Shown here: positions 1-64,000 of the stretch, piece by piece
Numbering within the stretch: the stretch's first letter is position 1
Layout of the letters: every line of letters starts with the position of its first letter
Source: a virus
Taxonomy: Duplodnaviria; Caudoviricetes
Direction: 5' to 3' (one strand)
DNA: 64,000 nt
Virus record (IMG/VR): IMGVR_UViG_3300025924_000020
Location: 1 to 64,000 of that record
Made by a program: the position numbers and the translations under genes
The notes under the pieces: model-generated
What the model was told of the DNA's origin: nothing
The model's database searches: none
What the model saw: the letters and a program-made list of their open reading frames with translations, nothing else

Positions 1-17
1 GCTCTGCTGGCGTAGGA

Positions 18-782
18 ATGGACCCCGAAGACAAAGATTTCAGGAGAGCTGTAGAAAACTTCTATCACAACCTACTCACACGTGTAGATAAAGATGGCCT
101 GATATTGGAAATCGGTCTACAGGAAGGTGGAGAAGAGATAAGTGAGCAAAATCTACCAATTAACATTAAAGACTATATCATCTATCGTCACGCCCTTACA
201 CACCCGCATGTAGCAAGAAGTAAGGATGAAGCAGCTAGAGATCAAACTAAACGTTTTTATATTGTAGATCCTAATCAGACAGCTAAAGCTGCAATGAAAT
301 CCAATGAAGTAGAAGATCAAGCAATGGCTATCTACTATAAATATCGTGAAGATATGATCAAGATTGATCAGATTCTTACTCTAATGGGTAGGAATATTGA
401 TAAGATGGACAAAAATGATAAGATTCTTGAGCTTAAAAAACTTGCTCAACGTAATCGTGAGCTAAGTGAACGCGCTCAAATTGAACAATTAAATCGTTTC
501 ATTTCAATTGCAGAAGACAAAAATCTAGAACTTAAGTTCTTGATTGAAGAAGCAATTGCTATCAAATACCTTTCTAGAGTTGGAAACAACATTGTTTATG
601 CAGAGAATGGTAATCTAGTAGGTGAGAATCTTGAAGATGCAGTTTTGTACTTCAATAATCCTAAGAAAACAAGGGAACTTAACTTACTAAAAGTTAATTA
701 CAGCGAAAAGTCTAAGCGTGGTAAGACTTACTTTAAAAATAAAGATAAGGATGTAGACGACGAACAAACAAAAGCTGAATAA
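18..782 (+). CDS. Conserved crAss-like protein of the capsid gene block, probably 5'-truncated
   Basis: The frame is open back to the window edge (codons from nt 3 read S-A-G-V-G-M). It precedes the GroES-like and ring genes. Function unknown. Confidence 0.5.
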   Translation: MDPEDKDFRRAVENFYHNLLTRVDKDGLILEIGLQEGGEEISEQNLPINIKDYIIYRHALTHPHVARSKDEAARDQTKRFYIVDPNQTAKAAMKSNEVEDQAMAIYYKYREDMIKIDQILTLMGRNIDKMDKNDKILELKKLAQRNRELSERAQIEQLNRFISIAEDKNLELKFLIEEAIAIKYLSRVGNNIVYAENGNLVGENLEDAVLYFNNPKKTRELNLLKVNYSEKSKRGKTYFKNKDKDVDDEQTKAE

Positions 783-806
783 CAACAACCAATCCAATAA
801 CTAAAC

Positions 807-1139
807 ATGACTTTATCAGAATATAAGCCTACCTTTACGGGCGTACTCTTCAAAGAAGTACGTGAAGAAAAGACCAAAGGAGGTATTTTCATTCCAGATA
901 AGAACTTTGTACTAACTACTCATGCCGATGTGTTTGAGAATCAAAAGGAACACTCAGCTACAGGTAAGATAGGTGATTACGTAGTTCTAAAAGTAGGAAA
1001 AGACTGCAGTACAGTTCAACCTGGGGATATCATATTTCTAATGAGAGGTGTGATTCCAGAGCAAATAGATTTAGAAGAAGGTTCGTATCCTCAAGTTGTA
1101 GAAAGACAAATTATAGGGTACGGCGGTAAACAAACATAA
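807..1139 (+). CDS. GroES/Cpn10-like co-chaperonin
   Basis: Mobile-loop-like EEKTKGGIFIPD, then VVLKVG...VQPGDIIF; 110 aa. Confidence 0.75.
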   Translation: MTLSEYKPTFTGVLFKEVREEKTKGGIFIPDKNFVLTTHADVFENQKEHSATGKIGDYVVLKVGKDCSTVQPGDIIFLMRGVIPEQIDLEEGSYPQVVERQIIGYGGKQT

Positions 1140-2263
1140 TGGGAATATCAGAGTTTCATTTCGCGGTAAATCAAAGGTTACAAGATGTAGCTAGTTTTAA
1201 GCGAAACAAATACTACCCAGAAGAGATAGACATGGCCCTTAATAAGGCCATGTTTCGTCTTTTAGAGAAAGGTGTAGAAAGTAGATTCCAAAGTGATCAA
1301 ATCAACTTAGGAACTGTATCAGCTCTTACTCAAAAGAATAGAGGACTCGACCTTATTATTCCTCAGAGTACTGATCCGCTTTATGAACCAAGTATCATTT
1401 CACAATACGCTATAATACCTGAAGATCACTATTGGACAATTAACGCTAGAACAGAAGTAGTTAATGATCCTTTAAATTGTGGTACTGCACCAAGTTTAAG
1501 TACAAATACTCTTGTAGAATATGTAGCTGTCATTGGTTACCCAACCTTATATTACGATCCAAACGCTAATCCCCCATTCCCCTTATATCCAAATTTAACT
1601 ATAAGTAGCAGTACTGCTGGTACTTTATACCAAGCGCCACCAGAAATAGCGACCAGTGTAGTAGACCCAGACGGAACCTATATAATCACAAATAACGTTG
1701 TAGAAGCATTCTATCGTAATACGACTATTCGTGTATACTGGGAAAGATATAGAGATGTTTATTACAAAGGTAAGTTTATCTTCGTATCTAATGCACCATT
1801 AGGCAATATAACCATATCGTTTCAAAATGCTAGCCCCGCTGTACCCCTAACAAGTATTACTGCAGCTTCAACTTCCACAAATTACATTATCTACAATCGT
1901 GCCCTTATTCCAGCTCTACCATCAAAAATAGTGGGAATAGCAACACCAAGAATAGAGGAGCAAGAGAGTCTATATCAGGCCATTTATCAAAATAGATATT
2001 ATGCTCCCAAAATAGAAGAGCCAATTATCAATCAAACAAGTGATTATTATATAATCTATGGGGATAAAAGCTTTCTAATAACCCGTATGTTTGTAGACTA
2101 CATTAGGAAACCTAGAACAATATCCTTAGCTTTGAATCAAACTTGTGAATTGTCAGAGTCAACTCATCAGAAGATAGTGGACATGGCGGTTGAAATCTTA
2201 AGATTGGATACTAATGATCCAAGATATCAAAGCACAACACAAGATATAGAACTTAGAAGTTAA
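1139..2263 (+). CDS. crAss-like tail ring / head-tail connector protein
   Basis: N-terminal EEIDMALNKA and C-terminal YIRKP...CELSESTHQKIVDMAV pattern, as in crAss-like ring proteins; synteny. Confidence 0.65.
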   Translation: MGISEFHFAVNQRLQDVASFKRNKYYPEEIDMALNKAMFRLLEKGVESRFQSDQINLGTVSALTQKNRGLDLIIPQSTDPLYEPSIISQYAIIPEDHYWTINARTEVVNDPLNCGTAPSLSTNTLVEYVAVIGYPTLYYDPNANPPFPLYPNLTISSSTAGTLYQAPPEIATSVVDPDGTYIITNNVVEAFYRNTTIRVYWERYRDVYYKGKFIFVSNAPLGNITISFQNASPAVPLTSITAASTSTNYIIYNRALIPALPSKIVGIATPRIEEQESLYQAIYQNRYYAPKIEEPIINQTSDYYIIYGDKSFLITRMFVDYIRKPRTISLALNQTCELSESTHQKIVDMAVEILRLDTNDPRYQSTTQDIELRS

Positions 2264-2283
2264 CTTAAAAATCGAAATAAAAC

Positions 2284-3513
2284 ATGTCAGTTTACAGTAG
2301 GAACCTATCTGGTTTAAATCAAAAAGTAATCGTTGGTACTAATGCCAGCTATACATCATCCACCACTTTTAACGCCTTTATTACAGCATCTGCTGAAGGT
2401 GAAGTTGGTGTATTCCTTGCAAGTGGGGCTTTGAAATCAACAGCTCTTGCCGCAGGTGATCAATTTTTCATCGCACAAAAGCGTGACGGGTTTGTAAATA
2501 AAACCCCAATTTTGAACTTCAATGACATTTTCCGCAAGTTGCGTACAGCTTATATTGCCCCAGTAACTGAAGTAGTTACTGTAGGTTATGTAGGTAGTGG
2601 TACAAACAACCTGAGCTATGACTTCTCATTAGCTAGCAATACCAATACTTTGACGTTTGGAATTACTGCTCGTGACTTCACACCAGGTAATCAACCTTTC
2701 CCAGTACAAGAAGGATATGCAACTGTAAATAGCACAACTGCTGATCAGTATGCAGTAACTTCAGCAATTGTATCACAATTGAATGGTGAATTAGACTATG
2801 AGCGTGTATATCCTGATAAATTCTGTTATGCAGAAATTTTGACTGATGGTGCAACAGCCGCCCCAACTGGAACTGTAACTACTTTCAGTGTAGTAAACGG
2901 CTCAAACTATGTATCTCCTAACGGTACAGTAACCTCTATCGCAGTAGGTACTTATGTTACCTTCACAGGAGCAATGTATAAAGTAAAACAAATTGGCTTA
3001 GGAGCTGGTAACGACTTCCTATTAGACCGTGTGTTCCAAGGTGCAACTAACGCAGCTTTGGCTCTAGCATCTGTTAAAACAATTACCTTTACCTCTGGTA
3101 CTACTCGTTTGGGTGTACGTTTGACTGGAACTTCTACAGACTTTTCATTCAATGCATTACCTTTCGGCCCATCAGGAAATAACTTCCTAAGCTCTGTGGT
3201 AACTGTTAGTACTCCTTGGGTACTTGGTGCAGGTTCTGGTAACTCGATTTTCCAATTAGAATCAGTGGAAGGTGTTGAATTTGACGGTGTAGGATCTACT
3301 CGTAACGCTCCTTTCCGTGAAGATTATGGTACTCCTTCATTGTTCTCAGTGAAGACTAATACTTACGATCAAATCTTCTTGGATTTGGCCCCTAGTATTA
3401 AACCTTCAGCAGCATTACCTCACTACTCTCAAATCCAGATTGAACGTATTCTGATCGCTACCGTTGTAGGCTCTGGCCTTGGCTCTAGCTTGCAGACAGT
3501 ATTTGGAGTTTAA
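2284..3513 (+). CDS. Structural protein, probably auxiliary capsid/decoration protein
   Basis: Rich in S/T/G/V with beta-strand character; lies in the capsid block and is followed by a terminator. Confidence 0.5.
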   Translation: MSVYSRNLSGLNQKVIVGTNASYTSSTTFNAFITASAEGEVGVFLASGALKSTALAAGDQFFIAQKRDGFVNKTPILNFNDIFRKLRTAYIAPVTEVVTVGYVGSGTNNLSYDFSLASNTNTLTFGITARDFTPGNQPFPVQEGYATVNSTTADQYAVTSAIVSQLNGELDYERVYPDKFCYAEILTDGATAAPTGTVTTFSVVNGSNYVSPNGTVTSIAVGTYVTFTGAMYKVKQIGLGAGNDFLLDRVFQGATNAALALASVKTITFTSGTTRLGVRLTGTSTDFSFNALPFGPSGNNFLSSVVTVSTPWVLGAGSGNSIFQLESVEGVEFDGVGSTRNAPFREDYGTPSLFSVKTNTYDQIFLDLAPSIKPSAALPHYSQIQIERILIATVVGSGLGSSLQTVFGV

Positions 3514-3533
3514 TTAAATTACTCTTTAACATG

Positions 3534-3576
3534 AACCCTTGTGATAGGAGTAAAACTATTGCAAGGGTTTATTTTT
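3534..3576 (+). terminator. Intrinsic terminator
   Basis: AACCCTTGTGATAG / CTATTGCAAGGGTT 14-bp stem with GU pairs, 8-nt loop, then TATTTTT. Confidence 0.8.
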
Positions 3577-3586
3577 AACAAACAGT

Positions 3587-4300
3587 ATGGCATTAACACC
3601 AAATTTAGTTAGGATAGCAGTAGCAGCAGATGGTAGTACAAGCTCGTGGAGCGATAATACTGTATATGGGTCTACTAATCCAAATAGAAATCAGGTAGCG
3701 GTTTATCTCACAGCTTATAAGGTTGATGAAAATTTAGTGGAGAGTTCTTTACTAGTAACTCCCTTTGATCCAGCAGTAGCTACCACGTTCATAACTGCTA
3801 ACGACATTGATGGGCATTACAAGTACTATTTTGTAATTGTAAATAACTACAATGGCAGTACGACATATAACCAATATAACGTAGTTTATTCTGCTAGTCC
3901 AGCTGGATTCTATCAATATAATAATCCCACTCCTTCTTCAGGAAGTCCAGTAACAGATACCACTCATTGGACTCCAGTTCCTGATCCAACTAAATTAATA
4001 GCGAATATTGGCACACCAACTGATCCTCTTAATTTAACTTGGCAGATCGTAGAAAAGGTATTAGATTACAATACAGCTAAATGCTTTACTAAATTAACAA
4101 TCAACAAGTGTAAAGACTCATGTGACGATTGTGGTTGTAGTGAAGGATGTGACGATAAAATGTTTAAATTAGTCAATAGAATATTTGATCTGTTAACAGC
4201 AATGCGCCTTGATGAAGCTCAGCAATTGTTCACTGCTGGTGAAAGAGCCGCTAGAATGGCAGAAAAATATTGTGGTGACTGTGGATGTTCAACCAGATAA
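3587..4300 (+). CDS. Putative tail hub/collar protein with Cys-rich C-terminus
   Basis: CKDSCDDCGCSEGC and YCGDCGC motifs; sits just before the fibre genes. Confidence 0.5.
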   Translation: MALTPNLVRIAVAADGSTSSWSDNTVYGSTNPNRNQVAVYLTAYKVDENLVESSLLVTPFDPAVATTFITANDIDGHYKYYFVIVNNYNGSTTYNQYNVVYSASPAGFYQYNNPTPSSGSPVTDTTHWTPVPDPTKLIANIGTPTDPLNLTWQIVEKVLDYNTAKCFTKLTINKCKDSCDDCGCSEGCDDKMFKLVNRIFDLLTAMRLDEAQQLFTAGERAARMAEKYCGDCGCSTR

Positions 4301-4310
4301 ATAATAACCC

Positions 4311-6803
4311 ATGTTAGACCCAAGGTTTGACAGTATAGTATACCAATCTGAGGTATATGTCTCCAATCTGGTTGATCAATTAATCAGTCAAAGGAGATTA
4401 GGGAAAGCTCTTGATGCTAAATGGAAGAAAGTCCATTTAATTAACATCTACTTAAATGCGTTACAAGAGAAAGGTAAACTGACTGACTCTAACGACATAA
4501 CTAATCTTACTTATATTCTAGATTGTTTATGTGTTCTTTGTGAGATTGCCTCATTCCCAACAGCTCCCACACTATTGTGGAATGGGCCTCCAGCTTTAAT
4601 AGTTGGTGCTAAAGGCGACAAAGGAGATAAAGGTGACAAAGGAAATACAGGAGCAACAGGATTAGCCACTGATTTTTTAGCTGGACCATCAAGTACCACT
4701 ATAGTAGTAGATACATTTCCAATTACCTCTGCAAAAGCTGCTAGATGGGATTATATTGTTTTAGAAAATGGTGGAGCAGAAAGAGCTGGATCAGTTGTGG
4801 GTCATTGGAAAAGTGATGGGACTGCAACCTCTTTATACGATAACGCAGACGATGACACAACTGCATCAACAGATGGTATAGAATTTGATGTACAAGCTAC
4901 AGCAACTACTGTTTATTTAATTGCAGTAATTACCTCTGGCACCTGGACAATAAATGGTACTAGATATTTCATACCAAATAATGGAAATGGTACTGGACCA
5001 ATATCAGGACTATTACCTAACGGTAAAATATACATTGGTAATTCCATAAACGTAGCACAAGATCAGACATTATCTGGAGCTATCTCTTTAGTTAATAACA
5101 CTGGTGTAACACAGATAAACACTAACTACATAGTAGACTCTATGATAAATAGTAGTGCTGCTATACAAGTGTCTAAATTACAAGCCTTAACTGCTTCAAA
5201 GATAGTAGTAACTAATGCATCTGGAATACTCAGTACTACTAGCTCACCAACACTAGTTGAGTTGGGTTATGTGGGCGGTGTGACTAGTGCAATACAAACA
5301 CAACTAAATACAAAAATAACAGACCCTACTACTACAATAGGTGATCTGATTTATAGAAATGCTTCAAATGTACTAACTAGATTTCCTATAGGTTCTGCCA
5401 ACCAAGTATTAACAGTGATTGGTGGTGTTCCTACTTGGCAGAATCCAGTAGCGGGATTCAGTGATCCAATGACTACAGTTGGGGACATTATGATTCGTAA
5501 TGGATCAAATGTTACAGCTAGATTAGGTATAGGATCTTCTGGGCAGATACTTACAGTTTCTGGAGGAGTACCAGTTTGGCAAACACCAGTGGTTTCTGGA
5601 GGTACAGTTACATCTGTAGCTGCTTCTGCCCCAGCTGCAGGATTCACAATATCAGGAAGTCCAATAACTACATCAGGAACATTTACTTTTACTTTAGCTA
5701 ATGATTTAGCTGCAGTAGAGGGTTTATCAAGTGTAGGAATTGTTAGACGTACAGCACCTGAAGTTTGGTCGGCAGGAGGATTGATACAAATCAACGAAGG
5801 AGGTACAAATCTTTCTAGCTATACAACTGGAGATATATTATATGCTTCTGCTACGAATATACTTAGTAGATTAGGAATAGGTTCGGCTAATCAGGTATTA
5901 AAAGTAATCGCTGGATTACCTACATGGGGTGGAGTTCCTGCAGCTGGCAGTAATACACAAATACAATACAATAGCAGTGGTGTATTAGCAGCCGATGCTA
6001 ATTTGACGTATAATGGAATAACACTTACATTTGGTCCAAATATTCTCTCTTTAGGGAATACTGCTGGATCAATACAAACATTAAATGGTGTACCAGGCAC
6101 GTCAGGCACACCTACTGGTTCAACTATAGTTATAACAGCTGGGCCAGGTTATAGTAGTGGAGCAGGTGCAGGCGGTAATCTCAATCTTGTTTCTGGACAA
6201 GGTTTTTCATTAACTGATGGAGATGTTAACATCAATTCTGCTCCAGCGGGTGGAGTACATCCTGGTAATACTATAATCACAGCAGGGAAAGTGAATTTGG
6301 CCTTATATAAAGAATTGCAATTAAATGGTAGTTCTGGTACTTCAGGTCAATATTTAAAATCTCAAGGAGCAGGTTCTCCTCCAGTATGGGCAACATTAGC
6401 TCCAAACTTTACTATAGCATCTTATACTCCTACTGTAACTGGAGTACAAAATGTAACCTCACTAACAGCTCAAACATTTATATATAGAACTAACGGTATC
6501 TCAGTAGAAGTATTTGGCACTGTAAATGTAAGAGCTGCTACTAGTGGAACATGGGGTAATGTCGCTTTTACAATCTCTGCTCCTCCAGGCTATACGGTCA
6601 CGTTCAGTAATGTGTATGATGTTATAGGAGTTGTAGGAGGAGTGTTTAATAGTTCAGGTTTAGGAAGTGCTACTACTCCAATATCTGGAATAGTGGAGGC
6701 TGTAACATCAAGTACTAACATGCAATGTACCTTTACGTCAACGAATCCAGCCAACTACTACACGATAAAAATTCATGCTATCTACACCCTTATTCCTGTA
6801 TAA
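4311..6803 (+). CDS. Tail fibre protein 1
   Basis: Short collagen-like run GAKGDKGDKGDKGNTGATG; three GD(L/I)xxxxxxNxxxRxxIGSxxQxLxVxxGxPxW repeats; G/S/T rich. Confidence 0.75.
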   Translation: MLDPRFDSIVYQSEVYVSNLVDQLISQRRLGKALDAKWKKVHLINIYLNALQEKGKLTDSNDITNLTYILDCLCVLCEIASFPTAPTLLWNGPPALIVGAKGDKGDKGDKGNTGATGLATDFLAGPSSTTIVVDTFPITSAKAARWDYIVLENGGAERAGSVVGHWKSDGTATSLYDNADDDTTASTDGIEFDVQATATTVYLIAVITSGTWTINGTRYFIPNNGNGTGPISGLLPNGKIYIGNSINVAQDQTLSGAISLVNNTGVTQINTNYIVDSMINSSAAIQVSKLQALTASKIVVTNASGILSTTSSPTLVELGYVGGVTSAIQTQLNTKITDPTTTIGDLIYRNASNVLTRFPIGSANQVLTVIGGVPTWQNPVAGFSDPMTTVGDIMIRNGSNVTARLGIGSSGQILTVSGGVPVWQTPVVSGGTVTSVAASAPAAGFTISGSPITTSGTFTFTLANDLAAVEGLSSVGIVRRTAPEVWSAGGLIQINEGGTNLSSYTTGDILYASATNILSRLGIGSANQVLKVIAGLPTWGGVPAAGSNTQIQYNSSGVLAADANLTYNGITLTFGPNILSLGNTAGSIQTLNGVPGTSGTPTGSTIVITAGPGYSSGAGAGGNLNLVSGQGFSLTDGDVNINSAPAGGVHPGNTIITAGKVNLALYKELQLNGSSGTSGQYLKSQGAGSPPVWATLAPNFTIASYTPTVTGVQNVTSLTAQTFIYRTNGISVEVFGTVNVRAATSGTWGNVAFTISAPPGYTVTFSNVYDVIGVVGGVFNSSGLGSATTPISGIVEAVTSSTNMQCTFTSTNPANYYTIKIHAIYTLIPV

Positions 6804-6810
6804 TTAACAT

Positions 6811-9800
6811 ATGAGTTCTAAGAATTTAGTCATACGAGGTGGAACAAAGTTAAAAGGAGCTATATCTTCTGGTATAGGAGATAGTGTATTAACACAAAAC
6901 TCTAGCACTAAAGCCATAACAGAGATTGGGCCTATTGATGTAAGTTCTTTCTTAACTACTTCTTTATTAGCAGGAAGGATTATTGTTGGAAATAATTCCA
7001 ATTTAGCTACTCCAGTACAAATGTCTGGGGCGGTGACTATTGATAGCTCAGGAGCTACTACTATATCATCAGGAGTAATTACTAATGCAAATATTTCTAC
7101 TTCTGCTTCAATAGCCTATTCTAAACTTAATTTAACAGGTTCAGTCCTAAACGCAGATATCAGTGCAGGAGCAGCTATAACTAGAACTAAATTAGCTTCT
7201 GGAACTGCATATCGTATCGTAGTGAATGATGTTTCTGGAATAATGACAGAGGCTACATCAATTACAGCTAATAGAGTATTAATTTCTGATACAAATGGTT
7301 TGCCAACATCTAGCAGTGTAACAACTACAACACTAGGATTCCTTGATGTCACTTCCTCTACTCAAACTCAATTAAATAATAGACTCAATTTTAGTTCTGC
7401 AATCACACCAAGCGCAGGTGATATAGTATATTTTAGCGGTGGTGTTTGGACTAACTTGCCTAGAGGTACTTCTGGTCAGTATTTGTCTTCTAGTGGAAGT
7501 ACTATACAATGGGTTTCGGCCCCTAATGGATTACCTACTGGAGGCACAGCTAATCAATATCTAAGTAAGGTAGATGGAACTGATTATAACACACAATGGA
7601 GCACGTTAACTCTCTCTAAAGTAACAGATGTGTTAGCATTGGCAGCTGATGTAAATTTATTACAAGGAGCAGCTGCTTTTGGTGTAACAACAGCAAACAT
7701 CCAAACGCTCCAAGGTGTTAGTTCAAATATACAATCACAATTAAATACTAAGCTAAGTACAGCTTTACCACAGAACTATATGTTTGTTGGTAATTCGCTA
7801 GGGCAGGTTACAACCTTGGCTCCTGGCACCAATACATACGTATTAACTATGGTATCTGGTGTACCTACTTGGTCAGCCCCAACAGGTGGAGGTAGCGGAC
7901 ACATAATACAGAATTCTGGAGCTAGTTTAACAGCTAGAGCCAATCTTAATTTTACGTCAGGTCTAGCTGCTGTGGACGATGCGCTAAATAATGCTAGTAA
8001 GGCCACCATAGACCTAACATACAACTTTGCTTGGGCTGGTGTTCATTCATGGTTAGATAATAATTTTTCAATTAAAGACAATACTGATACAACTAAGATA
8101 CTTAATTTTCAATTATCTGGACTTACTACAGGAACAACTAGGACGTATACTTGGCCCGATGTCACTGCTACTATTGCAACAGTAGACGGTGGTCAGACAT
8201 TTACCTCAGCAATATGGAATGGAACAAGATTACTTTCAGCATATACTCCACAAGGTTCTGCTGTAAGTGTCTGGGGAGTTACTGGATTATCGTCAGCTGA
8301 CCAAGGTAGCATTGTTGCTGGAGCGGCTGGGAATGTATTACGTAGGGATGGGAGTGGGTTAAGTTTTGGAACTATTGATTTATCATTATCTAATACCGTA
8401 GGTTCTTCTGTACTATCAACAGCCAATGGTGGAACTTCCTCAACAACTTTTCCTGGATGGTTACTTGCTTCTGGGGGCACACTCACAGGAGCAAATAATT
8501 TTACAATGGGAACAAACCCCATTACTTTCACGCAAGGTGCTAGTGTAAGTGGCTCTCCCACAGCATGGACTTATAATGGCGGTTCTCATACTACACTTTC
8601 GATCGCAGAAGTCACAGACGTAAACTATAATCTAGCTAGGACAATAAATTTTACTTCTGGAGGTGGAACGATAGCAACGCAAAGAAATTATAGAATTCAA
8701 GCCCCGACCTATACCGCCACCACAAACGCAGTTACAATTACTAATGCATACACTGCATTTATCAATCAGCCCGTTGCCAGTACAAATATTACCATTACAA
8801 ATAATTATGGGTTAGGAGTTGAGGGTGGGGTGGCAATAATAAGATCAGGAACCAGCAGCATCTCTGGTCAATTAACTGCTAATGGAAGTAACCTGTTTAT
8901 GTCTGCCTTAGGCGGAGGTACACTTCAGTTAGGTGTGAATGGAACTGGTTTTGGCGTCAACACAGTTAATGGTAATTGGTCTTTTGGCACCGTAACCACT
9001 GACTTATCCAGATTATATGTACTTCAGTCTGCTTTATCTTCTTCATGGATACCTGTATATAGAAGCGATCCTGGAGCACACACTGGGATGACAGCATCAA
9101 CGGAATTCATCTCACGTGATTTTCAAGGAGCAACACAGCAATGGTCAACGGGGTCATTAACAACTCAACGTTGGAATTATTTCAGAGGCTATACTGCTGC
9201 TTTTGTTGGAGCTAGTACTTTAAGTGATGCCTATACGGTTTACATTGACCCACCTGTTGCTGGAACTAATGCTACCATAACTAGAAATTGGGCACTTGGT
9301 TTAGCTGGTAGTTTGAATATGCCAACTTCTGGAAGTTCTATTCAGCTAAATAATGGTTCCATTATTTTGGTTTCGGGAGGAACAATTCAAACAACTAGTT
9401 CTGGAACATTAACACTGACCACTAATAACGGTGCGCCTGTAAATTCGACTTCTGGTAGTTGGAATTTTACACAAAGTACTCCCACAGTTTTAGGGGCTTC
9501 AGCAATTGTAAGTACTCCAGCCGCATTGACAGGACTTACATTAGCCACAGAATTTATTTCCCGCGATTTCAAAGGGGCAACCCAGACTTGGATTGACGGT
9601 ACAACAGCAACTCAACGCTTTAACTATTTCAGAGGATACACCATCAACAAGACTACAACCAGCGCAACGTTCACTAATGCTTACACGGTTTATATCGATC
9701 CATCGACAGCAGGAACTGGGGTAACATTGACTAATAATTTTGCACTAGGCTTAAATGGTGATTTAGGGTTAATATCTGCCCCAGCTAATGATAATGCACT

Positions 9801-10512
9801 AACACAAGTTTTAGTTAGGGATGGTACAACAGGCAAAGTAAAATATAGAACTGCTGCCTCTTTAGCTGGAGGGTCTTCTTCTGGCGCTCAATACCTAATG
9901 CAATTCAGCGATGGTGCTGGAGGATTTAGTTCAGATGCTAGTCTTTATTATATGGCTGGCGGTACAAGGTATTTAAATTCTGATGCAGGAGGTTTTAGAG
10001 CTGGAGACGGTACTGGTGGTGGACATGGCGCTACTATAGCACCAACTCAGTTCACAGTTTCTTATGGGTCAGCAAGTAATTACACATTTTCAGGCACAGG
10101 TTCTGTAAACAATTGGATTTTCAATAGCGGTAATGTTACAGTACCACATTTAGCTGGCAATACGTCATCCCCATCCATAGCTGCTGGTACTGGTGCAGGT
10201 ACTGGCCCCACAGTTTCCGTGTCCGGCACTGATTTGGCGGGGACAGTAACAGTTACAACGGGCACTGCTCCCTCTGGAGCAAATGCAATCATCGCAACAA
10301 TTACGTTCAATGCCGCTTATGGATCGGCTCCGCGTGTGATGTTAACAGCGGCAAATAGAAATGCCAATGGGCTAGTAGGATTAAATCAGATATTGGTTCC
10401 GGCCAGCGGTCAAACAAATGGTGTCACAACCACAACATTTGTGATAGAAGCAAACACCACAGCATTGGCAGCATCGACCACGTACTTATGGACATATCAA
10501 GTAATTCAATAA
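6811..10512 (+). CDS. Tail fibre protein 2
   Basis: 1233 aa, G/S/T rich; shares QxQLN and G(T)xxQxL...W modules with fibre 1; three internal repeats of about 75 aa. Confidence 0.75.
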   Translation: MSSKNLVIRGGTKLKGAISSGIGDSVLTQNSSTKAITEIGPIDVSSFLTTSLLAGRIIVGNNSNLATPVQMSGAVTIDSSGATTISSGVITNANISTSASIAYSKLNLTGSVLNADISAGAAITRTKLASGTAYRIVVNDVSGIMTEATSITANRVLISDTNGLPTSSSVTTTTLGFLDVTSSTQTQLNNRLNFSSAITPSAGDIVYFSGGVWTNLPRGTSGQYLSSSGSTIQWVSAPNGLPTGGTANQYLSKVDGTDYNTQWSTLTLSKVTDVLALAADVNLLQGAAAFGVTTANIQTLQGVSSNIQSQLNTKLSTALPQNYMFVGNSLGQVTTLAPGTNTYVLTMVSGVPTWSAPTGGGSGHIIQNSGASLTARANLNFTSGLAAVDDALNNASKATIDLTYNFAWAGVHSWLDNNFSIKDNTDTTKILNFQLSGLTTGTTRTYTWPDVTATIATVDGGQTFTSAIWNGTRLLSAYTPQGSAVSVWGVTGLSSADQGSIVAGAAGNVLRRDGSGLSFGTIDLSLSNTVGSSVLSTANGGTSSTTFPGWLLASGGTLTGANNFTMGTNPITFTQGASVSGSPTAWTYNGGSHTTLSIAEVTDVNYNLARTINFTSGGGTIATQRNYRIQAPTYTATTNAVTITNAYTAFINQPVASTNITITNNYGLGVEGGVAIIRSGTSSISGQLTANGSNLFMSALGGGTLQLGVNGTGFGVNTVNGNWSFGTVTTDLSRLYVLQSALSSSWIPVYRSDPGAHTGMTASTEFISRDFQGATQQWSTGSLTTQRWNYFRGYTAAFVGASTLSDAYTVYIDPPVAGTNATITRNWALGLAGSLNMPTSGSSIQLNNGSIILVSGGTIQTTSSGTLTLTTNNGAPVNSTSGSWNFTQSTPTVLGASAIVSTPAALTGLTLATEFISRDFKGATQTWIDGTTATQRFNYFRGYTINKTTTSATFTNAYTVYIDPSTAGTGVTLTNNFALGLNGDLGLISAPANDNALTQVLVRDGTTGKVKYRTAASLAGGSSSGAQYLMQFSDGAGGFSSDASLYYMAGGTRYLNSDAGGFRAGDGTGGGHGATIAPTQFTVSYGSASNYTFSGTGSVNNWIFNSGNVTVPHLAGNTSSPSIAAGTGAGTGPTVSVSGTDLAGTVTVTTGTAPSGANAIIATITFNAAYGSAPRVMLTAANRNANGLVGLNQILVPASGQTNGVTTTTFVIEANTTALAASTTYLWTYQVIQ

Positions 10513-10528
10513 AAAAAATAAAAAATAT

Positions 10529-10900
10529 ATGGCACTCACACAACTCACACAAGCAGACAAAGACTCTTTAAAAGCTGATCCAAACTTCAAAGCATTTTTG
10601 GTCAATCAAGTAAGAGCTAAAGCCGAGAATTATCTCGGTCTCAATGATTTTCCGTCCCAACAACAAGCGCTGAATCTTGCCTATTCTAGAGCAATTAGAA
10701 GTAACCTTGATATGGTAGCATCTGATAGTCATCTAGTAGATTTCATGTTAATTCAGATGGCTGTTAGAGGACTTGCTCAATATGATAATTCAGTTCAAGG
10801 AACAATTACAGACAAAACTACGGCTTATTTAGCTGGAGCAGGAACCCCTGTTGGTTTCATTGTAGATGACTATTTTATTGAGAAGACTAAGAATAATTAG
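10529..10900 (+). CDS. Hypothetical protein, possible fibre chaperone
   Basis: ORF directly after the fibre gene with an A-rich start region. Confidence 0.4.
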   Translation: MALTQLTQADKDSLKADPNFKAFLVNQVRAKAENYLGLNDFPSQQQALNLAYSRAIRSNLDMVASDSHLVDFMLIQMAVRGLAQYDNSVQGTITDKTTAYLAGAGTPVGFIVDDYFIEKTKNN

Positions 10901-10926
10901 TCTAAGCATAAATTTTCTTGCAGTAA

Positions 10927-10958
10927 TTTGGAGAATATAGTTAAACTTCTTATATTTG
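10927..10958 (+). promoter_or_regulatory. Bacteroidota primary-sigma promoter (-33 TTTG / -7 TAnnTTTG)
   Basis: TTTG at 10927-10930, 20-nt spacer, TATATTTG at 10951-10958; intergenic. Confidence 0.7.
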
Positions 10959-10986
10959 CAACAAATCAATTAAATTAACAAAAATT

Positions 10987-11247
10987 ATGGCAAAACTTAA
11001 ATTACAACCAAAACAAGCAGCTGCCCTTGCACAGTTTCAAGCCCAGAAACAACAATTAGCTACTGCTTTACAAGAAGTCAACCAAAAGGAAAGTTTGGTA
11101 GCTGAACTCATATTTGAGGCAGCTGGTGTAGACATTACTACCATTGAGAACTTGAAATTGGAGGAAGACTCTTTGGTCTATGATGTTAAAGAAGCAAAAG
11201 AGGCAAAACCCAAAGGTAAGAAGAAAGAAGCCCCTATGGCTGGATAA
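10987..11247 (+). CDS. Small coiled-coil hypothetical protein
   Basis: Q/A-rich helix and basic tail; downstream of the promoter. Confidence 0.5.
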   Translation: MAKLKLQPKQAAALAQFQAQKQQLATALQEVNQKESLVAELIFEAAGVDITTIENLKLEEDSLVYDVKEAKEAKPKGKKKEAPMAG

Positions 11248-11268
11248 TAATTAAAAGGTTTACTAACT

Positions 11269-11928
11269 ATGAAAATCAGTTTAAATGGATTAGTTGAATT
11301 GCTTACCGCTATGGTTGGTAAACCTTTTTCTGTACCTTTCCAGGAACAACTTAAGACTGTATTCAATTACAAAAGAGCAGATTGGATGCAGAAAGTAATA
11401 GCGGCTCATCCTAATCAAAGAAAGTACTTTCTAAAACATATAGCTATTGACCTTGTAGAAGTAGATGAGGCTGAATGTCCAGTAAACATAGGATGTAAAG
11501 TGTTAAGGACTAGTAAACCCATTCCTCTACCTTTACGAACGGATGAGTACTTTTTTGATTATGTAGGTGACCCAGATAAAATGAGCGCTTACACTTACGT
11601 CCTACCAGACCAATTATGGGTAATAAATCATTACTCTAGATATACTAAACATAGAGCCAGATATGTCTATATCAATGGCTATATCTATATCTATAATGCA
11701 GATGAGCAAGAGTTCATTGATATCGGTGGTGTATGGCCTGATCAACGACAATTGAATGATTTTAAGTGCGATAATGTACCCTGCTATACTGATGAAGATC
11801 AATATGAGATTCCAGACGATATTATCAATACAATGGTACAGGATGTCTTTAAGAATGAATTAAGAATTATGACTGGGCAGGTGGGTGAAGTAACAATAGA
11901 CCAACAACCATTAAAACCTAAACAATAA
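11269..11928 (+). CDS. crAss-like tail ring/structural protein
   Basis: YVYINGYIYIYN and C..DEDQYEIPDDII pattern; immediately upstream of the IHF-like gene. Confidence 0.55.
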   Translation: MKISLNGLVELLTAMVGKPFSVPFQEQLKTVFNYKRADWMQKVIAAHPNQRKYFLKHIAIDLVEVDEAECPVNIGCKVLRTSKPIPLPLRTDEYFFDYVGDPDKMSAYTYVLPDQLWVINHYSRYTKHRARYVYINGYIYIYNADEQEFIDIGGVWPDQRQLNDFKCDNVPCYTDEDQYEIPDDIINTMVQDVFKNELRIMTGQVGEVTIDQQPLKPKQ

Positions 11929-12503
11929 TGACTGAACAAGTCAAACAAAGAAAAAAGAATATAGTAGCTCCAAGAACTCATTCGGCTAAAGAAATGTATG
12001 AGTTATACAGAGCTAAACGCCCAACTTCTGAAATACCATATTGGATGTTTAAAGAGGTGATCTCTAGATTTAATAAGAAGGCTAGTGATACAATCATTTT
12101 TGGCCAGATATTAAATTTAGGTAATAGATTAGGAGATATATTTATAAAGAAGATAAATCGTAATTACCGCAAGCCAGTAGTTAACTGGGGAGCGAGTAAA
12201 ACAAGAAAAGCAGAATTAATAGCTGCTGGTATTACTCCAAAAGATCCAGATCATCCTGAAGGAGAAGAATGGATTATATTCTACACCGATTCTTGGTATT
12301 TGAGATGGGCTTGGAGTAAAAGAAGAGCTTGTAGGGTAAAGAACCAGACAGTGTATAAATTTACACCAACTGGTAATAAGAGTAAGAAGGCAAACGATAA
12401 CTCTTTAGAAAAGCTGGGTAATAGAGGTAAATTAGCATTAGCAAACAGATTGAATCCAACACTACATTACGTGTATTCTCCTGTATACCCTGTAAACGAA
12501 TAG
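11928..12503 (+). CDS. Divergent IHF/HU-like DNA-binding protein, crAss-type
   Basis: FKEVISRFNK...IIFGQILNLGNRLGDIFIKK...VNW...YKFTP; basic protein; synteny. Confidence 0.65.
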   Translation: MTEQVKQRKKNIVAPRTHSAKEMYELYRAKRPTSEIPYWMFKEVISRFNKKASDTIIFGQILNLGNRLGDIFIKKINRNYRKPVVNWGASKTRKAELIAAGITPKDPDHPEGEEWIIFYTDSWYLRWAWSKRRACRVKNQTVYKFTPTGNKSKKANDNSLEKLGNRGKLALANRLNPTLHYVYSPVYPVNE

Positions 12504-12504
12504 T

Positions 12505-13026
12505 ATGGCAGACATTAATAAATTAGTTCCAATTCTACTTAAATTTGAGGGTGGTTATGTTAATGATCCCTCTGATTTGGGGGGAGCAACGAATTTGGGT
12601 ATCACGTTAGGGACTGCAGAGAAGTTTCATTTTGATGAAGATCATGATGGTGATGTAGATGTTAATGACGTAAAGTTGTTAACTAAAGAAGACTTTAGAA
12701 TAGTACTAAAAGTTGGTTATTGGGATGTGTGGAGAGCCGATGAAATAAAAAATCAATCCATCGCTAATTTCCTAGTAGATTGGTTGTATAACTCAGGAGT
12801 AGATGCAATAAGAATTCCTCAAAGATTATTAGGATTAACTCCAGATGGTGTAGTAGGGAAGAATACTATAGATGGTGTAAACAAAGTAGATCAACAGAAT
12901 TTCTTTAATCAACTTGTGGAAGCTAGAAATAAGTTTATTACAGATATAATTATCAAACGACCAGCTAATAAGAAATTTGAAATTGGGTGGCGTAATAGAA
13001 TAAATAGTTTTAAATTTCAAGGATAA
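12505..13026 (+). CDS. Endolysin, glycoside hydrolase family 108 with C-terminal peptidoglycan-binding domain
   Basis: EGGYVNDPSDLGGATNLGIT catalytic motif; DGVVGKNT and KFEIGWRNR. Confidence 0.92.
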   Translation: MADINKLVPILLKFEGGYVNDPSDLGGATNLGITLGTAEKFHFDEDHDGDVDVNDVKLLTKEDFRIVLKVGYWDVWRADEIKNQSIANFLVDWLYNSGVDAIRIPQRLLGLTPDGVVGKNTIDGVNKVDQQNFFNQLVEARNKFITDIIIKRPANKKFEIGWRNRINSFKFQG

Positions 13027-13889
13027 TGCCTAATTATAAACTTGTATCAGCAAAAGAAATACTAGCTAGAGTCATTAGATCTCTAGGCTACAGGCTACCC
13101 TCATCTTATCAAGATGACATCTTAGAATGGATTCCAGAGGGTATGGGATTGATACAAGTAACTAATTCATTAGTGGTTACATCTACAGGTTGTCCTGGAG
13201 AGCCAGATGAACTAATCGTGAAGAATCATTGTGTTTCTTTACCTTGCGGGTTTGTAAATGTTTTAGCTATGGAAGATGCAAATGGCATGAGACTTCCAGA
13301 AGGTGGCGATATTACAGACTTTACTAAACAGTCTTCAGCTAGGCATATTGGAATCTCTGAATCATTTAATCCAGGTGAACCTAGAGTAAGTGTATTTGAA
13401 GTTAACCCCTTTGACCATCAAACTCAAGATGGTACACCAACTACTAAACCAGGCAGTTCAGTACCAATTTTTGGTGAGGATATTCAAAAGTCACAAACTA
13501 ATGAAAGAGCTAGAAATTACTACAGAATAAATGGTAATTACATTCAAACTAGTTTTGAGAGTGGTCATGTCAGAATGCATTATTTAGCTCTACCAACAGA
13601 CAAAGAGGGCTATCCACTTATTCCAGATAATGAGAATGTAAAATATTGCCTAGAGTGGCATATCATTAGAAGGCTTATTGGGGCAGGCTATGAGCATAAA
13701 GTATTCAAATATGATTATGCAGATGCACAATGGGAGAAATACGCAGCTAGAGCAATGAATGAAGTAAGTTATTACTCGCTTGATGGAGCAGCTAAGTTCT
13801 ATAGAAGTATCGTAAGATTAATACCACCAGATCAGTTTGCTGACGACTTCTTTGTTAATAGTGAACAGCCTGAAACATTATCAAAATAA
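13026..13889 (+). CDS. Tail tubular/ring protein (P22 gp4-like, crAss type)
   Basis: YRINGNYIQTSF...YLALPTDKEGYPLIPD pattern; upstream of the muzzle gene. Confidence 0.7.
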   Translation: MPNYKLVSAKEILARVIRSLGYRLPSSYQDDILEWIPEGMGLIQVTNSLVVTSTGCPGEPDELIVKNHCVSLPCGFVNVLAMEDANGMRLPEGGDITDFTKQSSARHIGISESFNPGEPRVSVFEVNPFDHQTQDGTPTTKPGSSVPIFGEDIQKSQTNERARNYYRINGNYIQTSFESGHVRMHYLALPTDKEGYPLIPDNENVKYCLEWHIIRRLIGAGYEHKVFKYDYADAQWEKYAARAMNEVSYYSLDGAAKFYRSIVRLIPPDQFADDFFVNSEQPETLSK

Positions 13890-13894
13890 AGTAT

Positions 13895-14137
13895 ATGAGT
13901 CTCAAAGAGAAATGGAAGTCAGAGTGCACAGATACAGGTGCATTCCTCAAAACTAAACTAGGGCCAATTCTTGGATTATTAGGTTTAATTGGAGCTTTAG
14001 GTGAATATCTACAAATGTTACCACAAGTAATATCTGACGTAGTACCTATGTGGCTTAAATTAACTATTCTATTCTCTGGTTTAATCGCTCATTTATATGG
14101 AGGATTAACTGTAAAGAAGCAAGATGGACAAGTATAA
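13895..14137 (+). CDS. Putative holin
   Basis: 80 aa with two hydrophobic segments, near the endolysin. Confidence 0.55.
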   Translation: MSLKEKWKSECTDTGAFLKTKLGPILGLLGLIGALGEYLQMLPQVISDVVPMWLKLTILFSGLIAHLYGGLTVKKQDGQV

Positions 14138-14477
14138 GCATCAGTTCATAGTAATCGTATTTTGTATAGTACTAGGTGTATTAATAGGGCACTATATTGC
14201 TAGGCAAATGACTAGTGCAACTTTGGTTAATACAGATAAGCAGAAAGCAAAACTAAAGTATCAAGTAGACAGCTTAAAAGAACTTAATTCAGGCTTACTT
14301 AGAGCAAACGCATCACTAGCACATCAATACAGACTAGATTCAGTTGTAATTAGAAAATTACAATATGATATAGCTGCAGATGGAGTTAGAACAGAAAGAA
14401 GATTAAAGGCAATAGACACATTAACCACCAGTGAAAAAGTTACTTGGATTCTTAATCGTTATGCTTCTAAGCCTTAG
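14124..14477 (+). CDS. Putative i-spanin-like membrane protein
   Basis: N-terminal TM segment followed by coiled coil; overlaps both neighbours. Confidence 0.45.
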   Translation: MDKYKHQFIVIVFCIVLGVLIGHYIARQMTSATLVNTDKQKAKLKYQVDSLKELNSGLLRANASLAHQYRLDSVVIRKLQYDIAADGVRTERRLKAIDTLTTSEKVTWILNRYASKP

Positions 14478-14820
14478 CGCTCAAGCACAACACCTACCAG
14501 ATTCTATTTTAGATAAAGTTATTAAAGAACTTATCTATAAAGATCATTTATCATACGTAGTTAATAAACAAGATAGTACATTGAAAGTCTATGCGCAGTC
14601 AGATAGTTTACAACGTATGCAGATTAGTAATTACAAGCTAGTGGTACATAACGATGAGGTTATAGCGGCTAAATTACAGCAAACAATACAGATACAAGGT
14701 GATGAATTAAATTCACTAAAGAAGCAGTTACGAAAAGAAAAGTGGAGAAGAGTAATTGGTTTTTTTGAGGGTGGAGCAATAGGAGCAGGAATAGTTTTAA
14801 TTTTAAGCATATTTAAATAG
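14431..14820 (+). CDS. Secreted coiled-coil protein with C-terminal hydrophobic anchor (spanin-partner-like)
   Basis: Signal peptide ending SAQA, coiled coil, C-terminal GGAIGAGIVLILSIF. Confidence 0.4.
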   Translation: MKKLLGFLIVMLLSLSAQAQHLPDSILDKVIKELIYKDHLSYVVNKQDSTLKVYAQSDSLQRMQISNYKLVVHNDEVIAAKLQQTIQIQGDELNSLKKQLRKEKWRRVIGFFEGGAIGAGIVLILSIFK

Positions 14821-17800
14821 TGAAGTTAGCAAAAGGTTTATTTTCTGATTGTGCATTACAAGACACTCCTCTTGGATGCTATCCTTTTGCTAAAAATATA
14901 GTAGCTTCTGGTAATCTACAGGGTGCTAAAGAAAATGAAGATGGTTTTTTGAATGCTGGAGCACTTGCTCCATATACTATTATTGGCATGGAGAATGTAG
15001 GAAAAGACATAGTAGTTTTCTCTACAGATAATGTGAATTCAGAAATAGGATTAGTTATACGTAATGGAGAAGTATTAACTTATTCAATAGTATATAATGA
15101 TCCTGCATTAGCTTTCTCCACTTCGCATCCAATCATAGACATAGAGTATAGAATAGATGTGAATAATCAACGTACTGTTGCTTGGAATGATCAATTCAAT
15201 ACTCCACGTCTAATTAACATAGACAATCCACCTGCTACAGGCAATCTACAAGAACTTAACTTATTCCGTGATATAAATAACCCAGCACTACTTACTTATG
15301 CAGTAAAAGATACAGGTGGTTCATTAAAGACAGGAGCTTACATAATTATAACCAAGTATAGAAACACATTAGATCTAGCTGAGACCAACTGGTTCATCCA
15401 TGATCACGTGTTCTATATCAATGATGACCCTATTCTCTCCTCCTTTCAAAATAATGATGGAGCAGTTGGAGGAACATCTACTTCAAAAAGTATTTCACTT
15501 TCATTTACAGGTAGTGACACTAGATATGATACTTTAATAGTCGGTTATGTGTATTCCTCTAATGGAGTACTCACTGCAGCTCAAGCATTAACTATAAGTA
15601 ATTCAAGCACAGTTAATACAACCCTTACTGGTGGTGAGGCTAATATTCCAGTATCCACTGATAGTGTAGTCACAAGTACTACTAGTTATGCTACTGCAGG
15701 TTCATTGACTCAATTAGCTGGAAGATTATTTCTAGCCAATCTATCAGCTGATCCTATGCCAGCACTACAACAAGCTGCATTAGGAATTCAGGTAACTTGG
15801 TCTGCTACACTATTAAATGCAGTAACCAATGTAGGTAGTTATAAAGATGTAACTCCACCTAGTTTTATGCCTGGAGAAGTCTATGCGTTATATCTAGGAG
15901 TAGAATTAAACAAAGGTGGCTGGAGATGTTATCATATTCCTGGACGTGCCCCACTTACTGGAGAAAAGGATGCAGTTTCTAACTATGGGTTATCTTACAC
16001 TAGATTTCAAGTAGAAGACACAATACCTTCTCTGACTACTCAAATGGGTTACTGGGAGAATTCAAATGAAAACTACCCAAACACTAGCGATTTCAATAAT
16101 GGTACTGGCATAGATCTACGCGGCTTAAATGTACGACATCATAGAATGCCAAGTTTGACTTATTTAAGTCAAAATACTTTTTCTGGAGATTCTACTTTTG
16201 GTATAACTACATTACCTAGACTTACTTTAAATGTGTCTAATGTAGTCATACCAGCTGGAATCCAATCACAAATTAAGCGATGGAAGATATTCTATGCTAA
16301 GAAATCTGTAGATAATAGTTTAACTACTGGTTCAGATTTATTACATTATGCATTTAAAACTTCTGCACAACCAGGTACTAGTTGGAATACTGGTGGTAAT
16401 TGGTATATAGGAACTACACACTCTGGATGGCAAAGTTTTGATACTCCCGATACAACTAAAATACGTTGTCATTCACTTGACTATTTGAATAATCGTTCAC
16501 TACCAGCTCCTAATTATGTAAGTTATGCTTACAAGTTACGTAGTGCTAGTTTAAAATATGCAGCTCCTGGAGACCAATATAACGGTTTTGGTACTGTAGG
16601 AAATATCACAGTAACTGGGAACCAACGTGGAGGTACTGCTTCGGCTGTTATTGATTTTACTGTAACAGGTACGACAAGAACCAGTGGAAGTACCGCAATA
16701 GCAGGATTAAGTAACTTTGCTTACTTACCTCAAAATTCACTTAATGGCGCAGATAGCAATGCTTATAATGAGTCTAACTACGTAGCCACACTGGCCCCTG
16801 GATTTTCACCAACTTCAGCTATTACGTTTACACAGGTAGCAACTAGAGGCACAGGTGAAACCAGTCAAGATAATCAATTTGATAGATTTGGTTTTAATCA
16901 AGTGGACACTATGGTGGGTATGTATTATCTGCTTCTATCTAGTGTGCATAACAGCTTTAGCAATCAGACAGTAGTACCGTTAGAAGGATATCAAATTCCT
17001 TCCTCCACGTCAGGAAGCTTTACAGGTGGAGATGGATTCATCTCGTACATGAGTTACATGACAGCTGCACCAATGTGCGCTAATCCAATAGGGAATATAG
17101 GTAGACCAACTCTCGAAGGTCTACGCATGTGGAATGCTTATATTGGTTATAGTCGCAACAATTGGAATTTTAGATATCAAACTCAAGGGAATATAGATAC
17201 CTATTACTATCCTAAGACAGATCCTAGAACAATGGTTAACGTATCTATGCTAACACTTGTTAATCCATCTGACCCATTCAATAATGGTGTAGGAAGCAGT
17301 GAGATATCTTTATTAGATTTGGCAAGTAATTTTCCTAATTCTATTAATTATAATGTAGATTATTCTACACACAATGAACTCAATACTCCAATTATCTTTG
17401 ATCCACGAGTAACTAATCAGACTAAGTTTCCCAACACAATTATATTTACGCCAGTTGGTTCAGAAGAAAGCCAAGTGACCTCATGGAAAACATTCCTTTC
17501 TGGAGATAGATATGTGATGCCTAAAAACAAAGGATACATAACCAACTTGCAAGGAATAAACAATAAACAACTATTGATTCATACTCAGTACACGCTATTT
17601 CGTACACGTACAGATATGCAGATGGCTACTGCAGCTAATACTGAGAATATCTATATCCAATCGGCTAGTATCTTTGGAATATCTCCAGAGGAAGTGTTAC
17701 CTAATAAGTCTGGTTATGCTGGTACTCAACATAAGCAAGCTTGCCGTTTAACTAAAGCTGGCTACTTCTTTGTAGATGACATTCAAGGTAAAGCGTTTTT

Positions 17801-18632
17801 ATATACAGGCTCATTAGAGGAAATCTCTTACAACGGACAACGTAACTTCTTTAAAAATTTCAAATTAGCGCAAGCTAATCAAGGAACAGAGGCGTGGGTA
17901 AGTAATGGTTATACTTCTGGGTTTGATGAAAGAAACAATAGACTTATTGTATCTAAGAAAGAGGGAGCCACTTCATGGACATTAAGTTATGATCCAACTG
18001 AAAAACAGTGGATTTGTTACCACGATTATATTCCAGATCACATGTTCACAACTGTAGACAGTGTACTTTATGGTGTAAATGGTAACAAAGTTTATATACA
18101 CAACCTATTAACCAATAATGCAGCTAAAGGAGTATTCTATTCCAATACGCCAGCATCATCATTTATTGATGTACCTTGTAATCCAGATGCTAGTGATAAA
18201 TTATTTACTGGAGCTAGATGGATAACAGAATTATACCCTAACACACAAGTTAATGGACAGTATAATCAAACATTAAACTACCCCACTAGCTTTACACATC
18301 TCACCTTTAGGACACTAGATCATACTACAGGAAGAATACAGTTGAACTATAACAATTCCTTCTATTCTCAGAGGGCTAGTAACGTAAGAAGTATTAATAG
18401 AACCTGGTACTTCAATGATATACGTGACATAGCTAAATCAACTGGATTTACACTAGGACTATATTCCAACTTTAACATTGATCCTACAAAGCTCAATACA
18501 TACAGTCCTTGGTACAATAAACGCAGATTTATAGATAAATTCGTAATTTGCAGATTCGAATATGACAATACAGCAAATAATCGTTGTATATTCATAGAAG
18601 GTGAAGTAGAATTTGAACCTGTAGCAAAATAA
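14820..18632 (+). CDS. Tail stabilisation / muzzle protein (P22 gp10-like)
   Basis: 1270 aa beta-rich; VRHHRMP and WTLSYD...WICYHDYIPD motifs; directly before the cargo genes. Confidence 0.8.
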   Translation: MKLAKGLFSDCALQDTPLGCYPFAKNIVASGNLQGAKENEDGFLNAGALAPYTIIGMENVGKDIVVFSTDNVNSEIGLVIRNGEVLTYSIVYNDPALAFSTSHPIIDIEYRIDVNNQRTVAWNDQFNTPRLINIDNPPATGNLQELNLFRDINNPALLTYAVKDTGGSLKTGAYIIITKYRNTLDLAETNWFIHDHVFYINDDPILSSFQNNDGAVGGTSTSKSISLSFTGSDTRYDTLIVGYVYSSNGVLTAAQALTISNSSTVNTTLTGGEANIPVSTDSVVTSTTSYATAGSLTQLAGRLFLANLSADPMPALQQAALGIQVTWSATLLNAVTNVGSYKDVTPPSFMPGEVYALYLGVELNKGGWRCYHIPGRAPLTGEKDAVSNYGLSYTRFQVEDTIPSLTTQMGYWENSNENYPNTSDFNNGTGIDLRGLNVRHHRMPSLTYLSQNTFSGDSTFGITTLPRLTLNVSNVVIPAGIQSQIKRWKIFYAKKSVDNSLTTGSDLLHYAFKTSAQPGTSWNTGGNWYIGTTHSGWQSFDTPDTTKIRCHSLDYLNNRSLPAPNYVSYAYKLRSASLKYAAPGDQYNGFGTVGNITVTGNQRGGTASAVIDFTVTGTTRTSGSTAIAGLSNFAYLPQNSLNGADSNAYNESNYVATLAPGFSPTSAITFTQVATRGTGETSQDNQFDRFGFNQVDTMVGMYYLLLSSVHNSFSNQTVVPLEGYQIPSSTSGSFTGGDGFISYMSYMTAAPMCANPIGNIGRPTLEGLRMWNAYIGYSRNNWNFRYQTQGNIDTYYYPKTDPRTMVNVSMLTLVNPSDPFNNGVGSSEISLLDLASNFPNSINYNVDYSTHNELNTPIIFDPRVTNQTKFPNTIIFTPVGSEESQVTSWKTFLSGDRYVMPKNKGYITNLQGINNKQLLIHTQYTLFRTRTDMQMATAANTENIYIQSASIFGISPEEVLPNKSGYAGTQHKQACRLTKAGYFFVDDIQGKAFLYTGSLEEISYNGQRNFFKNFKLAQANQGTEAWVSNGYTSGFDERNNRLIVSKKEGATSWTLSYDPTEKQWICYHDYIPDHMFTTVDSVLYGVNGNKVYIHNLLTNNAAKGVFYSNTPASSFIDVPCNPDASDKLFTGARWITELYPNTQVNGQYNQTLNYPTSFTHLTFRTLDHTTGRIQLNYNNSFYSQRASNVRSINRTWYFNDIRDIAKSTGFTLGLYSNFNIDPTKLNTYSPWYNKRRFIDKFVICRFEYDNTANNRCIFIEGEVEFEPVAK

Positions 18633-20926
18633 TGAAAAAGAATAAAGGTAAGAAGGCAAAGACCACAGACTTGTACGAAAAATTCAAGTATAAGACAAAG
18701 AATAAACAGAAGGCTGCTTTTGGTACACAATTAGGTGAAACTAGACAACCAGTACCTGGAGAAGATCCTAGTGCTAATCAAATAGATAAAATGGGTGTAC
18801 AGGCTGCAGGAGCAGTCAATCCACTCTTTGGAGCATTAGCTGAAACTGGTATTGCTACATCTAAAGCAGTAAGAGGTAATGCTCTTAATTCAAACAGGAA
18901 CACAGCTGCTGAAGCTATTGACCCATTTGGATGGGCTAAAGGGAATCAGAATGCTGGAGACTGGGCTAAGTCTATTTTCTTAGGTCCTGCTTCTTGGGCA
19001 GATAAAGGTAGTAGACGTAAACAAGCAGCATTACAGAATAACGCTGCAGCTAATGCAGCTATCAACCCTTCTCTAATAGCTAATGCTAAATTAAAGAAAG
19101 GTGGCTATGTTCTAGGTGGAGATCCGCCAATTACAGGAGATGAGGATAAAAAGAAAAATCCTTTCTATCCATTTACTAGAGAATCTTGGAAGAGCCAAGG
19201 AGTATTAGACAGCTTAGGAAGAGGAACTATGCTAAAAGGTAGCTATCAAAATTTCAATAAATATTTTGGTCATGCTATTCCCACTGGAGTAAATCCAGAT
19301 GATGAAACTTATTTTGGTAATCCTCAAGCTAATCCGTCTTCTTTGCAGGATTTGATTATCAAGAAGGCAAAACCAGTACAGTTTCACACAGTGACTGGAG
19401 AAACAGTAGCGCATAGTAAAATGGGATTAAAGAAAGGTGGTAAAGCCCTAGCTTCAAAATTAAATGTATTAGACGGTGGTAGTTTACGCTCTGTATCACC
19501 AACTGCAGTAGAGGTAGAGGCTGATGAACCATCTCAACAAGACTCAGTTGAACTAGAAAATGCTTTCGTAGATGATGGAGAGATCATAGATAATAAGAAT
19601 CGTGTATTCTCTGAAGAATTAGGGTATGCAAAAGAAGCTAAAAAGTTGGAAAAACAAAAGAGTAAGAACCCTAGATTCTCAGCTGCAAACAAACACATTG
19701 ATAGTAAATTAGATGCTCTATTTCAACATCAAGAAGAAAATAAAGACCTCATGGCTAGAAAACCTAAAGAGAAAGTAAAATCAATGGCAGCAGGAGGTAC
19801 TTATAGACCTGAAAGTTATAAGCGTAAACCTAATGATTCAGTAGAAATAGGTCCTAGAGCTACATCAAAACACTTAGAACCTAAAGTAAGACTAACTGAA
19901 GAAGAGGATGTAAGGAACAAGATGTCCTTTTTAGAGGGTGGTTATGTCCCTCCTGAAGATAGAGTAATGATCACCTCACAACAAAGATTAAGACGTAAGG
20001 CATTTGCAGACGGTGGAGACATGCGTGATGAACTTAGTAAAGATTTCTTATCTAGAGCTAGGGAAGCTGGTACTTTTACAGCCAAAGCTCCTACTTCCTC
20101 TTCAGTCTCTAAATCCAAGTTTAAAGCCCCTAAAATCAACGCTAGAGAGACTGCAGCTAATTTGGCTACCTTTGTACCCAATGTAGTGTCTGCGTTCGCC
20201 CAGCGCAATTTAAAAGGCCCTGTAAGCCCTATTCTAGAGCAGTCTAAACAACTAGATAGGGTAAGACCAGATGCGCAATTAGCTGAGATAGAACGTGAAG
20301 GTGGAGCTACAAACCAGCTTATAAAGAATAATACAGCTCAGGCTGGGGATTTGGCTTCTGCTTATGGTAATGTATTAGCTAAGAAAATAGCTGCTAAGAA
20401 CCAAGTTTACGGTCAAAATCAGGCTTTAAATGCTGAAATTCAAGGTAGAGAAGCATCTCTTAATGTGCCTATTGGAGCTAGAAATACTGATAGACTTAAT
20501 CAATTCAGACAAGGACAGGCTGATTTCTCTAATTTACAACAGAAATTAACTACCGAGAATGTGTCAAATCTAGCAGGTAAAGTACTAGGAAGAGTAAGAG
20601 AAGCTAATTTACAAGATTTAGATAGGTTCAAATTTGGTTATTCACAGAAACAATTTGAAGATTCAGGAATAAACAGAAGAGCTTATGAGAAGTCAGATCA
20701 GCGAATGAAGTCTGATTATGATAAGTTTATGCCTAAAGAACCTATGAAAGACGGTGGATCAATTCATATTAAGAAATCACATAGAGGATTGCTACACAAG
20801 AATTTAGGAGTAGCTAAAGGAAAGAAGATTCCCGCTTCTAAACTTAAAGTGAAATCCACAGATAGCGCTGCAGTTAAGAAACGTAAAGTATTTGCTCAGA
20901 ATGCTAAGAAATGGCACCACAAATAG
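18632..20926 (+). CDS. Virion cargo/ejection protein 1
   Basis: Low-complexity basic protein with repeated xxxGG motifs and C-terminal IHIKK...FAQNAKKWHH; position after the muzzle. Confidence 0.6.
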   Translation: MKKNKGKKAKTTDLYEKFKYKTKNKQKAAFGTQLGETRQPVPGEDPSANQIDKMGVQAAGAVNPLFGALAETGIATSKAVRGNALNSNRNTAAEAIDPFGWAKGNQNAGDWAKSIFLGPASWADKGSRRKQAALQNNAAANAAINPSLIANAKLKKGGYVLGGDPPITGDEDKKKNPFYPFTRESWKSQGVLDSLGRGTMLKGSYQNFNKYFGHAIPTGVNPDDETYFGNPQANPSSLQDLIIKKAKPVQFHTVTGETVAHSKMGLKKGGKALASKLNVLDGGSLRSVSPTAVEVEADEPSQQDSVELENAFVDDGEIIDNKNRVFSEELGYAKEAKKLEKQKSKNPRFSAANKHIDSKLDALFQHQEENKDLMARKPKEKVKSMAAGGTYRPESYKRKPNDSVEIGPRATSKHLEPKVRLTEEEDVRNKMSFLEGGYVPPEDRVMITSQQRLRRKAFADGGDMRDELSKDFLSRAREAGTFTAKAPTSSSVSKSKFKAPKINARETAANLATFVPNVVSAFAQRNLKGPVSPILEQSKQLDRVRPDAQLAEIEREGGATNQLIKNNTAQAGDLASAYGNVLAKKIAAKNQVYGQNQALNAEIQGREASLNVPIGARNTDRLNQFRQGQADFSNLQQKLTTENVSNLAGKVLGRVREANLQDLDRFKFGYSQKQFEDSGINRRAYEKSDQRMKSDYDKFMPKEPMKDGGSIHIKKSHRGLLHKNLGVAKGKKIPASKLKVKSTDSAAVKKRKVFAQNAKKWHHK

Positions 20927-20950
20927 GCTGTACTTAAACAAACTCAATAC

Positions 20951-20980
20951 AAAGGAATCTTACTGATTCCTTTTTTATTT
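20951..20980 (+). terminator. Intrinsic terminator
   Basis: AAAGGAATC-TTACT-GATTCCTTT followed by TTTATTT. Confidence 0.75.
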
Positions 20981-21024
20981 CAACAAAATTCAGTAAATTT
21001 GTCAAAAATATAATTTGGGTTTTT

Positions 21025-22902
21025 ATGCCTGACTATTCATCATTTAATTTAGATCAAGGTTCCTTTCAGCCTACTTATGCTGGAAGTCCTTTAGATACAG
21101 TCCTTCAAACTAATCAAGCTTTACAAGAACGACACTATAGGAATATTGCTGATGCTAGTTCTATTGAACTTGCACTTAAACAAATGCAGTCTAGTGCTCT
21201 TCCTGGAGCTAGGGATTATATTGCAGACCAAGTAGGTCAAATCCACGAACAATTGCAGAGTATGGCAAAGTCTGGAGCTGAAAATTCTACAGCCAAGATT
21301 CTTGCTTTGCGTAATGCATTCTTAGGAGATGAGGGTTTGATCCGTAGTCAAGCAATTGCTAAACAATATGGAGAAGCCCAGAAAACAATACAGGATATAG
21401 CTCAGAAGACTGGTAGAGAAGCGGTGTATCATAAACATGAATTGGACAACATAGCTAAAGCTAGTCCATACATCAAAGATGAAGAAGGAAATCAAGTGCT
21501 TAATCCACTCTACTCTAAACCATTTACTCCTAAGATTTCACCTTACTTAGATCCAACCATAGACTACAAACGTATTACAGACGAAATCAAACCTGACAAA
21601 TGGGTAGCTGAAGGTTTAACAGAGACTGGTAAGATACGATTCCAGAATGCTAAATATAAGATGGATAATGGTGAAATGGATATCCCTAAATTCTTAGAAG
21701 AAGCTAGTGCATCTGGTATTACACCACAGAAGATCAAAGCCCTTAAAGAAAGGCTATTTACAGCTTATAAGAATACATCAGCCTATGAACAACAAAAGGA
21801 ATTCTTTGGCAAAGATGATGAAGCTCAAAGAGAAGACTTGTTTAATTATGGATTGATTGGAACCTATCACCAACTAGATAAACACTATCATCAGCTTAGT
21901 GGTACAGGAGGTGGAGGAGGTGGGGCTGATACTCCATCATTAAGACCAGTACTAAGTCCAGCAGTGAAGAAGGAGGCTATTAGAGCTAATCTGCCTTGGG
22001 ACTTTGAGTTACCAAAAGCAGGAGAATATAGTGATCCTGAAGAAGCCAAAGGTAAAGCAATTGCTTCAATGCTAGGATTTAAACCAGATGGTGCTAAACA
22101 AGCCACACCACAAGAAAAACAAGCTGCTAATAAGAATTATGAGGATTTACTGCAATCAGCTGCTGAAGCTTATGGATTACCCGAAGCTGAAGTTTCAAAA
22201 TTGAAATCAAATAGAACTGAAGGGAAGAAAGTAATAGAGAAGTTCTTTGATGAGTTCTATCAACCAATTCTCAGCAATGCTCAAGCTACTGCAGTAGTAG
22301 ATAATAAGATGCTACCATTCTATGACAACTTACTTAAACGTAGTCCACAGAATTTGAATTATTATGACATGAACGGCAAGAAATACAACATGTTAGATAA
22401 TAATGGGAAAGTAAACAGTGACTGGGCAAAATTAACTGGTGGAGATCCTGATAAATTCCAGTATGGTAACACACTATCTCCAATTAACGTAGATGCTGGT
22501 TTAATCAAAGAAGATGACGCAGCAAGTACTCTACACTCAGTGACAGGTAAAGACAAAGATGGAAATGCTACCACATTCTATATGTCTAATCCAGCTGAAA
22601 TAGATAATGCAAGGAAGAATACAAACGTTGTGTACAATAAAGCTATTTCAAAGCCTGGGGTATTTATTCCAGTAAAAGGCGGTGGTGAAGCTAGAATACT
22701 AGTTGGTAAACAAAAAGAAAAAGCAGCTAGGTATTTACTTCAAACTGCAACAACTCATCCTGAGCAAGCTAATACAATCTTATCTTACATTAACGGACCA
22801 CTAATGGAATATAAAAATGGTGATCAATTAGAAGTTGTTACACCACAAGGCTTAGGTCAATTCTTACACGAAAATAATATCTCTCTATCCTACAAAGACT
22901 AA
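21025..22902 (+). CDS. Virion cargo/ejection protein 2
   Basis: Helical N-terminal half and Gly linker; lies between cargo 1 and the vRNAP. Confidence 0.55.
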   Translation: MPDYSSFNLDQGSFQPTYAGSPLDTVLQTNQALQERHYRNIADASSIELALKQMQSSALPGARDYIADQVGQIHEQLQSMAKSGAENSTAKILALRNAFLGDEGLIRSQAIAKQYGEAQKTIQDIAQKTGREAVYHKHELDNIAKASPYIKDEEGNQVLNPLYSKPFTPKISPYLDPTIDYKRITDEIKPDKWVAEGLTETGKIRFQNAKYKMDNGEMDIPKFLEEASASGITPQKIKALKERLFTAYKNTSAYEQQKEFFGKDDEAQREDLFNYGLIGTYHQLDKHYHQLSGTGGGGGGADTPSLRPVLSPAVKKEAIRANLPWDFELPKAGEYSDPEEAKGKAIASMLGFKPDGAKQATPQEKQAANKNYEDLLQSAAEAYGLPEAEVSKLKSNRTEGKKVIEKFFDEFYQPILSNAQATAVVDNKMLPFYDNLLKRSPQNLNYYDMNGKKYNMLDNNGKVNSDWAKLTGGDPDKFQYGNTLSPINVDAGLIKEDDAASTLHSVTGKDKDGNATTFYMSNPAEIDNARKNTNVVYNKAISKPGVFIPVKGGGEARILVGKQKEKAARYLLQTATTHPEQANTILSYINGPLMEYKNGDQLEVVTPQGLGQFLHENNISLSYKD

Positions 22903-22904
22903 TT

Positions 22905-25900
22905 ATGTCAGACGGTAAAGATAAACAATACACAAATATACGCCTAGCTGGAGGAGAGTCAAGTCCAGTAAATACACCTTACAATGGATCTAACTTAGGA
23001 CTCAACTATATACCAGGTACTCCTGGAGATCCATCTGGAGTAGAAGCATACCTAAATGAGAATCAAGGACTAGCTCACACATTTACTAATTGGGCAGCAC
23101 AATCGCTCAGTGGAGCTGTATTGGGCACCATTGAATCTGCTTCCTATCTTGCTGACCTTGAACAACTAAAGGATAAGATACAAGGTAGTGAGCAGGAATA
23201 TGATAACTGGCTTGCAAAGGCAATGAGAGAAGCTAAAGAGAATGTCAAAGAAGCAGCTCCTATTTATCGCTCTAAAGAGGGTCAGGAAACTTTCTCCCCA
23301 GGTTCTAGAAGTTTCTGGACTTCTAATTCACCAGATGTTATCAGTTCAGTACTATCCCTTCTTATTCCAGGAGCAGTTGCAGGCAAAGCGGGTAAAATGG
23401 CTGCAGCTGGATTTAAATTTGGTGAAGCAGCACAAGCGGGTAGTGAACTAGTAGCAGCTACACTAACTTCTCGTTATGCCGAATCCACTATGGAAGCTAA
23501 TCAAGTTTTCCAAGACGGCTACAAGCAATACTTACAACAAAGAATGCCCGATGAACAAGCTAGGGAATTAGCTGGACAAGCTGCATCACGTACATTTAAT
23601 ACTAACTGGATACTAGCAATACAGGATCTGTATCAATATAACTCTATTCTCAAAGGTTTTGGTAAGGCAGCTAAAGCAAAATCATTACTAGGTATCGCTG
23701 GTGAAACAGCTGGTCAAATGATTTCAGAAGGAGCTGAAGAAGGATTACAGTATGTATTCTCTGAAGAAGCTAAGAAAGCTGGTGCTAATAAAGGACACGG
23801 ATATTTTGGTGATGAGTTCTGGAATCAAAGATTATCAGATTACATAACTAGTGATGAATTTAAAACTAACGTAGCATTAGGGGCAGTTGGTGGTGGCGTC
23901 TTCGGTGGCGTTGGTCCTGCAGTACAAAAAGGAGCTGATATGCTCCGTAAGCAGAAGTCAGATATTATAGATTCACTAGCTAAAGAAAGAGCTAATCTAA
24001 TGAATGACTTTGGTACTTCTAAGAAGATAGATAGTGATAGATTAGCTAATAATGCTTTACAACACTTAGCTAATGGTAAACTAGATAAGTGGATAGATAC
24101 TGTAGAAGAGCTTAAGAAGGTTCCAGATTTAGAGCCAGATACAAGACGTGATCTGGATCAGCATAAGGATGAATTGACAGAACTTGTCAATATCAACTCT
24201 CAGATTAAAGATTCTAAGATTCCTAAAGACTTACAATCTACTGCAGTAGCTGATCATTATGATGTAATGAGAAGCACTAGGTTAGGTAAAGAACTAGAAG
24301 GTAAATTAAACGAGCAATATAACACACTCCCTAAACTAGGTTTACCAGAGAACTTACTTACTCTGAAGAAAGAAAAAATTAATTTAGAAGCTATCAAAGA
24401 ATTAGCTACTAAAGAACCTGCATATGCTCCATTAGCACAAATGTTAGCTAATAAGTTTCAAGATAACCTGACTGCTCTTGAACCAAACAAAGATTTAAGA
24501 AGAGATTTAGAAACACAATTAATAACACCTAAAGATAAGGAACTTGTACTGCTTAACAAGCAAATAGCACTTAATAACAGTCATGTTAGACAACTTAAGA
24601 ATAAGATAGCTAAATACTCTACACCAGAAGGTGTTGCTCAATTGTCTGCAGAGAAAGCACAGAAGACTGCTAATGAGGTAGCCAAAGCTGCTATAAACAA
24701 ACCTAACGTTACAGCGACTGAGATCAAACAAGCTCAAAGTACAGTTACAGATCCCCAAGTACAGCAACAGCTGGGGGAGAAACTAAACCAAATTGTAGAA
24801 GAACAGAAAGATAACAACAAAGCTACAGTAGACAGTGAGTTGAGTAAGTTAGAAGAACTTCCACAAGAAGTACTACCTACACCAGAAAACTTTAGTCCTG
24901 AAATGATGGAGCAATCTCCTGAAGATATTACTCCAGACATGCTAGAACCAAATCCTGAAGCGTCTCTAGAACCTTCTGAAGTACAAAAGACTGCAGCTAG
25001 CTTTGGTATTGGTAATGAGATATTGTCACAGCTAGAAGTAGAGAAACCAACTCCTAAACAGAAAGCAGTTACCAGTAAAGCTAAAACCAAAGAAAGAGTA
25101 CGTAATACACAACTTGAAGAAAGCACAGCCAAATCTTGGCTAAAAGAATATCAGTCACATAAGGATAAAGACGGTAATTGGGTAGAAGATAGGGACCCTC
25201 TTGGGTTTCCTATAGAGCAACAATACTTTGCTGCAGATGGAAGCTTAGTTCCTGCACATAAGATATTTGCTACAGATGAGAATGGAGTACTGCTGATTAA
25301 TACACCACAAATCAAAGTAGGAGATAAAGTTCTATTAGTTAGAGAAGATAGCTTTCCCTACACAATCACTAAAGGATTTAAACCAACTTCTGATTTAAAT
25401 TCAGTAATCAATGTTTATCAAGTAGATAAAAATGGACATAAAATAGGTGATAAGCCTTTGTTCCAATTAGACTCTGCAGATAGTCCAAACTTATCACCAG
25501 CGCAACAAGCAAGTAACTTACGTCTTAGACAACAAATCACAGTATGGGGGCCTAATGAATTAGTAACTACTATACAAGCAAAGAATATAGGTACAGTTAA
25601 ACGAGGTACTAACCTCCAGTCTATCTCTGTATTAGAGCATGATTACATGGGAGATAACTACGTTAAACTTCCTCATGGAGCAATCTTAGGTATCGTAGAT
25701 CATCAAGGGCACTTTACATTTAAAGGTGACAATATAGTTTCTCTACCTAAACAAACTCAGGATAAGTTAGATGAGTTAATGTTAAACTATGCAAAAGATG
25801 CGGAGAATTTAATAGGATCAACTATAGTAGCCAGGACAGCACCAGATGGAAGTTATCGCATGGAGACATTGACTTATCGTCAAATGACTCCTGAAGAAAC

Positions 25901-28900
25901 TAAATACGTTAAAGACAATCTAGCCTCCTCATTCAAAAGTAATGACTTTACTAATCTTAAAAAAGTAATGTACTTTCCTGAGTTATCAACAGGATACTTT
26001 ATTGCTAAAGATAAGAAAGGTGCCGCTAAAACTCCAGATCTATTCACGTTACCTAAAGCTACTAAAAATAACAGAATAACATTGTTTAAGAGTGGTACTG
26101 GTAAGTATACGTTAGGTATTCCACTTAAGTCTAGTCAGACAGGGAATAGGGTATGGACCACGTTAGAAGGAAACGATATTCAAAATTTCCTATCTAATAA
26201 ACCTGCCAGTATTACATTCCATGCTATTGTAGAAGGTAAATATGCTAAGCGTAAGGAAGTAAGAACTCCAGAACAGTATGCTAGTATTTTGTCTACTATG
26301 AATTCATTGATTGACTCTCAAAGTAGACAAGTAGATTTTGATCAAGTAAATAAAGAAGCTCTTTATACTGATCCAGTGACTAACCAAGAATACACGAACT
26401 ATTATGATTTCTTGAAGGCCACTAATACAGTACAGACATACTTGCGAGGATCGAACACAATTGGATTTGGTCAAGATAATTCTTTCTCTTATGGCTCAAC
26501 AACGGTATACCTGGACTCTTCGCCTAAAGATATTAAGACTGACATAGATCCTCAGACTGAAGAGCTAGAAAAAGTGGAACAAACACCTCCACCTAGCGCA
26601 CCAATAGAGTTAGGCCCTACAACTCCAATATCTCCAGAAGAAATAGAAGAAGAGTTTGGTCCTAAGTATAAACATTTCTCATTTGAGAATACTACCTTCA
26701 ATGTAATAGGAGAGAAAGAACTTCAATGGTTTAAGAATAACTACGGAGAAGAGTTCTTGGATATTGCGATAGGTGTAGATAAGTTTATTGGTGCTAATGG
26801 AGTAGAAGCTTTTGGTAGTTATTACAATGCATTGGTAACTCTAGCTCAGTATGCTCCAGAAGGAACGACTTATCATGAAGCTGGGCACTTTGTATTTGAT
26901 CCAAAGAATAAGTTAATTACAAAACTTGAGCGTGAAAAGATACTTAAAGAAGCTAAAAAGATTTATGGGGAGCTAAAGGACAACTATCTTGAAGAAAAAA
27001 TTATGGAAGATTTTGAGAGATATAAACTCTCAGATGGCAAGTATCTTCCAGAGGTTTCTAGAACTAAAAGCTTCTTCTCTCGTATTCTTCAATTCATTAA
27101 GAAATTGTTAGGCTATAAGACAGAGATTCAAAAACTATTTGAAAAGATAGATACGCCTAATCTATCTATTGAAGATAGAAAGACACTTTATGAGAATAGA
27201 TCAAAGTTAGTTGATCCAGATCAAATTCTTAATAAAAGATTACCTGGCTTTATTTCTTCTCGTTATGAACAAGAAGCTCTTATTTCAGCTAGAAGTAAAG
27301 CTATCGCGATTGCTTCAGAAGGTTTAAAGCAGGTGAGTGATGTAACTAAGTTCTTGAGTAATAGTATTAATCTAACTAAAATTCTTGATCAAGTTAAGGA
27401 CTATTATGCTAGACTAGCACAGAATTTAGAAGCTGTAGGAGATAAGCGAAATAAAGAGCAGACACTACAGTTAATGACCTTAAATGCAATGGGAGTAACT
27501 AAGACTCCTGGATATGAGAAATATCAAGGATCTTGGGATGATATAACTTATGGACCTATTAAAGAAGATGGATTTAAAAGTAAGCTATTACAGGTATTCA
27601 GTGACCTAGGATTTGTAGTCAAGTATGATCTAGACAAAGTAGAAGCTCAGGAGCAAGATGAAGCAGAGAGAATCTATGACGTAGACTCAAGTTTGATCAA
27701 CCCATCTTCCTCTATTTCAAATAGAGTTAGATTATTGTTGCATTCTATTCCATCCCCAGTTGTAGATTCTAAGGGGCAAGTAATAGATAGTCAAAAGACG
27801 CTATTTGGAGATATAAAACCTCTTGATTTCAGATCTGCAGATGCAATGTTGGCACTTAAGCTAAGTGATGCTATTGACCCTTATGAGAGGCTACAAAGTT
27901 TAGCTAAGCTTAACCCAATAGCTAGAGTAATTCTCAATAAACTTGATGAAGTTAAATCTTCAGGAGATAATCAAACTTTCACTGAAGTGATGGTTAAATA
28001 TCGTAGGGATAGTAATGACAAGAAGACTATTCTACTTCAGGAGAAAGAAGTGTTTGTACCTGTAGCTGAGCGTGGGCCAGACGGTCAAGAAACTACTAGG
28101 GTATATACTTCTAGATTCATAGATGCTAACCGTAATTCTGTATTTCGTACTATTCTAAATAACTGGAGGTCAGAAGCAGAAAGAGTGAACCTTATTACTC
28201 CTACTGGTGAACTGACTACTAAAGCTAAAAAAATAGCTACTGACTTTGCTAGCCTCAAGGCTAAACAAAATACAATAGCGTTTGAACCGTTACTTAGTCA
28301 ATTCCAAACAATATTAAAAGAACTTGGAGTAACGCTTCCAGATGGTCTTATTGCTGAACTACAGTCACTAGACACTCAATATGTTAAAGCTGTACAACAA
28401 GCTAAAGCACGTGAATTAAAACTTAAGAGTTTAGTATTTGGTGAAAACAGCGCTAGCTTGGAGGCTTTAATCAACACTTTTAATAGTGATATACAAGTCA
28501 GCTCTCCATTTGATGGTAAGACTAACGTGCTTGAAAAATTAGCTAAAGCATCAGCTATCTATTATGATTCAGTTAAGACTGGGGCATATCTGAATGAGAA
28601 TGGTGACTTGGAATATCCAATAAATCTACCATCTTATTTGAGTGAGTTTGCTAGTTTATTAAATAGTCCTGATAAGCTAAATGAATGGGTTAATACCTTA
28701 GAACAAGATGAATTCTATAAAGATAATCAATTCATAGCTACTCTTAAACAAGCTATTAGAGGAAAGCAACTAAGCAAAATCAGATTTAGCTTACTCTCTG
28801 CCATTCGTGATAAAGATAGTGATGCAAAGATGTTTGGAGATAGAAGTGAGATTGACTCATTAGTCTCACGACTGGTGTCTTATTTTAATAATGAAACTCA

Positions 28901-31900
28901 CAATGATAAGTCAGAGTATGCTTCAATCTTTATAGGTACTCCTGCTAATAAAGCTAAAGATCCTATGATGAATCTTCCTAAGAAGAGAGGAGATGAAGCG
29001 TATGCATTCCTGAAAAAAGTTTTAGCTAATACTGTACTTAATGAGATTTCTAGAATACAGAATATCAAAGATAGTCTCGGTAAACCTAGGGTAGGTAATA
29101 ATCCACTTCCACAAGAAATAAACAATCTTAAGAATGCTACTAAATTCATTTACTTACCTGAGCTAAATGAGATAGAAGGATTAGCAGATTCATTATCTAA
29201 TGGTGAGATATCTGCAGACAACTATAAAACTGCTAAGGCTAAACAAGAGCAAGTCATCAATAATTGGATTGACCAAAAGTACGATTCATTCTTGAACCTT
29301 CTTGAATCAAATGATATCATTAGGGTGAATAGAAAGAGTGGTAGAGTAGTTAATATCTCCAACACTCGTATTCCAAAAGATATAATCAATCTTTATGGTA
29401 CCCCAGCTAAATTCTTGAAAGAGTTCTTCTACAATGACACAGCATACAGACTGGAAATGTCTAAAGTCTTCATGGGAGATTTGGCATTCTATAAACCAGG
29501 TGTAGATGACTATTTTAAGCGTATGTACCAGCTAGTAACTCCAGGTTACAAAGCTTATACTGATAAGGAAACTAGTATAGTAAGAGGTATTTATCCAGCA
29601 CAGAAGAAGATTGAATTGCCTGAGATTAATAGCCTTAAAGAACTGGGTTTGTCTGACTCTGTAGCTAATAATTATAAGAGAGGTGTTAATAAGACAGATG
29701 CACAATCCTTATCCACCATTCATGGTTATAGGACCCTAGCTAAAGCTCTTGGCTTATGGAATGACTTTACTCATGAGAAAATCTATCAGGTAGCTTGGAA
29801 GTACAATGAGCCAGCTAGACAACAGATAAAGAAGTTAACTCTACTTGGAGAAATTACTGAACAGGAAGCCAAAGATCTTAATGGTATTCTATTCAATTTA
29901 GATCTACAACCTCTTAAACCATTCCAGTATAACGATAGATTTATTGACTTACCTAATGGTAAGAGAATGCTATTAAAGGAACAGTTTAAGGATTCTATTA
30001 CCCCTATTTTACCTGAATTAGCTAATACTCATCAAGGCTACAAAGAACTGCACGATTATATGCTAGGTAATGGCTTTGATGTACTATCGGCTGAAGATGC
30101 TGTAAAAGTAGGCAGCTATGGAGTTCTTGATATGACTCAACCTGCAGAAGCTTGGCAGAAAAGAAGAGTAAGTTTAGATGATATTCGTTTTCCTCAGTTT
30201 ATGCCTTCTAAAAAGAAGGAAGAAACTTCAGGTACACAGTTACATAAACTTATTATGGGTGATGTACAGGATAAGACAGACTATAGCCTTAATGATACTA
30301 AGATCTCTGGAGTTGACTTGAAAGCTGATTATAATAAACTTTGGGTAGAAAAACTAGAGAATGGAGTAACTAAGCTTAAGGATTTACTAGGAATGGGAGA
30401 TGATTTCAAGTTCTCAAACAATCCTAATAAGAAGATTGAGCAGTTACAGAAACTTCAGTTAGTCCTTAAACAAGAGTTAAACCAGAGAGATCTAAATGAT
30501 AATTATAAAGATGCTATTAATTTAACCCTATCTCAACTAAAGGGTATAGAGTTTAATATGCCTCTTTCCTTCCCTCAAATTACTAAGCCATTTGAAGGAA
30601 TCATTGTTAAGTTGTTTGATAAGTACGTTACTAGTCAAAAGAGTACTGGTTACACAGCTGTAAATTTAGCCGATTTTGGAGTACAGAAGAGTGATGAACT
30701 TAGATATGTACGTAATGAAAATGGACAGCTAGTCGAAGCTGAAATCGGTATTGCTATCAATCCAAGTGAATTTGGATTACGTTATGGCGAACATATCTCG
30801 CCTACAGGTAGAGTGATATGGGATAAATTAAATAATAACCAACAAGAAGCGTTACAGTACATCGCTTATCGTATTCCAACTTCCAATAAGAGTTCGATGC
30901 TACCAGTTCGTGTGGCTATGATCTTACCTAAGACCATGAATAATATAGTCATGATCCCTGGTGAAACTACTCTACAAATGGGTTTGGACTTTGATGTGGA
31001 TAAAACACAGTTACTACGTAGAGTAACCAAGGATGGTAAAATAGATAAGGCTCACGTAGATACTAAGTTATTTAATATCTATTGGTCAGTATTGACAAAC
31101 AAAGAGCATTTGAACGCAATGCTAACACCATTATCAACTGCTCGCTTAGAAGCAATTAAAGACAACTATACCAAACGTGGTATCTTAACTTCAGAGACAA
31201 ATCAATCACCCTTCACTCTAGAAGCCGATATTAAAGCTCAAACAAAGAATAGAGAAGAGAAGGTAAAAGTTGGTGGTGCTTCTAGAGCAGCTACCGCACA
31301 TAGTGTTATTCAGATGCTTGGTGAAGAAGCAATACAAATAAATCCTCTATTTGATATTAAGATAGCTCGTAAAGGACCTCTTAGATTTGGTCATATGACT
31401 TCTCAAGATGGTAGTTTAATATCTGAGAACTTAGGAGAAATACAGCAGGCAGCACTTGATGCGGCTAAAACGCCATTGTTAGCTATTTTCAATATTACCA
31501 AGAAACTTCTTTCTCCAGCAGAGACATTAGTGATGCTTGGTTATGATCTTAGAACTGTTACAGACTTCTTCATGCAGCCTGTAGTCAGAGAATGGTCTAG
31601 TAACTATATAAAAGAAAATGAAGACGATTTAGCTGCTACTGAAAGCTTCTTAGAAGCTCATCCAGAAGTGGGTAGTGTCATCAACAATTTACGTAAGCAA
31701 GGAAGTAGACCTACACTTAGCTTAGATGCTCTTAGTCAAGCGTTAACTTCTAAAGTAGGTGAGAATCCTATACACGATGCGGCTGTACTTCTTGAACTAG
31801 GTAACTTATTGCAAGCAGGTAAATTGTTGTCTAACTTCACGAATGTGCTTAGCTTAGATACTTTTGGAGATACATCATCCATAGAATCGTTACAAGTTAT

Positions 31901-34900
31901 GGCTCAACAAGTAATGGAGTCTACTAACACAGATAACAACTTCTATATTGATCCTAGAGTATTTAGTATGGAGAAAGCTCCAACTAATGCTAAGAGAATT
32001 GCTGCCTTCCATGAGTATAGCTTAGAGAAACCACTTGTATTAGCAAATGAGATATTCCCTAGTACTAATATTCACTACCAAGCAGCTAGGGATTATATTC
32101 TTGAAGCTCTTACTTTACGTAAGACTAACAAAGATTTGCTAACGAAAATTAACAAGTTTATACACTTCTATAAATTACAGCACGACTCAGCGCTGTCCCT
32201 TGCACTTGGTAAAGTATCACCTACTAAAGAGCCATATACTTCTAGGTGGAGATTTACAGAGCCAGGAAACACTATTGTTGAGTACTTTAGCAAGTTTATG
32301 AAGAACGCTAAGAAGAATCATCCTGGACTGTTCAATGAACAAGGAATGATACAGAATAAACTACTAGCTAGTATACAAATTCAAACTTTCTCGAATAACG
32401 ATAAGTTAGCTATGTTAACTGTAAATAATGTTACAGATGATAACAATAGCGATCTAGTATTGGCTTGGAATGATTTGCTTAATGCTAAATCAGAGGAAGT
32501 TAGAACCTTAGCCCACGATTTAATTAGATATGCAATTTATACGTCTGCTTTTAATTACAGTCCTACTTCATTTGCAGACTTGATTCCAACTGATATCTGG
32601 AAAACAACTGGATTGGCTAATTATTGGGAAGACAATAGAAATTCTAGTATTGACAATGAAGGTCTACTACTTAATTTTGTTAGACATAATTACAAAAAGA
32701 TTAAGTTCTTCCCTCAATTCTTTATTACCTCTAATGGTAGATCACAATCTATCATAAAATCAAGTAGGGTAATGGATGATAAAGGTATACTTCAAGCTTT
32801 TCAAATTAGTAAGGAATACAAGCAGGCTGAGGTATTACCTAGATTCGCTATTGTAAAAGGAAGATTGTATGAACAATCACCAGCCAATCCATATTCCTAT
32901 AAACAATTACAAAGTGCTGGTGGAGATAACTTTTATGAAGTATCAACAGATGGAAGAAATCTTTCAAGAAATCCAGTAAACAAAGATGATGGCTCTCCTA
33001 ATCCCTGGAAGAATGCTATTGTACGTAAAGATGAAGAACTAAAAACTACTGATCCTAGACTACAAGTTGAGAATAGGCTAAGAACTTTTGAGCTAGGTAC
33101 TTTAGAAGGTAAACCTCAAACCGATCAAGAAAATGATAACCTTCACAACAACATGATTAATTTTCCTGAAAAAGGAATGGTTAATGGTGGTGAGACATTT
33201 GAAGAAGCTTCTGATCGTGTAATTTCTCTAATGAAAGATTTAACTAAGAATGCTGCAAATAACAGTGTTATAGTAACTCACAATGCTGTATTTGGAATTA
33301 TTAAAGTATGGGATCAAGAAGGTAGGCCAGATTCTCTAAATAAAGAGCAGAGAATAAAATATACCAAACAGGATAACACAGTAGCAACTGGTTCACACTT
33401 TACAATTAAGACTAGTAAAGGAAAATTATTTGTGGTTAGGCATGGTGAAACCACAGATAATGTAGCTAAAGTGTTTAGAACTCCATCAGCTCAGCTTACT
33501 CAGAAAGGTATAAAGCAGGCTGAAACTGCAGCTAAGGCACTAGCTATATTCCAGATCCCAATGATTATTACGTCACCAATGGAAAGAGCTGTAGAGACTT
33601 CTAGAATCATTTTAAAAGCTCAAGGGGAAGTACAGAAATTCAATCAACCTGCTTTGTCAGATAGTGATATAATAGCTACAAATCCATTTATAGAGTACTA
33701 TCTACCTAACCAAAGCAATGATCCTAAAACTGTACTTGAACATCTTATTAAAGATGAAACTAATCCAGAAAACAGGCAAGCATTACAACATTTACTTGAT
33801 AACGTATCTAAAATAGACGCTAAAATAGATGTTACTGCAGATGATATGTTGGGTTTTATGGGTAGATATGAAGTCATCACAAATAATGGTAATCTTGTTA
33901 GTTCAGTAGTTAAAATAAACCCTAACACTAATTCCATAGATTCTCAAGCAAGTGCTAGGGCTGTAATACATCATGAATTGGAACATGCATTCACAGTAGG
34001 TGTGTTAAAGAATCCACAGACTGAATTGGAGAAAAACTTCAACACAAATTTAAGTAGAGTATTAGAAGAAGCTAGACAAAAATTAGGTATAGTCTACTAT
34101 ACTGAAAATAAATTTGAATTTATAGCTGAGTTAGCTTCAAATGAAGCCTTTAGACAGAAACTTAGAGGGGCCGACTTGTGGAGTAGAATTATTCGTTCAA
34201 TACGCAAGGTATTAGGAATGAAAGACTCCTACGATAAACTTATAGAACAAAGGTATGAAGTTATTTCACAAGGAGAAAAACTAGAAAGAAGTAGTGGAGT
34301 ACTGGGTAAACCTGAAAATAAAAAACCAGGTAAAAAGCAGTTAACTATTTTTGAAAGCATGTTATCTTCTCTGGACTCTAGAGTTAGAGAATTAAAGAGA
34401 AGAAGAGGTAAAGAATCTGCTATAGAAACTGAAGCTGAATTAAAAGTACTCAAAGAACTAGCTAAGAAGAACGAGTCTGCAATGGCAGTCAGATACTTAG
34501 TGTATGTCAATAAGGAAATAGCTAAGCTTAAATCTATCTATGACTTGATGGATAAGACTCCAGAGAAGTTGAATGCTAAATTAATAGCTCCAATGTATGA
34601 TCAATTACTATCATACAATTTACTTGACGAGTTACTGAAAGATGCTAAGACCAACCCAGATGCGTATGTGGGTAAGACTGGTGATATCAAGCAATTTATC
34701 ACTGAAGTAAATAATCTAAGAGGTGAAGTGTCTGATTTACGACTAAAATTAGAGCACCTTATTCCATATAGAGTAGCTAGTTTCATTAAAGATAATATTC
34801 GTCAAGGTCAGAGCTTTGAAGAGGTAGTAGATTCCCTTAAAGTAGCAAATGGTGATGTAAGCTATATAGCTAGATGGTTAACTCCATTTATTGAAGTGAA

Positions 34901-37250
34901 TGATGACACTGTTAAAGCATTTGCTCAACGTTATGCTGAAATTGATATGGAAGCGTATCGTAAGACTCAAGAGGAATTATACAAATTTGATAAAGTACAG
35001 CAGAAGACTACTGTTAATTTAGGTAGCAACAGACGAGTAACAATAGAGTATACTTCAACTGGTGTAAATAAGGCTCTTGATGATTATGACAAGTGGTTAA
35101 AAAAGAAGGGAAAGAACCCAGGTTCTATTAGAGATAAATTTGATCCTATCCTAGATAAAGCCTCCTTTAATAAGGATACGAGTGAAGGTATTTCTTTTAT
35201 AGCTCCTTGGACTAAGGAGGGTAAAGCAATCCTTTCCATTAAAGAAGGATCAGAAGACTATCCGTTAAAGCAGTTGTATGAAACTATTGTTCTAAATTAT
35301 CTCAAGTCTCAAGAAGAAATTAAACTTCCATCTCAACGCCCAGGATTACGTATACCAACTATTGGAAGAGATGTAATGGAAGGATTCTTGAAAGAAAAAG
35401 GTATTAAGGAGACTGCTGGTATGATGAAAGAGCAATTCCTGAATAACTTCATTGAAAGATTCGATGATAATGAGTATCAACAAGTAGACCAACATGGTAA
35501 TGTAATTAAGGCTATTCCATTACGCTATACTTCTAAACAGGATGGTAAGGATGGTAGATTAAACCTAAACGAAGTAAGTTTAGATGTAGCTTCCACCACT
35601 ATGTTATTTCGTCATGAAATGATTAAAAGACCTATGCTTCTAGCAATACAAGATGATGTAGAATTAGCTAAAACACAATTGGCTCAGCGTGAAGTAATGC
35701 AAACTAAACGCATTGAAGCAAGTGGTTTAACTCCATTCCTATCTTCTGAAAGAGAAGGTGTCGTATTAGAGAATGGCAAATATCAGACTATAAAAGGTTT
35801 AGAATCTAAAGCTTACAATGCTTTTCAAGACTTGATTGATCGTAAACAGTACGGTATAGTTAAGAAACGTGAAGGAGATATCAAAATTGGAGAGAAGAAA
35901 GTATCAGCTTCTAAAGCCCTAGATGCTTTCTTAAGATTCAGTGGATTTAGAATCATGTTTGGTAAAATTGCTATTCCTTTAGCTAACTGGAGTGTTGGTG
36001 AACTCACAATGATTAAAGAAATGATTGGAGGGAATATTATTGATTACAAAGATTATCTCTATGGACAGAAGAAGTATAATCAAGTAGCTCTTTCATCACT
36101 TTCTGATTTAGGAAGAAGAGCTAAACAAACTGAGTGGGGTAAGTTATTCACTTACTTCAACCCAATGGATAATCTACGTCCAGTTAATACACTAGGAATA
36201 GACACGACTTGGATGAGAACAGTATGGCATAAGATTATCTCTACTGGAGGTCATACAGTTGAGTATAAACTAGCGGTAAACGCTTTAGGAGCTGTAATGA
36301 ACAGGTTTAAGGTAGTTAATCCTGAAGGTAAGTTAGTCCCTATGGATCAGGGAATACACATCTCTGATGCTGGTAAATTAACTCTAAAATCAGGTTATAA
36401 ATATGCTGGAAAACAAGGTAAGCAATATGAAAAGCCTAAGACTGAAATTAGTGACAAGGATATTAACGAAGTAATACAATATACTCTACGTACTTATCAG
36501 CTAATGAACGGTGTGTATAATCAAAGTGATAAATCAGCTGCTCAAGCTTATACAGTAGGCCGTCTAGTAACCTTTATGCGTAATTGGTTAGTTCCAGGCT
36601 TACAAGCTAGATGGAATACAAAGCATTCAGATCAAAGATTAGGTATGGAGAATGAAGGATACTACATTTCTTCTTTAATAGCCTTCAATAATATTTATGG
36701 TAAGAACGGATTCTTGAAGGGTACATTGGATTCTCTCAAGATGCTGTTCTGGTTAGGAGCTAGTGATCCTACAACTCTACTTTTACCTAATGAATTAGCT
36801 CTTTCTCCTGAAGAGCAAGATGATTTGATCAATATGCGTAAAGCCAATATCAGAAAGACCCTATTTGAACTTTACATGATTGCTGGATTAGGTTTGCTTA
36901 TCTTTGCTGGATATGATGACGATGATGATAGTTACATGAAGTATATGGCAGCTAGAATCAAACGTGAATTAACCACTTATTATGATCCTACTACAGCTTG
37001 GGATGTGTTAAGATCACCTACAGTAGCCCTTTCAACTATAGAAGCTACTTCTAAATTGTTAGGTACAATGACTGATGGTGGGTGGAATTATCTTACAGGG
37101 AATGAGCAAGAGATGATTAAGTCAGGAGCTTACAAGGGATACGGTAAAGCAGAAGCAGCTTTCTGGAGAGCTTCAGGATTAGATTTCATGAAGCAGTTTG
37201 AGGATATAGATCGTAAGACAGATTTTGTACTTAAAGGAGCATACAGATAA
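22905..37250 (+). CDS. Giant virion RNA polymerase polyprotein (4781 aa) with two zincin-like HExxH motifs and a histidine phosphatase domain
   Basis: YRIPT...GLDFDVDK catalytic DxDxD (DFDVD at 30987-31001), HEAGH (26874-26888), HELEH (33972-33986), RHG (33438-33446). Confidence 0.88.
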   Translation: MSDGKDKQYTNIRLAGGESSPVNTPYNGSNLGLNYIPGTPGDPSGVEAYLNENQGLAHTFTNWAAQSLSGAVLGTIESASYLADLEQLKDKIQGSEQEYDNWLAKAMREAKENVKEAAPIYRSKEGQETFSPGSRSFWTSNSPDVISSVLSLLIPGAVAGKAGKMAAAGFKFGEAAQAGSELVAATLTSRYAESTMEANQVFQDGYKQYLQQRMPDEQARELAGQAASRTFNTNWILAIQDLYQYNSILKGFGKAAKAKSLLGIAGETAGQMISEGAEEGLQYVFSEEAKKAGANKGHGYFGDEFWNQRLSDYITSDEFKTNVALGAVGGGVFGGVGPAVQKGADMLRKQKSDIIDSLAKERANLMNDFGTSKKIDSDRLANNALQHLANGKLDKWIDTVEELKKVPDLEPDTRRDLDQHKDELTELVNINSQIKDSKIPKDLQSTAVADHYDVMRSTRLGKELEGKLNEQYNTLPKLGLPENLLTLKKEKINLEAIKELATKEPAYAPLAQMLANKFQDNLTALEPNKDLRRDLETQLITPKDKELVLLNKQIALNNSHVRQLKNKIAKYSTPEGVAQLSAEKAQKTANEVAKAAINKPNVTATEIKQAQSTVTDPQVQQQLGEKLNQIVEEQKDNNKATVDSELSKLEELPQEVLPTPENFSPEMMEQSPEDITPDMLEPNPEASLEPSEVQKTAASFGIGNEILSQLEVEKPTPKQKAVTSKAKTKERVRNTQLEESTAKSWLKEYQSHKDKDGNWVEDRDPLGFPIEQQYFAADGSLVPAHKIFATDENGVLLINTPQIKVGDKVLLVREDSFPYTITKGFKPTSDLNSVINVYQVDKNGHKIGDKPLFQLDSADSPNLSPAQQASNLRLRQQITVWGPNELVTTIQAKNIGTVKRGTNLQSISVLEHDYMGDNYVKLPHGAILGIVDHQGHFTFKGDNIVSLPKQTQDKLDELMLNYAKDAENLIGSTIVARTAPDGSYRMETLTYRQMTPEETKYVKDNLASSFKSNDFTNLKKVMYFPELSTGYFIAKDKKGAAKTPDLFTLPKATKNNRITLFKSGTGKYTLGIPLKSSQTGNRVWTTLEGNDIQNFLSNKPASITFHAIVEGKYAKRKEVRTPEQYASILSTMNSLIDSQSRQVDFDQVNKEALYTDPVTNQEYTNYYDFLKATNTVQTYLRGSNTIGFGQDNSFSYGSTTVYLDSSPKDIKTDIDPQTEELEKVEQTPPPSAPIELGPTTPISPEEIEEEFGPKYKHFSFENTTFNVIGEKELQWFKNNYGEEFLDIAIGVDKFIGANGVEAFGSYYNALVTLAQYAPEGTTYHEAGHFVFDPKNKLITKLEREKILKEAKKIYGELKDNYLEEKIMEDFERYKLSDGKYLPEVSRTKSFFSRILQFIKKLLGYKTEIQKLFEKIDTPNLSIEDRKTLYENRSKLVDPDQILNKRLPGFISSRYEQEALISARSKAIAIASEGLKQVSDVTKFLSNSINLTKILDQVKDYYARLAQNLEAVGDKRNKEQTLQLMTLNAMGVTKTPGYEKYQGSWDDITYGPIKEDGFKSKLLQVFSDLGFVVKYDLDKVEAQEQDEAERIYDVDSSLINPSSSISNRVRLLLHSIPSPVVDSKGQVIDSQKTLFGDIKPLDFRSADAMLALKLSDAIDPYERLQSLAKLNPIARVILNKLDEVKSSGDNQTFTEVMVKYRRDSNDKKTILLQEKEVFVPVAERGPDGQETTRVYTSRFIDANRNSVFRTILNNWRSEAERVNLITPTGELTTKAKKIATDFASLKAKQNTIAFEPLLSQFQTILKELGVTLPDGLIAELQSLDTQYVKAVQQAKARELKLKSLVFGENSASLEALINTFNSDIQVSSPFDGKTNVLEKLAKASAIYYDSVKTGAYLNENGDLEYPINLPSYLSEFASLLNSPDKLNEWVNTLEQDEFYKDNQFIATLKQAIRGKQLSKIRFSLLSAIRDKDSDAKMFGDRSEIDSLVSRLVSYFNNETHNDKSEYASIFIGTPANKAKDPMMNLPKKRGDEAYAFLKKVLANTVLNEISRIQNIKDSLGKPRVGNNPLPQEINNLKNATKFIYLPELNEIEGLADSLSNGEISADNYKTAKAKQEQVINNWIDQKYDSFLNLLESNDIIRVNRKSGRVVNISNTRIPKDIINLYGTPAKFLKEFFYNDTAYRLEMSKVFMGDLAFYKPGVDDYFKRMYQLVTPGYKAYTDKETSIVRGIYPAQKKIELPEINSLKELGLSDSVANNYKRGVNKTDAQSLSTIHGYRTLAKALGLWNDFTHEKIYQVAWKYNEPARQQIKKLTLLGEITEQEAKDLNGILFNLDLQPLKPFQYNDRFIDLPNGKRMLLKEQFKDSITPILPELANTHQGYKELHDYMLGNGFDVLSAEDAVKVGSYGVLDMTQPAEAWQKRRVSLDDIRFPQFMPSKKKEETSGTQLHKLIMGDVQDKTDYSLNDTKISGVDLKADYNKLWVEKLENGVTKLKDLLGMGDDFKFSNNPNKKIEQLQKLQLVLKQELNQRDLNDNYKDAINLTLSQLKGIEFNMPLSFPQITKPFEGIIVKLFDKYVTSQKSTGYTAVNLADFGVQKSDELRYVRNENGQLVEAEIGIAINPSEFGLRYGEHISPTGRVIWDKLNNNQQEALQYIAYRIPTSNKSSMLPVRVAMILPKTMNNIVMIPGETTLQMGLDFDVDKTQLLRRVTKDGKIDKAHVDTKLFNIYWSVLTNKEHLNAMLTPLSTARLEAIKDNYTKRGILTSETNQSPFTLEADIKAQTKNREEKVKVGGASRAATAHSVIQMLGEEAIQINPLFDIKIARKGPLRFGHMTSQDGSLISENLGEIQQAALDAAKTPLLAIFNITKKLLSPAETLVMLGYDLRTVTDFFMQPVVREWSSNYIKENEDDLAATESFLEAHPEVGSVINNLRKQGSRPTLSLDALSQALTSKVGENPIHDAAVLLELGNLLQAGKLLSNFTNVLSLDTFGDTSSIESLQVMAQQVMESTNTDNNFYIDPRVFSMEKAPTNAKRIAAFHEYSLEKPLVLANEIFPSTNIHYQAARDYILEALTLRKTNKDLLTKINKFIHFYKLQHDSALSLALGKVSPTKEPYTSRWRFTEPGNTIVEYFSKFMKNAKKNHPGLFNEQGMIQNKLLASIQIQTFSNNDKLAMLTVNNVTDDNNSDLVLAWNDLLNAKSEEVRTLAHDLIRYAIYTSAFNYSPTSFADLIPTDIWKTTGLANYWEDNRNSSIDNEGLLLNFVRHNYKKIKFFPQFFITSNGRSQSIIKSSRVMDDKGILQAFQISKEYKQAEVLPRFAIVKGRLYEQSPANPYSYKQLQSAGGDNFYEVSTDGRNLSRNPVNKDDGSPNPWKNAIVRKDEELKTTDPRLQVENRLRTFELGTLEGKPQTDQENDNLHNNMINFPEKGMVNGGETFEEASDRVISLMKDLTKNAANNSVIVTHNAVFGIIKVWDQEGRPDSLNKEQRIKYTKQDNTVATGSHFTIKTSKGKLFVVRHGETTDNVAKVFRTPSAQLTQKGIKQAETAAKALAIFQIPMIITSPMERAVETSRIILKAQGEVQKFNQPALSDSDIIATNPFIEYYLPNQSNDPKTVLEHLIKDETNPENRQALQHLLDNVSKIDAKIDVTADDMLGFMGRYEVITNNGNLVSSVVKINPNTNSIDSQASARAVIHHELEHAFTVGVLKNPQTELEKNFNTNLSRVLEEARQKLGIVYYTENKFEFIAELASNEAFRQKLRGADLWSRIIRSIRKVLGMKDSYDKLIEQRYEVISQGEKLERSSGVLGKPENKKPGKKQLTIFESMLSSLDSRVRELKRRRGKESAIETEAELKVLKELAKKNESAMAVRYLVYVNKEIAKLKSIYDLMDKTPEKLNAKLIAPMYDQLLSYNLLDELLKDAKTNPDAYVGKTGDIKQFITEVNNLRGEVSDLRLKLEHLIPYRVASFIKDNIRQGQSFEEVVDSLKVANGDVSYIARWLTPFIEVNDDTVKAFAQRYAEIDMEAYRKTQEELYKFDKVQQKTTVNLGSNRRVTIEYTSTGVNKALDDYDKWLKKKGKNPGSIRDKFDPILDKASFNKDTSEGISFIAPWTKEGKAILSIKEGSEDYPLKQLYETIVLNYLKSQEEIKLPSQRPGLRIPTIGRDVMEGFLKEKGIKETAGMMKEQFLNNFIERFDDNEYQQVDQHGNVIKAIPLRYTSKQDGKDGRLNLNEVSLDVASTTMLFRHEMIKRPMLLAIQDDVELAKTQLAQREVMQTKRIEASGLTPFLSSEREGVVLENGKYQTIKGLESKAYNAFQDLIDRKQYGIVKKREGDIKIGEKKVSASKALDAFLRFSGFRIMFGKIAIPLANWSVGELTMIKEMIGGNIIDYKDYLYGQKKYNQVALSSLSDLGRRAKQTEWGKLFTYFNPMDNLRPVNTLGIDTTWMRTVWHKIISTGGHTVEYKLAVNALGAVMNRFKVVNPEGKLVPMDQGIHISDAGKLTLKSGYKYAGKQGKQYEKPKTEISDKDINEVIQYTLRTYQLMNGVYNQSDKSAAQAYTVGRLVTFMRNWLVPGLQARWNTKHSDQRLGMENEGYYISSLIAFNNIYGKNGFLKGTLDSLKMLFWLGASDPTTLLLPNELALSPEEQDDLINMRKANIRKTLFELYMIAGLGLLIFAGYDDDDDSYMKYMAARIKRELTTYYDPTTAWDVLRSPTVALSTIEATSKLLGTMTDGGWNYLTGNEQEMIKSGAYKGYGKAEAAFWRASGLDFMKQFEDIDRKTDFVLKGAYR

Positions 37251-37251
37251 A

Positions 37252-37288
37252 TAAAAAAGAACCCCTAAAGCCGAGGCTCTAAGGGTTT
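37252..37288 (-). terminator. Intrinsic terminator at the convergence of the two gene blocks
   Basis: Minus strand AACCCTTAGAGC-CTCG-GCTTTAGGGGTT, 12 bp with GU pairs, then CTTTTTTA. Confidence 0.8.
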
Positions 37289-37653
37289 AAAATTTTCTTT
37301 TCAATTAGTAATTCTTTCACTCTACTCCAATCAACATAAGGTCTTCCTTTAGTAGGATATATCAATGGACAACCTAATGCTGCATCATCAATATACAACT
37401 GAGCATAACACTTATTACTAGCTGTCCAAGAAGTTTGTGATGGATTGTACTGTATTCCATGCAATGGTATGTTATTTACTAAGAACCATTTGGCCGCTTC
37501 TTCCAATCCTTGCCCACTTCTCATTGTAAACAAGATGAGTTTATGTCCTTCTTTTACAAGTTGTTTAAGTATAGGTTTTGCCCCTATCTCTTTACCAGTA
37601 TCTGGATACTCATGAGTCACACAAGTACCATCGAAATCAATTGCTATATCCAT
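37279..37653 (-). CDS. HAD-superfamily phosphatase (capless, BT0820-like)
   Basis: IAIDFDGT motif I, LFTMR motif II, K..AQLYIDD motif IV. Confidence 0.85.
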   Translation of the reverse strand: MDIAIDFDGTCVTHEYPDTGKEIGAKPILKQLVKEGHKLILFTMRSGQGLEEAAKWFLVNNIPLHGIQYNPSQTSWTASNKCYAQLYIDDAALGCPLIYPTKGRPYVDWSRVKELLIEKKILNP

Positions 37654-37654
37654 C

Positions 37655-37765
37655 CTAATTTAAATAAAATCTCTGTATTCCTATAGTGTTAAACTCAACT
37701 ACTTGGGTTGGTACTACATCACCTTTAAGGACTAACCAAATCTTGTCTACTTCACTCTGTTTCAT
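37655..37765 (-). CDS. Small ORF, 36 aa (MKQSEVDKIW...), not in the ORF track
   Basis: TAATG coupling to the upstream small ORF; fills the gap exactly. Confidence 0.4.
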   Translation of the reverse strand: MKQSEVDKIWLVLKGDVVPTQVVEFNTIGIQRFYLN

Positions 37766-37896
37766 TACCAAAGGGTTATATGTTGTCTAGTACCTTTCCA
37801 GTAATAGAATAAAAGTAATTTACCTTTACTAGTACGTTCAATGTTTGGGCATAATACCATTAGCACTATACCAGCGATCATGAGTATAGGTATCAT
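37765..37896 (-). CDS. Small membrane peptide, 43 aa (MIPILMIAGIVLMVLCP...), not in the ORF track
   Basis: Starts 2 nt after the upstream stop; hydrophobic N-terminus. Confidence 0.45.
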   Translation of the reverse strand: MIPILMIAGIVLMVLCPNIERTSKGKLLLFYYWKGTRQHITLW

Positions 37897-37898
37897 AA

Positions 37899-38549
37899 TT
37901 AATTAGTCTCTTTATCATGATGATCAATTTCAAGTAGTACATCTCTTCTACACATAATCTTATCTAATTCCTCATACGAATAGGGCATAAGGTTGTTAGT
38001 ATCTACACCTACATCCATCGTGCGTATGTTCTTAGTATAGTACTGATCACCAATCCAATTAGGATTACCTATTTCTGGTCTCATAGCATCTAATGTACCA
38101 TGAGAATGACCATATAACATCCAAGCTCCTTTATGTGAGTGATTCCATACACGCATAGCATAATGACAAAGAACAATGAATCTACCATTGATCTTGATCT
38201 CTTTATAATGCTGTACAGACTTGAATAGCTTTTGTATATCTTCTCTATTACGCTCAATGTGGTGATCATGATTGCCTAGAATAAGGTGTATATTCTCACA
38301 GTTTAGTCTAGACCAGAAATCTTCAATAGCCTTGAATCCTCCAAACGACCAATCACCTAAGTGATAAAGAATATCATTTGGTTGTACTAGTTTATTGAAA
38401 TTCTCAACTAGTTTATCATTGTGTTCTTCTAGTGTAGCAAATAGTCTACAACCACTCTTGTCTTCCCATTCAGAAACTCCAGCTACTATGCTTTTGTGGT
38501 TGTAATGGGTGTCTGAAGTGAACCAAATATTAGGTGATGTATTGCTCAT
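37899..38549 (-). CDS. Calcineurin-like metallophosphoesterase
   Basis: SDTH, LGD, GNHD, CHY and GHSH motifs. Confidence 0.92.
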   Translation of the reverse strand: MSNTSPNIWFTSDTHYNHKSIVAGVSEWEDKSGCRLFATLEEHNDKLVENFNKLVQPNDILYHLGDWSFGGFKAIEDFWSRLNCENIHLILGNHDHHIERNREDIQKLFKSVQHYKEIKINGRFIVLCHYAMRVWNHSHKGAWMLYGHSHGTLDAMRPEIGNPNWIGDQYYTKNIRTMDVGVDTNNLMPYSYEELDKIMCRRDVLLEIDHHDKETN

Positions 38550-39054
38550 ACTTCTTTCTGTTTATTTTGTTGTAACTCTTGTGCATATCTTTAATTACTC
38601 TAATAGGTATCCATCTACCCGTCTTAAAGAATCTAATAAAGTTCCTGAAGATAGATTTCCACAAAGGTATATCAAGAAATAGAATGTACAACTTAACAGT
38701 AAAGTCTTTGTACTTCTTTTTAATCAATTTATCTATGTAGATATCAATATAGCTCTCTCTACAATGAGTATTGTCTACAAGAATATGTGAGATACTATCA
38801 TCAATAAGTAGTGCTTTAAAGTTATCATAGAAAATCTGACTAACTTGAGTCTCTGTGTTTCTACGATGTAGATATGGTTTAGGAAAGTGATCCTCCCTGA
38901 TCTGATCTCTACTAACTACGCCTAGTCCACGATCACCTGGCAATATACCAAATGTGCTCTTGTACTTTTCAACATAGGTAGACTTACCAGCACAGGGAGG
39001 ACCTGCTAAAATGATTATTGTTTTAAGCATTGTCTTCCACGACTTGATCTTCAA
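38530..39054 (-). CDS. Polynucleotide kinase-like P-loop protein (AAA_33)
   Basis: GPPCAGKST Walker A, VSRDQIR, VDNTH, R-N-xx-R lid. Confidence 0.8.
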   Translation of the reverse strand: MKIKSWKTMLKTIIILAGPPCAGKSTYVEKYKSTFGILPGDRGLGVVSRDQIREDHFPKPYLHRRNTETQVSQIFYDNFKALLIDDSISHILVDNTHCRESYIDIYIDKLIKKKYKDFTVKLYILFLDIPLWKSIFRNFIRFFKTGRWIPIRVIKDMHKSYNKINRKKYEQYIT

Positions 39055-40444
39055 TATTCACTTCCCCAGTCTTACTATCCTCATCTAATTGCTTAGATTC
39101 CTTCTCAAGGAAACGTTTACTCTTCAGCTTAAAAGCTGAAAATGTATCTTTCCCATCGATACGTACTACAATACCTTCTGCTGGTACTTTATTGGTACAA
39201 TAAGGACAATCTTTTTCTAGATATGAGCTAGATAGCAAACTCAATAGTTCGTTACCCCATTGATCTACACCCTTTATGAAAGTTTGATTGAATATTTCTC
39301 CAGCTGTACCTTCATTAGCCCAACGATTTAGCTTTCCGTAGTACAACTCTTTTACGGTTTCTAATTGATACTTCTCACAATATCCTTTAATTTGATTCCA
39401 GCTAAATTCGATTGTATTGCCATCTGGTTTAGTGTAAGTGATACGATAGACTAGGAATTTATGTTGTGCAGCATCAGTTTCTACAGGTCTTAGATCATCA
39501 TTCCTTACACTACCAACCATACCAGTGTTACAACCGTAGTCATATGCTTTCTGTATAGCTTTACCAGAAGGTAAGTATCCTACAATCTCACCATAAATAG
39601 TGATACCTTGTTCGATCTTATCTTTAATTTCATTCAACACTACTTTCCAAATATCTTCATTATAGTATCCAGCGGTAGCTTCTTTGTTTACATATTGGTT
39701 TTTGATAACTGACCTACTTGAATAGAGTGTGTCATAAACCTTATCAACAATATTGAAGCCTAGAAGCTTACCTATTTTCTCCCAAACGGTGAGTTGTTTA
39801 TTAACTAATACATTAGCAAACACTGCTGAAGTACCATGCCACTTATCTGTAATACAGATGATATCTTCTGGTTTGAATAAATGTAGATTCTTAGCTAATT
39901 GATTAGTATCTACATGGAATCTGAATTGATTTGGTACAAGTTTATCAAATCTCTTAAGTTTCTTGTTGAACCTAGATTCCTTAGCTGTAGTAGCATGTTG
40001 ATGAACAATCTTGTACTTCTTACAAATGTTTACTCCATCAATATCAGTGAACTCATCACCTTCTTTTAACTGACCTCCCCAATTACCCATTAAAGGATAT
40101 AAAGTATCAATAGGTGCTATGTAACCGGTAGATATAACTCCCTTAAACTTAATCGCTTTTACTCTACCTGTGTCTTCAAAAAATCCAGGTTTAGCAGTTT
40201 GGTCGTAATTCAAGTTACTATGTCTAAATTCATTATTCGCACATAGATATGATGCTGCAATTCTACATTCAGCAGGAAAAAAGAGATATAACTGATTTTC
40301 ATCAGCGTCTTTCTTTGTAAGAACATCATTACCGAATACAGTTACTTTGACTAAATTATCCAATCCATCCACTTTTTGCTTAGGTGGAAGTTTGACGACT
40401 GTACATGCATAATTCTTAGAATCTTCTCTTATTTCTAATTTCAT
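39023..40444 (-). CDS. RNA ligase (Rnl2 / DRB0094-like)
   Basis: Motif I TDKWHGTS, IYGEIVG, EGIVVR, FKLKS; N-terminal OB-like domain. Confidence 0.85.
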   Translation of the reverse strand: MKLEIREDSKNYACTVVKLPPKQKVDGLDNLVKVTVFGNDVLTKKDADENQLYLFFPAECRIAASYLCANNEFRHSNLNYDQTAKPGFFEDTGRVKAIKFKGVISTGYIAPIDTLYPLMGNWGGQLKEGDEFTDIDGVNICKKYKIVHQHATTAKESRFNKKLKRFDKLVPNQFRFHVDTNQLAKNLHLFKPEDIICITDKWHGTSAVFANVLVNKQLTVWEKIGKLLGFNIVDKVYDTLYSSRSVIKNQYVNKEATAGYYNEDIWKVVLNEIKDKIEQGITIYGEIVGYLPSGKAIQKAYDYGCNTGMVGSVRNDDLRPVETDAAQHKFLVYRITYTKPDGNTIEFSWNQIKGYCEKYQLETVKELYYGKLNRWANEGTAGEIFNQTFIKGVDQWGNELLSLLSSSYLEKDCPYCTNKVPAEGIVVRIDGKDTFSAFKLKSKRFLEKESKQLDEDSKTGEVNIEDQVVEDNA

Positions 40445-40454
40445 ATTCTTTCTG

Positions 40455-41549
40455 TTATAGTACTACTTCTAGCATACCTTTATTAATAAATACTGAATGC
40501 ACATCATCTTCTTCTACAAAGATTATTTGCTTTTCAGCAGCTTTTGGATCATACATTTCCCTAACAGTTATGGGTTGATCTTCTTCGTACTTAGCTGTAC
40601 CATTATACTCAATTCCATTTATAGAGATAGTAGCAGTCTTGTGATTTCTCTTAAGTGCTTTTAGAAAGTACTGATAAGTTTTAACGCTTACCCCCTCCTC
40701 AATCCTAGTTTTACCTTTTTCTGAAACTTCATAAATAGCATAAGTTGTATCTAAGAATTCTAGATTCATAGATGCACAACACTTAATAGGATCTTCATCA
40801 AAGATGTTTACCTCTGTAACTATAGCTTTGATAATATCTACAGTGATTAACTTTAGTCCTTTAACAAACTCAAGAATAGATTCCCTATATGATTTATTAG
40901 TCAATAGGTCATCTATGATCTCTTCAATTGTAGTACGCTCTAGATCAGTAAATGTTTCTTTGTAACGAATTCTTCCAGGACGGTTTAGCATATTCTCATT
41001 CAGGTACAGTTCATTAGTAGTAAGAATGAAAGTCCTTCTATACAATCCACTAAAGACACCATCCATAAGTGTTAAAAGAGTATTGTCTTCTTTTATATCA
41101 TCAGTGTCTGTTTCATGATTGTATCTAACAGTAACAGCATCAAAGATCTTATCATACTCATCAATGAATATAACTAGATCGGTGTCAATTTGAGATAGGA
41201 ACTTAAGCATACCACCCAATTTCTTACTAATAATGATAATTGGAATTCCTAATTCGTTAGCTAATATTTTACCTGTAATAGTCTTGCCAGTACCTTTTAC
41301 ACCATTAAGTAATACACCAAGATTACCAGTACTATTTTTGTAGTACTTGAGTACTCTGTTTATCAAGTCTGATTTAAGTCCATACAATTTGAAATCGAAC
41401 TTGAAGGTATCACCCGTGTTATTTAAATATAATTCACCAGTATTTGGATCCGCTTCAAGAGTGTAGATGGTATTTTCCATTTTCTCTACATTACCAGATA
41501 TGTCTCTCAAATACCAGTCATTATTGTTTTTCTGCCAAACTTTATCCAT
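40455..41549 (-). CDS. AAA+ ATPase
   Basis: GVKGTGKT Walker A, IFIDEYDK Walker B, ILTTN sensor 1, NRPGRIRY arginine finger. Confidence 0.9.
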   Translation of the reverse strand: MDKVWQKNNNDWYLRDISGNVEKMENTIYTLEADPNTGELYLNNTGDTFKFDFKLYGLKSDLINRVLKYYKNSTGNLGVLLNGVKGTGKTITGKILANELGIPIIIISKKLGGMLKFLSQIDTDLVIFIDEYDKIFDAVTVRYNHETDTDDIKEDNTLLTLMDGVFSGLYRRTFILTTNELYLNENMLNRPGRIRYKETFTDLERTTIEEIIDDLLTNKSYRESILEFVKGLKLITVDIIKAIVTEVNIFDEDPIKCCASMNLEFLDTTYAIYEVSEKGKTRIEEGVSVKTYQYFLKALKRNHKTATISINGIEYNGTAKYEEDQPITVREMYDPKAAEKQIIFVEEDDVHSVFINKGMLEVVL

Positions 41550-41760
41550 CTTTTTTAAATTTTAATGTTTCGTTATCCCTATGATCTAAATAGAATTGAT
41601 CGTGTAGGTGAAAAGTTTCTTTCTGTCTCTGTAAAATAAGAGCACACCACCTCTGTACATCGGGGTCATCAGGATACTTATCTTTTAGATTATTTGCACA
41701 AGCATTTATAGTGTTAAGCTTGCCATTAGTATCATGAATCAGAGTGTCCAGAGTTATCAT
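41542..41760 (-). CDS. Small helical protein resembling a HisKA/DHp domain
   Basis: LIHDTNGKLNTI resembles an H-box; two-helix pattern. Confidence 0.35.
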   Translation of the reverse strand: MITLDTLIHDTNGKLNTINACANNLKDKYPDDPDVQRWCALILQRQKETFHLHDQFYLDHRDNETLKFKKDG

Positions 41761-42011
41761 ATTTTCTCAAATCTAGCTGGATAACACCATTGTATCTTAT
41801 CTCCATCTGGTAATGTAGCTCCAGTTTCCCAGCAGCTAATACTACCAAAAGGAGATTCAATACCGACATCTATATGGTCGTGCTCATTATGAGTTAAGAC
41901 TTGTTTTACTTCATACTCTTTCTGAGTAAAAGTAGGACCATTCTGATTACCTTTAAGTGGATTAGTGTTGATTACTCTAACTTTATCTCCAGGTTTTAAT
42001 TCTGTTTTCAT
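41757..42011 (-). CDS. Hypothetical protein (KOW/SH3-like start)
   Basis: LKPGDKVRVI; coupled to its neighbours. Confidence 0.45.
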   Translation of the reverse strand: MKTELKPGDKVRVINTNPLKGNQNGPTFTQKEYEVKQVLTHNEHDHIDVGIESPFGSISCWETGATLPDGDKIQWCYPARFEKI

Positions 42012-42523
42012 GGTTTATAAAATACAACTGTTACTTTACAGTTTTTTAAATGTTCTTGAATCATTTTCTTTACTATATTCCAATCTCCTCCTGCAAGATG
42101 ACAACCAATCAAAGGGAGTCCAATATGTCTACCTTTAAAAACATGATTCATCTTCTTAAGACATAACTCAAGAGCTGCATAATCTAAATCCATCTTACCT
42201 ACTTTTCTACCAGTAATGTCAAATTGAGTGTAGCAGTTGGTTATGATTAGAGTTTTACCTGAAGGTAAATTTATCCCTTTAGGGTGATAAACTTCTTTTT
42301 TATATATAATTCTAGGCTGATAGTCTATACTACCAAGCTTATTCATATCACCTTTGTACCCTTCTCTTTCAAGTTAGAATTTGTCAGCTCCAAACGCCTT
42401 AGCCATTTGAGGAGCTAATCCAGCTCCCATAATACACTGACAATTACAGCCATGAGCAATAACATCAAACTTACCTTCTTTAGCTAGCACTATAAGGTCA
42501 CCTTCTATTTCCTGGTAGTCCAT
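42008..42523 (-). pseudogene. Macrodomain (ADP-ribose processing) gene interrupted by an in-frame TAA at codon 50
   Basis: Translation from the ATG at 42523 reads MDYQEIEGDL...IAHGCNCQCIMGAGLAPQMAKAFGADKF*LEREGYKGDMNKLG...NCYTQ...GLPLIGCHLAGGDW. The stop is at 42374-42376. Confidence 0.8.
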
Positions 42524-42912
42524 TTACAGTAAGTTTTGTAGGTCCAAACTCCAATCCAAGTCAATGGATTGTAAATAGATCCAAAGTAAATAAGTGATTC
42601 AGATACTACTTCTGCATCCCAATTGTTACGATAATGGCTGATTTTAGGAGGAATAATGAATACGCCTAAACTTTCTTTGCTTTTTTTCCACATAGCTGCT
42701 CTTGTTAGTTCAGTATAGGCATGATACCCTTCAGAAATTCCACACGATCTTATACGTAATTGTACTTTATTGGTTGGCTTCCACTTAAGGTACCTAAAGT
42801 CTCGATAAGTAGGCCAAAAAGCTATAAGAGATCTAATACCGTGCTTATAAACCACGATAGGTTCTTCTGCTATTTTAGTAGTATCATTTTCACTTGCTAA
42901 TCTGAAACACAT
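42505..42912 (-). CDS. Hypothetical protein
   Basis: ORF; VVYK and GYHAY motifs of small phage proteins. Confidence 0.5.
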   Translation of the reverse strand: MCFRLASENDTTKIAEEPIVVYKHGIRSLIAFWPTYRDFRYLKWKPTNKVQLRIRSCGISEGYHAYTELTRAAMWKKSKESLGVFIIPPKISHYRNNWDAEVVSESLIYFGSIYNPLTWIGVWTYKTYCKWTTRK

Positions 42913-43013
42913 AAGTATGTATGATTAGATTGTACAAGCATGATATTAGCTAATATAGCATTGTAATCATGCAAATTAATTTTTCCTTTTATATTTTCCA
43001 TAATGTTTTTAGT

Positions 43014-43415
43014 TTACCAATCAAATACTACAGGTACACCTTTCCAATAACCACAGTTATTGTCTCCTAGATCTTCTCCTACTGAAGTGCAAGCATATCT
43101 GGATAACTCCCGAGCTGCTTTATATTTTCTACTTCTATCAGTTAATGATTGTATCCACCAACTGTCATATTTAATTGTTGGTACTGCATATCTTGGTATG
43201 CCCCTATAACAGACACATCCAGGTTGTTTAACAACAATACGCTTTGATTCATTAATATAAATATCTCCATAACAATCCCGTAGTTTAGTAAAACCGTGTC
43301 GCCGAAGCTTAGGAATTGAGATCTTACCTAATTTATCAATAAAGTCCTGTAGTCTATTTTCTTCTTTAGTTTTGTGTCTCTTAAACGCAATCCGTATTCT
43401 TTGTGCTGGTGTCAT
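43014..43415 (-). CDS. Minimal protein-kinase-like fold protein
   Basis: IVVK lysine, EDLGDNNCG catalytic-loop-like DxxxxN, PVVFDW metal-binding D. Confidence 0.5.
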   Translation of the reverse strand: MTPAQRIRIAFKRHKTKEENRLQDFIDKLGKISIPKLRRHGFTKLRDCYGDIYINESKRIVVKQPGCVCYRGIPRYAVPTIKYDSWWIQSLTDRSRKYKAARELSRYACTSVGEDLGDNNCGYWKGVPVVFDW

Positions 43416-44023
43416 GGAATGTACAAGTTAGTTGGATTATTTTTGTGGATTTCATGCTCCTTGTGATGTGAGATTGTAAAACTTGCAAGGTTGAATGGTT
43501 GAGTAATAATATGCCAACCAGATTTTGATGGTAAGATAGCTAGCACCTTGTAATCTCTGTTATTTATTTGCTTCTGCAGTGAAGTTATGAAATCTGCTAC
43601 ATCGTCAGCTGCTTTTCTATCAGGATTATCAATGTCAATTAACCACCTTTTATCAATCTCAGAATGATATTCACCACACACGGAATCGTAAGCTTTCCTA
43701 ATACTATAGAAATCTCCATTAGACATTTGGTTGGCTATTTTCTGTAATACATGAAATCCAGCTTTCTGAAAGTTTCTAGGATTAAGGTTGATACTTACCC
43801 TAGCTTCAAACAATTGAGCTAGTTTGATCATTTCCTCTTTATGTATATCTAGCTTTTCTTGTGAAGTGATATAATAGGCTTTGATTAAGCGGGAGTTGTT
43901 ATTACTTCCACCTAATCTTTCACCTTTATGGTCTTTCTTCCTTTGAAGAATCTGTACGAAATAGAAACAGTCCTTATGAGGAAATTCAAGTAATGGTTTA
44001 ATTAAATCAAAATTATCAACCAT
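43412..44023 (-). CDS. Conserved phage protein with AEP (primase-polymerase)-like motifs
   Basis: WLIDID and SKSGWHII resemble AEP motifs I and II. Confidence 0.4.
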   Translation of the reverse strand: MVDNFDLIKPLLEFPHKDCFYFVQILQRKKDHKGERLGGSNNNSRLIKAYYITSQEKLDIHKEEMIKLAQLFEARVSINLNPRNFQKAGFHVLQKIANQMSNGDFYSIRKAYDSVCGEYHSEIDKRWLIDIDNPDRKAADDVADFITSLQKQINNRDYKVLAILPSKSGWHIITQPFNLASFTISHHKEHEIHKNNPTNLYIP

Positions 44024-45539
44024 AACTAGCTAATCTATCTCTGATTTCCTGAAGAGTGGTAGTTTTCTCTAGCTTACCATCTTTAAAGACAGTTTGTAGC
44101 AGCCAAGTATTTTCTTGCTCCCAAGTACATTGATCTTGGACGAATAAATTACCATTTTCATGTTGACCTACTCGTAACAATCCTTTCTTACTTTTCTTAG
44201 TTCCATCATCAGTAATTGGGTCTTTGAAGATTTCTCTTCTTTCAGTCCATTGTGACGGTTCAAGTGCTTCAGGAGATCTGCCTTCAGGGTAGCCCGTCAT
44301 TTCAACTTCTCCATATGTCGCTTTCATTGCGAAGCCAAAAGTATCCCTAGTATTGTGCTGATAAGTATAAGAGCCAATCCCAAGTACAACATTCGTAGAT
44401 GCAAATCCTTTTGCCTTAAGTCTTTCACATATTTGCCTCGCACAGTCAAGGGTGATAGAATCACCGTAGATAGCACCAATATGAAAATCCAATTCTTTAT
44501 ATCCATATTCATTTATTTTTCCTCCAAACAAATCCCAGAGAAGTTCAATGACTCCTTTTCTTTCTGCTTCAGAAATAGCTTTACCGCCTTTATCATACCA
44601 GCCTATTGTATCTTTATGAAGATCATCTCTTCCACAAAGAATATCTACTGGATTGCCTGAATCGGGTCTAATTACTAGTTTACCATCTCTTGCAAGAATT
44701 TGTTCTTTGATTTTAGGAAGTATTTCAGTTAGAACTTTCCAAAGATCCCAAGTATCACTAACAATACTGAGAATTCCAGTAGGATAAAGCTTAAGCAGCC
44801 TGCTGAAAGTGTCAATTTCATTTTCTTTGATGCCCATACACATAACACTGTGCTCTGTAGCAGGAACACTTGCACCAATGAGTCCACTAGCACCATAAGA
44901 CTGTTCAAGCTGGTAAATTGCTGGAATAGTATCAGTGCCTGTAAACGAGAGTAAATGACCCATGCCAGAAAGAATACTAGACTCAATGCTAGACATTCCC
45001 CGCATAGAGAAATCGTGTCCTTGCCACGGTACAAAGTCCACAGATCCAGTGGTTTCCTTTGCATATTTCGATAGTAATTTCTTGTATTCATAAGCAATTG
45101 TTGCTGAAGTGGTAGGTTGCCATAGCATTGCAGACATTAGTGTCTCAACGTAGTTAGTGAGCCAATAAAAATCAGGATGTGTATTCTTGATTGTGAGTAG
45201 TGGTACTCCAATAGGACACAGTGTTCCCTCGGGAAGAGCTTTAATTTCTAATGGTAGATAACCTAGATCGTGTAAAGCTTCAATATGTTTACTATCCACA
45301 TTGATATGTCTTTTATACTCTTCTATTACTTGTGTTTTGGGTAGTGCAAAGAAATGACGAGTAAATTTATCAGTTAGATACTGTAGAATGAAGTGCTGTA
45401 CACCAAATACAACTACCTTATCTATTCCAGGAATCCTACTCTTTCTTGGAGTGAGGTTAGAATAGATCAATGTTGTACCTTCTGGATACATCTTATGATG
45501 TTCTGTTTTGTAAAAATCCGTATATAGTAGTGGATTCAT
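44016..45539 (-). CDS. Nicotinamide phosphoribosyltransferase family (NadV/Nampt; Namat-like in NARP1)
   Basis: TDFYKTEH, HDFSMRG, ATEHSVM, SIVSDTWD, IRPDSG, IYGDSIT, KKSKKG. Confidence 0.93.
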   Translation of the reverse strand: MNPLLYTDFYKTEHHKMYPEGTTLIYSNLTPRKSRIPGIDKVVVFGVQHFILQYLTDKFTRHFFALPKTQVIEEYKRHINVDSKHIEALHDLGYLPLEIKALPEGTLCPIGVPLLTIKNTHPDFYWLTNYVETLMSAMLWQPTTSATIAYEYKKLLSKYAKETTGSVDFVPWQGHDFSMRGMSSIESSILSGMGHLLSFTGTDTIPAIYQLEQSYGASGLIGASVPATEHSVMCMGIKENEIDTFSRLLKLYPTGILSIVSDTWDLWKVLTEILPKIKEQILARDGKLVIRPDSGNPVDILCGRDDLHKDTIGWYDKGGKAISEAERKGVIELLWDLFGGKINEYGYKELDFHIGAIYGDSITLDCARQICERLKAKGFASTNVVLGIGSYTYQHNTRDTFGFAMKATYGEVEMTGYPEGRSPEALEPSQWTERREIFKDPITDDGTKKSKKGLLRVGQHENGNLFVQDQCTWEQENTWLLQTVFKDGKLEKTTTLQEIRDRLASYG

Positions 45540-46363
45540 TATTCAAATACGTTAAATGTTGTTACTATGTTACTATTGTAATGTTCTTGAAATGAATTAG
45601 TAGTAAATACTCTAGTGAAGTACTTACCTAACTCATCAAATCCATTACTAAAAATACCGTGTGATACTGCTAAGAATAAATCTCCAGCATTTCTCTCTTT
45701 TAATTTCTTTGCTAGTTCAATAAATGTTCTACCTCCCATACATATATCATCCACGATAAGTACTGGCCTTCCTTTGAAATCCTCTCTAGAAAGTTCAATA
45801 GAGTCGATATTACCTGTTGAAATAGATCTTGATTTATTAGCTGATACTACCTCTCTTTGCATTGGTAATGCCTGAGCCAGCTTAAATATCTTCTTGTATG
45901 CTCCTGCATCTGGTGATAATAAAATAAGATTATCATCATTAGTTGCCCATCTTATTACGGTTTCTATGAATTTGTGATTTGTTTCTACACTCACTCCTTG
46001 TAGCAATGCTGGTGTTACGTCACTGTGTACATCAAAACAACGGTAATGGATTCTGGGGTTTCGCAGAATTTCAGTAATAGTCATTAGACTAAAACACTCT
46101 ACTTCAGAAAAATCTCTATCAGCTTGTTGATACGGAAAATAGGGACAATGAACCGCAAATTTATTTACTCCCATCTTAAAAAGTAGGTCTTTCACTATTA
46201 AGAAGAAAATTAAATTCTCAGTAGTATTCAGTCTTACCTGAACCGTTAACAGTTCATTTGGGACAATCAGTGCTTTTAATTGAACATGTATCTCTCCTCC
46301 TGGAAATTTCCATGCTTTGTATTGTGGAGTTTCTGTAACTCCTGGTCTTAAATCTAATATCAT
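45539..46363 (-). CDS. PRPP-synthetase family protein (Adps-like in NARP1); likely start at MILDLRP
   Basis: FPGGE, PYFPYQQADR, DVHS, SPDAGA, IVDDICMGGRTF, SHGIFS. Confidence 0.9.
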   Translation of the reverse strand: MILDLRPGVTETPQYKAWKFPGGEIHVQLKALIVPNELLTVQVRLNTTENLIFFLIVKDLLFKMGVNKFAVHCPYFPYQQADRDFSEVECFSLMTITEILRNPRIHYRCFDVHSDVTPALLQGVSVETNHKFIETVIRWATNDDNLILLSPDAGAYKKIFKLAQALPMQREVVSANKSRSISTGNIDSIELSREDFKGRPVLIVDDICMGGRTFIELAKKLKERNAGDLFLAVSHGIFSNGFDELGKYFTRVFTTNSFQEHYNSNIVTTFNVFE

Positions 46364-46373
46364 AATTTTTTGT

Positions 46374-46619
46374 TTATTGTGAACCCCAATCGAAAGCACT
46401 CGCAAATAGAGAGTCATCCTCTCTGTTATCGTCCCAATAGCTATTGCTTGACGAGTAAGTTTTGAAAGGTTTCTTGAGAGCTGCTACCTGTTTTTTAGTT
46501 AAGAATTTAGTTTTCTTATACCACTGTATTACACTTCTATGAAATAGACTTACTTTAGTGGGAAACTTAAAATCATATTTAAGTTCTATTTCTAGTTTCA
46601 AGTCATCTTCTACATTCAT
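46374..46619 (-). CDS. Hypothetical protein
   Basis: ORF with A-rich start region; LTKKQVAAL motif. Confidence 0.5.
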   Translation of the reverse strand: MNVEDDLKLEIELKYDFKFPTKVSLFHRSVIQWYKKTKFLTKKQVAALKKPFKTYSSSNSYWDDNREDDSLFASAFDWGSQ

Positions 46620-46633
46620 AATTTAAAAATTTG

Positions 46634-46716
46634 AGCTTCGGGCTGGACTCGAACCAGCAATCTCCGTATAGGATAAGCCTACACTACATGGTATTTTACC
46701 ATTAAACTACCTAAGC
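46634..46716 (-). tRNA. tRNA-like gene with aberrant elongated anticodon arm (isotype undetermined)
   Basis: Acceptor GCTTAGG/CCGAAGC, D arm TAGTTTAATGGTAAAAT, perfect T arm GCTGG-TTCGAGT-CCAGC, 28-nt anticodon arm, no CCA. Confidence 0.7.
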
Positions 46717-46940
46717 ATAGTCCCACTCACGCTCTTGTGGCAACTATTATACAACATTTTTATGGCCTTAATTTCAGCAAGCGACTTCTCTTAGTCTGAA
46801 GTAGTTGTATTAACTTTTAATAATTGAAAAAACTATTGCAGGTTATCATTCTGCATTGCTACTCGTATGAGTAGATCTTGTCACATAGCATAGAGGTAAA
46901 ACGTCAATTAAAACTCTATGGACAATTAAAGGAAATAGTT
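46717..46940 (-). ncRNA. Structured non-coding region with multi-stem elements
   Basis: Stems AACTATT/AATAGTT, TTGTC/GACAA, CATAGAG/CTCTATG, CTACTC/GAGTAG, GCAG/CTGC, ATACAAC/GTTGTAT, CTTC/GAAG; no ORF in the track. Confidence 0.5.
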
Positions 46941-46943
46941 TAG

Positions 46944-47090
46944 TTAGAAAATCTCGTTTCTTGTTAGTTTCTCTTCTAGAACTATGCACCAAGCTTTAAT
47001 GTTTCTTCTTACTCTTGGTGAGTCTAGGTATTGTTGTAGAAGTTCGTCTGAGAAGAACTTCACATCATAATGAATGAATCTCAGGTCCAT
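46944..47090 (-). CDS. Small ORF, 48 aa (MDLRFIHYDV...), not in the ORF track
   Basis: Manually translated open frame overlapping the end of the upstream gene. Confidence 0.4.
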   Translation of the reverse strand: MDLRFIHYDVKFFSDELLQQYLDSPRVRRNIKAWCIVLEEKLTRNEIF

Positions 47091-47268
47091 CTTTGATTTC
47101 TTTTATGTTACTTCTAGCTACCAGCTTAAGTAACGATTTAGTTTGTTTGTTTACTTCCTTAGAATGAGTTATGAAGATAAAACCATCTATGTCTCTAGCT
47201 GGATACCACACATCTGCTTCATAATCTCCATGTTTCCCAGGTAGTTTTTTGATTAGTTTTATTTGCAT
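47065..47268 (-). CDS. Hypothetical protein
   Basis: 67-aa ORF. Confidence 0.45.
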   Translation of the reverse strand: MQIKLIKKLPGKHGDYEADVWYPARDIDGFIFITHSKEVNKQTKSLLKLVARSNIKEIKDGPEIHSL

Positions 47269-47277
47269 AAGTTTGAT

Positions 47278-47309
47278 TAAATGAAAAGGAGTGAAATAAT
47301 CACTCCTTT
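47278..47309 (-). terminator. Intrinsic terminator-like hairpin
   Basis: Minus strand AAAGGAGTG-ATTATTT-CACTCCTTT then TCATTT. Confidence 0.6.
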
Positions 47310-47316
47310 AATGAAA

Positions 47317-47386
47317 ACTATAGGTGGGGTACTCTCCCACAACCCCCTCAAGTATCGAGGACTCTGTATTTTGGAGCTACTATAAT
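47317..47386 (-). ncRNA. Degenerate tRNA-shaped RNA (70-nt cloverleaf)
   Basis: ATTATAG/CTATAGT 7 bp; TA; GCTC/GAGT D stem; CCTC-GATACTT-GAGG; GGGTT; GTGGG-AGAGTAC-CCCAC. Confidence 0.6.
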
Positions 47387-47391
47387 TATAT

Positions 47392-47919
47392 CTATAATAC
47401 TAGTCTGATCTTTTTTCGTATTTTGTGTATTCTATGGGCAAGTAATTGCCTATAAATATGTTGTTCTTCGGCTATCTCACCTTTGGGATACCCCTCTTCA
47501 AGCCTTTGTACAATTTGCTGTTCTTGATTGTTGAGAATAGATTTTAGCTTATCTTTTAATAGGAGATAATCCATCTCTATCTCTTGTGTGGGTTGACCTT
47601 TGTGTACATATTGCCATTCAAGCACATCTGGATCATGATCCTCATATACACTATGTCTGATTTTTGGGTAAATAATGCCCTTAAACATGTACTTACCGCT
47701 TCTTATTCTATTAAACCAAACTCTTTTTACTTTACCCAGTATAATTCCTTTATCCTGTTCAAATAAATTAGTTCCGTGGTTCTTATGCCAACTAACATAA
47801 GCATCATGCACAACATCCCTATAATCATAAGCCATGTTGCTTAGCTTACATAAATAGAAGGCATAACTACTAGCTTGCCAATATAGTTTATTGTTCATTA
47901 TCCTGAACAACTTAGACAT
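47392..47919 (-). CDS. ECF sigma-factor-like protein
   Basis: Region-2-like RDVVHDAYVSW; region-4 HTH LNNQEQQIV...EGYPKGEIAE...RIHKIRKKI. Confidence 0.7.
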   Translation of the reverse strand: MSKLFRIMNNKLYWQASSYAFYLCKLSNMAYDYRDVVHDAYVSWHKNHGTNLFEQDKGIILGKVKRVWFNRIRSGKYMFKGIIYPKIRHSVYEDHDPDVLEWQYVHKGQPTQEIEMDYLLLKDKLKSILNNQEQQIVQRLEEGYPKGEIAEEQHIYRQLLAHRIHKIRKKIRLVL

Positions 47920-48242
47920 GTATCATCTTTGCTACTGATATCACAAGTAGGAGCAGTAGTACTAGAAACATTGTTATTAGGACTCTCTTTTGGTGAAGTT
48001 TGGAGTACTCGTTCATGATTTATACTTAGGGGTTTACGATATTGTAGATTAGGACGATCTAAATCAACAACAATTTTCTTGCCATCTATAATAAAATATT
48101 TTACGAATTCACTCTCATCTTCTAAATACCTTAACATAAACTCAAAATCCAAGTAACCTCTTTGCCTAGCTTCTCTTTCTTTAATAATTTCATCCGCTGG
48201 TTCACCAGTAATTGGGTTAATGAGTTGTTCTTTTTGTTGCAT
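47898..48242 (-). CDS. Hypothetical protein with C-terminal C-x8-CxxCSG tail
   Basis: Ends TCDISSKDDTCLSCSG. Confidence 0.5.
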   Translation of the reverse strand: MQQKEQLINPITGEPADEIIKEREARQRGYLDFEFMLRYLEDESEFVKYFIIDGKKIVVDLDRPNLQYRKPLSINHERVLQTSPKESPNNNVSSTTAPTCDISSKDDTCLSCSG

Positions 48243-48252
48243 ATGTTTTTGT

Positions 48253-48804
48253 TTAATTTACTAATTCTGTAGACAAGATTAGCTCATAGAAGTTCTCTGG
48301 CCCTGGTATACTCGCCAGCTCAGCATCAGCTGGTAACCTGGTATCCAATTCAGCCTCCAACTTTTTTCTTAAGCCAATATCTTTATTTAATGCCATGAGT
48401 TCTCTAGCAGACGTCACACTCTTACCATCTCCAGTTGGATGTTTATACCTTAATCCTGATTTCTTCCTAATGACTTCTTTAGCATCTTCAGGAAACTTAG
48501 AATATTTACCCTCTCTAAATAATCTAAGTACAGGTTTGAACAAGTTAGGTATTTCGAATACTAGGAAATGATGATTATCCTTCTCAAAATTAAACCTAAA
48601 AGTAGGTAAAGCTTTGACAACAGAACTAGCTGATTGATTTAATTCAACTACTAGGTGTTTATCATCATTATTGACATAGCTATTAACGAAATTACCTATA
48701 CCAAAGTTTGAGGAATTTAATCCAATTAACGGTAGTATGTAATTACTGCATAAATTGATACTTCTCTTTTCCTGCATATAATCTTCATTATGAGAAGTAG
48801 GCAA
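48253..48804 (-). CDS. Conserved hypothetical phage protein
   Basis: YILPLIG...F.EGKYSKF pattern; start codon uncertain. Confidence 0.5.
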   Translation of the reverse strand: MPTSHNEDYMQEKRSINLCSNYILPLIGLNSSNFGIGNFVNSYVNNDDKHLVVELNQSASSVVKALPTFRFNFEKDNHHFLVFEIPNLFKPVLRLFREGKYSKFPEDAKEVIRKKSGLRYKHPTGDGKSVTSARELMALNKDIGLRKKLEAELDTRLPADAELASIPGPENFYELILSTELVN

Positions 48805-48843
48805 TATACAAAATTTAGTAAACTAAACAAAAAATCTTTCTTA

Positions 48844-49644
48844 TTAAGTAAATAATTCGCTCTTTATTTCTTCATTTTTAGGCACTTTTATGGGTTCTGG
48901 GATAATAAACCCTTCTTTTTTGTCTAAGATCTTGAGACTCACGTAGTTCTTATGATATTCTTCTAGAGCATTGTAAGTATTGTCGTAGTGAAGTAGATAT
49001 GCAGAAAACACTAATTCAGCATATTCAACATCGAGATGATAGTTGATTTTTGTGAATAGATTGTCTGCGTACTTTTGACCTTTGCCTGGTAAACCTTTGA
49101 TATTATCTCCAGACTGCCCAGCAATCATATCACTCCAGAATTTCCTATTTGCTTCAGTGTTAGACATAGTTACCCATTCTTTCTTTCTCCAGTTATAATG
49201 TGTCCCTTCAAGACCTAATAGATCGTTATCAATAGCACAGATAAAGGAATTAGGAAGAGCTAATCTAGTGATGTTAACTGCATCATCTACTTCCATGTAG
49301 TCTACATAATGTGCTCCCCTATTAAGTAAAGTTAGCTGCACATCATTCCACCACCAAGGCTCTTCTTTATTACGATTACCTTTATAATCTGGGTTAACTT
49401 CTAATCTAGTTAGTGTGGTATTTATCCCTTTCATGTAACCAATCCAGTGTGTAGCTCCACTTTCTTCAAGAATCATCTTCAAGACTTTATCGGCATCTAC
49501 TGCCATTTGTTCAAAGGTCTTCTCTTTATAGATAAACCTCTTCCCATCTTCAGTACGCCTAGGATTACCTTGTTCGTCTAACTCCTTCTCTGGATGAGCA
49601 ATAGTATAACATACTGAATCTAAATCAATAATAGCAATCTTCAT
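48844..49644 (-). CDS. 5'-3' exonuclease / flap endonuclease (T7 gp6-like)
   Basis: IIDLDS, YKGNR, EVDD, IDNDL, DNIKGLPGKG (H3TH). Confidence 0.9.
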   Translation of the reverse strand: MKIAIIDLDSVCYTIAHPEKELDEQGNPRRTEDGKRFIYKEKTFEQMAVDADKVLKMILEESGATHWIGYMKGINTTLTRLEVNPDYKGNRNKEEPWWWNDVQLTLLNRGAHYVDYMEVDDAVNITRLALPNSFICAIDNDLLGLEGTHYNWRKKEWVTMSNTEANRKFWSDMIAGQSGDNIKGLPGKGQKYADNLFTKINYHLDVEYAELVFSAYLLHYDNTYNALEEYHKNYVSLKILDKKEGFIIPEPIKVPKNEEIKSELFT

Positions 49645-49838
49645 TTTACGTGTGATAGAATTTGTTCACAAATATACTCAAATGGTCCTATTTTTTTAAA
49701 CCAATAGCGATCCTTCTCTTTCATACTATTGCAAGATTCTATTAGTCTCTTATGATCATCTTCAGTAGCTACTGTTATTGTAAATTCGTAAGGAGTAAAT
49801 TGTCTTGGTGTTAGTTCTTTCTTTGTTACGTTAAGCAT
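49641..49838 (-). CDS. Hypothetical protein
   Basis: Coupled small ORF. Confidence 0.45.
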   Translation of the reverse strand: MLNVTKKELTPRQFTPYEFTITVATEDDHKRLIESCNSMKEKDRYWFKKIGPFEYICEQILSHVK

Positions 49839-49841
49839 AGT

Positions 49842-50030
49842 CTAATCTGGGATTCCCTCATCTCCTTCTATTTCTAGAAATTCATCGACTTGTGTGGAAA
49901 CTAGAAACTGCTCATCCCATCCTTTAGATGAGAAGAAGTAGGATAGTTCCTCATCTAGTTGATCCATGTTAGTGTCATCTCCTATAATTACTTGTGCATC
50001 TATGTCTATTACTCTTTTCTTCTTTCCCAT
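49842..50030 (-). CDS. Small acidic hypothetical protein
   Basis: D/E-rich, 62 aa, coupled. Confidence 0.45.
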   Translation of the reverse strand: MGKKKRVIDIDAQVIIGDDTNMDQLDEELSYFFSSKGWDEQFLVSTQVDEFLEIEGDEGIPD

Positions 50031-50239
50031 TAGTTGATGGTTATTTGGTTCTTTTTGACTGTTATCTTAGAGGCGAAACCTCTCATAATTAGCTTAGGTT
50101 GGGTTCGATTGTATTTAGTTTCACAAGGTACATTACAGTGTACGTGTGTCGTATTATAGCACTTTCCTCTGAAATGTACACTCATCTTCTTCTCTCCGTG
50201 ACGGAAATAGTGATAGAAAAAACGATAGGCTTTATTCAT
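50030..50239 (-). CDS. Hypothetical basic protein
   Basis: FFYHY...MSVHFRGKC; coupled. Confidence 0.5.
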   Translation of the reverse strand: MNKAYRFFYHYFRHGEKKMSVHFRGKCYNTTHVHCNVPCETKYNRTQPKLIMRGFASKITVKKNQITIN

Positions 50240-50942
50240 TTACTCTCCAATTTATAGGTTCTAAATTATTCTGTTGAAACCATCTGTTTGCTTTGGAGAA
50301 GTGATTGCAACCTGAGTACTTATCAACACCATGACTTCCAGAGGCTGGGTGACCAGCCTCCAGAATCATGTGTTTATATTCAGGTATACCCCCTAAAGCA
50401 GTTAGTAGTGAATCTTGTGCTGACTTACCCCAAAGCATAAATACTTTAGGGTTATCATCTTTCCATAGAATCCTTAATACTTCATTGGTAAACTCCTCCC
50501 AACCTAATCCTTTGTGTGAAGTAGGTGTACCTGATCTTACAGTTAGGCATGTGTTAATTAGAAATATTCCTTTCTTAGCCCAAGGAGTCAAATCACCATT
50601 AGGAAAAGCCTTCAAGAACTCTTCTTGATTAGAGGTTCTAACTACATCTCTGTCTACCTCTCGATAGATCATCCTCAAAGAGAATGGTATCTCTTTCTGT
50701 AGTGTACTAAAGGCTAAACCATGTGCGTGATTTCCATAAGGATATGGATCTTGGGCCATCATAATGGCTCGTACTTTTTCTGGAGGACATAATTCAAAAG
50801 CTTTAAAAATGTCATTTGGAGCAGGACAACATTTGTATGTTGTGTATTCTCTCCTCAGACTATCTTTTAACTTTATGAAGTAATCTTTGTTAAGCTCCTC
50901 CTCCAGTAGTGGATACCACTGGCCTAGAAATTGTTGATTCAT
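50232..50942 (-). CDS. ung: Uracil-DNA glycosylase, family 1
   Basis: AQDPY, AHGLAFS, LINTCLTV, FMLWG, GHPAS, HFSKAN. Confidence 0.95.
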   Translation of the reverse strand: MNQQFLGQWYPLLEEELNKDYFIKLKDSLRREYTTYKCCPAPNDIFKAFELCPPEKVRAIMMAQDPYPYGNHAHGLAFSTLQKEIPFSLRMIYREVDRDVVRTSNQEEFLKAFPNGDLTPWAKKGIFLINTCLTVRSGTPTSHKGLGWEEFTNEVLRILWKDDNPKVFMLWGKSAQDSLLTALGGIPEYKHMILEAGHPASGSHGVDKYSGCNHFSKANRWFQQNNLEPINWRVNE

Positions 50943-51318
50943 ACTTCCTTAACTTGTTAACCATTTTCATGAAATCAGTCATGTACAGAATAGCAAATTT
51001 ATCTTTAGTGATAAACCTACTGTTTACTTTTTCTGTTTGATTATGTAGTATGACATTCACAATATTAGCTTCTTTGGGCATCTCAGATAGTATCTTGCCA
51101 TATGTTAAATGACCTTTTACATTCTTACATTGTACTGACCAAGGTAATCTACCATGTAAAATCTCATCTTGATTCACCAGATCTATCCCTTGATTATCTC
51201 TAGCTCTGTTTGCACTTCTAGATGTTACACAATTAACGAATCCAACTTTCCTAAATTCATTAGCACAATCCCTCTCAAATTTATGACCACTAGCTCGATT
51301 TCTCTTACCGTTCGTCAT
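50890..51318 (-). CDS. PD-(D/E)xK nuclease, Holliday junction resolvase-like
   Basis: GHKFER...GIDL...VQCK. Confidence 0.75.
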   Translation of the reverse strand: MTNGKRNRASGHKFERDCANEFRKVGFVNCVTSRSANRARDNQGIDLVNQDEILHGRLPWSVQCKNVKGHLTYGKILSEMPKEANIVNVILHNQTEKVNSRFITKDKFAILYMTDFMKMVNKLRKYESTISRPVVSTTGGGA

Positions 51319-52109
51319 AATACCTCTTCTGAATTCATAATCATTTTAGCCCGATTTAAAAACTCCTCTTGAGTTAATTTAGGTTGTGGCGGCACTAAAT
51401 ACTCTACTATTTGTGCCCTAGTTAAATGTTCTACTTTAATCTGTTTGAGATCATCTAGTGGACTTTCAGTTTTAAATGCATTATCTGTATAAGTCTCTCT
51501 AACTACCTTTATATCACTATAGGGTAGTGTCACTGGTTTTTCAGTATAGATACATGCCCTAACGTACTTCAAATGTTTAGCTTTGATTAGCACTAAATAT
51601 AGGGGTGTAAATACAATCTTATCAGTTCTGTAATCAGCTAGCCCAGGGTAAAAAGTATTTCTTATTGATGCAATTGTCTGTCTACGATTGCTGGTATAAG
51701 TTACTAGTCCAAAGTCTCCTATTATAGAAGCTGTTTCGGTTCTTCCCCATTCTGGAGAACTAAATGTAAATCCACGAATAGAATTACCTGATGAGGTTGA
51801 ATCACCATAGTGTAGACAGTATTTGTCAACTACAGGACTATCGAGAATCTCTACTAAATTTTTCTTAACTAGTTTATCAAACTTTTTTTTCCAATTTTCA
51901 CTTCTATCTTCTCTACCCTGCCATCTAGAAGCGATAGTAGAATAGGCTAATGTATCTTTATCATTATAATACATTACGCTAAGGTCACCAGTTTTAAAGA
52001 CAGGTAATAACTGTGCACAAAATAATGGCACAAATTGCTCTCCGCTTGATATTTTGATATATCCCTGGTGATGCATTCCCGCATAGACGTCTTTTGCCTT
52101 TATATGCAT
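51315..52109 (-). CDS. Hypothetical protein coupled to the E1-like gene
   Basis: Overlaps the ThiF gene stop; no recognised motif. Confidence 0.5.
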   Translation of the reverse strand: MHIKAKDVYAGMHHQGYIKISSGEQFVPLFCAQLLPVFKTGDLSVMYYNDKDTLAYSTIASRWQGREDRSENWKKKFDKLVKKNLVEILDSPVVDKYCLHYGDSTSSGNSIRGFTFSSPEWGRTETASIIGDFGLVTYTSNRRQTIASIRNTFYPGLADYRTDKIVFTPLYLVLIKAKHLKYVRACIYTEKPVTLPYSDIKVVRETYTDNAFKTESPLDDLKQIKVEHLTRAQIVEYLVPPQPKLTQEEFLNRAKMIMNSEEVL

Positions 52110-52846
52110 AATTCTTCTACTTTAGGTTGTTCAAATAACATTAATGGTAGATTAAAATCTAACTGTGTTATTACTTCTCTAGGTAGCACTTTAGGTACTT
52201 GGTTATTAAACCAATTTGTAATTTGGGATACCATTAATGCACTTATTAAGGCCCCACAGTGAGTAGTAGCCTTCATAGTACATTGAGCTTCAGGTAATTC
52301 ACTATCATCAAAACAAGAGTTTCTATAATGACTTATAGTTTCTTCTGAGCTATCTTTTGGTATAGCAAATACGTTACCTTGCTCCATTGACATTCTACCA
52401 TCAACAAATAAGGATATTTCTTTACCATACTTTAGCCATAATTCAAAGACTATCTTTCTAGCTGCAATATTATCAAATGATACACAGACTACATCGATAG
52501 CCCTTAACATAGAAGCTATAGTTGGGTCATCCTCCTCTATTTTGTGGTTAAGGGGTGTTAGTTTAGTCTCTCCACATAGATAAGTTACAACTTCAGCCAT
52601 CGCATCTACCTTAGACTTACCTACATGGTCTTTACCGTATAGCTGTCCAGCAATATTATGCAATTCGACATCATCATAATCAACTGTAACTAGTTCAGCG
52701 CCAGTTCTAGCTAAGAATAAAGTTAGATTAGAGCCTATACCCCCTTGACCACAAATTAAGATTGAACTACTAGAAATACCTTCAAACCAAGGTGCTCCCT
52801 TAAATCTACCGTAATACTCAGCAGTGTTCTTTTTTGTACGTGTCAC
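52100..52846 (-). CDS. ThiF/MoeB/E1-like activating enzyme
   Basis: CGQGGIGS, DYDDVELHNIAGQ, GKSKV, FDNIAAR, DGRM, candidate catalytic Cys in EAQCTMK. Confidence 0.92.
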   Translation of the reverse strand: MTRTKKNTAEYYGRFKGAPWFEGISSSSILICGQGGIGSNLTLFLARTGAELVTVDYDDVELHNIAGQLYGKDHVGKSKVDAMAEVVTYLCGETKLTPLNHKIEEDDPTIASMLRAIDVVCVSFDNIAARKIVFELWLKYGKEISLFVDGRMSMEQGNVFAIPKDSSEETISHYRNSCFDDSELPEAQCTMKATTHCGALISALMVSQITNWFNNQVPKVLPREVITQLDFNLPLMLFEQPKVEELCI

Positions 52847-53879
52847 AGACAGTTTCGATTTTGTTTGCTAACCAATTATCATCATGCAACTTAACAAACT
52901 CCTTTACTGCATCAATGGCTTCTGCCTCTTTAATGTTAGTATTGAAGAAGTAAGCATCAAACCAATAGCTTTTAAAGTACTGCATAAATGCTTTCTCATA
53001 AGTTGGTAAAGCTGCTGTAGTAACTAAGGTATTGGCTTTATTTAAAGCATCTTTAGGAGCTATGTTCTTAGGGTCGTGACCCAACAGGAGCAACTCAGGT
53101 ATTTCATTGAGTACTTTTCGATAAATATTCTGATCTACACCTTCAGGTTTATAAACCTTATTTACACTACTGTTAGTAGAGCTTTTATGATCAAAACCTA
53201 TTCTATTAGGTACATAAACCGTTGTTTTCCTGTTCTTCAATTCAACTTCTTCAATTTGATTGATAAGCCATTCCTCACCTTCATAAACGGTATCACAAGG
53301 AACTATAATTACACCTTTCCTCTTTTCTTTCTTCTGGTGCTTAGTAATTTGTTTCTTCAACCATTTTGGTATAGACCATGTTTCAACTCCTTCAATCTCC
53401 TTTTCGTATTCGATAGAGATCTCAGAGAACGGTTGACAATCATAATTGCATACAACAGATAAAAACATTGGACTAGTAGGCGCATTGTCTACTAAGTCTT
53501 GAGTGTCTATACCTGAGTGAAATGCTCTCATGTTATGATGTGAGTGCAATTTACCAATATAATATCCGTTATCTTTATCTTGTCTTGTAGGGTCTATCTG
53601 TGGGAACAATTCGAAGAATTTAATCCAGCTTTCATTTCCTTCAAATGAAGTAAATGTAGCATCGCCAAAATCCATAAGGAATACATTCTCACAGGTTAGT
53701 TCCAATTCTGCTTCATCGTTGTCTAGAAATTCTTCTACACTACCTTTGGTAACTTTGTACACCAATAACCCAGACCATTCTTTATTGGTTGGACATTGAT
53801 TATGTAGAAGTGTTATTTGAGCTTGAAGCTCTGTTGTTAGCAGTACTTCTGCTCTTTTTTGTAATTTAAATGTTTCCAT
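52818..53879 (-). CDS. JAB/MPN+ (JAMM) metalloprotease
   Basis: EWSG plus HSHHNMRAFHSGID, matching E...HxH-x7-S-xx-D. Confidence 0.85.
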   Translation of the reverse strand: METFKLQKRAEVLLTTELQAQITLLHNQCPTNKEWSGLLVYKVTKGSVEEFLDNDEAELELTCENVFLMDFGDATFTSFEGNESWIKFFELFPQIDPTRQDKDNGYYIGKLHSHHNMRAFHSGIDTQDLVDNAPTSPMFLSVVCNYDCQPFSEISIEYEKEIEGVETWSIPKWLKKQITKHQKKEKRKGVIIVPCDTVYEGEEWLINQIEEVELKNRKTTVYVPNRIGFDHKSSTNSSVNKVYKPEGVDQNIYRKVLNEIPELLLLGHDPKNIAPKDALNKANTLVTTAALPTYEKAFMQYFKSYWFDAYFFNTNIKEAEAIDAVKEFVKLHDDNWLANKIETVCDTYKKEHC

Positions 53880-55086
53880 TAAGTTTTGGAATATCTGAAA
53901 ATATGTTATTTATTTCTTTCACTACCCTTCTGAAGAATGCATGTGACACTCTTAGGATAGTCTCATCTGTTGATTTTTCTACGGTCTCTGGTATGATCCT
54001 AAATGTTCTATTATACCAATGCTCTAATACTTGGCGACACTCTAATGGTAAATCACCATAAGTTGGAGGTCTACTATTAGAACCATTCCTAGCATTGTCA
54101 AGCATGTAACTGTTCATTGATAGGTTATATTTGAGAAGATCACTGGAGTGTATACTAGCAGCTAGCATTTCAGTAACTTTCCTCTCTATTTCAAACATCT
54201 TTTTACTAATTTCAATACTAGATAGCGACAAATAATTATCACCATTATTATGTGTAATCATATCTGGTGTAAGTTGTTCGATTACTAATATAGCAAATTT
54301 TCGTATAATTTGATTTGAAGAATACACGCCGTTACTCGCTGTATCGGTTAGTGGAGTAACACTTTTTAAGTTACTAATTGAAATATAAGGATTACCCTCT
54401 AAACTTTCCCATGATAAATAAGCATTTAGTTGAGCTAAGTATAACCCAAATTCTGCAGGAGTTAGACTGATTTTAGCTTTCTCATAGATCTTGGACATTG
54501 GTGTACCTGAACCCATACAAAAACTTTGAAAGTTATACAGATCTTGTCGTAAATGAGAATGTCCATAGATGTTATTTACTTCTCTTTGACTTAATGCTGC
54601 TCTCCACCCATACATGGCATTAAAACAAGTTTGAGTGTTGTTAACCGAAAGCTTAATTATTAGGTCTTCGACAGTGTGGGTTTCACCAGTATCATTAGTT
54701 AATGTTATACTAGGATATCTAAGATAGATACAACCATTGCTTCTATTAATCCAATAATTACCAGGCATTTCAATCTGCAGAATCTTCTCAGCTATTTCAT
54801 AGATATCATCTTCTGTTTCTACTATAGTACTACTATCTGGTAGAAGTATGAACCGTCTTTCTAAAGTAGGAATGCATGTCACTTCGTAAACGCCCCTATC
54901 AAGATATCTAGTCCCTACTGACCGCACGGGTATCTTTTCTGGCCATGCAGTTCCTCTCCAAGGACTTATAGTATTAGAATAATTTAGTCTTAGGTTACCA
55001 TCCATAGCCCAAAAGGCCTCAGAGCTACCTGATGTACCATTGTACTTAAGAATTTCTTCTTTTGTTGTTTTTAACGTTTTTATCAT
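53866..55086 (-). CDS. Putative prokaryotic E2-like conjugating enzyme
   Basis: GHSHL-x9-FCMG resembles the E2 His...Cys active-site region; lies between the Ubl and JAB genes. Confidence 0.55.
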   Translation of the reverse strand: MIKTLKTTKEEILKYNGTSGSSEAFWAMDGNLRLNYSNTISPWRGTAWPEKIPVRSVGTRYLDRGVYEVTCIPTLERRFILLPDSSTIVETEDDIYEIAEKILQIEMPGNYWINRSNGCIYLRYPSITLTNDTGETHTVEDLIIKLSVNNTQTCFNAMYGWRAALSQREVNNIYGHSHLRQDLYNFQSFCMGSGTPMSKIYEKAKISLTPAEFGLYLAQLNAYLSWESLEGNPYISISNLKSVTPLTDTASNGVYSSNQIIRKFAILVIEQLTPDMITHNNGDNYLSLSSIEISKKMFEIERKVTEMLAASIHSSDLLKYNLSMNSYMLDNARNGSNSRPPTYGDLPLECRQVLEHWYNRTFRIIPETVEKSTDETILRVSHAFFRRVVKEINNIFSDIPKLNGNI

Positions 55087-55098
55087 AATTTATAATGT

Positions 55099-55129
55099 AA
55101 AAAAGTCTAGGTTTTACCCTAGACTTTTT
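55099..55129. terminator. Bidirectional terminator-like hairpin
   Basis: AAAAAGTCTAGG-TTTTAC-CCTAGACTTTTT perfect inverted repeat. Confidence 0.75.
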
Positions 55130-55137
55130 GATGTAAG

Positions 55138-55353
55138 TTAGAAGGGAACTTCGTCATCTATTGGATCGTGTGAACTTATATAGTTTACACTAGTACTATT
55201 TGATGCATACCAAGTAGGATTAATAGCTTGAGTATACACCATACCTGAACTTCCATAATCCATTGTTTCTTTAGAAGATTCCTCTGTCTTTACTACATTA
55301 CTTTCAGAAGATTGGTTAAAAAACCAATCTACTATTTGCTCAATTGTTTCCAC
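55138..55353 (-). CDS. Small disordered protein ending in an SSB-like tail (DDEVPF)
   Basis: 71 aa, S/T rich; overlaps the Ubl gene stop. Confidence 0.5.
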   Translation of the reverse strand: METIEQIVDWFFNQSSESNVVKTEESSKETMDYGSSGMVYTQAINPTWYASNSTSVNYISSHDPIDDEVPF

Positions 55354-55609
55354 GACCAGAATTGTTCTTACTCATTACAAAGTAGAGAGTAAAATCTCCT
55401 GCTGGGAGTGTTTGTGAATCTGAAGTAAGATTGATGCTTTGACCAGCGTATTTAATCAAAGCATTCATCCCACTAATAGCAAGTGCGCCAATCTTTGGTT
55501 CTTCTTCTTTCAATTGCCCCCATGTAGCAGCGGCTGAGAAAGTTTGACCAGAGGAGTTTTCTCCTCCTTGAGTAGAACCATAAGTAATCGATCTAGTTGC
55601 TTGTGACAT
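55340..55609 (-). CDS. Putative ubiquitin-like (beta-grasp) protein
   Basis: 89 aa; beta-beta-alpha (TWGQLK)-beta...LxxDxxxLPxG-DFTLYF followed by KNNSG-RGNN; upstream of the E2/JAB/E1 genes. Confidence 0.6.
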   Translation of the reverse strand: MSQATRSITYGSTQGGENSSGQTFSAAATWGQLKEEEPKIGALAISGMNALIKYAGQSINLTSDSQTLPAGDFTLYFVMSKNNSGRGNN

Positions 55610-55611
55610 TC

Positions 55612-55884
55612 TTAAGCAGCAAATTCAGTGTCAAGAATTGATTGTGCAGTCGTTAGATCTGCTTTGTTTTGTGCTACTTCAGCTGTCAATCCCATTACTT
55701 TCTCTACATTAAATGGAACTGCTCCAAGAGCATCATTGTATGCAGCAGCCAAAGTAGCTGATTGAGCTTTAAGTGAAGAAACTTTTTGTTCTACAGATGC
55801 ACGTGCATGTGCTTCTGAAGTTGTTGCCGATGCTTTCTTCTTTTCATCAGCTGATTGTTGGAGCCTATCCAAATATTTGGACAT
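55612..55884 (-). CDS. Small Ala-rich coiled-coil protein
   Basis: 90 aa, helical; ends 2 nt before the Ubl start. Confidence 0.55.
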   Translation of the reverse strand: MSKYLDRLQQSADEKKKASATTSEAHARASVEQKVSSLKAQSATLAAAYNDALGAVPFNVEKVMGLTAEVAQNKADLTTAQSILDTEFAA

Positions 55885-55936
55885 ATTTAAAAATTAATTA
55901 AGTTAACTTGTTGACTGTTACTAGCCGCCAACTACG

Positions 55937-56284
55937 CTATTTTGTAAATGATTTGTTTCTAAAATGGAATAGATAAAAGACTGCATTACAGATAATATGT
56001 CCCATATGATGCAAACCTGATTCTGGATCGGTTTCTTCTTTATTGAATAAAGCCACCAAATGTCTCTGCATAGATTCTAAGATCTCTTCTCTATTTAATC
56101 CTTTCTTCCAATTGTCAGGAGCATATTTTTTACTACCAAACATCAGGACTTTAACGAATTCTTTGAGACTTTCCCAGTCTACCAAATTCCATTGTAGTTT
56201 ACCTTCATTGAATCGGTCTGCTTTCTTTACTTCTCCTCCTCCACTAATGGCTTCCCAGTCGTAGAAGTGTGTTATTTTATTCAT
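55937..56284 (-). CDS. dATP/dGTP diphosphohydrolase-like protein (DUF5664)
   Basis: KxxWxL...FGSKKYAPDNWKKG...RHL...DPESGLHHMGH. Confidence 0.85.
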   Translation of the reverse strand: MNKITHFYDWEAISGGGEVKKADRFNEGKLQWNLVDWESLKEFVKVLMFGSKKYAPDNWKKGLNREEILESMQRHLVALFNKEETDPESGLHHMGHIICNAVFYLFHFRNKSFTK

Positions 56285-57288
56285 ACTAGCATTTCATCTA
56301 TAATTGTCTTTGCTCTTTCAAATCCAACAGCTTTACATAGATCTGTTTTATCTTTTGCTTCCTTTAGAAATCTAGGTTTGATCCAAGGATACTTATCTAG
56401 ATACTTCTTAGTAGTTCTTTCTCCAGTCATATCAGGGTCTAGAGTTAAATAAATCTCTTTGAATCGATCTTTTAATTCCATCATTTTACTATCAGGTATC
56501 ATAGTACCTTCACTTCTAGCACATATAGCTTCGTATCCTAATCTACGACAAAAAATAACGTCCTTACATGATTTATCTATGATCAGCTTCTCACCCTGAC
56601 TAGGTAATTGTATGTAGCCGAAAAAATAATTATCGGGTAGATCGTTACGAAACTTAAATGCCTTTTCTGCAAAAGGGCTATAAATCTGATAATATTCTCC
56701 TGTTCTATAACTGAATGTTGGGTCTGGTACTGTAAAGGGAGCTTTCTGCTCATTATAAGACCAGTACCACTTAATTTGATCTACTTTGTAAAGCTCTAAA
56801 AGAGCTTTATCTATTCTGAATTGTTCCCAATATTTACGTCCTTGCTCTGTGAAAGGGATAGGAGCAATACGTATTTTGATGTCAGTAAGATTTGGTCTAT
56901 CGTAATAGCTTATCTTTTCTCTCTTTTCTACTGGAGTCAAGCTATAACCTAAGCCAAAGTCCTCATTAATCTTTGAGTACACTTCAGTTCTAGATAAATT
57001 AAATATCTTTTGGATCAATTTAAAAATTGTACCAGATTCATCACTAGCACTATCCTTCCACATATAATCTACTCCTAATCCACTATTGGACTCATAAATA
57101 CTAAAACTTGGAGTTGTATCTGATCTATAGGGACAGGGTAATGCTCGATGAAGTGGTATGTTATCATAATCAACATAGAAACAGTAGAGAGTATACTCAT
57201 CTACTTGTTCTAATATTGATTGTTCTGTTGGAATAATGGACTTGTATAATTCGTCAAAGTCCACTTCTCTATTGTTATTTTGTTGCAA
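56281..57288 (-). CDS. DNA primase, crAss-type
   Basis: CPYRSDTTPSF zinc-binding-like domain; KSCKDV, SEG and LDPD TOPRIM motifs; KDKTD. Confidence 0.8.
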   Translation of the reverse strand: MQQNNNREVDFDELYKSIIPTEQSILEQVDEYTLYCFYVDYDNIPLHRALPCPYRSDTTPSFSIYESNSGLGVDYMWKDSASDESGTIFKLIQKIFNLSRTEVYSKINEDFGLGYSLTPVEKREKISYYDRPNLTDIKIRIAPIPFTEQGRKYWEQFRIDKALLELYKVDQIKWYWSYNEQKAPFTVPDPTFSYRTGEYYQIYSPFAEKAFKFRNDLPDNYFFGYIQLPSQGEKLIIDKSCKDVIFCRRLGYEAICARSEGTMIPDSKMMELKDRFKEIYLTLDPDMTGERTTKKYLDKYPWIKPRFLKEAKDKTDLCKAVGFERAKTIIDEMLV

Positions 57289-57952
57289 ACATTGATGATG
57301 CTTGTGCAGCTTCGGCTGTATTTACAGTCTGTGCTCCGCCTGCAGCATCTCCTTTATCATAGCCTTGCTCACTTTCATACTTACTAAATCTAAGTTTAGA
57401 AGGATTTACATCAGCGGGTTCAATAAAAGGATATGTTGTTAGATATTTAGTTCTTAGTTTAGGATAGTGTTTTGCTTTAGATTGACGGATAAACATAACG
57501 TTTACCTTCTTGCTGCTAGTACCTATTACTCCAGTCATCATAGAAATGAATTGAGTAATAATATTAGCATATACCTTGTCCATTGTAGTCTGCTCGGCTA
57601 GTAACGAACTAAGATTATCCTTAGTGATACCAGTATTAGCAAATACATCCCATTTACGCTTGTCAGCTGTTAAGTACACAGATGCGATATGATCCAACGG
57701 ATCTTTCAATTCTGCAATACTATTTAATAGTTCTTCTGTGTTTTTCAATCCACCATTAAAGTTCTGTACTCTTGGTGAATATACAAGTAAATCTAGTTCT
57801 GGCTGATCAAAATCAGTTTGTCCTGCTGTAGACAATGCTGCTAATGGATCAACCTCTACATCTTGTTTAAACCCAATAACAAGGGTTCCTTTATCATTCT
57901 TGGTTACTTTAGTAACCTGCACATTTTTGTGAATTCCAACGCCTAAGCTCAT
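57275..57952 (-). CDS. Putative ssDNA-binding / replication protein
   Basis: VGIHKNVQVTKV OB-like start; position between the ATPase block and the primase. Confidence 0.4.
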   Translation of the reverse strand: MSLGVGIHKNVQVTKVTKNDKGTLVIGFKQDVEVDPLAALSTAGQTDFDQPELDLLVYSPRVQNFNGGLKNTEELLNSIAELKDPLDHIASVYLTADKRKWDVFANTGITKDNLSSLLAEQTTMDKVYANIITQFISMMTGVIGTSSKKVNVMFIRQSKAKHYPKLRTKYLTTYPFIEPADVNPSKLRFSKYESEQGYDKGDAAGGAQTVNTAEAAQASSMFATK

Positions 57953-57966
57953 ATATAGTTAATTTA

Positions 57967-58593
57967 TTAATTTGTTACTGGTTCTTCGGTTATTACTTCT
58001 GTTGCTCTAGTTTTAATAATCTCTTCAAGATCAGTAGGTACTATTGGATAATATGATACATTCTCCCTCCTGATATAAGTTTCTTCACCCTTATTCTCTC
58101 CTCTGGAAATTACTTTGGGAATATAACTAATACCATCTGTGGTCTTGAAAACATTTTCTACTTGTATTACTAAATCTACATAAGTTTGATTTTCAGTTAA
58201 CCAACCAAACTCTTTTACTAGATTAAGCAGTTCTTCACTTTTTGTTCCCTGTGTGAATACACTACTTTTTGGGGTGCCATCTTCATTGTATCTACATGAA
58301 GCAAATAAATCTATCTTACTTTCAGTTTTAGGTGTAATACCAAATAAGATAGCTCTTGGATAAGCAGCTAGTATAGACCATTTCTTAGTATCTACAATGT
58401 CTATACCATTACCTTGTTCTGTGTCTGAATTATCTCTATACTCCAGATTTGCAAATTCGGCCAACTCTTTGCTAGGATATACATTACCATTAGCAAAGAT
58501 TCTAAGTATCTTGCCTCCTTCTGGAGTAGTTTGTTTAGGCGGCTTTTGCCTACCTGTGTCGACTAGGGTTAAGTTTTTAAAGAAATCGTACAT
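57967..58593 (-). CDS. Hypothetical protein
   Basis: 208-aa ORF in the replication block. Confidence 0.5.
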   Translation of the reverse strand: MYDFFKNLTLVDTGRQKPPKQTTPEGGKILRIFANGNVYPSKELAEFANLEYRDNSDTEQGNGIDIVDTKKWSILAAYPRAILFGITPKTESKIDLFASCRYNEDGTPKSSVFTQGTKSEELLNLVKEFGWLTENQTYVDLVIQVENVFKTTDGISYIPKVISRGENKGEETYIRRENVSYYPIVPTDLEEIIKTRATEVITEEPVTN

Positions 58594-58605
58594 CTATAAA
58601 ACAGT

Positions 58606-59289
58606 TTAATTATTGTATTCTTCAATCTTTTTTAAGACATAACTTAGATTGTTAGGAATCTCAAGTTTGTCAAACATTCCTCTAGGAGATTTACCAGTAT
58701 TTGTACCATCATTTTGAGTTACAAATACATACTCCATGTTACCATCTTTATTTTTATTAGCTTTGCTATACAGCACAACACTAAACATGCCTTCGATATT
58801 TAGGTACTGATCTACCAATTTACCAATTGTTTTTGCTTTGATGATCTTGTTACCAAAAGTGTCTGTATCTACTTCTGGATGCATCATCATAATGAAATTA
58901 AGGTTAGGTCTTAAACTCTTACCTTTAATAATGATATTGGAAAAGTTAGTTCCAATATCTGTGTATTTACCATAACCAGCTTCTTTAGCTCTAGCCATGA
59001 ATTCGAATGCCATAATATAATTTGCATCATCTAAGACGAAATTTCTAATATGTGGCATTTGTGTGTTTACATAATCCAACGCCCCCAATACATCCACAGC
59101 TTTATCTATATTGAATAGATTACCGTTTGTATTGTCTTTGGTCCATTCTACATAATTTTGTTTATATCCTTTGAATGGTAGTGCCTTTTTTGCTGGATTA
59201 GTTATTACTGTTTCTTGAGGATTTAGTTCCTCCAATGCTGTACTTTTACCAGTTCCTGACTGGCCTATGATTAGGATCTCTTGCCCCAT
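58606..59289 (-). CDS. AAA_24 / Sak4-like P-loop ATPase
   Basis: GQSGTGKST, FVLDDANY, KTIGKLVD, GKSPRGMF. Confidence 0.8.
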   Translation of the reverse strand: MGQEILIIGQSGTGKSTALEELNPQETVITNPAKKALPFKGYKQNYVEWTKDNTNGNLFNIDKAVDVLGALDYVNTQMPHIRNFVLDDANYIMAFEFMARAKEAGYGKYTDIGTNFSNIIIKGKSLRPNLNFIMMMHPEVDTDTFGNKIIKAKTIGKLVDQYLNIEGMFSVVLYSKANKNKDGNMEYVFVTQNDGTNTGKSPRGMFDKLEIPNNLSYVLKKIEEYNN

Positions 59290-59696
59290 TACTTCACTTT
59301 GTATTTTGATTTTACAGCTTCTATTAATCCTTTAAGATCAGTGACATCAACTGTAGCCAACGTTACTGTTGTTACTACTTCATTAATTGTCGGGATATTG
59401 GATTTAGGATAAGATTTCATTATGTAGTCCCTTTTTGCTGCTAGTAAATCTTTCTCAGCATCTTCCACGCTAATCAGGCCATAATAATAACCACTATGCC
59501 CATAACTCTTCCCTATCTTATTAATCTCAGTAGCTACTGTAGTATAATCCGTTACTAATTTTTTCTCTTTAGTGCTTAATTTAACTGCATCTTGTGCTTT
59601 CTTTTTCTCAGCTTCATATTTTTGTACTGATACTTTGAAAAGTTCATCCCATATTGACTGCGCAATAATTTGGATGGTTTGATTTGTTATCTTCAT
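59289..59696 (-). CDS. Hypothetical protein
   Basis: Coupled ORF. Confidence 0.5.
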   Translation of the reverse strand: MKITNQTIQIIAQSIWDELFKVSVQKYEAEKKKAQDAVKLSTKEKKLVTDYTTVATEINKIGKSYGHSGYYYGLISVEDAEKDLLAAKRDYIMKSYPKSNIPTINEVVTTVTLATVDVTDLKGLIEAVKSKYKVK

Positions 59697-59698
59697 TA

Positions 59699-60745
59699 TT
59701 AGTGCCTTGTGGCTTCTTGATACTTTAATTCATCCATATCTCTAGCATCTGGTAGTTGACTAAATAGCCCAATCATACCATCAAACTTGAGATCTATTAC
59801 TTTATTGTTTTCTCCTCTTCTATTCTTCAAAATGTGTAAGCTTCTATACCATGATCTCAATTGATTCATGTCATAGCCTCTAAATGTAGTTTGCTCTTCA
59901 GGTAAATGCCTGATTGGATCGTATAATCCAAGAACAATGTCTGCATCTTTTGTAGGTCTTTTTGAGTCTTCAAAGTCAGTTAATTTTGGTGTTACACTAC
60001 CAAACCTCCTTCTTTCTGTAGTAGACAAGTCACCATGAAACTGTTGTACAATAACAAATGTAAAGTTACATTTATTCCTGAACCATACTGATATTCTACT
60101 GATCCTATCAATTGTACTTTTGATAGTTGTGTGTCCGGAATCCATTTCTGCTAAGTTTACAGTGTCTAAAGCAACTATGATATACAGATTAGGGTTATTA
60201 GGCGTATATGTTCCACATTCACTTATAAGTGCTGCTTCTCTACTAAATCTACCATTAGCCTTAGCTACATTCATTAGAATATCGTGATACTTATTAGGTG
60301 TGATATCCTCGTCGAATATTAGGCATTTAGATAAGAATTCAGCAAAGTATTCATCCATATCTTCTATTAGAATATTACCTTCATCACTAAGTCCTCGTAA
60401 GATTCGCTTAGGTGGAATTATCTTCTGATAGTCAAAGTACAACTTTCTTGTCATTGCTCCAGCTAATCCTATCTCTGGAGTAATCTCTAAACTAAGATCT
60501 ACAAATAAAACATCTAATTTAGTAGGATCATTTATCCTTTTATAGTATTCATATGGTGTATGAATATACTTGTCTCTGACTAAAGATGTCTTACCAACAG
60601 AACTCTCAGCTCCTACTAGAATATATGTTCCTTGTGTTATACCATCAGTATGATCATCTAGCTTCTGTATAGTAGTTGGTATATGATTTACACTACCATC
60701 TCTGCCTTTAGCAATTAATGCCTTTGTTCTATGTAATACACTCAT
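59699..60745 (-). CDS. DnaB-like replicative helicase
   Basis: GAESSVGKT, SLE, ALD, VQQ, DADIVLGL, LKNRRG. Confidence 0.88.
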   Translation of the reverse strand: MSVLHRTKALIAKGRDGSVNHIPTTIQKLDDHTDGITQGTYILVGAESSVGKTSLVRDKYIHTPYEYYKRINDPTKLDVLFVDLSLEITPEIGLAGAMTRKLYFDYQKIIPPKRILRGLSDEGNILIEDMDEYFAEFLSKCLIFDEDITPNKYHDILMNVAKANGRFSREAALISECGTYTPNNPNLYIIVALDTVNLAEMDSGHTTIKSTIDRISRISVWFRNKCNFTFVIVQQFHGDLSTTERRRFGSVTPKLTDFEDSKRPTKDADIVLGLYDPIRHLPEEQTTFRGYDMNQLRSWYRSLHILKNRRGENNKVIDLKFDGMIGLFSQLPDARDMDELKYQEATRH

Positions 60746-61225
60746 TTAATCCTCCCAGCGACTGCTACCATCTATCCTTGCTTCATTACTAGACTCTTTA
60801 TAGTGATCGTATTCATCCTTCCACACATCATTTATAAGGTATCTAGATAATATTATCTTGTAGGTGACAGTCTTATAGTAATGCTTCGTTGAGGCTACAA
60901 GTCTATCATAGTTAACTGTTGGGTCACTAAGTATTGAGATAAGTTTCTTTACAGCTGGAAGGTTATACTGTCGTACAGTATAGCTACCTGTTGGAGTATT
61001 AACTCTGTGAGGTATTTCTGCATCTCTAATAAACTTATTCCAAATCTCTTTTTTGTCAATGGTGTACTTAACAGTCGTTGTTGCTGGTAATGATTCAAAA
61101 TCTATATCAGTTTGTACACCACCTTTTAAATCATCATTCAGCTTCTTAGTGATTACAAAGTCATTATAGACCATGATTCCATAACCATTATCCAATAACC
61201 ATTTCACAACTTCTTCTAAAGCCAT
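60746..61225 (-). CDS. Hypothetical protein, possible helicase loader/initiator
   Basis: Directly upstream of the DnaB-like gene; YL...W motif. Confidence 0.4.
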   Translation of the reverse strand: MALEEVVKWLLDNGYGIMVYNDFVITKKLNDDLKGGVQTDIDFESLPATTTVKYTIDKKEIWNKFIRDAEIPHRVNTPTGSYTVRQYNLPAVKKLISILSDPTVNYDRLVASTKHYYKTVTYKIILSRYLINDVWKDEYDHYKESSNEARIDGSSRWED

Positions 61226-61416
61226 TTAGGAGGTTTACTTTTTTCTAGTACTCTAACTAACTCACATAAACCATACCATAATAGTACGAACCAACTAAAG
61301 ATGAATGATAGTACTACATCAGCCCAGTTTCTACTGTAACCCCTTCTGTATTGTGTTTTCTTTATGATGAAGTATGATACTACTCCTCCTATCAAATAAA
61401 AATATAGCCATATCAT
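61216..61416 (-). CDS. Small two-TM membrane protein
   Basis: Two hydrophobic segments. Confidence 0.55.
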   Translation of the reverse strand: MIWLYFYLIGGVVSYFIIKKTQYRRGYSRNWADVVLSFIFSWFVLLWYGLCELVRVLEKSKPPKWL

Positions 61417-62678
61417 AATCTTTCAATGTTTAAGTCTTCTTTCAATGTAATTGTTTTAGAGTTAGTAAGATTAAATGATGCTGTCATTTTATCTGCCCAA
61501 TTTCTTGCTTGTGTTGCTATTGTCATTTTGGTAAAGCTACCATTAACCTGCCTAACCATCTCCTCAAAGACTGGTATAAGAATGTATACTTTGAGAGTTT
61601 GATCTGGTCTTAGTCTTAATCCTCTACCATGTGTCTGCACAAAAGATGTTTCACTCCCATCATATGATTCATAGATAATGGTATCTACTCCAACTAAGTT
61701 AACGCCTCTATTCACCTTCTTAACTACAGCGACCTCTTTTATTTCTCCAGAGTTGAGTTTATCTAATGCAGTATTATCTTGTTCATTTTTACCATGAAAT
61801 GGGTTAGGTAATTTATCACATTGCTTAGTTAATGAGCTGAAAATCAATATCTTATGACCTTCTTCTTGGTGTATCTTATTAATTAGATTCTGAGTTACTT
61901 TTATAGAAGAATCTAAGTTGTTAAGTATAGACTTTCGCTTAGTAGCTTTTATTTTGAAGTTCCAATCGGCAGCCTTCCAATCAGCTTGAGTACTAGCAAT
62001 AACATTCATAAGTCTATACTTCTTTTCAAGATTTGCTTTAACGATCATAGCTTTATGATACTCTTTATCATAGTATTTGTATTGATCGTTTTCAGATGTC
62101 ATAAACTTACCACCATCTCTCTTCTTCTGCTCTATTGTTTTCTGTTTGCTTAAAGGATACTTAACGAATATGAATTCACTCTTGTTTAGTATACCTGCTT
62201 CTTGTAGGTCTTGTACTTCTGCTTTGTAACAGATTGGCAAGAAGCTATTGATAAATGCTTCTTTCTCTTCAGTTACGAAACCAGTCATACCTAACACTAT
62301 TTTACATTCATTATTGTCAAAGAACTTTTTGTATTCTTCAGCAATAAAGTCTAACTCATCTGCTATTACTAGATCGAATTTCCTACCAACCCATTTATAA
62401 GCTGTTTGGTAGCACTCTGATTCAATAGATTCCCATCTATATCCCCACTTATCAAACTCTTTCTTCCAGTTTTCATCTCTAAGAAGAGTAGAGTTAGTAA
62501 GAAGTAATATTTTGTCATAACCATTTACGTAATATTCTTTCAAAAAGAATTCTTTTAGAATATCTATAGCAATCTTAGACTTACCACTACCTGTAGGAAC
62601 TACAATAGTATTCTTCCTATCACTTTCTAACCACGCGGCTTTTGCTTCTTGTTGTAGTCTCTCTCTTGGGTCTTGCAT
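61413..62678 (-). CDS. Superfamily 2 helicase
   Basis: PTGSGKS, IADELD, GMTG, RGVNL, QTHGRGLR. Confidence 0.9.
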   Translation of the reverse strand: MQDPRERLQQEAKAAWLESDRKNTIVVPTGSGKSKIAIDILKEFFLKEYYVNGYDKILLLTNSTLLRDENWKKEFDKWGYRWESIESECYQTAYKWVGRKFDLVIADELDFIAEEYKKFFDNNECKIVLGMTGFVTEEKEAFINSFLPICYKAEVQDLQEAGILNKSEFIFVKYPLSKQKTIEQKKRDGGKFMTSENDQYKYYDKEYHKAMIVKANLEKKYRLMNVIASTQADWKAADWNFKIKATKRKSILNNLDSSIKVTQNLINKIHQEEGHKILIFSSLTKQCDKLPNPFHGKNEQDNTALDKLNSGEIKEVAVVKKVNRGVNLVGVDTIIYESYDGSETSFVQTHGRGLRLRPDQTLKVYILIPVFEEMVRQVNGSFTKMTIATQARNWADKMTASFNLTNSKTITLKEDLNIERL

Positions 62679-63240
62679 GAATTTTGAAATCCGTAAATGT
62701 ACCTGTCTTCATTTTATTATCGATAGAGTTTCTATTTTGACCTATAGCTCTACAAGCGTCACTAAGAGAATTGTAAATTTCCCCAGTAGGAAGGTATTCT
62801 ACTTTGTGACCAGTGGTATTTTTATTTATAAGTCTAGAAGTTGCCTTCATCTTAATAATGGTGCTAACCTTGTGTTTTCTTCCTTTAGCTGCTTTTCCAA
62901 GTTTCTTTTTAGTTTCATTTGATACCACTATATTAGTAGTTCCTTCTCCTCCATCAGTTAAATTGCATAATGTACCTAATCCTAAGTCTCTTCTACCATA
63001 GAGTTTAATGAATTCTACCTCCTTAATTTTAGCTTCTACTAGTGTTAAATCATCTAACATTATCTCTACTTCGTAGGGAGTTTTAGCAGTTATATTGTTC
63101 CAGAAATTGCTTCTTTTTCTCTTTGAGAATGCCCTATGATATTCCCTACCTGGTCCCTTATATGATTTTTCTTTAGTTCCTATACCGATATAAAAGACTT
63201 CATTTTTATCTAATCTGATATGCCTGTAAATATAATTCAT
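62620..63240 (-). CDS. Free-standing homing endonuclease (GIY-YIG-like with NUMOD repeats)
   Basis: YIYRH...FYIGIG, E..FIKLYG, LCNLTDGGEG, SNETKKKLG (NUMOD3), YNSLSDACR HTH. Confidence 0.8.
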   Translation of the reverse strand: MNYIYRHIRLDKNEVFYIGIGTKEKSYKGPGREYHRAFSKRKRSNFWNNITAKTPYEVEIMLDDLTLVEAKIKEVEFIKLYGRRDLGLGTLCNLTDGGEGTTNIVVSNETKKKLGKAAKGRKHKVSTIIKMKATSRLINKNTTGHKVEYLPTGEIYNSLSDACRAIGQNRNSIDNKMKTGTFTDFKIHARPKRETTTRSKSRVVRK

Positions 63241-63252
63241 ACGACAAAGGTA

Positions 63253-64000
63253 CTATTTATTCCAGTAGGTAGCAAATTTTCCATCACATTCCATATCAAT
63301 TTCTTTCATAAGATAGTTTTTGGCCGCCCTCTTCATCAAGTTCATAATTCTCTCTAAGAACCATTCTTTTTTTTCAAATGGAACATCGTAGATTAATTCA
63401 TCATGAACTTGTAAAACAAATTTACAATCCTGTTTAAATAAGTTAGCCCAAAGATCAATCATACACATAGCCTCTCGTACAATATCACTATTGGTACCTT
63501 GGATTGGGGAGTTTCTAGATGCAGCTTCTACCTCTAATAGAGTTGACTTGTCTATAGGAAAATCATAATGTTTATGATCAAGAATTGGTGTAAACCATCT
63601 TCTACTATTAGTCCTAGTATTATGAATAACGTAACCATTTTCGGTTGCTTTCTTAGCTTTATTTTCTAGAAAACTAATTACTCGTGGTACTTCATTCTTT
63701 ATTACGTCAATACAAATTTGACCTTCTTCAACAGTTATTTGTGCAGTGTTAGCTACCTTAGTCGCAAAAATTCCGTATGCGACTGGAAATAAACCCGCAG
63801 AGTTTTTAAACTTATGTCGTTCTTTTTCCTTCTCTACATTTGTTTTATTCATTTCATAAGTTTCTGACAACTGCTTCCACTTAGGGTCACCAGTTTTCAT
63901 ATACCTATTAGCATAAATAGCTCTATAACATTTAGTACCAAAATAACTGTGCATATCAGGTAAATCAAGTATCGCTTTTACAGTCAAGTCCTCTGCTAAG
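63253..64000 (-). CDS. polA: DNA polymerase family A, C-terminal part (continues beyond the window)
   Basis: DMHS, motif B K...F..AYG, NSPIQGT..D, motif C QVHDELIY. Confidence 0.92.
   Translation of the reverse strand, partial: LAEDLTVKAILDLPDMHSYFGTKCYRAIYANRYMKTGDPKWKQLSETYEMNKTNVEKEKERHKFKNSAGLFPVAYGIFATKVANTAQITVEEGQICIDVIKNEVPRVISFLENKAKKATENGYVIHNTRTNSRRWFTPILDHKHYDFPIDKSTLLEVEAASRNSPIQGTNSDIVREAMCMIDLWANLFKQDCKFVLQVHDELIYDVPFEKKEWFLERIMNLMKRAAKNYLMKEIDMECDGKFATYWNK

Follow-up and report, generated by a model that had tools for sequence, protein, structure and literature searches.

Does this locus encode a complete histidine phosphatase whose two halves have changed places, and what would such an enzyme do inside a giant phage protein? 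The window analysed here is a stretch of 64,000 nucleotides which forms the start of a 94,962-bp uncultured virus genome, complete according to CheckV. The initial annotation had placed a circularly permuted histidine phosphatase domain at bp 33060-33620, inserted in a virion RNA polymerase polyprotein. The peptide motifs it quoted were found in frame within a giant open reading frame, P0002. The domain limits it gave lie inside the inserted unit, but slightly wider limits (33009-33644) fit better when the orthologous protein P0022 is taken into account. The unit and its parts are:

22905..37250, plus strand: giant open reading frame P0002, host of the phosphatase domain (4781 aa; ORF list and translation)
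33009..33644, plus strand: inserted unit, permuted phosphatase with short linkers (aa 3369-3580; collinearity with P0022 and AlphaFold2 model)
33048..33299, plus strand: first half, the usual C-terminal part, with strand 3, cap, helix and strand 4 carrying the second His (PF00300 positions 67-153, E 5.9e-11; PhoE 77-155)
33426..33650, plus strand: second half, the usual N-terminal part, with the RHG strand, helix, strand 2 and second-Arg helix (PF00300 positions 1-75, E 1.3e-16; PhoE 4-66)
33396..33446, plus strand: new junction, with strand 5, a tight SKG turn and strand 1 ending in RHG (DSSP of the model; translation)

The boundaries of the halves were derived from a six-frame profile search of the genome. 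The match of the whole segment to PF00300 (His_Phos_1) came in two pieces and scored 90.5 bits, where the cut-off is 21.7. Scanned alone, the first 120 aa matched PF00300 positions 72-153 (E 1.8e-9), and for the 93 aa that follow the match was to positions 1-77 (E 3.4e-16). These are the two swapped segments that the initial annotation had expected. Using phmmer against PhoE (1EBB), residues 176-237 of the query aligned with residues 4-66 of the chain, and residues 57-132 with residues 77-155. The order of C-terminal half followed by N-terminal half is real; the E-values exclude chance. In addition, a profile was built from canonical-order relatives, and the native sequence was cut at the junction by script and its halves rotated. 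This de-permuted copy aligned as a single domain (positions 3-174 of 201, 125 bits), and the copy in native order gave two swapped pieces on the same profile.

The two halves might instead come from two different domains that have degenerated, or from a tandem pair, and not fold together; separate degenerate domains were the alternative that the initial annotation itself had named. Tandem canonical arrays do exist (P0122, P0147, P0055, P0139 and P0145), and the permuted query matches across their junctions. However, these tandem proteins bear the usual proton-donor Glu and fall outside the permuted clade. Moreover, PF00300 positions 67-153 and 1-75 are each covered once and leftover pieces are absent; outside the two halves, about 13 inserted residues were found upstream and 0 downstream. 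The single coverage, the prediction of one confident domain and the free-standing genes that contain exactly the permuted unit (both described below) contradict this alternative, which we consider highly improbable. The DNA at 33009-33644 encodes a complete branch-1 histidine phosphatase (PGM/PhoE/CobC-like) that is circularly permuted.

AlphaFold2, with an alignment of 22 permuted relatives as input, predicted one compact domain (mean pLDDT 92.5, pTM 0.88), in which every 10-residue block from model residue 11 to 200 had a pLDDT above 93. The model begins with strand 3 (residues 12-14), a cap helix (33-45) and a long helix (58-75), continues with strand 4 carrying the second His (80-84), two helices and strand 5 (124-129), and ends with strand 1, a short helix, a helix at 159-172, strand 2 (180-182) and the second-Arg helix (186-205). 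This is the canonical series, rotated. DSSP assigned strand 5 to residues 124-129 and strand 1, ending in RHG, to residues 132-138, separated by a three-residue turn. According to the model and the translation, this new junction stands in for the usual last strand and free termini. In histidine phosphatases the sheet order is 3-2-4-1-5-6, with strand 5 antiparallel. Since strand 5 is the antiparallel neighbour of strand 1, a hairpin can connect them directly. In the model the chain begins at strand 3, passes by way of the cap to strand 4, which carries the second His, and on to strand 5, and after the tight turn continues with strand 1 and RHG as far as the second-Arg helix; the catalytic residues would converge on one phosphate pocket. 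The sheet of known histidine phosphatases has six strands, one of them antiparallel (PMC12051542). Five were predicted here, the usual sixth edge strand being missing from the model, so that the domain, as modelled, is a homologue with altered connectivity rather than a six-stranded sheet in canonical order.

The comparison by AlphaFold and Foldseek that the initial annotation had proposed gave a divided outcome: the confident single domain was obtained, but Foldseek of the permuted model against the PDB gave no match at E <= 0.001. As a control, a canonical-order sibling taken from a viral contig (L097:444-1037) was folded (pLDDT 81.8, pTM 0.79), and with this model Foldseek returned 307 matches at E <= 0.001, the best rows having TM scores of 0.74-0.79. 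Because the control matches well, the weak scores of the permuted model are attributed to its chain order and not to a different fold. The fold class agrees, as the best 15 VIA matches were all members of the histidine phosphatase family. That order-dependent structure searches miss the permuted domain is a caution for automated annotation. Taken together, the profile swap, the PhoE swap, the one-piece alignment of the de-permuted copy and the AlphaFold2 domain bear out the circular permutation claimed earlier.

The insertion of the domain into the giant protein was likewise upheld by comparison with P0022, an orthologous giant protein of 4829 aa from another metagenome, which is collinear with P0002 from end to end and lacks the domain at the P0002 site. 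The genes at its locus (L103) are arranged as in the window, with a muzzle gene, a 798-aa gene, a 671-aa gene, the giant gene and then minus-strand genes, which include a metallophosphoesterase, a kinase and a Nampt-like gene. The segments correspond as follows:

P0002 19-1387 and P0022 24-1392: collinear
P0002 1362-3368 and P0022 1574-3626: collinear
P0002 3581-4772 and P0022 3634-4819: collinear
P0002 3368-3569 and P0022 1356-1552: phosphatase domain, 43% identity

The residues flanking the P0002 insert (aa 3368 and aa 3581) have their counterparts at positions 3626 and 3634 of P0022, 7 residues apart, and P0022 carries the phosphatase domain about 2000 residues nearer to its N-terminus. Together these two observations indicate a true, movable insertion. 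The site varies further in other proteins. In P0005, P0006, P0008 and P0088 no more than about 12 residues separate the domain from the preceding equivalent of P0002 residues ~2700-2706, just past the DFDVD motif, and in P0004 and P0035 it is present in the N-terminal quarter. In addition, free-standing genes of about 190-200 aa consist of exactly the permuted unit. One of these, P0031 (192 aa), starts with an ATG that overlaps the preceding TAA and ends with a TAA, 10 nt upstream of a gene of 3108 aa; L008 has a similar stop-bounded stand-alone ORF. Direct repeats around the P0002 insert were short only, at the level expected by chance.

In the canonical fold, the loop that was opened to give the new termini comprises about 10 residues (PhoE 66-77). 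Since this loop is short, the termini of the permuted unit should be close together, as is needed for a domain inserted in a linker, and with such adjacent termini the unit could be fitted into linkers of other proteins. The close termini may be the reason why the permuted form has spread. Rewiring of a fold can thus make an enzyme a movable insert, found at varied sites in collinear proteins of ~4800 residues.

To find related loci, a single-protein query gave no match and an alignment query gave relatives. An exhaustive HMMER search of 1.84 billion representatives yielded 2719 matches at E <= 0.001, of which 161 reached E <= 1e-10. Sorting of 155 proteins gave 127 with the permuted order, 12 with the canonical order and 16 fragments or tandem arrays. 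The smallest protein bearing the domain has 176 residues and the largest more than 6000. The permuted form is therefore no one-off, being represented by at least 127 clusters at 50% identity, and the family is large and apparently undescribed. As the window derives from an uncultured viral genome, the permutation might be an artefact of the assembly or annotation of a single metagenomic contig. However, the same order occurs in 127 representative clusters and on about 20 independent contigs from different samples, which leaves this explanation a practically negligible probability.

The carriers are crAss-like phages from metagenomes. A crAss_MUZ gene is present upstream in loci L003, L004 and L103, and 6 of the 10 IMG/VR records carrying the domain had a crAss_MUZ match at E <= 0.001, 5 of them over the Pfam cut-off; several of the remaining, negative records are fragments. 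The permuted domain was always located inside or adjoining the giant-protein gene block. Megablast and tblastn against 50,697 GenBank phage records, which include cultured crassviruses, detected no permuted unit; tblastn gave three matches only, each to the N-terminal-type half alone.

Canonical-order relatives with the signatures of the family were found in eight clusters and in L097. The signatures common to both orders are Thr at the Glu site, mostly Asp or Asn at position +2, and RHGET then E/T, D/E-N. The canonical-order relatives (P0087, P0091, P0097, P0134, P0146, P0096 and P0105) are proteins of 490-991 aa, and P0091 has weak HTH-type Pfam matches. In a tree made from rotated permuted domains and canonical-order domains, the permuted and the signature-bearing canonical forms grouped together against most Glu-bearing enzymes (SH-aLRT 98), and in a quick tree the canonical-order siblings were nested within the permuted forms. 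Multiple origins or reversion were rejected, as a tree with the permuted forms as one group was 34 log-likelihood units better (p-AU 0.84). The data are compatible with a single origin of the permuted form, which the AU test does not reject, and loss of the Glu probably preceded the permutation. Tandem arrays are the classic intermediate in permutation by duplication. The tandem canonical arrays mentioned above were rejected as intermediates on account of their Glu and their position outside the clade, and serve as precedent only. We regard the structural and evolutionary part of our explanation as hardly open to doubt.

The conservation of the catalytic residues was counted in the 127 permuted representative clusters, which are mutually <= 50% identical. 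The positions in the window are:

33438..33443, plus strand: Arg-His of RHG (aa 3512-3513), the His being the predicted phospho-acceptor (Arg in 127/127, His in 126/127)
33279..33281, plus strand: second catalytic His, in VTHN (aa 3459; His in 121/127)
33585..33587, plus strand: second phosphate-pocket Arg (aa 3561; Arg in 125/125 ungapped rows)
33459..33461, plus strand: pocket Asn3519 (Asn in 123/127)
33084..33092, plus strand: Thr3394 at the usual proton-donor Glu position (codon 33084-33086) and Glu3396 two positions on (aligned to PhoE)

The presence of the catalytic His and Arg residues (Arg3512-His3513, Arg3561 and His3459) agrees with the initial annotation, as does the Thr at the Glu position: in the phmmer alignment Thr3394 corresponds to the Glu of the PhoE motif LREIHLG (the E82/83 position). 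At this site the permuted clusters have Thr (108), Ala (10), Met (3), Ser (2) or Gly (1), and an acidic residue in 0 of the 124 ungapped clusters. Two positions on, Asp (91), Glu (8), Asn (18) and Lys (5) occur, an acid being present in 78%. Three other residues are conserved specifically in this family: Asp3518 (116/127), Arg3525 (124/127) and Glu3430 (116 Glu and 9 Asp). In HFP the core is formed by R8, H9, R58 and H149, and these four core residues are kept in all histidine family phosphatases; the proton donor differs between families (PMC12051542).

In our reading, this residue pattern suggests selection for catalysis or for tight phosphate binding, with an acid that is non-canonical or lacking. 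The domain would act as a phosphatase through a phospho-His intermediate, and on the residue pattern we consider it likely that it is catalytically active. The domain could also be a dead or single-turnover module that binds phosphate or a phosphorylated ligand, or that accepts phosphate once. The replacement of the PhoE-type Glu by Thr, Ala, Met, Ser or Gly in all 124 ungapped clusters fits such a module, as does the absence of the nearby +2 acid from about a fifth of the clusters. However, conservation of 95-100% for the nucleophile His, both Arg residues, the second His and the pocket Asn in clusters this divergent is the pattern expected of selection on catalysis. Proton donors are known to vary across the families of the superfamily (PMC12051542), and Asp3518 (91%) and Glu3430 (98% acidic) are candidate substitute acids in the alignment. 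We therefore judge a dead or single-turnover module to be rather unlikely, and an active phosphatase remains our preferred reading. With the Glu absent throughout the family and a +2 acid in 78% only, the domain may turn over slowly or not at all. That the Glu has been lost uniformly makes the permuted family a useful case for the study of histidine phosphatase chemistry.

The RNA polymerase content that the initial annotation assigned to P0002 was confirmed: residues 2300-2800 match crAss-like phage genes in 112 records, with E-values down to 7e-13, and several of these records are annotated as putative RNA polymerase. P0002 thus contains both crAss-type RNA polymerase homology and an Asp-x-Asp-x-Asp motif. 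A phmmer search of the PDB with the whole of P0002 matched no polymerase structure. Two motifs lie outside the phosphatase domain:

30987..31001, plus strand: DFDVD motif in the RNA polymerase region of P0002 (aa 2695-2699)
33972..33986, plus strand: HELEH zincin-type motif, ~110 aa past the insert and outside the phosphatase domain (context)

The match of P0002 to Peptidase_M91 was weak (E 0.0016) and under the cut-off. The zincin zn2 near the domain is a separate module, confined to P0002 and P0022. A fixed partnership with a zincin module was rejected, as 17 proteins have the module, in 3 of these it is directly adjacent and in P0022 it overlaps. Upstream of P0002, a 1270-aa ORF gave a weak C-terminal BLASTP match to a muzzle-type protein (E 4e-5), and Pfam and PHROG gave no match on the ORFs in this region. 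As this muzzle-like gene matches crAss_MUZ weakly and has no Pfam or PHROG match, the phage is taken to be a divergent crAss-like relative.

In the crassviruses that have been studied, the vRNAP subunits and other cargo proteins are packaged and leave the virion in a partly unfolded state, before the DNA or together with it, and early genes are transcribed by the vRNAP (PMC10136315). By analogy, the phosphatase would be carried into the cell within a virion-packaged giant protein that contains the vRNAP, and would refold in the host, where it would be present ahead of phage gene expression. We lean towards delivery of the giant protein, with its phosphatase, by the virion, somewhat less firmly than towards catalytic activity. 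The functional reading of the initial annotation, an injected enzyme that acts before phage genes are expressed, is plausible. The cargo delivered by crAss-like phages along with their DNA, at a stage of infection that is poorly understood, would then include one more probable enzyme.

The domain may serve the phage particle or the polymerase rather than the host, with the giant protein, the end of the packaged DNA or nascent early transcripts as its targets. It is always within or beside the giant-protein gene block, and in P0005, P0006, P0008 and P0088 it lies next to the segment with the metal-binding motif of the polymerase. However, its position relative to the polymerase differs by thousands of residues between proteins and it can be a separate gene, which argues against a fixed structural partnership, and we consider such a role unlikely. 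An equally unlikely proposal, in our view, is an injected effector that refolds past the tail and dephosphorylates a host signal or immune messenger before phage expression, the permutation having been selected for plugging into linkers. Candidate messengers in that case are a phospho-relay protein or a phosphorylated nucleotide. The explanation that we prefer as a whole, a permuted insert that is an active phosphatase and is delivered by the virion with the giant protein, is a probable one. Counting against it are the lack of a Foldseek match for the permuted model, the missing Glu, the NCBIfam scores below every equivalog cut-off and the weak crAss_MUZ match of the muzzle-like gene in the window.

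Our confidence in any one particular substrate is low. The PhoE/CobC-sized cap and the conserved Arg3525 suggest a small, multiply charged phosphoester, for instance a nucleotide. This extra Arg lines the predicted pocket region. The missing Glu, for its part, hints at a substrate whose leaving group is good, or at slow turnover. Among the NCBIfam models the nearest were of the CobC, GpmB and dPGM types, all far under their equivalog cut-offs, and PADLOC gave no match. An open, capless site of the SixA type was rejected, as the cap is about as long as that of PhoE.

In the full-text literature, the coverage of which was incomplete, no paper was found on a circularly permuted histidine phosphatase or phosphoglycerate mutase, nor was a histidine phosphatase found reported in crAss-like giant proteins. 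A search combining crAss-like vRNAP with phosphatase gave one review only, in which phosphatase domains of tail spikes are mentioned. The domain would be the first natural circular permutant that these searches found in the much-studied histidine phosphatase (PGM-like) superfamily.

SixA, a phosphohistidine phosphatase and minimal member of the superfamily, has the same catalytic core and gave a weak NCBIfam match (E 3.8e-7), but unlike the phage domain it has the canonical order and no cap. The canonical-order phage relatives also have their halves in the normal order, unlike the P0002 domain. With the crAss-like vRNAP and cargo proteins (phi14:2 gp66 and the crAss001 cargo) P0002 has the polymerase region in common, and their gene position after the muzzle gene is matched in the relatives of P0002.

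The best matches in both sequence and fold were with the group of PhoE, CobC, iPSP1 and Aquifex HFP (1H2E, 6E4B, 4IJ5 and 9MMH). The phage domain has in common with this group the RHG nucleophile, the two Arg residues, the second His and the pocket Asn, and its cap, which joins strand 3 to the long helix, is comparable in size. In contrast to this group, the order of its chain is rotated and the new termini fall between the second-Arg helix and strand 3; the model lacks the sixth strand, and Thr takes the place of the Glu. It also has an extra conserved Arg 12 residues past the nucleophile and is embedded in a giant protein. By descent, as judged from sequence, the domain is a member of branch 1 of the histidine phosphatase superfamily, nearest to PhoE, CobC, iPSP1 and HFP.

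Free-standing genes for the permuted histidine phosphatase, of approximately 190–200 amino acids, were found at two loci, in both cases directly 5' of a giant-protein gene:

L098:5001-5579, free-standing permuted phosphatase gene
L008:~1722-2351, free-standing permuted phosphatase gene

Since these standalone genes directly precede the giant-protein genes, their arrangement shows that gene fission or fusion has occurred at the borders of the permuted domain.

Within the giant protein of the window, two zincin-type motifs were recognised:

26874-26888, HEAGH, at amino acid 1324
33972-33986, HELEH, at amino acid 3690, about 110 amino acids downstream of the phosphatase insert

The HELEH motif coincided with a weak match to Peptidase_M91 (E 0.0016). 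The module containing HEAGH was found again in 17 carrier proteins; in three of these it lies immediately beside the phosphatase domain, and in P0022, the 4829-amino-acid orthologue, it overlaps that domain. These zincin-type modules may be processing proteases. Further domains accompany the permuted phosphatase in two other giant proteins, namely a PD-(D/E)XK nuclease domain in P0012 (residues 823–1009) and a DnaJ domain in P0027 (residues 345–388), which suggests that the accessory modules of the carriers are diverse.

In carrier phage IMGVR_UViG_2651869516_000092 (L085), the permuted domain is interrupted by two in-frame TGA codons (2130–2132 and 2241–2243), both at positions occupied by Trp or Phe in relatives. 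This alignment suggests that TGA is read as Trp in the late genes of this phage.

Upstream (5') of the giant gene the window contains three large ORFs:

14820-22902, three ORFs of 1270, 764 and 625 amino acids

Searches of all three against Pfam and PHROG gave no match, and resemblance to a crAss muzzle protein, at E 4e-5, is confined to the C-terminus of the 1270-amino-acid ORF. The phage represents a highly diverged lineage of the crAss-like group.

Siblings of the permuted domain with the halves in canonical order sit within proteins of 490–991 amino acids:

L097:3-2000, canonical-order sibling
L102:157-2235, canonical-order sibling (P0091)

The C-terminal part of P0091 gave weak HTH-type matches, to GcrA and sigma-70 region 4. 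Canonical histidine phosphatase domains also occur in tandem, with two to four per protein, in P0055, P0139, P0145, P0122 and P0147; in P0139, Ala-Arg replaces the Glu motif in all tandem copies.

Follow-up and report, generated by a model that had tools for sequence, protein, structure and literature searches.

The locus studied here raises the question whether a phage may keep tRNA-shaped RNAs that are unable to decode. Current accounts of phage tRNA genes invoke codon supply and the replacement of tRNAs destroyed by defence nucleases; neither account covers tRNA-shaped RNAs that are selected and cannot decode. The window, a stretch of 64,000 nucleotides, belongs to an uncultured phage of ~95 kb, in which the RNA elements are intergenic and located on the minus strand. 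Four elements and an extra hairpin had been reported on this strand in a preliminary description made from the sequence alone, and all of them were recovered at the following positions, shown together with neighbouring features:

47392..47919, minus strand: 175-aa gene, which precedes the tRNA slot throughout the phage group (tblastn synteny)
47317..47386, minus strand: element (a), a 70-nt cloverleaf starting 6 nt past the stop codon of the 175-aa gene
47285..47309, minus strand: intrinsic-terminator-like hairpin directly after (a), 10 bp with a 5-nt loop, followed by a U-run
46944..47090, minus strand: conserved 48-aa gene directly before element (b)
46826..46947, minus strand: element (b), a four-way junction (junction 46831-46940) directly after the 48-aa gene
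46749..46810, minus strand: element (c), a block conserved in sequence (promoter-like or leader)
46717..46747, minus strand: hairpin abutting the 5' end of (d)
46634..46716, minus strand: element (d), with acceptor, D arm containing GG, 5-nt variable loop and T arm containing TTCGAGT; RF00005

Locus and phage group

In relatives of the phage, a tRNA gene is located 10-55 nt after the homolog of the 175-aa gene. L085 and L086 carry a tRNA-Met at this position, and L088 and L092 contain tRNA-Thr(TGT) genes in the same region as the slot of the window. Homologs of the 48-aa gene were found in 8 relatives (L083, L084, L085, L087, L088, L089, L093; also L201/L203). Homologs of p183 were ~50% identical, and the gene order is common to the relatives. 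Both gene sets that had been placed downstream of the elements were found there, namely a NAD salvage pair (PRPP-synthetase-like and NAMPT-like) and a cassette of RNA ligase, kinase-like protein and phosphoesterase. A Macro-like protein is also encoded nearby, and the neighbourhood was read as a counter-defence island.

The nearest relative, L093, encodes proteins 42-65% identical to those of the window phage. No DNA similarity to the window was detected among INPHARED phages, and comparison of the structural proteins with PHROGs and isolated phages gave no family assignment. The PRPP-synthetase-like protein used as bait identified zero relatives; NAMPT identified 80 loci, only one of which had the gene order in common. 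Taken as parts of one explanation that we consider probable as a whole, the stretch represents a variable "tRNA slot" of an uncultured ~95-kb phage family, and in the window phage this slot holds non-decoding tRNA-shaped small RNAs instead of working tRNAs.

Structure and conservation of the elements

As a neutral yardstick, 4-fold degenerate sites of six flanking genes (n=137) were compared between the window and L093. Their identity was 37%, corresponding to saturation, and that of coding nucleotides was 61.5%. L093 has orthologs of every element, which are 67-87% identical outside the anticodon arm of (d): identity was 73% for (a), 67% for (b) and 81% each for (c) and the hairpin. Within (d), it amounted to 73% in the 5' part, 87% in the 3' part and 47% in the anticodon arm. 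Changes are concentrated in loops, and stems are kept via compensatory changes. Because identities of 67-87% stand against 37% at neutral sites and stems are kept by compensatory change, the sequence comparison supports (a), (b) and (d) as structure-selected non-coding RNAs rather than decaying remnants; the same proposal, originally made for (c) as well, was not supported for that element.

The checks suggested in the preliminary description gave different outcomes for the elements. Covariation in related phages was strong for (b) with 10 sequences, amounted to small counts for (a) and (d) with one ortholog each, and was not found for (c). Fold energy was better than that of shuffled sequences for (b) and ordinary for (a) and (c). 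By ARAGORN and the Rfam models, (d) alone was recognised, leaving (a), (b) and (c) unrecognised.

Element (b) had been described as a four-way junction whose last arm abuts the closing helix, and its fold shows this architecture with an energy z of -2.79 (1/200 shuffles as good). The closing helix P1 has 7 bp and encloses P2, which is long, P3, which varies, and a P4 of 5 bp abutting P1; P1 is followed by a U-tract. When 4 sequences were folded jointly by RNAalifold, 18 pairs resulted, with compensatory changes at 11. Model R1 matched 12 distinct sequences of related phages (E<=0.001), once in each and always on the gene strand, and the window copy scored 125.8 bits. At the matched positions, the 48-aa gene or the phosphoesterase gene beside it always precedes (b). 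Pairing was scored on 10 distinct sequences of the 12 found: 99.4% of cells were paired and 14/18 pairs change on both sides, a level reached by 0/500 shuffles and compared with at most 56% in slid controls. The 7-bp P1, the 5-bp P4 and a U-rich tail are present in 10/10 family members.

Furthermore, sequence conservation within the family of (b) extends to junctions and loops. The signature comprises TAAATGTCC-like, AATAGRAY and AAT junctions and the P4 loop YTGAYAA, and the window copy fits it. A search of Rfam gave no match to (b), with none to RF00005 at E<=10. The comparisons make it a well-supported assignment that (b) belongs to a previously undescribed RNA family, common across the phage group and absent from Rfam. 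Its likeness to tRNA is geometric only, the 7+5 bp "top half" resembling acceptor plus T arm. A loop-junction contact of UGUC with GACA, 95% paired and with a single compensatory event, is proposed tentatively. A pattern scan of IMG/VR for (b) returned 107 matching stretches, all of them chance matches on hairpin check.

For element (a), the minimum free energy fold (7 / 2 / 4-9-4 / 0 / 15-nt anticodon-like arm / 5 / 5-7-5 / 7) agreed in full with the earlier claim of a cloverleaf with tRNA geometry and non-canonical loops. Its fold energy is like that of shuffles (z -0.53). A geometry scan of both strands identified (a) as the sole all-paired cloverleaf with tRNA geometry in the 95-kb genome; 12 dinucleotide-shuffled genomes gave 1 match in total. 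None of its D, anticodon and T loops is canonical: the D loop CAAAATACA is devoid of GG, the T loop AGAGTAC is devoid of TTC, and the anticodon-like loop in the 15-nt arm reads GATACTT, as compared to GATAAAAA in L093. ARAGORN made no call and Rfam gave no match for (a). The statement that stems were retained and identity loops lost was borne out for (a); for (d), solely the anticodon arm is aberrant.

The L093 ortholog of (a) lies at ~2908-2978. All 20 of the 20 pairs are kept, with 2 double and 2 single compensatory changes, and 16/20 are invariant. Since 124/500 shuffles match the covariation count obtained with the one ortholog, what supports (a) is its conservation relative to neutral sites that are saturated. 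The invariant pairs could also reflect another sequence-specific constraint, including one at the DNA level. A pattern scan of IMG/VR for (a) gave zero matches. The terminator-like hairpin following (a) reached -13.9 kcal/mol (z -5.67, 0/200 shuffles as good). A scan also flagged the T arm of (a) together with a T-run; a terminator formed by (a) itself was rejected, the T-run being missing in L093. The T-loop/D-loop elbow of tRNAs helps RNase P, and the lack of this elbow in (a) is a point against processing of (a) by this enzyme.

The canonical D and T arms and the oversized anticodon arm ascribed to (d) were confirmed. Its RF00005 score was 44.7 bits (gathering score 29); the L093 ortholog scored 44.6 bits. 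ARAGORN called only (d), and only (d) matched RF00005 at E<=10 in 46300-47700. The elbow, AATGGTA in the D loop and TTCGAGT in the T loop, is conserved in L093, where the acceptor of the ortholog (4908-4996) is the same down to the A5-G68 mismatch. Compensatory changes comprise 2 double and 1 single in the D stem and 1 double in the T stem; none of the pairs is broken. The anticodon arm forms a 28-nt hairpin, in which a 5-nt bulge separates 2 bp from 7 bp and the loop measures 5 nt. Its middle measures 24 nt instead of 13, the insert being 11 nt (16 nt in L093), and it contains a tandem TGTAG-TGTAG. In L093 this arm is 33 nt long and unalignable, and the apex loop is GTAAT as compared to CTTAT in the window. 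Element (d) lies downstream of the promoter-like block, 14 nt ahead of the next start codon. Pattern scans of IMG/VR for (d) gave zero matches. The YrlA model RF02553 reached 16.7 bits on (d) against a gathering score of 69 and overlapped with the T arm alone; ARAGORN found no tmRNA, and no credible match to other Rfam families was obtained.

Both helices claimed for element (c), a 7-bp stem and a 4-bp D-like arm, exist; the fold is at chance level (z -0.76, 37/200 shuffles as good), covariation is absent, and the tRNA-like reading was unsupported. With (c) being 81% identical to L093, long identical runs occur in "unpaired" parts, which are conserved as much as paired ones. On the basis of z, missing covariation and this sequence-type conservation, (c) was rejected as a tRNA-like RNA. 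TATAAT is found at 46751-46746, just beyond the 3' edge of (c). A 22-mer with TATAAT ends (c), and exact copies of it occur at promoter positions in three bacterial contigs; its context in L214 reads TTGCAA-17 nt-TATAAT. A repeated phage promoter motif was rejected, (c) being unique in the 95-kb genome. Judged by this pattern, (c) looks more like a block ahead of (d) with promoter-like or leader character than like an RNA mimic. The host seems to be devoid of Shine-Dalgarno usage and to have TAnnTTTG-type promoters, a poor fit to the promoter reading. The hairpin next to (c) has a z of -1.93, and its helix is kept in L093 in a shifted register. It either forms the leader of the tRNA-like RNA (d) or overlaps the transcription start. 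A 16-codon ORF across this hairpin was rejected, every difference in L093 being non-synonymous and at stem positions.

Origin from tRNA-Thr(UGU) and loss of decoding

The tRNA-Thr(UGU) genes of the clade are closest to (a) and (d), and they occupy the same slots in other relatives. Apart from the two orthologs themselves, model R2 matched only tRNA-Thr(TGT) genes, the best of them in relatives (E ~1e-5 and 3e-5). Likewise, when (a) and the L093 copy of (d) were compared half by half, tRNA-Thr(TGT) was nearest. The anticodon-stem sequence CCTC/GAGG of (a) also occurs in the true tRNA-Thr of L092. Within the explanation that we regard as probable overall, tRNA-Thr(UGU) genes are the ancestors of (a) and (d). 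The canonical genes (L088 6484-6557, L092 7281-7354, L212 8610-8683) share the slot with (a) and (d), resemble both in D arm, variable loop and T stem, and resemble (a) in the anticodon-stem sequence. They differ in having a 7-nt anticodon loop and a readable UGU, which (a) and (d) lack; (a) is additionally devoid of the D-loop GG and the T-loop TTC, and is unrecognised by RF00005.

A decoding arm was taken to consist of a 5-bp stem and a 7-nt loop with U33 and a purine at 37; neither (a) nor (d) has a 7-nt loop with U33. Judged by their sequences, (a) and (d) are without a usable anticodon loop and cannot read codons. It appears hardly credible that (d) still decodes, as a UAA suppressor via the apex TTA or after removal of 11 nt as an intron. 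The apex loop does read C-TTA-T, ARAGORN in intron mode can read (d) as Asp(ATC) if 9 nt are taken as an intron, an RNA ligase gene is present in the phage, and the tRNA-Met of L084 is interrupted in its anticodon loop by ~460 nt. However, the loop of (d) has 5 nt and lacks both U33 and a purine at 37, and TTA is not conserved in the L093 ortholog, which has another apex (GTAAT) and another arm length. Moreover, TAA is the commonest stop (39/59 long ORFs), all three stops end long ORFs, no interrupted gene was seen, and read-through is required by none of the genes. Excision does not yield a canonical Thr(UGU) loop in both orthologs of (d), and bacteria and phages are not known to have self-splicing introns of 11-16 nt. 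A group I intron (RF00028) was not matched in the window; relatives have group I introns elsewhere. Suppressor and short-intron readings were rejected on loop, L093 apex and stop usage.

If this origin is correct, an evolutionary path is visible, with working tRNA-Thr(UGU) in relatives and two non-decoding derivatives in the same slots of the window phage and L093. This would provide a clean system for asking about the role of a tRNA body without an anticodon.

Possible roles of the RNAs

The best explanation overall is probably a tRNA slot with selected, non-decoding tRNA-shaped RNAs. According to this explanation, (a) would have kept four stems and lost the signatures of its D, anticodon and T loops, and (d) would have kept the full tRNA body with its elbow, a long hairpin replacing the anticodon loop. 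Element (b) would be a member of an older RNA family across the phage group, its 7-bp closing helix stacking on the 5-bp last arm. The elements appear to sit at transcript boundaries, (a) before a terminator, (b) with its own U-tract and (d) after the promoter-like block. Excision from the operon transcript by host enzymes reading the tRNA top half is probable; the 5' end would be cut by RNase P and the 3' end by RNase Z or exonucleases. The excised element would then persist as a stable tRNA-body RNA outside translation. Such RNAs may, tentatively, occupy a tRNA-recognising factor during infection as a counter-defence mimic. We rank this role slightly above that of merely defining or stabilising transcript ends, which is possible though doubtful.

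Neutral debris of a former tRNA slot, consisting of decaying tRNA pseudogenes and chance hairpins, would agree with the intact tRNAs in the same slots of relatives, the 5-nt tandem duplication (TGTAG TGTAG) inside the anticodon arm of (d), the shuffle-like energies of (a) and (c), and other aberrant tRNA-like genes in the clade (L083 9391-9479 and L089 7833-7903). Such decay is highly improbable: at 37% identity neutral sites are saturated, whereas the elements and their L093 orthologs agree at 67-87%, and pairing is maintained via compensatory changes in the 20 pairs of (a), in every stem of (d) and in 99% of the cells of (b). That the conserved blocks act as DNA, in the form of promoters, operators or a replication or packaging signal, is very unlikely. 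The conservation of (c) without covariation, together with its TATAAT 22-mer at promoter positions in three bacterial contigs, points in this direction. However, helix changes in (a), (b) and (d) compensate one another on a single strand and include G-U pairs that are functional solely in gene-strand RNA; (d) is a match to the tRNA family, and the single copy of (c) in the genome does not fit a repeated phage promoter motif.

Selected RNAs might also serve as pure processing or stability modules, providing RNase P/Z cut sites or protective ends, with the excised RNAs being functionless. This view, which we hold to be possible if questionable, is consistent with every element lying at the edge of a gene or transcript: a stop codon and a terminator flank (a), a U-tract follows (b) in 10/10 family members, and 14 nt separate (d) from the next start codon. 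What (a), (b) and (d) have conserved in common is, moreover, the 7+5 bp top half. A pure structural signal should nevertheless let stems drift, but in (a) 16/20 pairs do not vary; across its family, (b) shows conservation of junctions and loops, and the full elbow of (d) (GG, TTCGAGT) is more than a cut site needs. Alternatively, the elements could be decoys or sponges for host tRNA-targeting defence nucleases, bound or cut in place of host tRNAs, a reading we regard as unlikely. Classical anticodon nucleases (PrrC, RloC, colicins) recognise the anticodon loop. A strict role as anticodon-nuclease decoy is unlikely, since a normal anticodon loop is missing from every element. In favour of decoys, (a) keeps the CCTC/GAGG anticodon stem of the true L092 tRNA-Thr, and the neighbourhood is that of a counter-defence island (NAD salvage, Macro-like, RNA repair cassette), guilt by association being a weak argument. 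Furthermore, the tRNA from which (a) and (d) would derive, tRNA-Thr(UGU), is documented as being attacked by an anti-phage nuclease, with resistant phage copies of tRNA-Thr acting as a countermeasure (PMC12445682).

Among described systems, several can be compared with the window elements. The stable RNAs species 1 and species 2 of T4 (rnaC, rnaD) lie in the T4 tRNA cluster and are tRNA-like, non-decoding and processed together with the tRNAs; for decades they have lacked an assigned function. They are the closest analogues, the window elements being likewise non-decoding, tRNA-shaped and located in a phage tRNA slot; the likeness is in kind only. Unlike the T4 RNAs, those of the window are smaller (70-120 nt), two are traceable to tRNA-Thr(UGU), and the third represents a four-way-junction family with conserved junctions. 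YrlA or Y RNA-like mimics (RF02553) are also non-decoding, have a tRNA-like domain and often occur near RNA repair genes. The ends of YrlA are part of its protein-binding stem and its acceptor is closed, whereas the acceptor-like helix of the window elements holds the ends; no gene for Ro60/Rsr was seen. In tRNA-like processing signals such as mitochondrial tRNA punctuation and mascRNA-type 3' ends, the top half recruits RNase P and RNase Z. These signals share with the window elements cloverleaf-like modules at transcript boundaries, but they are eukaryotic or organellar; no curated bacterial or phage family of tRNA-like processing signals is known from Rfam.

The family of (b), with its strong covariation and fixed gene neighbour, can be modelled, sought in metagenomes and tested. 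A second, comparative handle on RNAs of the T4 species 1/2 type could make the question of their function testable. It is distinctly unlikely that the converted tRNA-Thr(UGU) copies and (b) act as RNA inhibitors or sponges of host tRNA-directed immunity, e.g. of OLD/PARIS-type Toprim nucleases; if true, this would constitute a new class of RNA-based anti-defence factor alongside RNA-repair and NAD-restoring genes. For the nucleases considered in this case, recognition involves the tRNA body and cleavage occurs in the anticodon stem.

Gene neighbourhood and the tRNA slot

The source virus record is complete (94,962 bp, 35.8% G+C), the window being its first 64 kb. The plus-strand block of the window includes a single ORF of 4,781 aa (22905-37250); the minus-strand block carries replication, nucleotide and counter-defence genes, and elements (a) to (d) lie within it. 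In transcription order, this region contains:

47919-47392, minus: 175-aa gene (p175)
47386-47317, minus: element (a)
minus: strong terminator-like hairpin
minus: 67-aa gene
46944-47090, minus: 48-aa gene
46940-46831, minus: element (b)
46810-46749, minus: element (c)
46747-46717, minus: extra hairpin
46716-46634, minus: element (d)
minus: 81-aa gene
44016-46417, minus: adjacent PRPP-synthetase-like and NAMPT-like genes
farther downstream: Macro-like protein (weak Macro-domain match near the NAD pair, 42008-42346) and AAA ATPase
37899-40444, minus: T4-style RNA repair cassette of RNA ligase (PF09414, PHROG 968), kinase-like P-loop protein (AAA_33 below cut-off) and calcineurin-like phosphoesterase

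The PRPP-synthetase-like/NAMPT-like pair resembles the two NAD+ reconstitution genes with which phages are described to evade defences that deplete NAD. Gene content downstream of the elements agreed with the preliminary description, which had placed NAD and RNA-repair genes there. Shine-Dalgarno motifs were found in 3 of 68 genes, and TAnnTTTG occurred just upstream of several, which suggests a Bacteroidota-like host. None of the structural-block proteins tested could be placed in a PHROG family, and their matches to isolated phages were patchy, from which the phage family appears uncharacterised.

No DNA similarity of the region to isolated phages was found, and relatives in IMG/VR were distant only. 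About 100 homologs of ~50% identity were found for p183, the 183-aa protein encoded two genes upstream; many of them lie on 92-100 kb contigs. Seventeen related loci were compared. Their common gene order is exonuclease, p183, p114 (a 114-aa protein), p175, a variable stretch, and then NAD and RNA-repair genes, the latter likewise lying near the tRNA slot. The variable stretch holds ordinary tRNAs: a tRNA-Met 10-54 nt past the p175 homolog in loci L085 and L086 (66 and 50 bits), tRNA-Met in L201 and L203, and tRNA-Thr(TGT) in L088, L092 and L212. By this synteny the (a)-(d) cluster occupies a conserved tRNA slot; the preliminary description had made no use of this evidence, which is thus independent of it.

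Conservation and origin of elements (a) and (d)

Every element is present in the nearest relative, L093, in unchanged order. Six flanking proteins common to both phages are 42-65% identical, coding DNA overall is 61.5% identical, and fourfold degenerate sites of the flanking genes are 37% identical (n = 137), close to saturation. Identity was 73% for (a), 67% for (b), 81% for (c) and 81% for the hairpin; for (d) it was 73% in the 5' part, 87% in the 3' part and 47% in the anticodon arm, which is effectively unalignable. Decay of the elements is contradicted by their 67-87% identity as compared to 37% at fourfold sites. In L093, (a) is followed by ~450 nt of further non-coding sequence with a terminator-like hairpin (2985-3440).

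The minimum-energy fold of (a) is exactly the 70-nt cloverleaf, with ordinary energy (z -0.53). Since energy says little about shape, the genome was scanned for all-paired cloverleaves of tRNA arm geometry; (a) was the sole match on either strand, and 12 dinucleotide-shuffled genomes yielded one match in total. Each of the 20 pairs is a standard one in either phage. Two double changes fall in the acceptor (A:U to U:A and A:U to G:C), and two single changes pass through G-U; the loops, furthermore, differ at five of seven positions in the T loop and over most of the anticodon-like loop.

Element (d) gave the sole ARAGORN/Rfam call in the window (44.7 bits), its anticodon region measuring 24 nt as compared to 13 in the tRNA model. 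Read by hand, it has an acceptor of 7 bp that includes one A-G mismatch, followed by TA; the D stem measures 4 bp and the D loop contains GG, the variable loop is 5 nt long, the T arm is canonical (TTCGAGT) and the discriminator is T. The anticodon arm (2 bp, 5-nt bulge, 7 bp, 5-nt loop) contains a tandem TGTAG-TGTAG; the fold z-score was -2.20. Readings of (d) as a UAA suppressor or as a tRNA with a short intron were both contradicted. In L093 the acceptor is the same, mismatch included, the D stem changes from GCTC/GAGC to GTTT/AAAT (two double changes, one single), the T stem has one double change, and both GG and TTCGAGT persist. Although the middle arm differs in length (28 nt as compared to 33 nt in L093) and in sequence, it forms a long hairpin in both. 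The cloverleaf proposed for (a), and the canonical D and T arms with an oversized anticodon arm proposed for (d), were thus borne out.

Each of (a) and (d) has one ortholog, in L093. With two sequences shuffle statistics are weak (124 of 500 shuffles paired equally well for (a)); the case is therefore built on how far conservation exceeds a background near saturation, and on zero broken pairs.

A covariance model built from both copies of (a) matched, beyond these, only the tRNA-Thr(TGT) genes in L088 and L092 (with rough E-values near 1e-5 and 3e-5) and then L093 (d); Met, Ser, Arg and Leu tRNAs of the same loci gave no match. In a comparison of halves, the closest tRNA was tRNA-Thr(TGT) for each copy of (a) as well as for L093 (d); the window copy of (d), drifted towards A+T, was not diagnostic. 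The anticodon-stem sequence of the L092 tRNA-Thr is also kept in (a). From these matches, (a) and (d) are best read as tRNA-Thr(UGU) derivatives whose decoding function ended before the split of the two phages and which have been retained from then on.

The four-way-junction RNA (b) and element (c)

Element (b) folds into a four-way junction (z -2.79). The RNAalifold consensus of four copies (window, L093, L084, L201) has 18 pairs, 11 with compensatory changes. A covariance model of the family detected one copy per locus in L083, L085, L090, L091, L207 and L209; L088 and L210/L211 gave weaker matches. Every copy is on the gene strand, immediately behind the 48-aa gene or behind the phosphoesterase gene adjacent to it, and the phage's own whole genome contains exactly one. 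Among ten distinct sequences, 99.4% of cells were paired and both sides changed in 14 of 18 pairs, as compared to 0 of 500 shuffles as high and at most 56% in slid controls; fitting this alignment to the model biases it towards the structure, and the four-sequence MAFFT alignment gave the same result. Helix P2 covaries by eye. All members have a 7-bp closing helix P1 and a 5-bp last arm P4 with zero nucleotides between, then a U-rich tail, which confirms the described junction with its last arm abutting the closing helix. Junctions and P4 loop are conserved in sequence; junction UGUC possibly pairs with loop GACA, a contact supported by one compensatory event. No Rfam family matched. Element (b) is a new, well-supported RNA family, whose likeness to tRNA is geometric (four-way junction, 7+5 stack) and undetectable in sequence.

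The constant upstream neighbour of (b) codes for a short conserved protein, 48-53 aa long and marked by the motif W..LEEKL.R.E, with homologs in L083, L084, L085, L087, L088, L089, L093, L201 and L203. It could be a protein partner of the RNA.

Element (c), also described as tRNA-shaped, did not hold up as such: its fold was ordinary (z -0.76), no covariation with L093 was seen, and runs of 13-24 identical bases fall in parts left unpaired by the proposed fold. It is unique in the genome. Its 3' end is the 22-mer CCATAAAAATGTTGTATAATAG, which includes TATAAT and recurs exactly in three Clostridia-type bacterial contigs, always at intergenic promoter positions:

L206, 2548-2569
L214, 7932-7953
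L215, 1365-1386

In L214, TTGCAA lies 17 nt upstream of the TATAAT; the upstream TACAACTAC of (c) is also common to L206. The recurrence may reflect convergence on a strong promoter, or chance. Because (c) is conserved as sequence and the 22-mer sits at promoter positions, we interpret (c) as a block that is promoter-like or a leader, serving (d) and the genes that follow, although a TATAAT promoter fits a Bacteroidota-like host poorly and the phage's own signals indicate another host type. The extra hairpin (z -1.93) keeps its helix in L093 with a shifted register.

Possible roles and related RNAs

At the level of sequence, these comparisons establish (a), (b) and (d) as selected, non-decoding, tRNA-shaped RNAs within the tRNA slot. 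All three keep an acceptor-like helix that stacks on an arm of 5 bp; this is the part of tRNA recognised by the CCA-adding enzyme and by the processing nucleases RNase P and RNase Z. Each also lies at a transcript boundary. Given stack and position, the elements would be expected to be excised from operon RNA and then to persist as stable small RNAs.

A role confined to defining transcript ends would be equally simple, but does not account for why stem sequences in (a) are invariant, why (d) has a full elbow and why the junctions of (b) are conserved. The surrounding genes suggest a counter-defence role, as does the preference of the P2 OLD nuclease for tRNA-Thr(UGU) as its target, a nuclease that phage tRNA-Thr genes counteract (PMC12445682). 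This nuclease cuts in the anticodon stem, not the loop.

The cluster adds a newly defined RNA family, (b), and shows with unusual clarity the evolutionary steps by which a working tRNA gave rise to derivatives that do not decode. YrlA-type mimics have another topology, and the Rfam test for them was negative here. Nearest among known RNAs are T4 species 1 and 2, tRNA-cluster RNAs of unknown function, likened here by description, not sequence.

Further unusual tRNA genes were observed. The only other tRNA-family hit of the phage's own genome besides (d) lies outside the window, an 86-nt tRNA-Met(CAT) (G000:C1:68511-68596, minus; L002 1500-1585; 37.7 bits) with a canonical CTCATAA loop; its variable arm is long (3 bp + GAAA loop), its D arm pairs poorly, and C1-U72 is mismatched as in an initiator tRNA. 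In L084 (7335-8131), a ~460-nt insertion interrupts the anticodon loop (CTCA ... TAA) of the tRNA-Met that follows the p175 homolog; the insertion carries an opposite-strand PD-(D/E)XK ORF (PF11645), and Rfam gave no group I intron there; such introns (RF00028) occur in replication modules of relatives (L089 3237-3463, 51 bits; L209 1307-1535, 87 bits). Aberrant tRNA-like genes comprise two borderline cases in L089 (7833-7903 and 6369-6430, about 29 bits), a Leu(UAA)-like gene with a damaged anticodon arm in L083 (9391-9479, 32.7 bits) and one with a 34-nt middle arm in L092 (4425-4514, 54.5 bits), missed by ARAGORN.

Follow-up and report, generated by a model that had tools for sequence, protein, structure and literature searches.

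Gene layout and genome setting

The window analysed here is a stretch of 64,000 nucleotides from a complete crAss-like virus genome (94,962 bp, ~95 kb). Seven minus-strand ORFs lie between 51315 and 55884, and the coordinates and motifs that the earlier note had given for them were confirmed. The features are listed below in 5′ to 3′ order on the minus strand.

55612..55884, minus strand: accessory 90-aa protein, predicted helical, 5′ of the Ubl gene
55340..55609, minus strand: ubiquitin-like protein (Ubl), 89 aa, ending ...SKNNSGRGNN, with a beta-grasp model
55138..55353, minus strand: 71-aa ORF ending DDEVPF, a lineage-specific accessory
55100..55129, minus strand: 12-bp hairpin with a U-run, candidate attenuating terminator
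53866..55086, minus strand: E2-like protein, 406 aa, HSHL-x9-FCMG, predicted UBC-like core
52818..53879, minus strand: JAB/JAMM metallopeptidase, 353 aa, HSHH-x6-S-x2-D, Prok-JAB
52100..52846, minus strand: minimal E1-like adenylating enzyme of the ThiF family, 248 aa, EAQCTMK, Pfam ThiF
51315..52109, minus strand: 264-aa protein of no known function, in a variable "fifth gene" slot

Between adjacent genes there is either an overlap of 4-29 nt or a 2-nt spacer, the sole exception being a 51-nt gap 5′ of the 406-aa gene. The cassette is flanked upstream by a primase gene and a dATP/dGTP diphosphohydrolase-like gene, and downstream by a resolvase-like gene and UDG. The absence of thi/moa genes nearby, as claimed earlier, held and was extended to the entire genome: no ThiG, MoaE, rhodanese, cysteine desulfurase or PP-loop ATPase was detected in the whole 94,962-bp record with five Pfam models (PF05690, PF02391, PF00581, PF00266 and PF01171) that gave positives in control genomes.

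The 51-nt gap contains the strong hairpin at 55100-55129 (ΔG -16.3 kcal/mol; z -6.6 versus shuffles), which lies between the Ubl and 71-aa peptide genes on one side and the E2-like gene on the other. A hairpin and U-run of different sequence were present at the equivalent place in one relative (L001). As inferred from sequence, this element could be an attenuating terminator.

Four of the seven ORFs (Ubl, E2-like, JAB and E1) constitute a conserved core; the other three, of 90, 71 and 264 aa, fall outside it as lineage-specific accessories. This qualifies the earlier reading, in which all seven were listed together. Relatives of the 90-aa protein were present in 9 of 39 viral loci, where adjacency to the Ubl gene was not constant, and hhalign (prob 0.2) showed no homology between this protein and the extensions that long Ubl forms carry at the C-terminus. 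The 71-aa ORF had no HMM relatives in the 39 loci; its single analogue was positional only, an ORF of 49 aa that occupies the corresponding spot in L001 and ends EEDDTPF. The DDEVPF terminus of the 71-aa ORF is acidic and resembles an SSB tail. The 264-aa gene is translationally coupled to the E1 gene, and its product matched nothing in Pfam, PHROG or NCBIfam, the ESM Atlas being uninformative. Its family occupied about 13 of the 39 loci, and in nearly all the remaining loci an unrelated gene abutted or overlapped the E1 stop in its place.

Folds and invariant residues of the four core proteins

The 89-aa protein had been described as beta-grasp-like, and the fold check set beforehand was passed (pLDDT 81; ubiquitin-like domains as best structural matches). 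The AF2 model, built on a 32-sequence alignment, had a pLDDT of 80.8 and the topology b-b-a-b-b-b. Foldseek against the PDB returned Ubl/beta-grasp domains exclusively (prob about 1, TM 0.5-0.63), among them the TBCE Ubl, DIX, Caldiarchaeum ubiquitin, MoaD and SUMO, and the top 50 matches in VIA-align were all beta-grasp (Z up to 7.7), with the C-terminus of MoaD aligned to model residue 84. Gly85 (codon 55355-55357) and P69 were invariant among the 32 relatives. The predicted beta-grasp domain stops at Gly85 and is followed by the 4-residue tail RGNN; in other short relatives the Gly lies 1-4 residues before the C-terminal end, and in long relatives it is followed by extensions of 50-250 aa. 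Ubiquitin-type precursors show this combination of an invariant Gly near the end of the short forms and variable, long extensions in other members, and from the position of the Gly and the pattern of tails and extensions we infer that the Ubl is probably made as a short precursor. No Pfam family matched, and no sequence relation was detected to any Ubl family in the libraries searched. The Ubl belongs to a new sequence family, for which the model predicts a beta-grasp fold.

The 406-aa protein had been proposed to carry a UBC fold and a conserved Cys near nt 54518. Both parts held, the fold with modest strength. In the AF2 model (102 sequences; pLDDT 87.1, pTM 0.82), a predicted UBC/E2-like core at residues about 93-240 is flanked by a beta-rich N-terminal domain and an alpha/beta C-terminal domain. 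A wide VIA-align search returned UBC/UEV/RWD folds as nearly all of the top 50 (Z 5-6.3) and no competing fold; UBE2J2 was the best match (Z 6.3, rmsd 3.9, 123 aligned), and Ubc8, UBE2E1, UBE2K, UbcH5b and BubB were also recovered. Identity to UBC-fold structures was 5-9%, and middling Z values are common. Foldseek against the PDB gave no match below 1e-3, the first row being fungal Ube2O at 0.017.

Across the 102 relatives, N131, H178, C190, W226, E227, S228, G231 and P233 were invariant, and H176 and S177, which complete the HSH motif at residues 176-178, were 90% or more conserved. The catalytic Cys of UbcH5b and UBE2K maps to residues about 175-198 of the E2-like protein, where Cys190 (codon 54517-54519) is the sole Cys. 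This placement rests on residue offsets in the alignments; the coordinates of the active-site pocket were not inspected. The family comprises 3,111 clusters at 50% identity (E<=1e-3). None of the 102 members matched any Pfam family, no relatives turned up when 185,579 prokaryote genomes were scanned with a motif, and no sequence link to known E2 families was found in the libraries searched. With respect to those libraries, the E2-like protein is a new sequence family.

The intact JAMM motif and the candidate E1 Cys (EAQCTMK) noted earlier both held and were invariant across relatives. The Pfam Prok-JAB match of the 353-aa protein was weak (1.8e-4), and the same model matched 11 of 24 relatives. 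Residues E34, H112, H114, S122 and D125 were invariant and make up a complete JAMM motif, its H-x-H...S-x-x-D portion being encoded at 53505-53546. A profile search also gave a weak match to CSN5 that spanned the motif, and the protein continues into a C-terminal extension of roughly 200 aa. From these features, and in the absence of biochemical data, JAB is predicted to be a Ubl-processing protease and possibly a deconjugase. The HxH codons of JAB are the exact site of a LAGLIDADG-bearing insert in four of the related loci.

The 248-aa E1 consists of a single ThiF domain (Pfam 7.4e-26, residues 22-216). Its nucleotide-binding and Mg/Arg motifs are intact: the GxGGIGS motif, D56/D58, K79, D125-N126, R130 and C189 were invariant or nearly so; Cys189 (codon 52280-52282) and Tyr174, both in the C-terminal half, were invariant. 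The profile matched the adenylation domains of UBA5, MccB, ThiF, UBA3, UBA1, MoeB and Cap2, and the PDB matches spanned one adenylation domain only (Cap2, 6.5e-8). PADLOC E1-E2 models matched the E1 domain alone (residues 22-142; 2e-16). Every NCBIfam ThiF/MoeB equivalog scored under its cut-off (best 82.7 versus 159 bits), and no rhodanese domain was found in the protein.

Distribution in phages, proposed pathway and alternatives

The order Ubl, E2-like, JAB, E1 was kept in all 39 viral loci (37 distinct contigs), where the contig reached far enough, usually directly after the primase gene. Protein identities among these loci fell to about 15-30%, and retention of the order at such divergence indicates more than chance. 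In the cultured gut phage crAss001 the cassette corresponds to gp79-gp76, and it was also present in cr111_1 and Flavobacterium FpV phages. The survey of synteny across Crassvirales called for earlier found recurrence of the order. The E2-like profile matched neither phi14:2 nor crAss002, so not every member of Crassvirales has the cassette. The earlier statement that ThiF and metalloprotease genes have been annotated in crAss-like phages was correct; no paper describing the cassette was found in the literature searched. In crAss001, the replication genes belong to the middle class, which is switched on at 10-30 min post-infection (PMC8375218).

The core is likely to be a phage-encoded pathway for ubiquitin-like activation and conjugation, expressed with the replication (middle) genes; its chemistry, acceptor and purpose are inferred. 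In the predicted pathway, JAB would cut the Ubl precursor after Gly85, removing RGNN here and the 50-250-residue extensions in other phages. The minimal ThiF-type E1 would adenylate the exposed Gly carboxylate and would probably load the Ubl onto its own Cys189, from which the Ubl would move to Cys190 of the E2-like protein. With no E3 gene in the cassette, target choice would fall directly to the two additional domains that the E2-like protein has at its N- and C-termini. The Ubl would finally be attached to a lysine, in a protein of either the phage or the host, and JAB may also undo the tag. The pathway might serve to control replication proteins, or it might act on proteins of the host, host defences included.

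The folds, motifs, invariant residues, precursor pattern and strict four-gene synteny are shown, and support the earlier suggestion that the phage carries its own protein-tagging cascade. Every chemical step, from adenylation through thioester formation to conjugation, as well as the nucleophiles, the final acceptor or target and the biological purpose, remains inferred without biochemical or proteomic data. What is in hand is a phage carrying its own Ubl, trimming protease, E1 and E2-like carrier; tagging itself was not shown.

Three alternatives were considered. In the first, the same four proteins would use Bub-like oxyester chemistry that relies on E1 Tyr174 and on Ser177/His178 in the E2-like protein, the cysteines being structural. 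Bub uses a Tyr in the E1 crossover loop and an E2 Ser-x-His (PMC11601596); Y174 is invariant, H176/S177 and H178 are conserved as given above, and BubB (9eav_D, Z 5.3) and BubA (9eav_C, Z 6.1) were among the structural matches. With Tyr174 invariant and Ser177, beside His178, nearly so, such a route cannot be ruled out and remains a possibility. As the explanation of the cassette it is nonetheless unlikely. Bub E1s have no catalytic Cys, but here a Cys is invariant in both the E1 and the E2-like protein. The H-S-H 12-14 residues before the Cys resembles the canonical E2 HPN...C and not a catalytically placed S-x-H. Judged from residue offsets in the 9eav_D alignment, Ser333 of BubB maps to model residues about 187-201, beside Cys190 and not Ser177. 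Neither Ubl-E2 or JAB-E1 fusions nor a DUF6527 BubE are present.

In the second alternative, JAB and E1 would process and adenylate the Ubl or its released fragment without protein tagging, and the 406-aa protein, instead of being a carrier, would serve as substrate or scaffold, or would be an unrelated enzyme with Cys and His that only resembles the UBC fold. One conceivable outcome is regulation of an assembly or chaperone step, of the kind suggested for proteins I and K of the lambda tail. The low Z values and identities of the UBC match, the lack of a sequence link to E2 families and the existence of phage Ubl and JAB pairs without E1/E2 in tail assembly clusters (PMC1779556) speak for it. 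Against it, the 50 best structural matches were coherent and nearly all UBC/UEV/RWD, the invariant Cys190 is correctly placed after the invariant His178, and the E2-like protein is strictly co-inherited with the E1, an enzyme known to use Gly-ended beta-grasp substrates only by activating them for transfer. We regard this reading, too, as improbable.

The weakest alternative, a sulfur-carrier system in which the Gly of a ThiS/MoaD/TtuB-type Ubl would be adenylated and thiocarboxylated and sulfur passed to a nucleic-acid or cofactor modification for phage DNA replication, with the 406-aa protein as sulfur acceptor and not E2, draws on the ThiF/MoeB models as best NCBIfam matches of the E1, the MoaD match to the Ubl and the surrounding nucleotide and DNA metabolism genes, but is very unlikely given the equivalog scores far under cut-off, the lack of the sulfur partners in the complete genome and of a rhodanese domain in the E1, a UBC-like partner with an invariant Cys, and a dedicated JAB and long cleavable extensions that better suit protein-modifier precursors.

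Comparison of the predicted conjugation cassette with known systems

Like the PRTRC cassettes, the predicted conjugation cassette has a ThiF-family protein with small partners on a mobile element, which for PRTRC is a plasmid. PRTRC membership was rejected: PRTRC_ThiF (TIGR03736) reached 26.1 bits where the cut-off is 144.75, PRTRC proteins A-F gave no match, no ParB was found, and the other six cassette proteins had no NCBIfam matches. The lambda/T1 tail proteins I (Ubl) and K (JAB with NlpC/P60) likewise pair a phage Ubl bearing a conserved terminal Gly with a JAB predicted to release it (PMC1779556). Those genes lie in tail-assembly clusters without E1/E2, whereas the present cassette belongs to the replication module and includes an E1 and, by predicted fold, an E2.

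The small single-domain E1 and the Gly-ended beta-grasp protein resemble ThiS/ThiF and MoaD/MoeB. In archaea, SAMP and UbaA serve in protein conjugation as well, with the JAMM enzyme HvJAMM1 reversing the tag. The cassette differs from all of these in an E1 below the equivalog cut-offs, the lack of sulfur partners in the genome and the presence of an E2-like protein. Type II CBASS shares a Cap2-like E1 adenylation domain and a JAB partner (Cap3), but the phage cassette has no CD-NTase or E1-E2 fusion and has a dedicated Ubl.

In Bub (6E) Type I, as predicted here, the Ubl is freed from a longer precursor by JAB, and the E1, which has no Cys domain of its own, is of the minimal homodimer type; BubA and BubB were among the structural matches, and the E1 Tyr and E2-like Ser/His are conserved. 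Bub, in contrast, has oxyester intermediates, an E1 without a catalytic Cys, Ubl-E2 and JAB-E1 fusions and the serine protease BubE (PMC11601596). DUF6527 matched none of the seven cassette proteins. Bub Type II has an E2-E1 fusion, and the phage genes are separate.

To our knowledge, kits of Ubl, protease, E1 and E2 have not been studied other than as bacterial anti-phage defences. The Bil (bacterial ISG15-like) operon runs BilA (Ubl), BilB (E2), BilC (JAB) and BilD (E1) (doi 10.1101/2023.09.04.556158), the same four parts in the same order as in the phage cassette. Both lack an E3 gene, and the Bil E2 is proposed to choose the target. Both also conserve a Gly in the Ubl, the conjugating residue in Bil and predicted to be so here, with a 2-9-aa overhang after it in some Bil homologues (doi 10.1101/2023.09.04.556158; PMC11601596). 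The phage Ubl consists of a single beta-grasp, to which a long, presumably cleavable extension is often added, the E2-like protein has 406 aa and two extra domains, and neither has a detectable relation to any library family. The phage E1 is a single 248-aa adenylation domain and the Bil E1 is IAD-AAD-CYS; the phage cassette comes from the replication module of lytic crAss-like phages and Bil is a bacterial anti-phage defence. Of the Bil criteria, E1 architecture and bacterial anti-phage origin were not met, and a beta-grasp Ubl with its Gly, an intact JAB, the gene order and, with modest support, a UBC-fold E2 with its Cys were met.

A conserved four-gene cassette in crAss-like phages

The source record of the window is a 94,962-bp virus genome, rated complete, with a crAss-like layout: a plus-strand block carrying a single ORF of 4,781 aa, presumed to encode the giant virion RNA polymerase or cargo protein of the crAss type, and a replication block on the minus strand. 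An earlier note, made from the sequence alone, had described seven consecutive minus-strand ORFs in the replication block as a putative complete operon for ubiquitin-like (Ubl) conjugation. The seven ORFs were confirmed exactly by ORF listing; the extent of the operon held only in part.

Features of the cassette region and of the plus-strand block (window positions, strand, description)
22905-37250, plus: 4,781-aa ORF
51315-52109, minus: 264-aa ORF (ORF call)
52100-52846, minus: 248-aa E1 ORF, motif EAQCTMK
52818-53879, minus: 353-aa JAB ORF, motif H-S-H-x7-S-x2-D
53866-55086, minus: 406-aa E2-like ORF, motif HSHL-x9-FCMG
55100-55129, minus: 12-bp hairpin with a U-run (dG -16.3, z -6.6)
55138-55353, minus: 71-aa ORF, C-terminus DDEVPF
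55340-55609, minus: 89-aa Ubl ORF, C-terminus ...SKNNSGRGNN
55612-55884, minus: 90-aa ORF, predicted coiled coil (ORF call)
55937-56284, minus: 115-aa protein with a dATP/dGTP diphosphohydrolase N-terminal domain (Pfam 2.2e-26; PHROG 801)

Neighbouring cassette genes overlap by 4-29 nt or are separated by 2-nt gaps, the sole exception being 51 nt before the 406-aa gene. The cassette is flanked upstream by the primase and the diphosphohydrolase-like gene and downstream by a resolvase-like gene and a uracil-DNA glycosylase. The 115-aa diphosphohydrolase-like gene lies between the primase and the cassette, a hint that the dNTP pool may be manipulated or DNA bases modified. Library matches were limited to the 248-aa and 353-aa proteins; the other five had no family in Pfam, NCBIfam or PADLOC.

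Related loci were collected by scanning IMG/VR with the E1 and then with the alignment of the 406-aa family, which yielded 39 loci on 37 contigs; ORFs were called in each and searched by iterated HMMs with every window protein. The 406-aa family was present at all 39 loci, the Ubl family at 38, JAB at 37, ThiF at 36 and the primase at 35, with every missing gene falling at a contig end. The order of the 89-aa family, 406-aa family, JAB and ThiF was constant, starting mostly directly after the primase gene. Since the accessory ORFs (90, 71 and 264 aa) were far less widespread than the core four, the conserved unit is four genes rather than the seven first proposed. A DNA-level search of 50,697 phage records with the cassette gave zero matches.

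By tblastn, the E2-like family was found in the FpV phages of Flavobacterium psychrophilum, in Bacteroides phages and in uncultured crAss-like phages; the E2-like profile had no match in phi14:2 or crAss002. Cassette genes are labelled 'thiamine biosynthesis protein', 'metalloprotease' or 'hypothetical' in public records. In those of cr111_1 and crAss001, annotation is limited to a 'thiamine biosynthesis protein, ThiF' and a 'metalloprotease domain' protein, in line with the earlier note's mention of ThiF and JAB annotations in crAss-like phages, and the two genes between this pair and the primase are 'hypothetical'. HMM searches (1.5e-23 to 2.4e-76) placed crAss001 gp79 in the Ubl family, gp78 in the E2-like family, gp77 in the JAB family and gp76 in the E1 family.

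Folds and conserved residues of the core proteins

A domain of about 76 residues, ending K-x-K-[S/A]-G, is common to the 89-aa family, and its Gly85 and Pro69 were invariant across a 32-sequence alignment. Relatives of 76-81 aa terminate 1-4 residues past the invariant glycine, and others run on for 50-250 poorly conserved residues beyond it. The AlphaFold2 model (pLDDT 80.8) had the b-b-a-b-b-b order of a beta-grasp, with a tail disordered from residue 80. All Foldseek matches were to ubiquitin-like domains (TBCE Ubl, DIX, Caldiarchaeum ubiquitin, MoaD, SUMO and ubiquitin; prob about 1, TM 0.5-0.63). With an independent structural aligner, the top 50 rows were all beta-grasp (Z up to 7.7), BubA among them, and the C-terminal residues of MoaD chains aligned to model residue 84. 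Together, these features are the hallmark of a Ubl precursor whose glycine serves in conjugation, conjugation itself being inferred. At the level of sequence, the family profile produced only noise against PDB sequences, and Pfam gave just scattered chance matches over all 32 members. The window Ubl ends in NN, and MccB-like adenylation of a C-terminal Asn was considered and rejected: the terminal residue is variable (K, F, I, E, D, R and others). One marine or environmental phage contig (L013) carries tandem Ubl genes of 148 and 157 aa (4697-5143 and 5215-5688) ahead of its E2-like gene.

The E2-like family was searched with a five-sequence profile by full HMMER against 1.84 billion cluster representatives (E<=1e-3), giving 3,111 clusters at 50% identity. 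In a 102-sequence alignment N131, H178, C190, W226, E227, S228, G231 and P233 were invariant and H176, S177 and G192 nearly so. The model was predicted with pLDDT 87.1 and pTM 0.82, above 90 in pLDDT across residues 90-240. Foldseek with the full 406-aa model found no PDB match at E<=1e-3, the best row being fungal Ube2O at 0.017. For residues 93-240 (up to 365), an exhaustive structural aligner returned a list made almost wholly of UBC, UEV and RWD domains, including UBE2J2 (Z 6.3, rmsd 3.9 over 123 residues), Ubc8, UBE2E1, UBE2K, UbcH5b, UBE2O, Tsg101 and BubB. These Z values are modest, and the aligner warns that such values are common; no fold rivalled UBC in the list. The order of secondary structure is as in E2: a helix, a four-strand meander, an extended H-S-H segment, the cysteine twelve residues on, and helices. 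Counting residues along the rows for UbcH5b and UBE2K placed the catalytic cysteine at about model residues 175-198, where Cys190 is the only cysteine. Its assignment to the E2 catalytic position is thus inferred from offsets, without inspection of coordinates. The N-terminal beta-rich region (1-92) and the C-terminal region (240-406) could not be assigned. Pfam over all 102 members gave no family match and only scattered chance matches, the family profile found noise only among PDB sequences, and no E2-like relative turned up when 185,579 prokaryote genomes were scanned by motif. Relatives in BFVD were exclusively uncharacterised crAss-like proteins.

The 353-aa protein matched Prok-JAB weakly (Pfam 1.8e-4, below the gathering score); 11 of 24 family members matched it, and E34, H112, H114, S122 and D125 were invariant in all 24 sequences. 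By Pfam (7.4e-26), the 248-aa protein belongs to the ThiF family of E1-like adenylating enzymes; it scored far below the cut-offs of all NCBIfam ThiF/MoeB equivalogs, and 26 bits for PRTRC_ThiF against a cut-off of 144.75. Its profile matched the adenylation domains of UBA5, MccB, ThiF, UBA3, UBA1, MoeB, SUMO E1 and Cap2. Across 25 sequences the GxGGIGS loop, D56/D58, N64, Q68, K79, D125-N126, R130, R151, Y174, F179 and C189 were invariant or nearly so. The Mg-binding Asp and the Cys are 57 residues apart in E. coli ThiF and MoeB and 67 in UBA5; in the window E1, Cys189 lies 64 residues past the Mg-binding Asp. At 383 aa, the crAss001 E1 (gp76; 1895-3046 of its locus, L046) exceeds that of the window by about 135 residues, and E1 architecture therefore varies within the family.

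The following readings of the earlier note were supported: the beta-grasp of the 89-aa protein, borne out by the model and its structural matches; the UBC fold and conserved Cys of the 406-aa protein, with a fold match of modest strength; the intact JAMM protease, its motif residues invariant; and the candidate thioester Cys in EAQCTMK (Cys189), which is conserved across relatives, its thioester role remaining inferred.

Accessory genes, hairpin and inserts

The 90-aa family was found at 9 of 39 loci and the 264-aa family, after iteration, at about 13; the ESM Atlas yielded nothing usable for the 264-aa protein. That the 90-aa protein is a split-off C-terminal extension of the long Ubl forms was rejected (hhalign probability 0.2). 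In almost every locus (36 loci with a post-E1 gene considered), a gene of 119 to 455 aa overlaps or abuts the E1 stop codon. These genes belong to several sequence families without detectable mutual relation, and this fast-evolving slot might encode a specificity factor, a target or an inhibitor.

The sole analogue of the 71-aa peptide is positional: a 49-aa ORF ending EEDDTPF in the closest relative (L001, 5568-5717, plus strand). The two share no further similarity, and the peptide has no relatives at other loci. The acidic ends DDEVPF and EEDDTPF resemble SSB tails, and the peptide may compete for SSB-tail binding sites. Similar acidic tails occur on 185-263-aa proteins upstream of the primase at three loci (L014, L016 and L020). 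Loss of the tail from a neighbouring SSB-like protein was rejected as its source, those tail proteins not being homologous to the 208-aa and 225-aa proteins of the window.

The hairpin at 55100-55129 lies between the genes for the Ubl and the peptide and those for the enzymes, and L001 has a hairpin of different sequence at the matching place. This arrangement fits a tag expressed above its enzymes, expression being inferred.

Related loci with split JAB or ThiF genes (positions in each locus)
L004: 877-2964
L011: 8035-9829
L013: 6836-9113
L023: 6827-9138 and 9123-11053
L024: 6821-9136
L041 (Flavobacterium phage Fpv1): 5845-8137

At L004, L013, L023 and L024, inserts of about 1 kb break JAB exactly within the catalytic H-x-H codons; the ThiF gene is also interrupted at L023 and L011, and in Fpv1 the JAB region is annotated as two parts around an insert. 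LAGLIDADG homing endonucleases are encoded in the inserts checked, two at L023 and one in Fpv1. Rfam revealed no intron family at E<=0.01 in the L023 JAB and ThiF inserts. We regard the inserts as probable mobile introns that occupy the most conserved sites.

Putative tagging route and comparison with known systems

The folds, motifs, conservation, precursor pattern and synteny of the cassette are shown; all chemistry and the target are inferred. In the best-supported reading, the JAB peptidase would trim the Ubl precursor after Gly85, the E1 would adenylate the Ubl glycine, and Cys189 would probably then bear the Ubl. The Ubl would move to Cys190 of the E2-like protein, whose extra domains would choose a lysine-bearing target without an E3; JAB may also strip the tag.

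A Bub-type oxyester route remains possible, as Tyr174 is invariant in the E1 and the E2-like protein carries Ser177-His178, but Bub enzymes lack the cysteines invariant here (PMC11601596). A sulfur-carrier role is unlikely because the partner protein is UBC-like and the genome encodes no ThiG, MoaE, rhodanese, cysteine desulfurase or PP-loop ATPase, which extends to the whole genome the absence of nearby thi/moa genes noticed earlier.

A bolder reading, about as likely as not, is that crAss-like phages including the cultured gut phage crAss001 (gp76-79) run their own Ubl conjugation in the replication phase of infection, tagging host or phage proteins covalently. In crAss001, replication belongs to the middle genes, which switch on 10-30 min into infection (PMC8375218). 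Both crAss001 with Bacteroides intestinalis and the FpV phages with F. psychrophilum are cultured, so that the question can be tested directly.

Bacterial Ubl conjugation has been shown only recently (CBASS Cap2/Cap3, Bil and Bub) and is not known to operate outside host defence against phages. Here, Ubl logic would be on the side of the virus, as a fixed part of the replication module in a very large, abundant phage group, conjugation being inferred. If true, bacterial viruses would here yield their first known complete Ubl-E1-E2-deconjugase cascade, made of Ubl and E2 families without sequence relatives in cells, and maybe an offensive counterpart to bacterial Bil/CBASS-type defences. If the cassette conjugates, it would be a post-translational tool for phages to rewire host or phage proteins, a function previously undescribed, and would extend the evolutionary picture of ubiquitin signalling by two new sequence families (Ubl and E2). 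In the literature searched, which covers few subscription journals and so leaves absence unproven, no phage-encoded Ubl-E2-JAB-E1 cassette was described and crAss001 gp76-79 were not assigned to one.

The part list and gene order of the cassette equal those of Bil: BilA Ubl, BilB E2, BilC JAB and BilD E1 (doi 10.1101/2023.09.04.556158). However, the adenylation domains of BilD are in tandem and its Cys domain is separate, the phage Ubl and E2 show no sequence link to any known family, and the genes belong to a virus. Precursor cleavage by JAB and a minimal E1 are common to the cassette and Bub, whereas the fusions, BubE and Cys-free chemistry of Bub are missing. Membership in PRTRC, type II CBASS or ThiF/MoeB failed in each case on the features tested. 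Given these likenesses and differences, we class the cassette as a Ubl-E1-E2-JAB variant that is neither Bil nor Bub.
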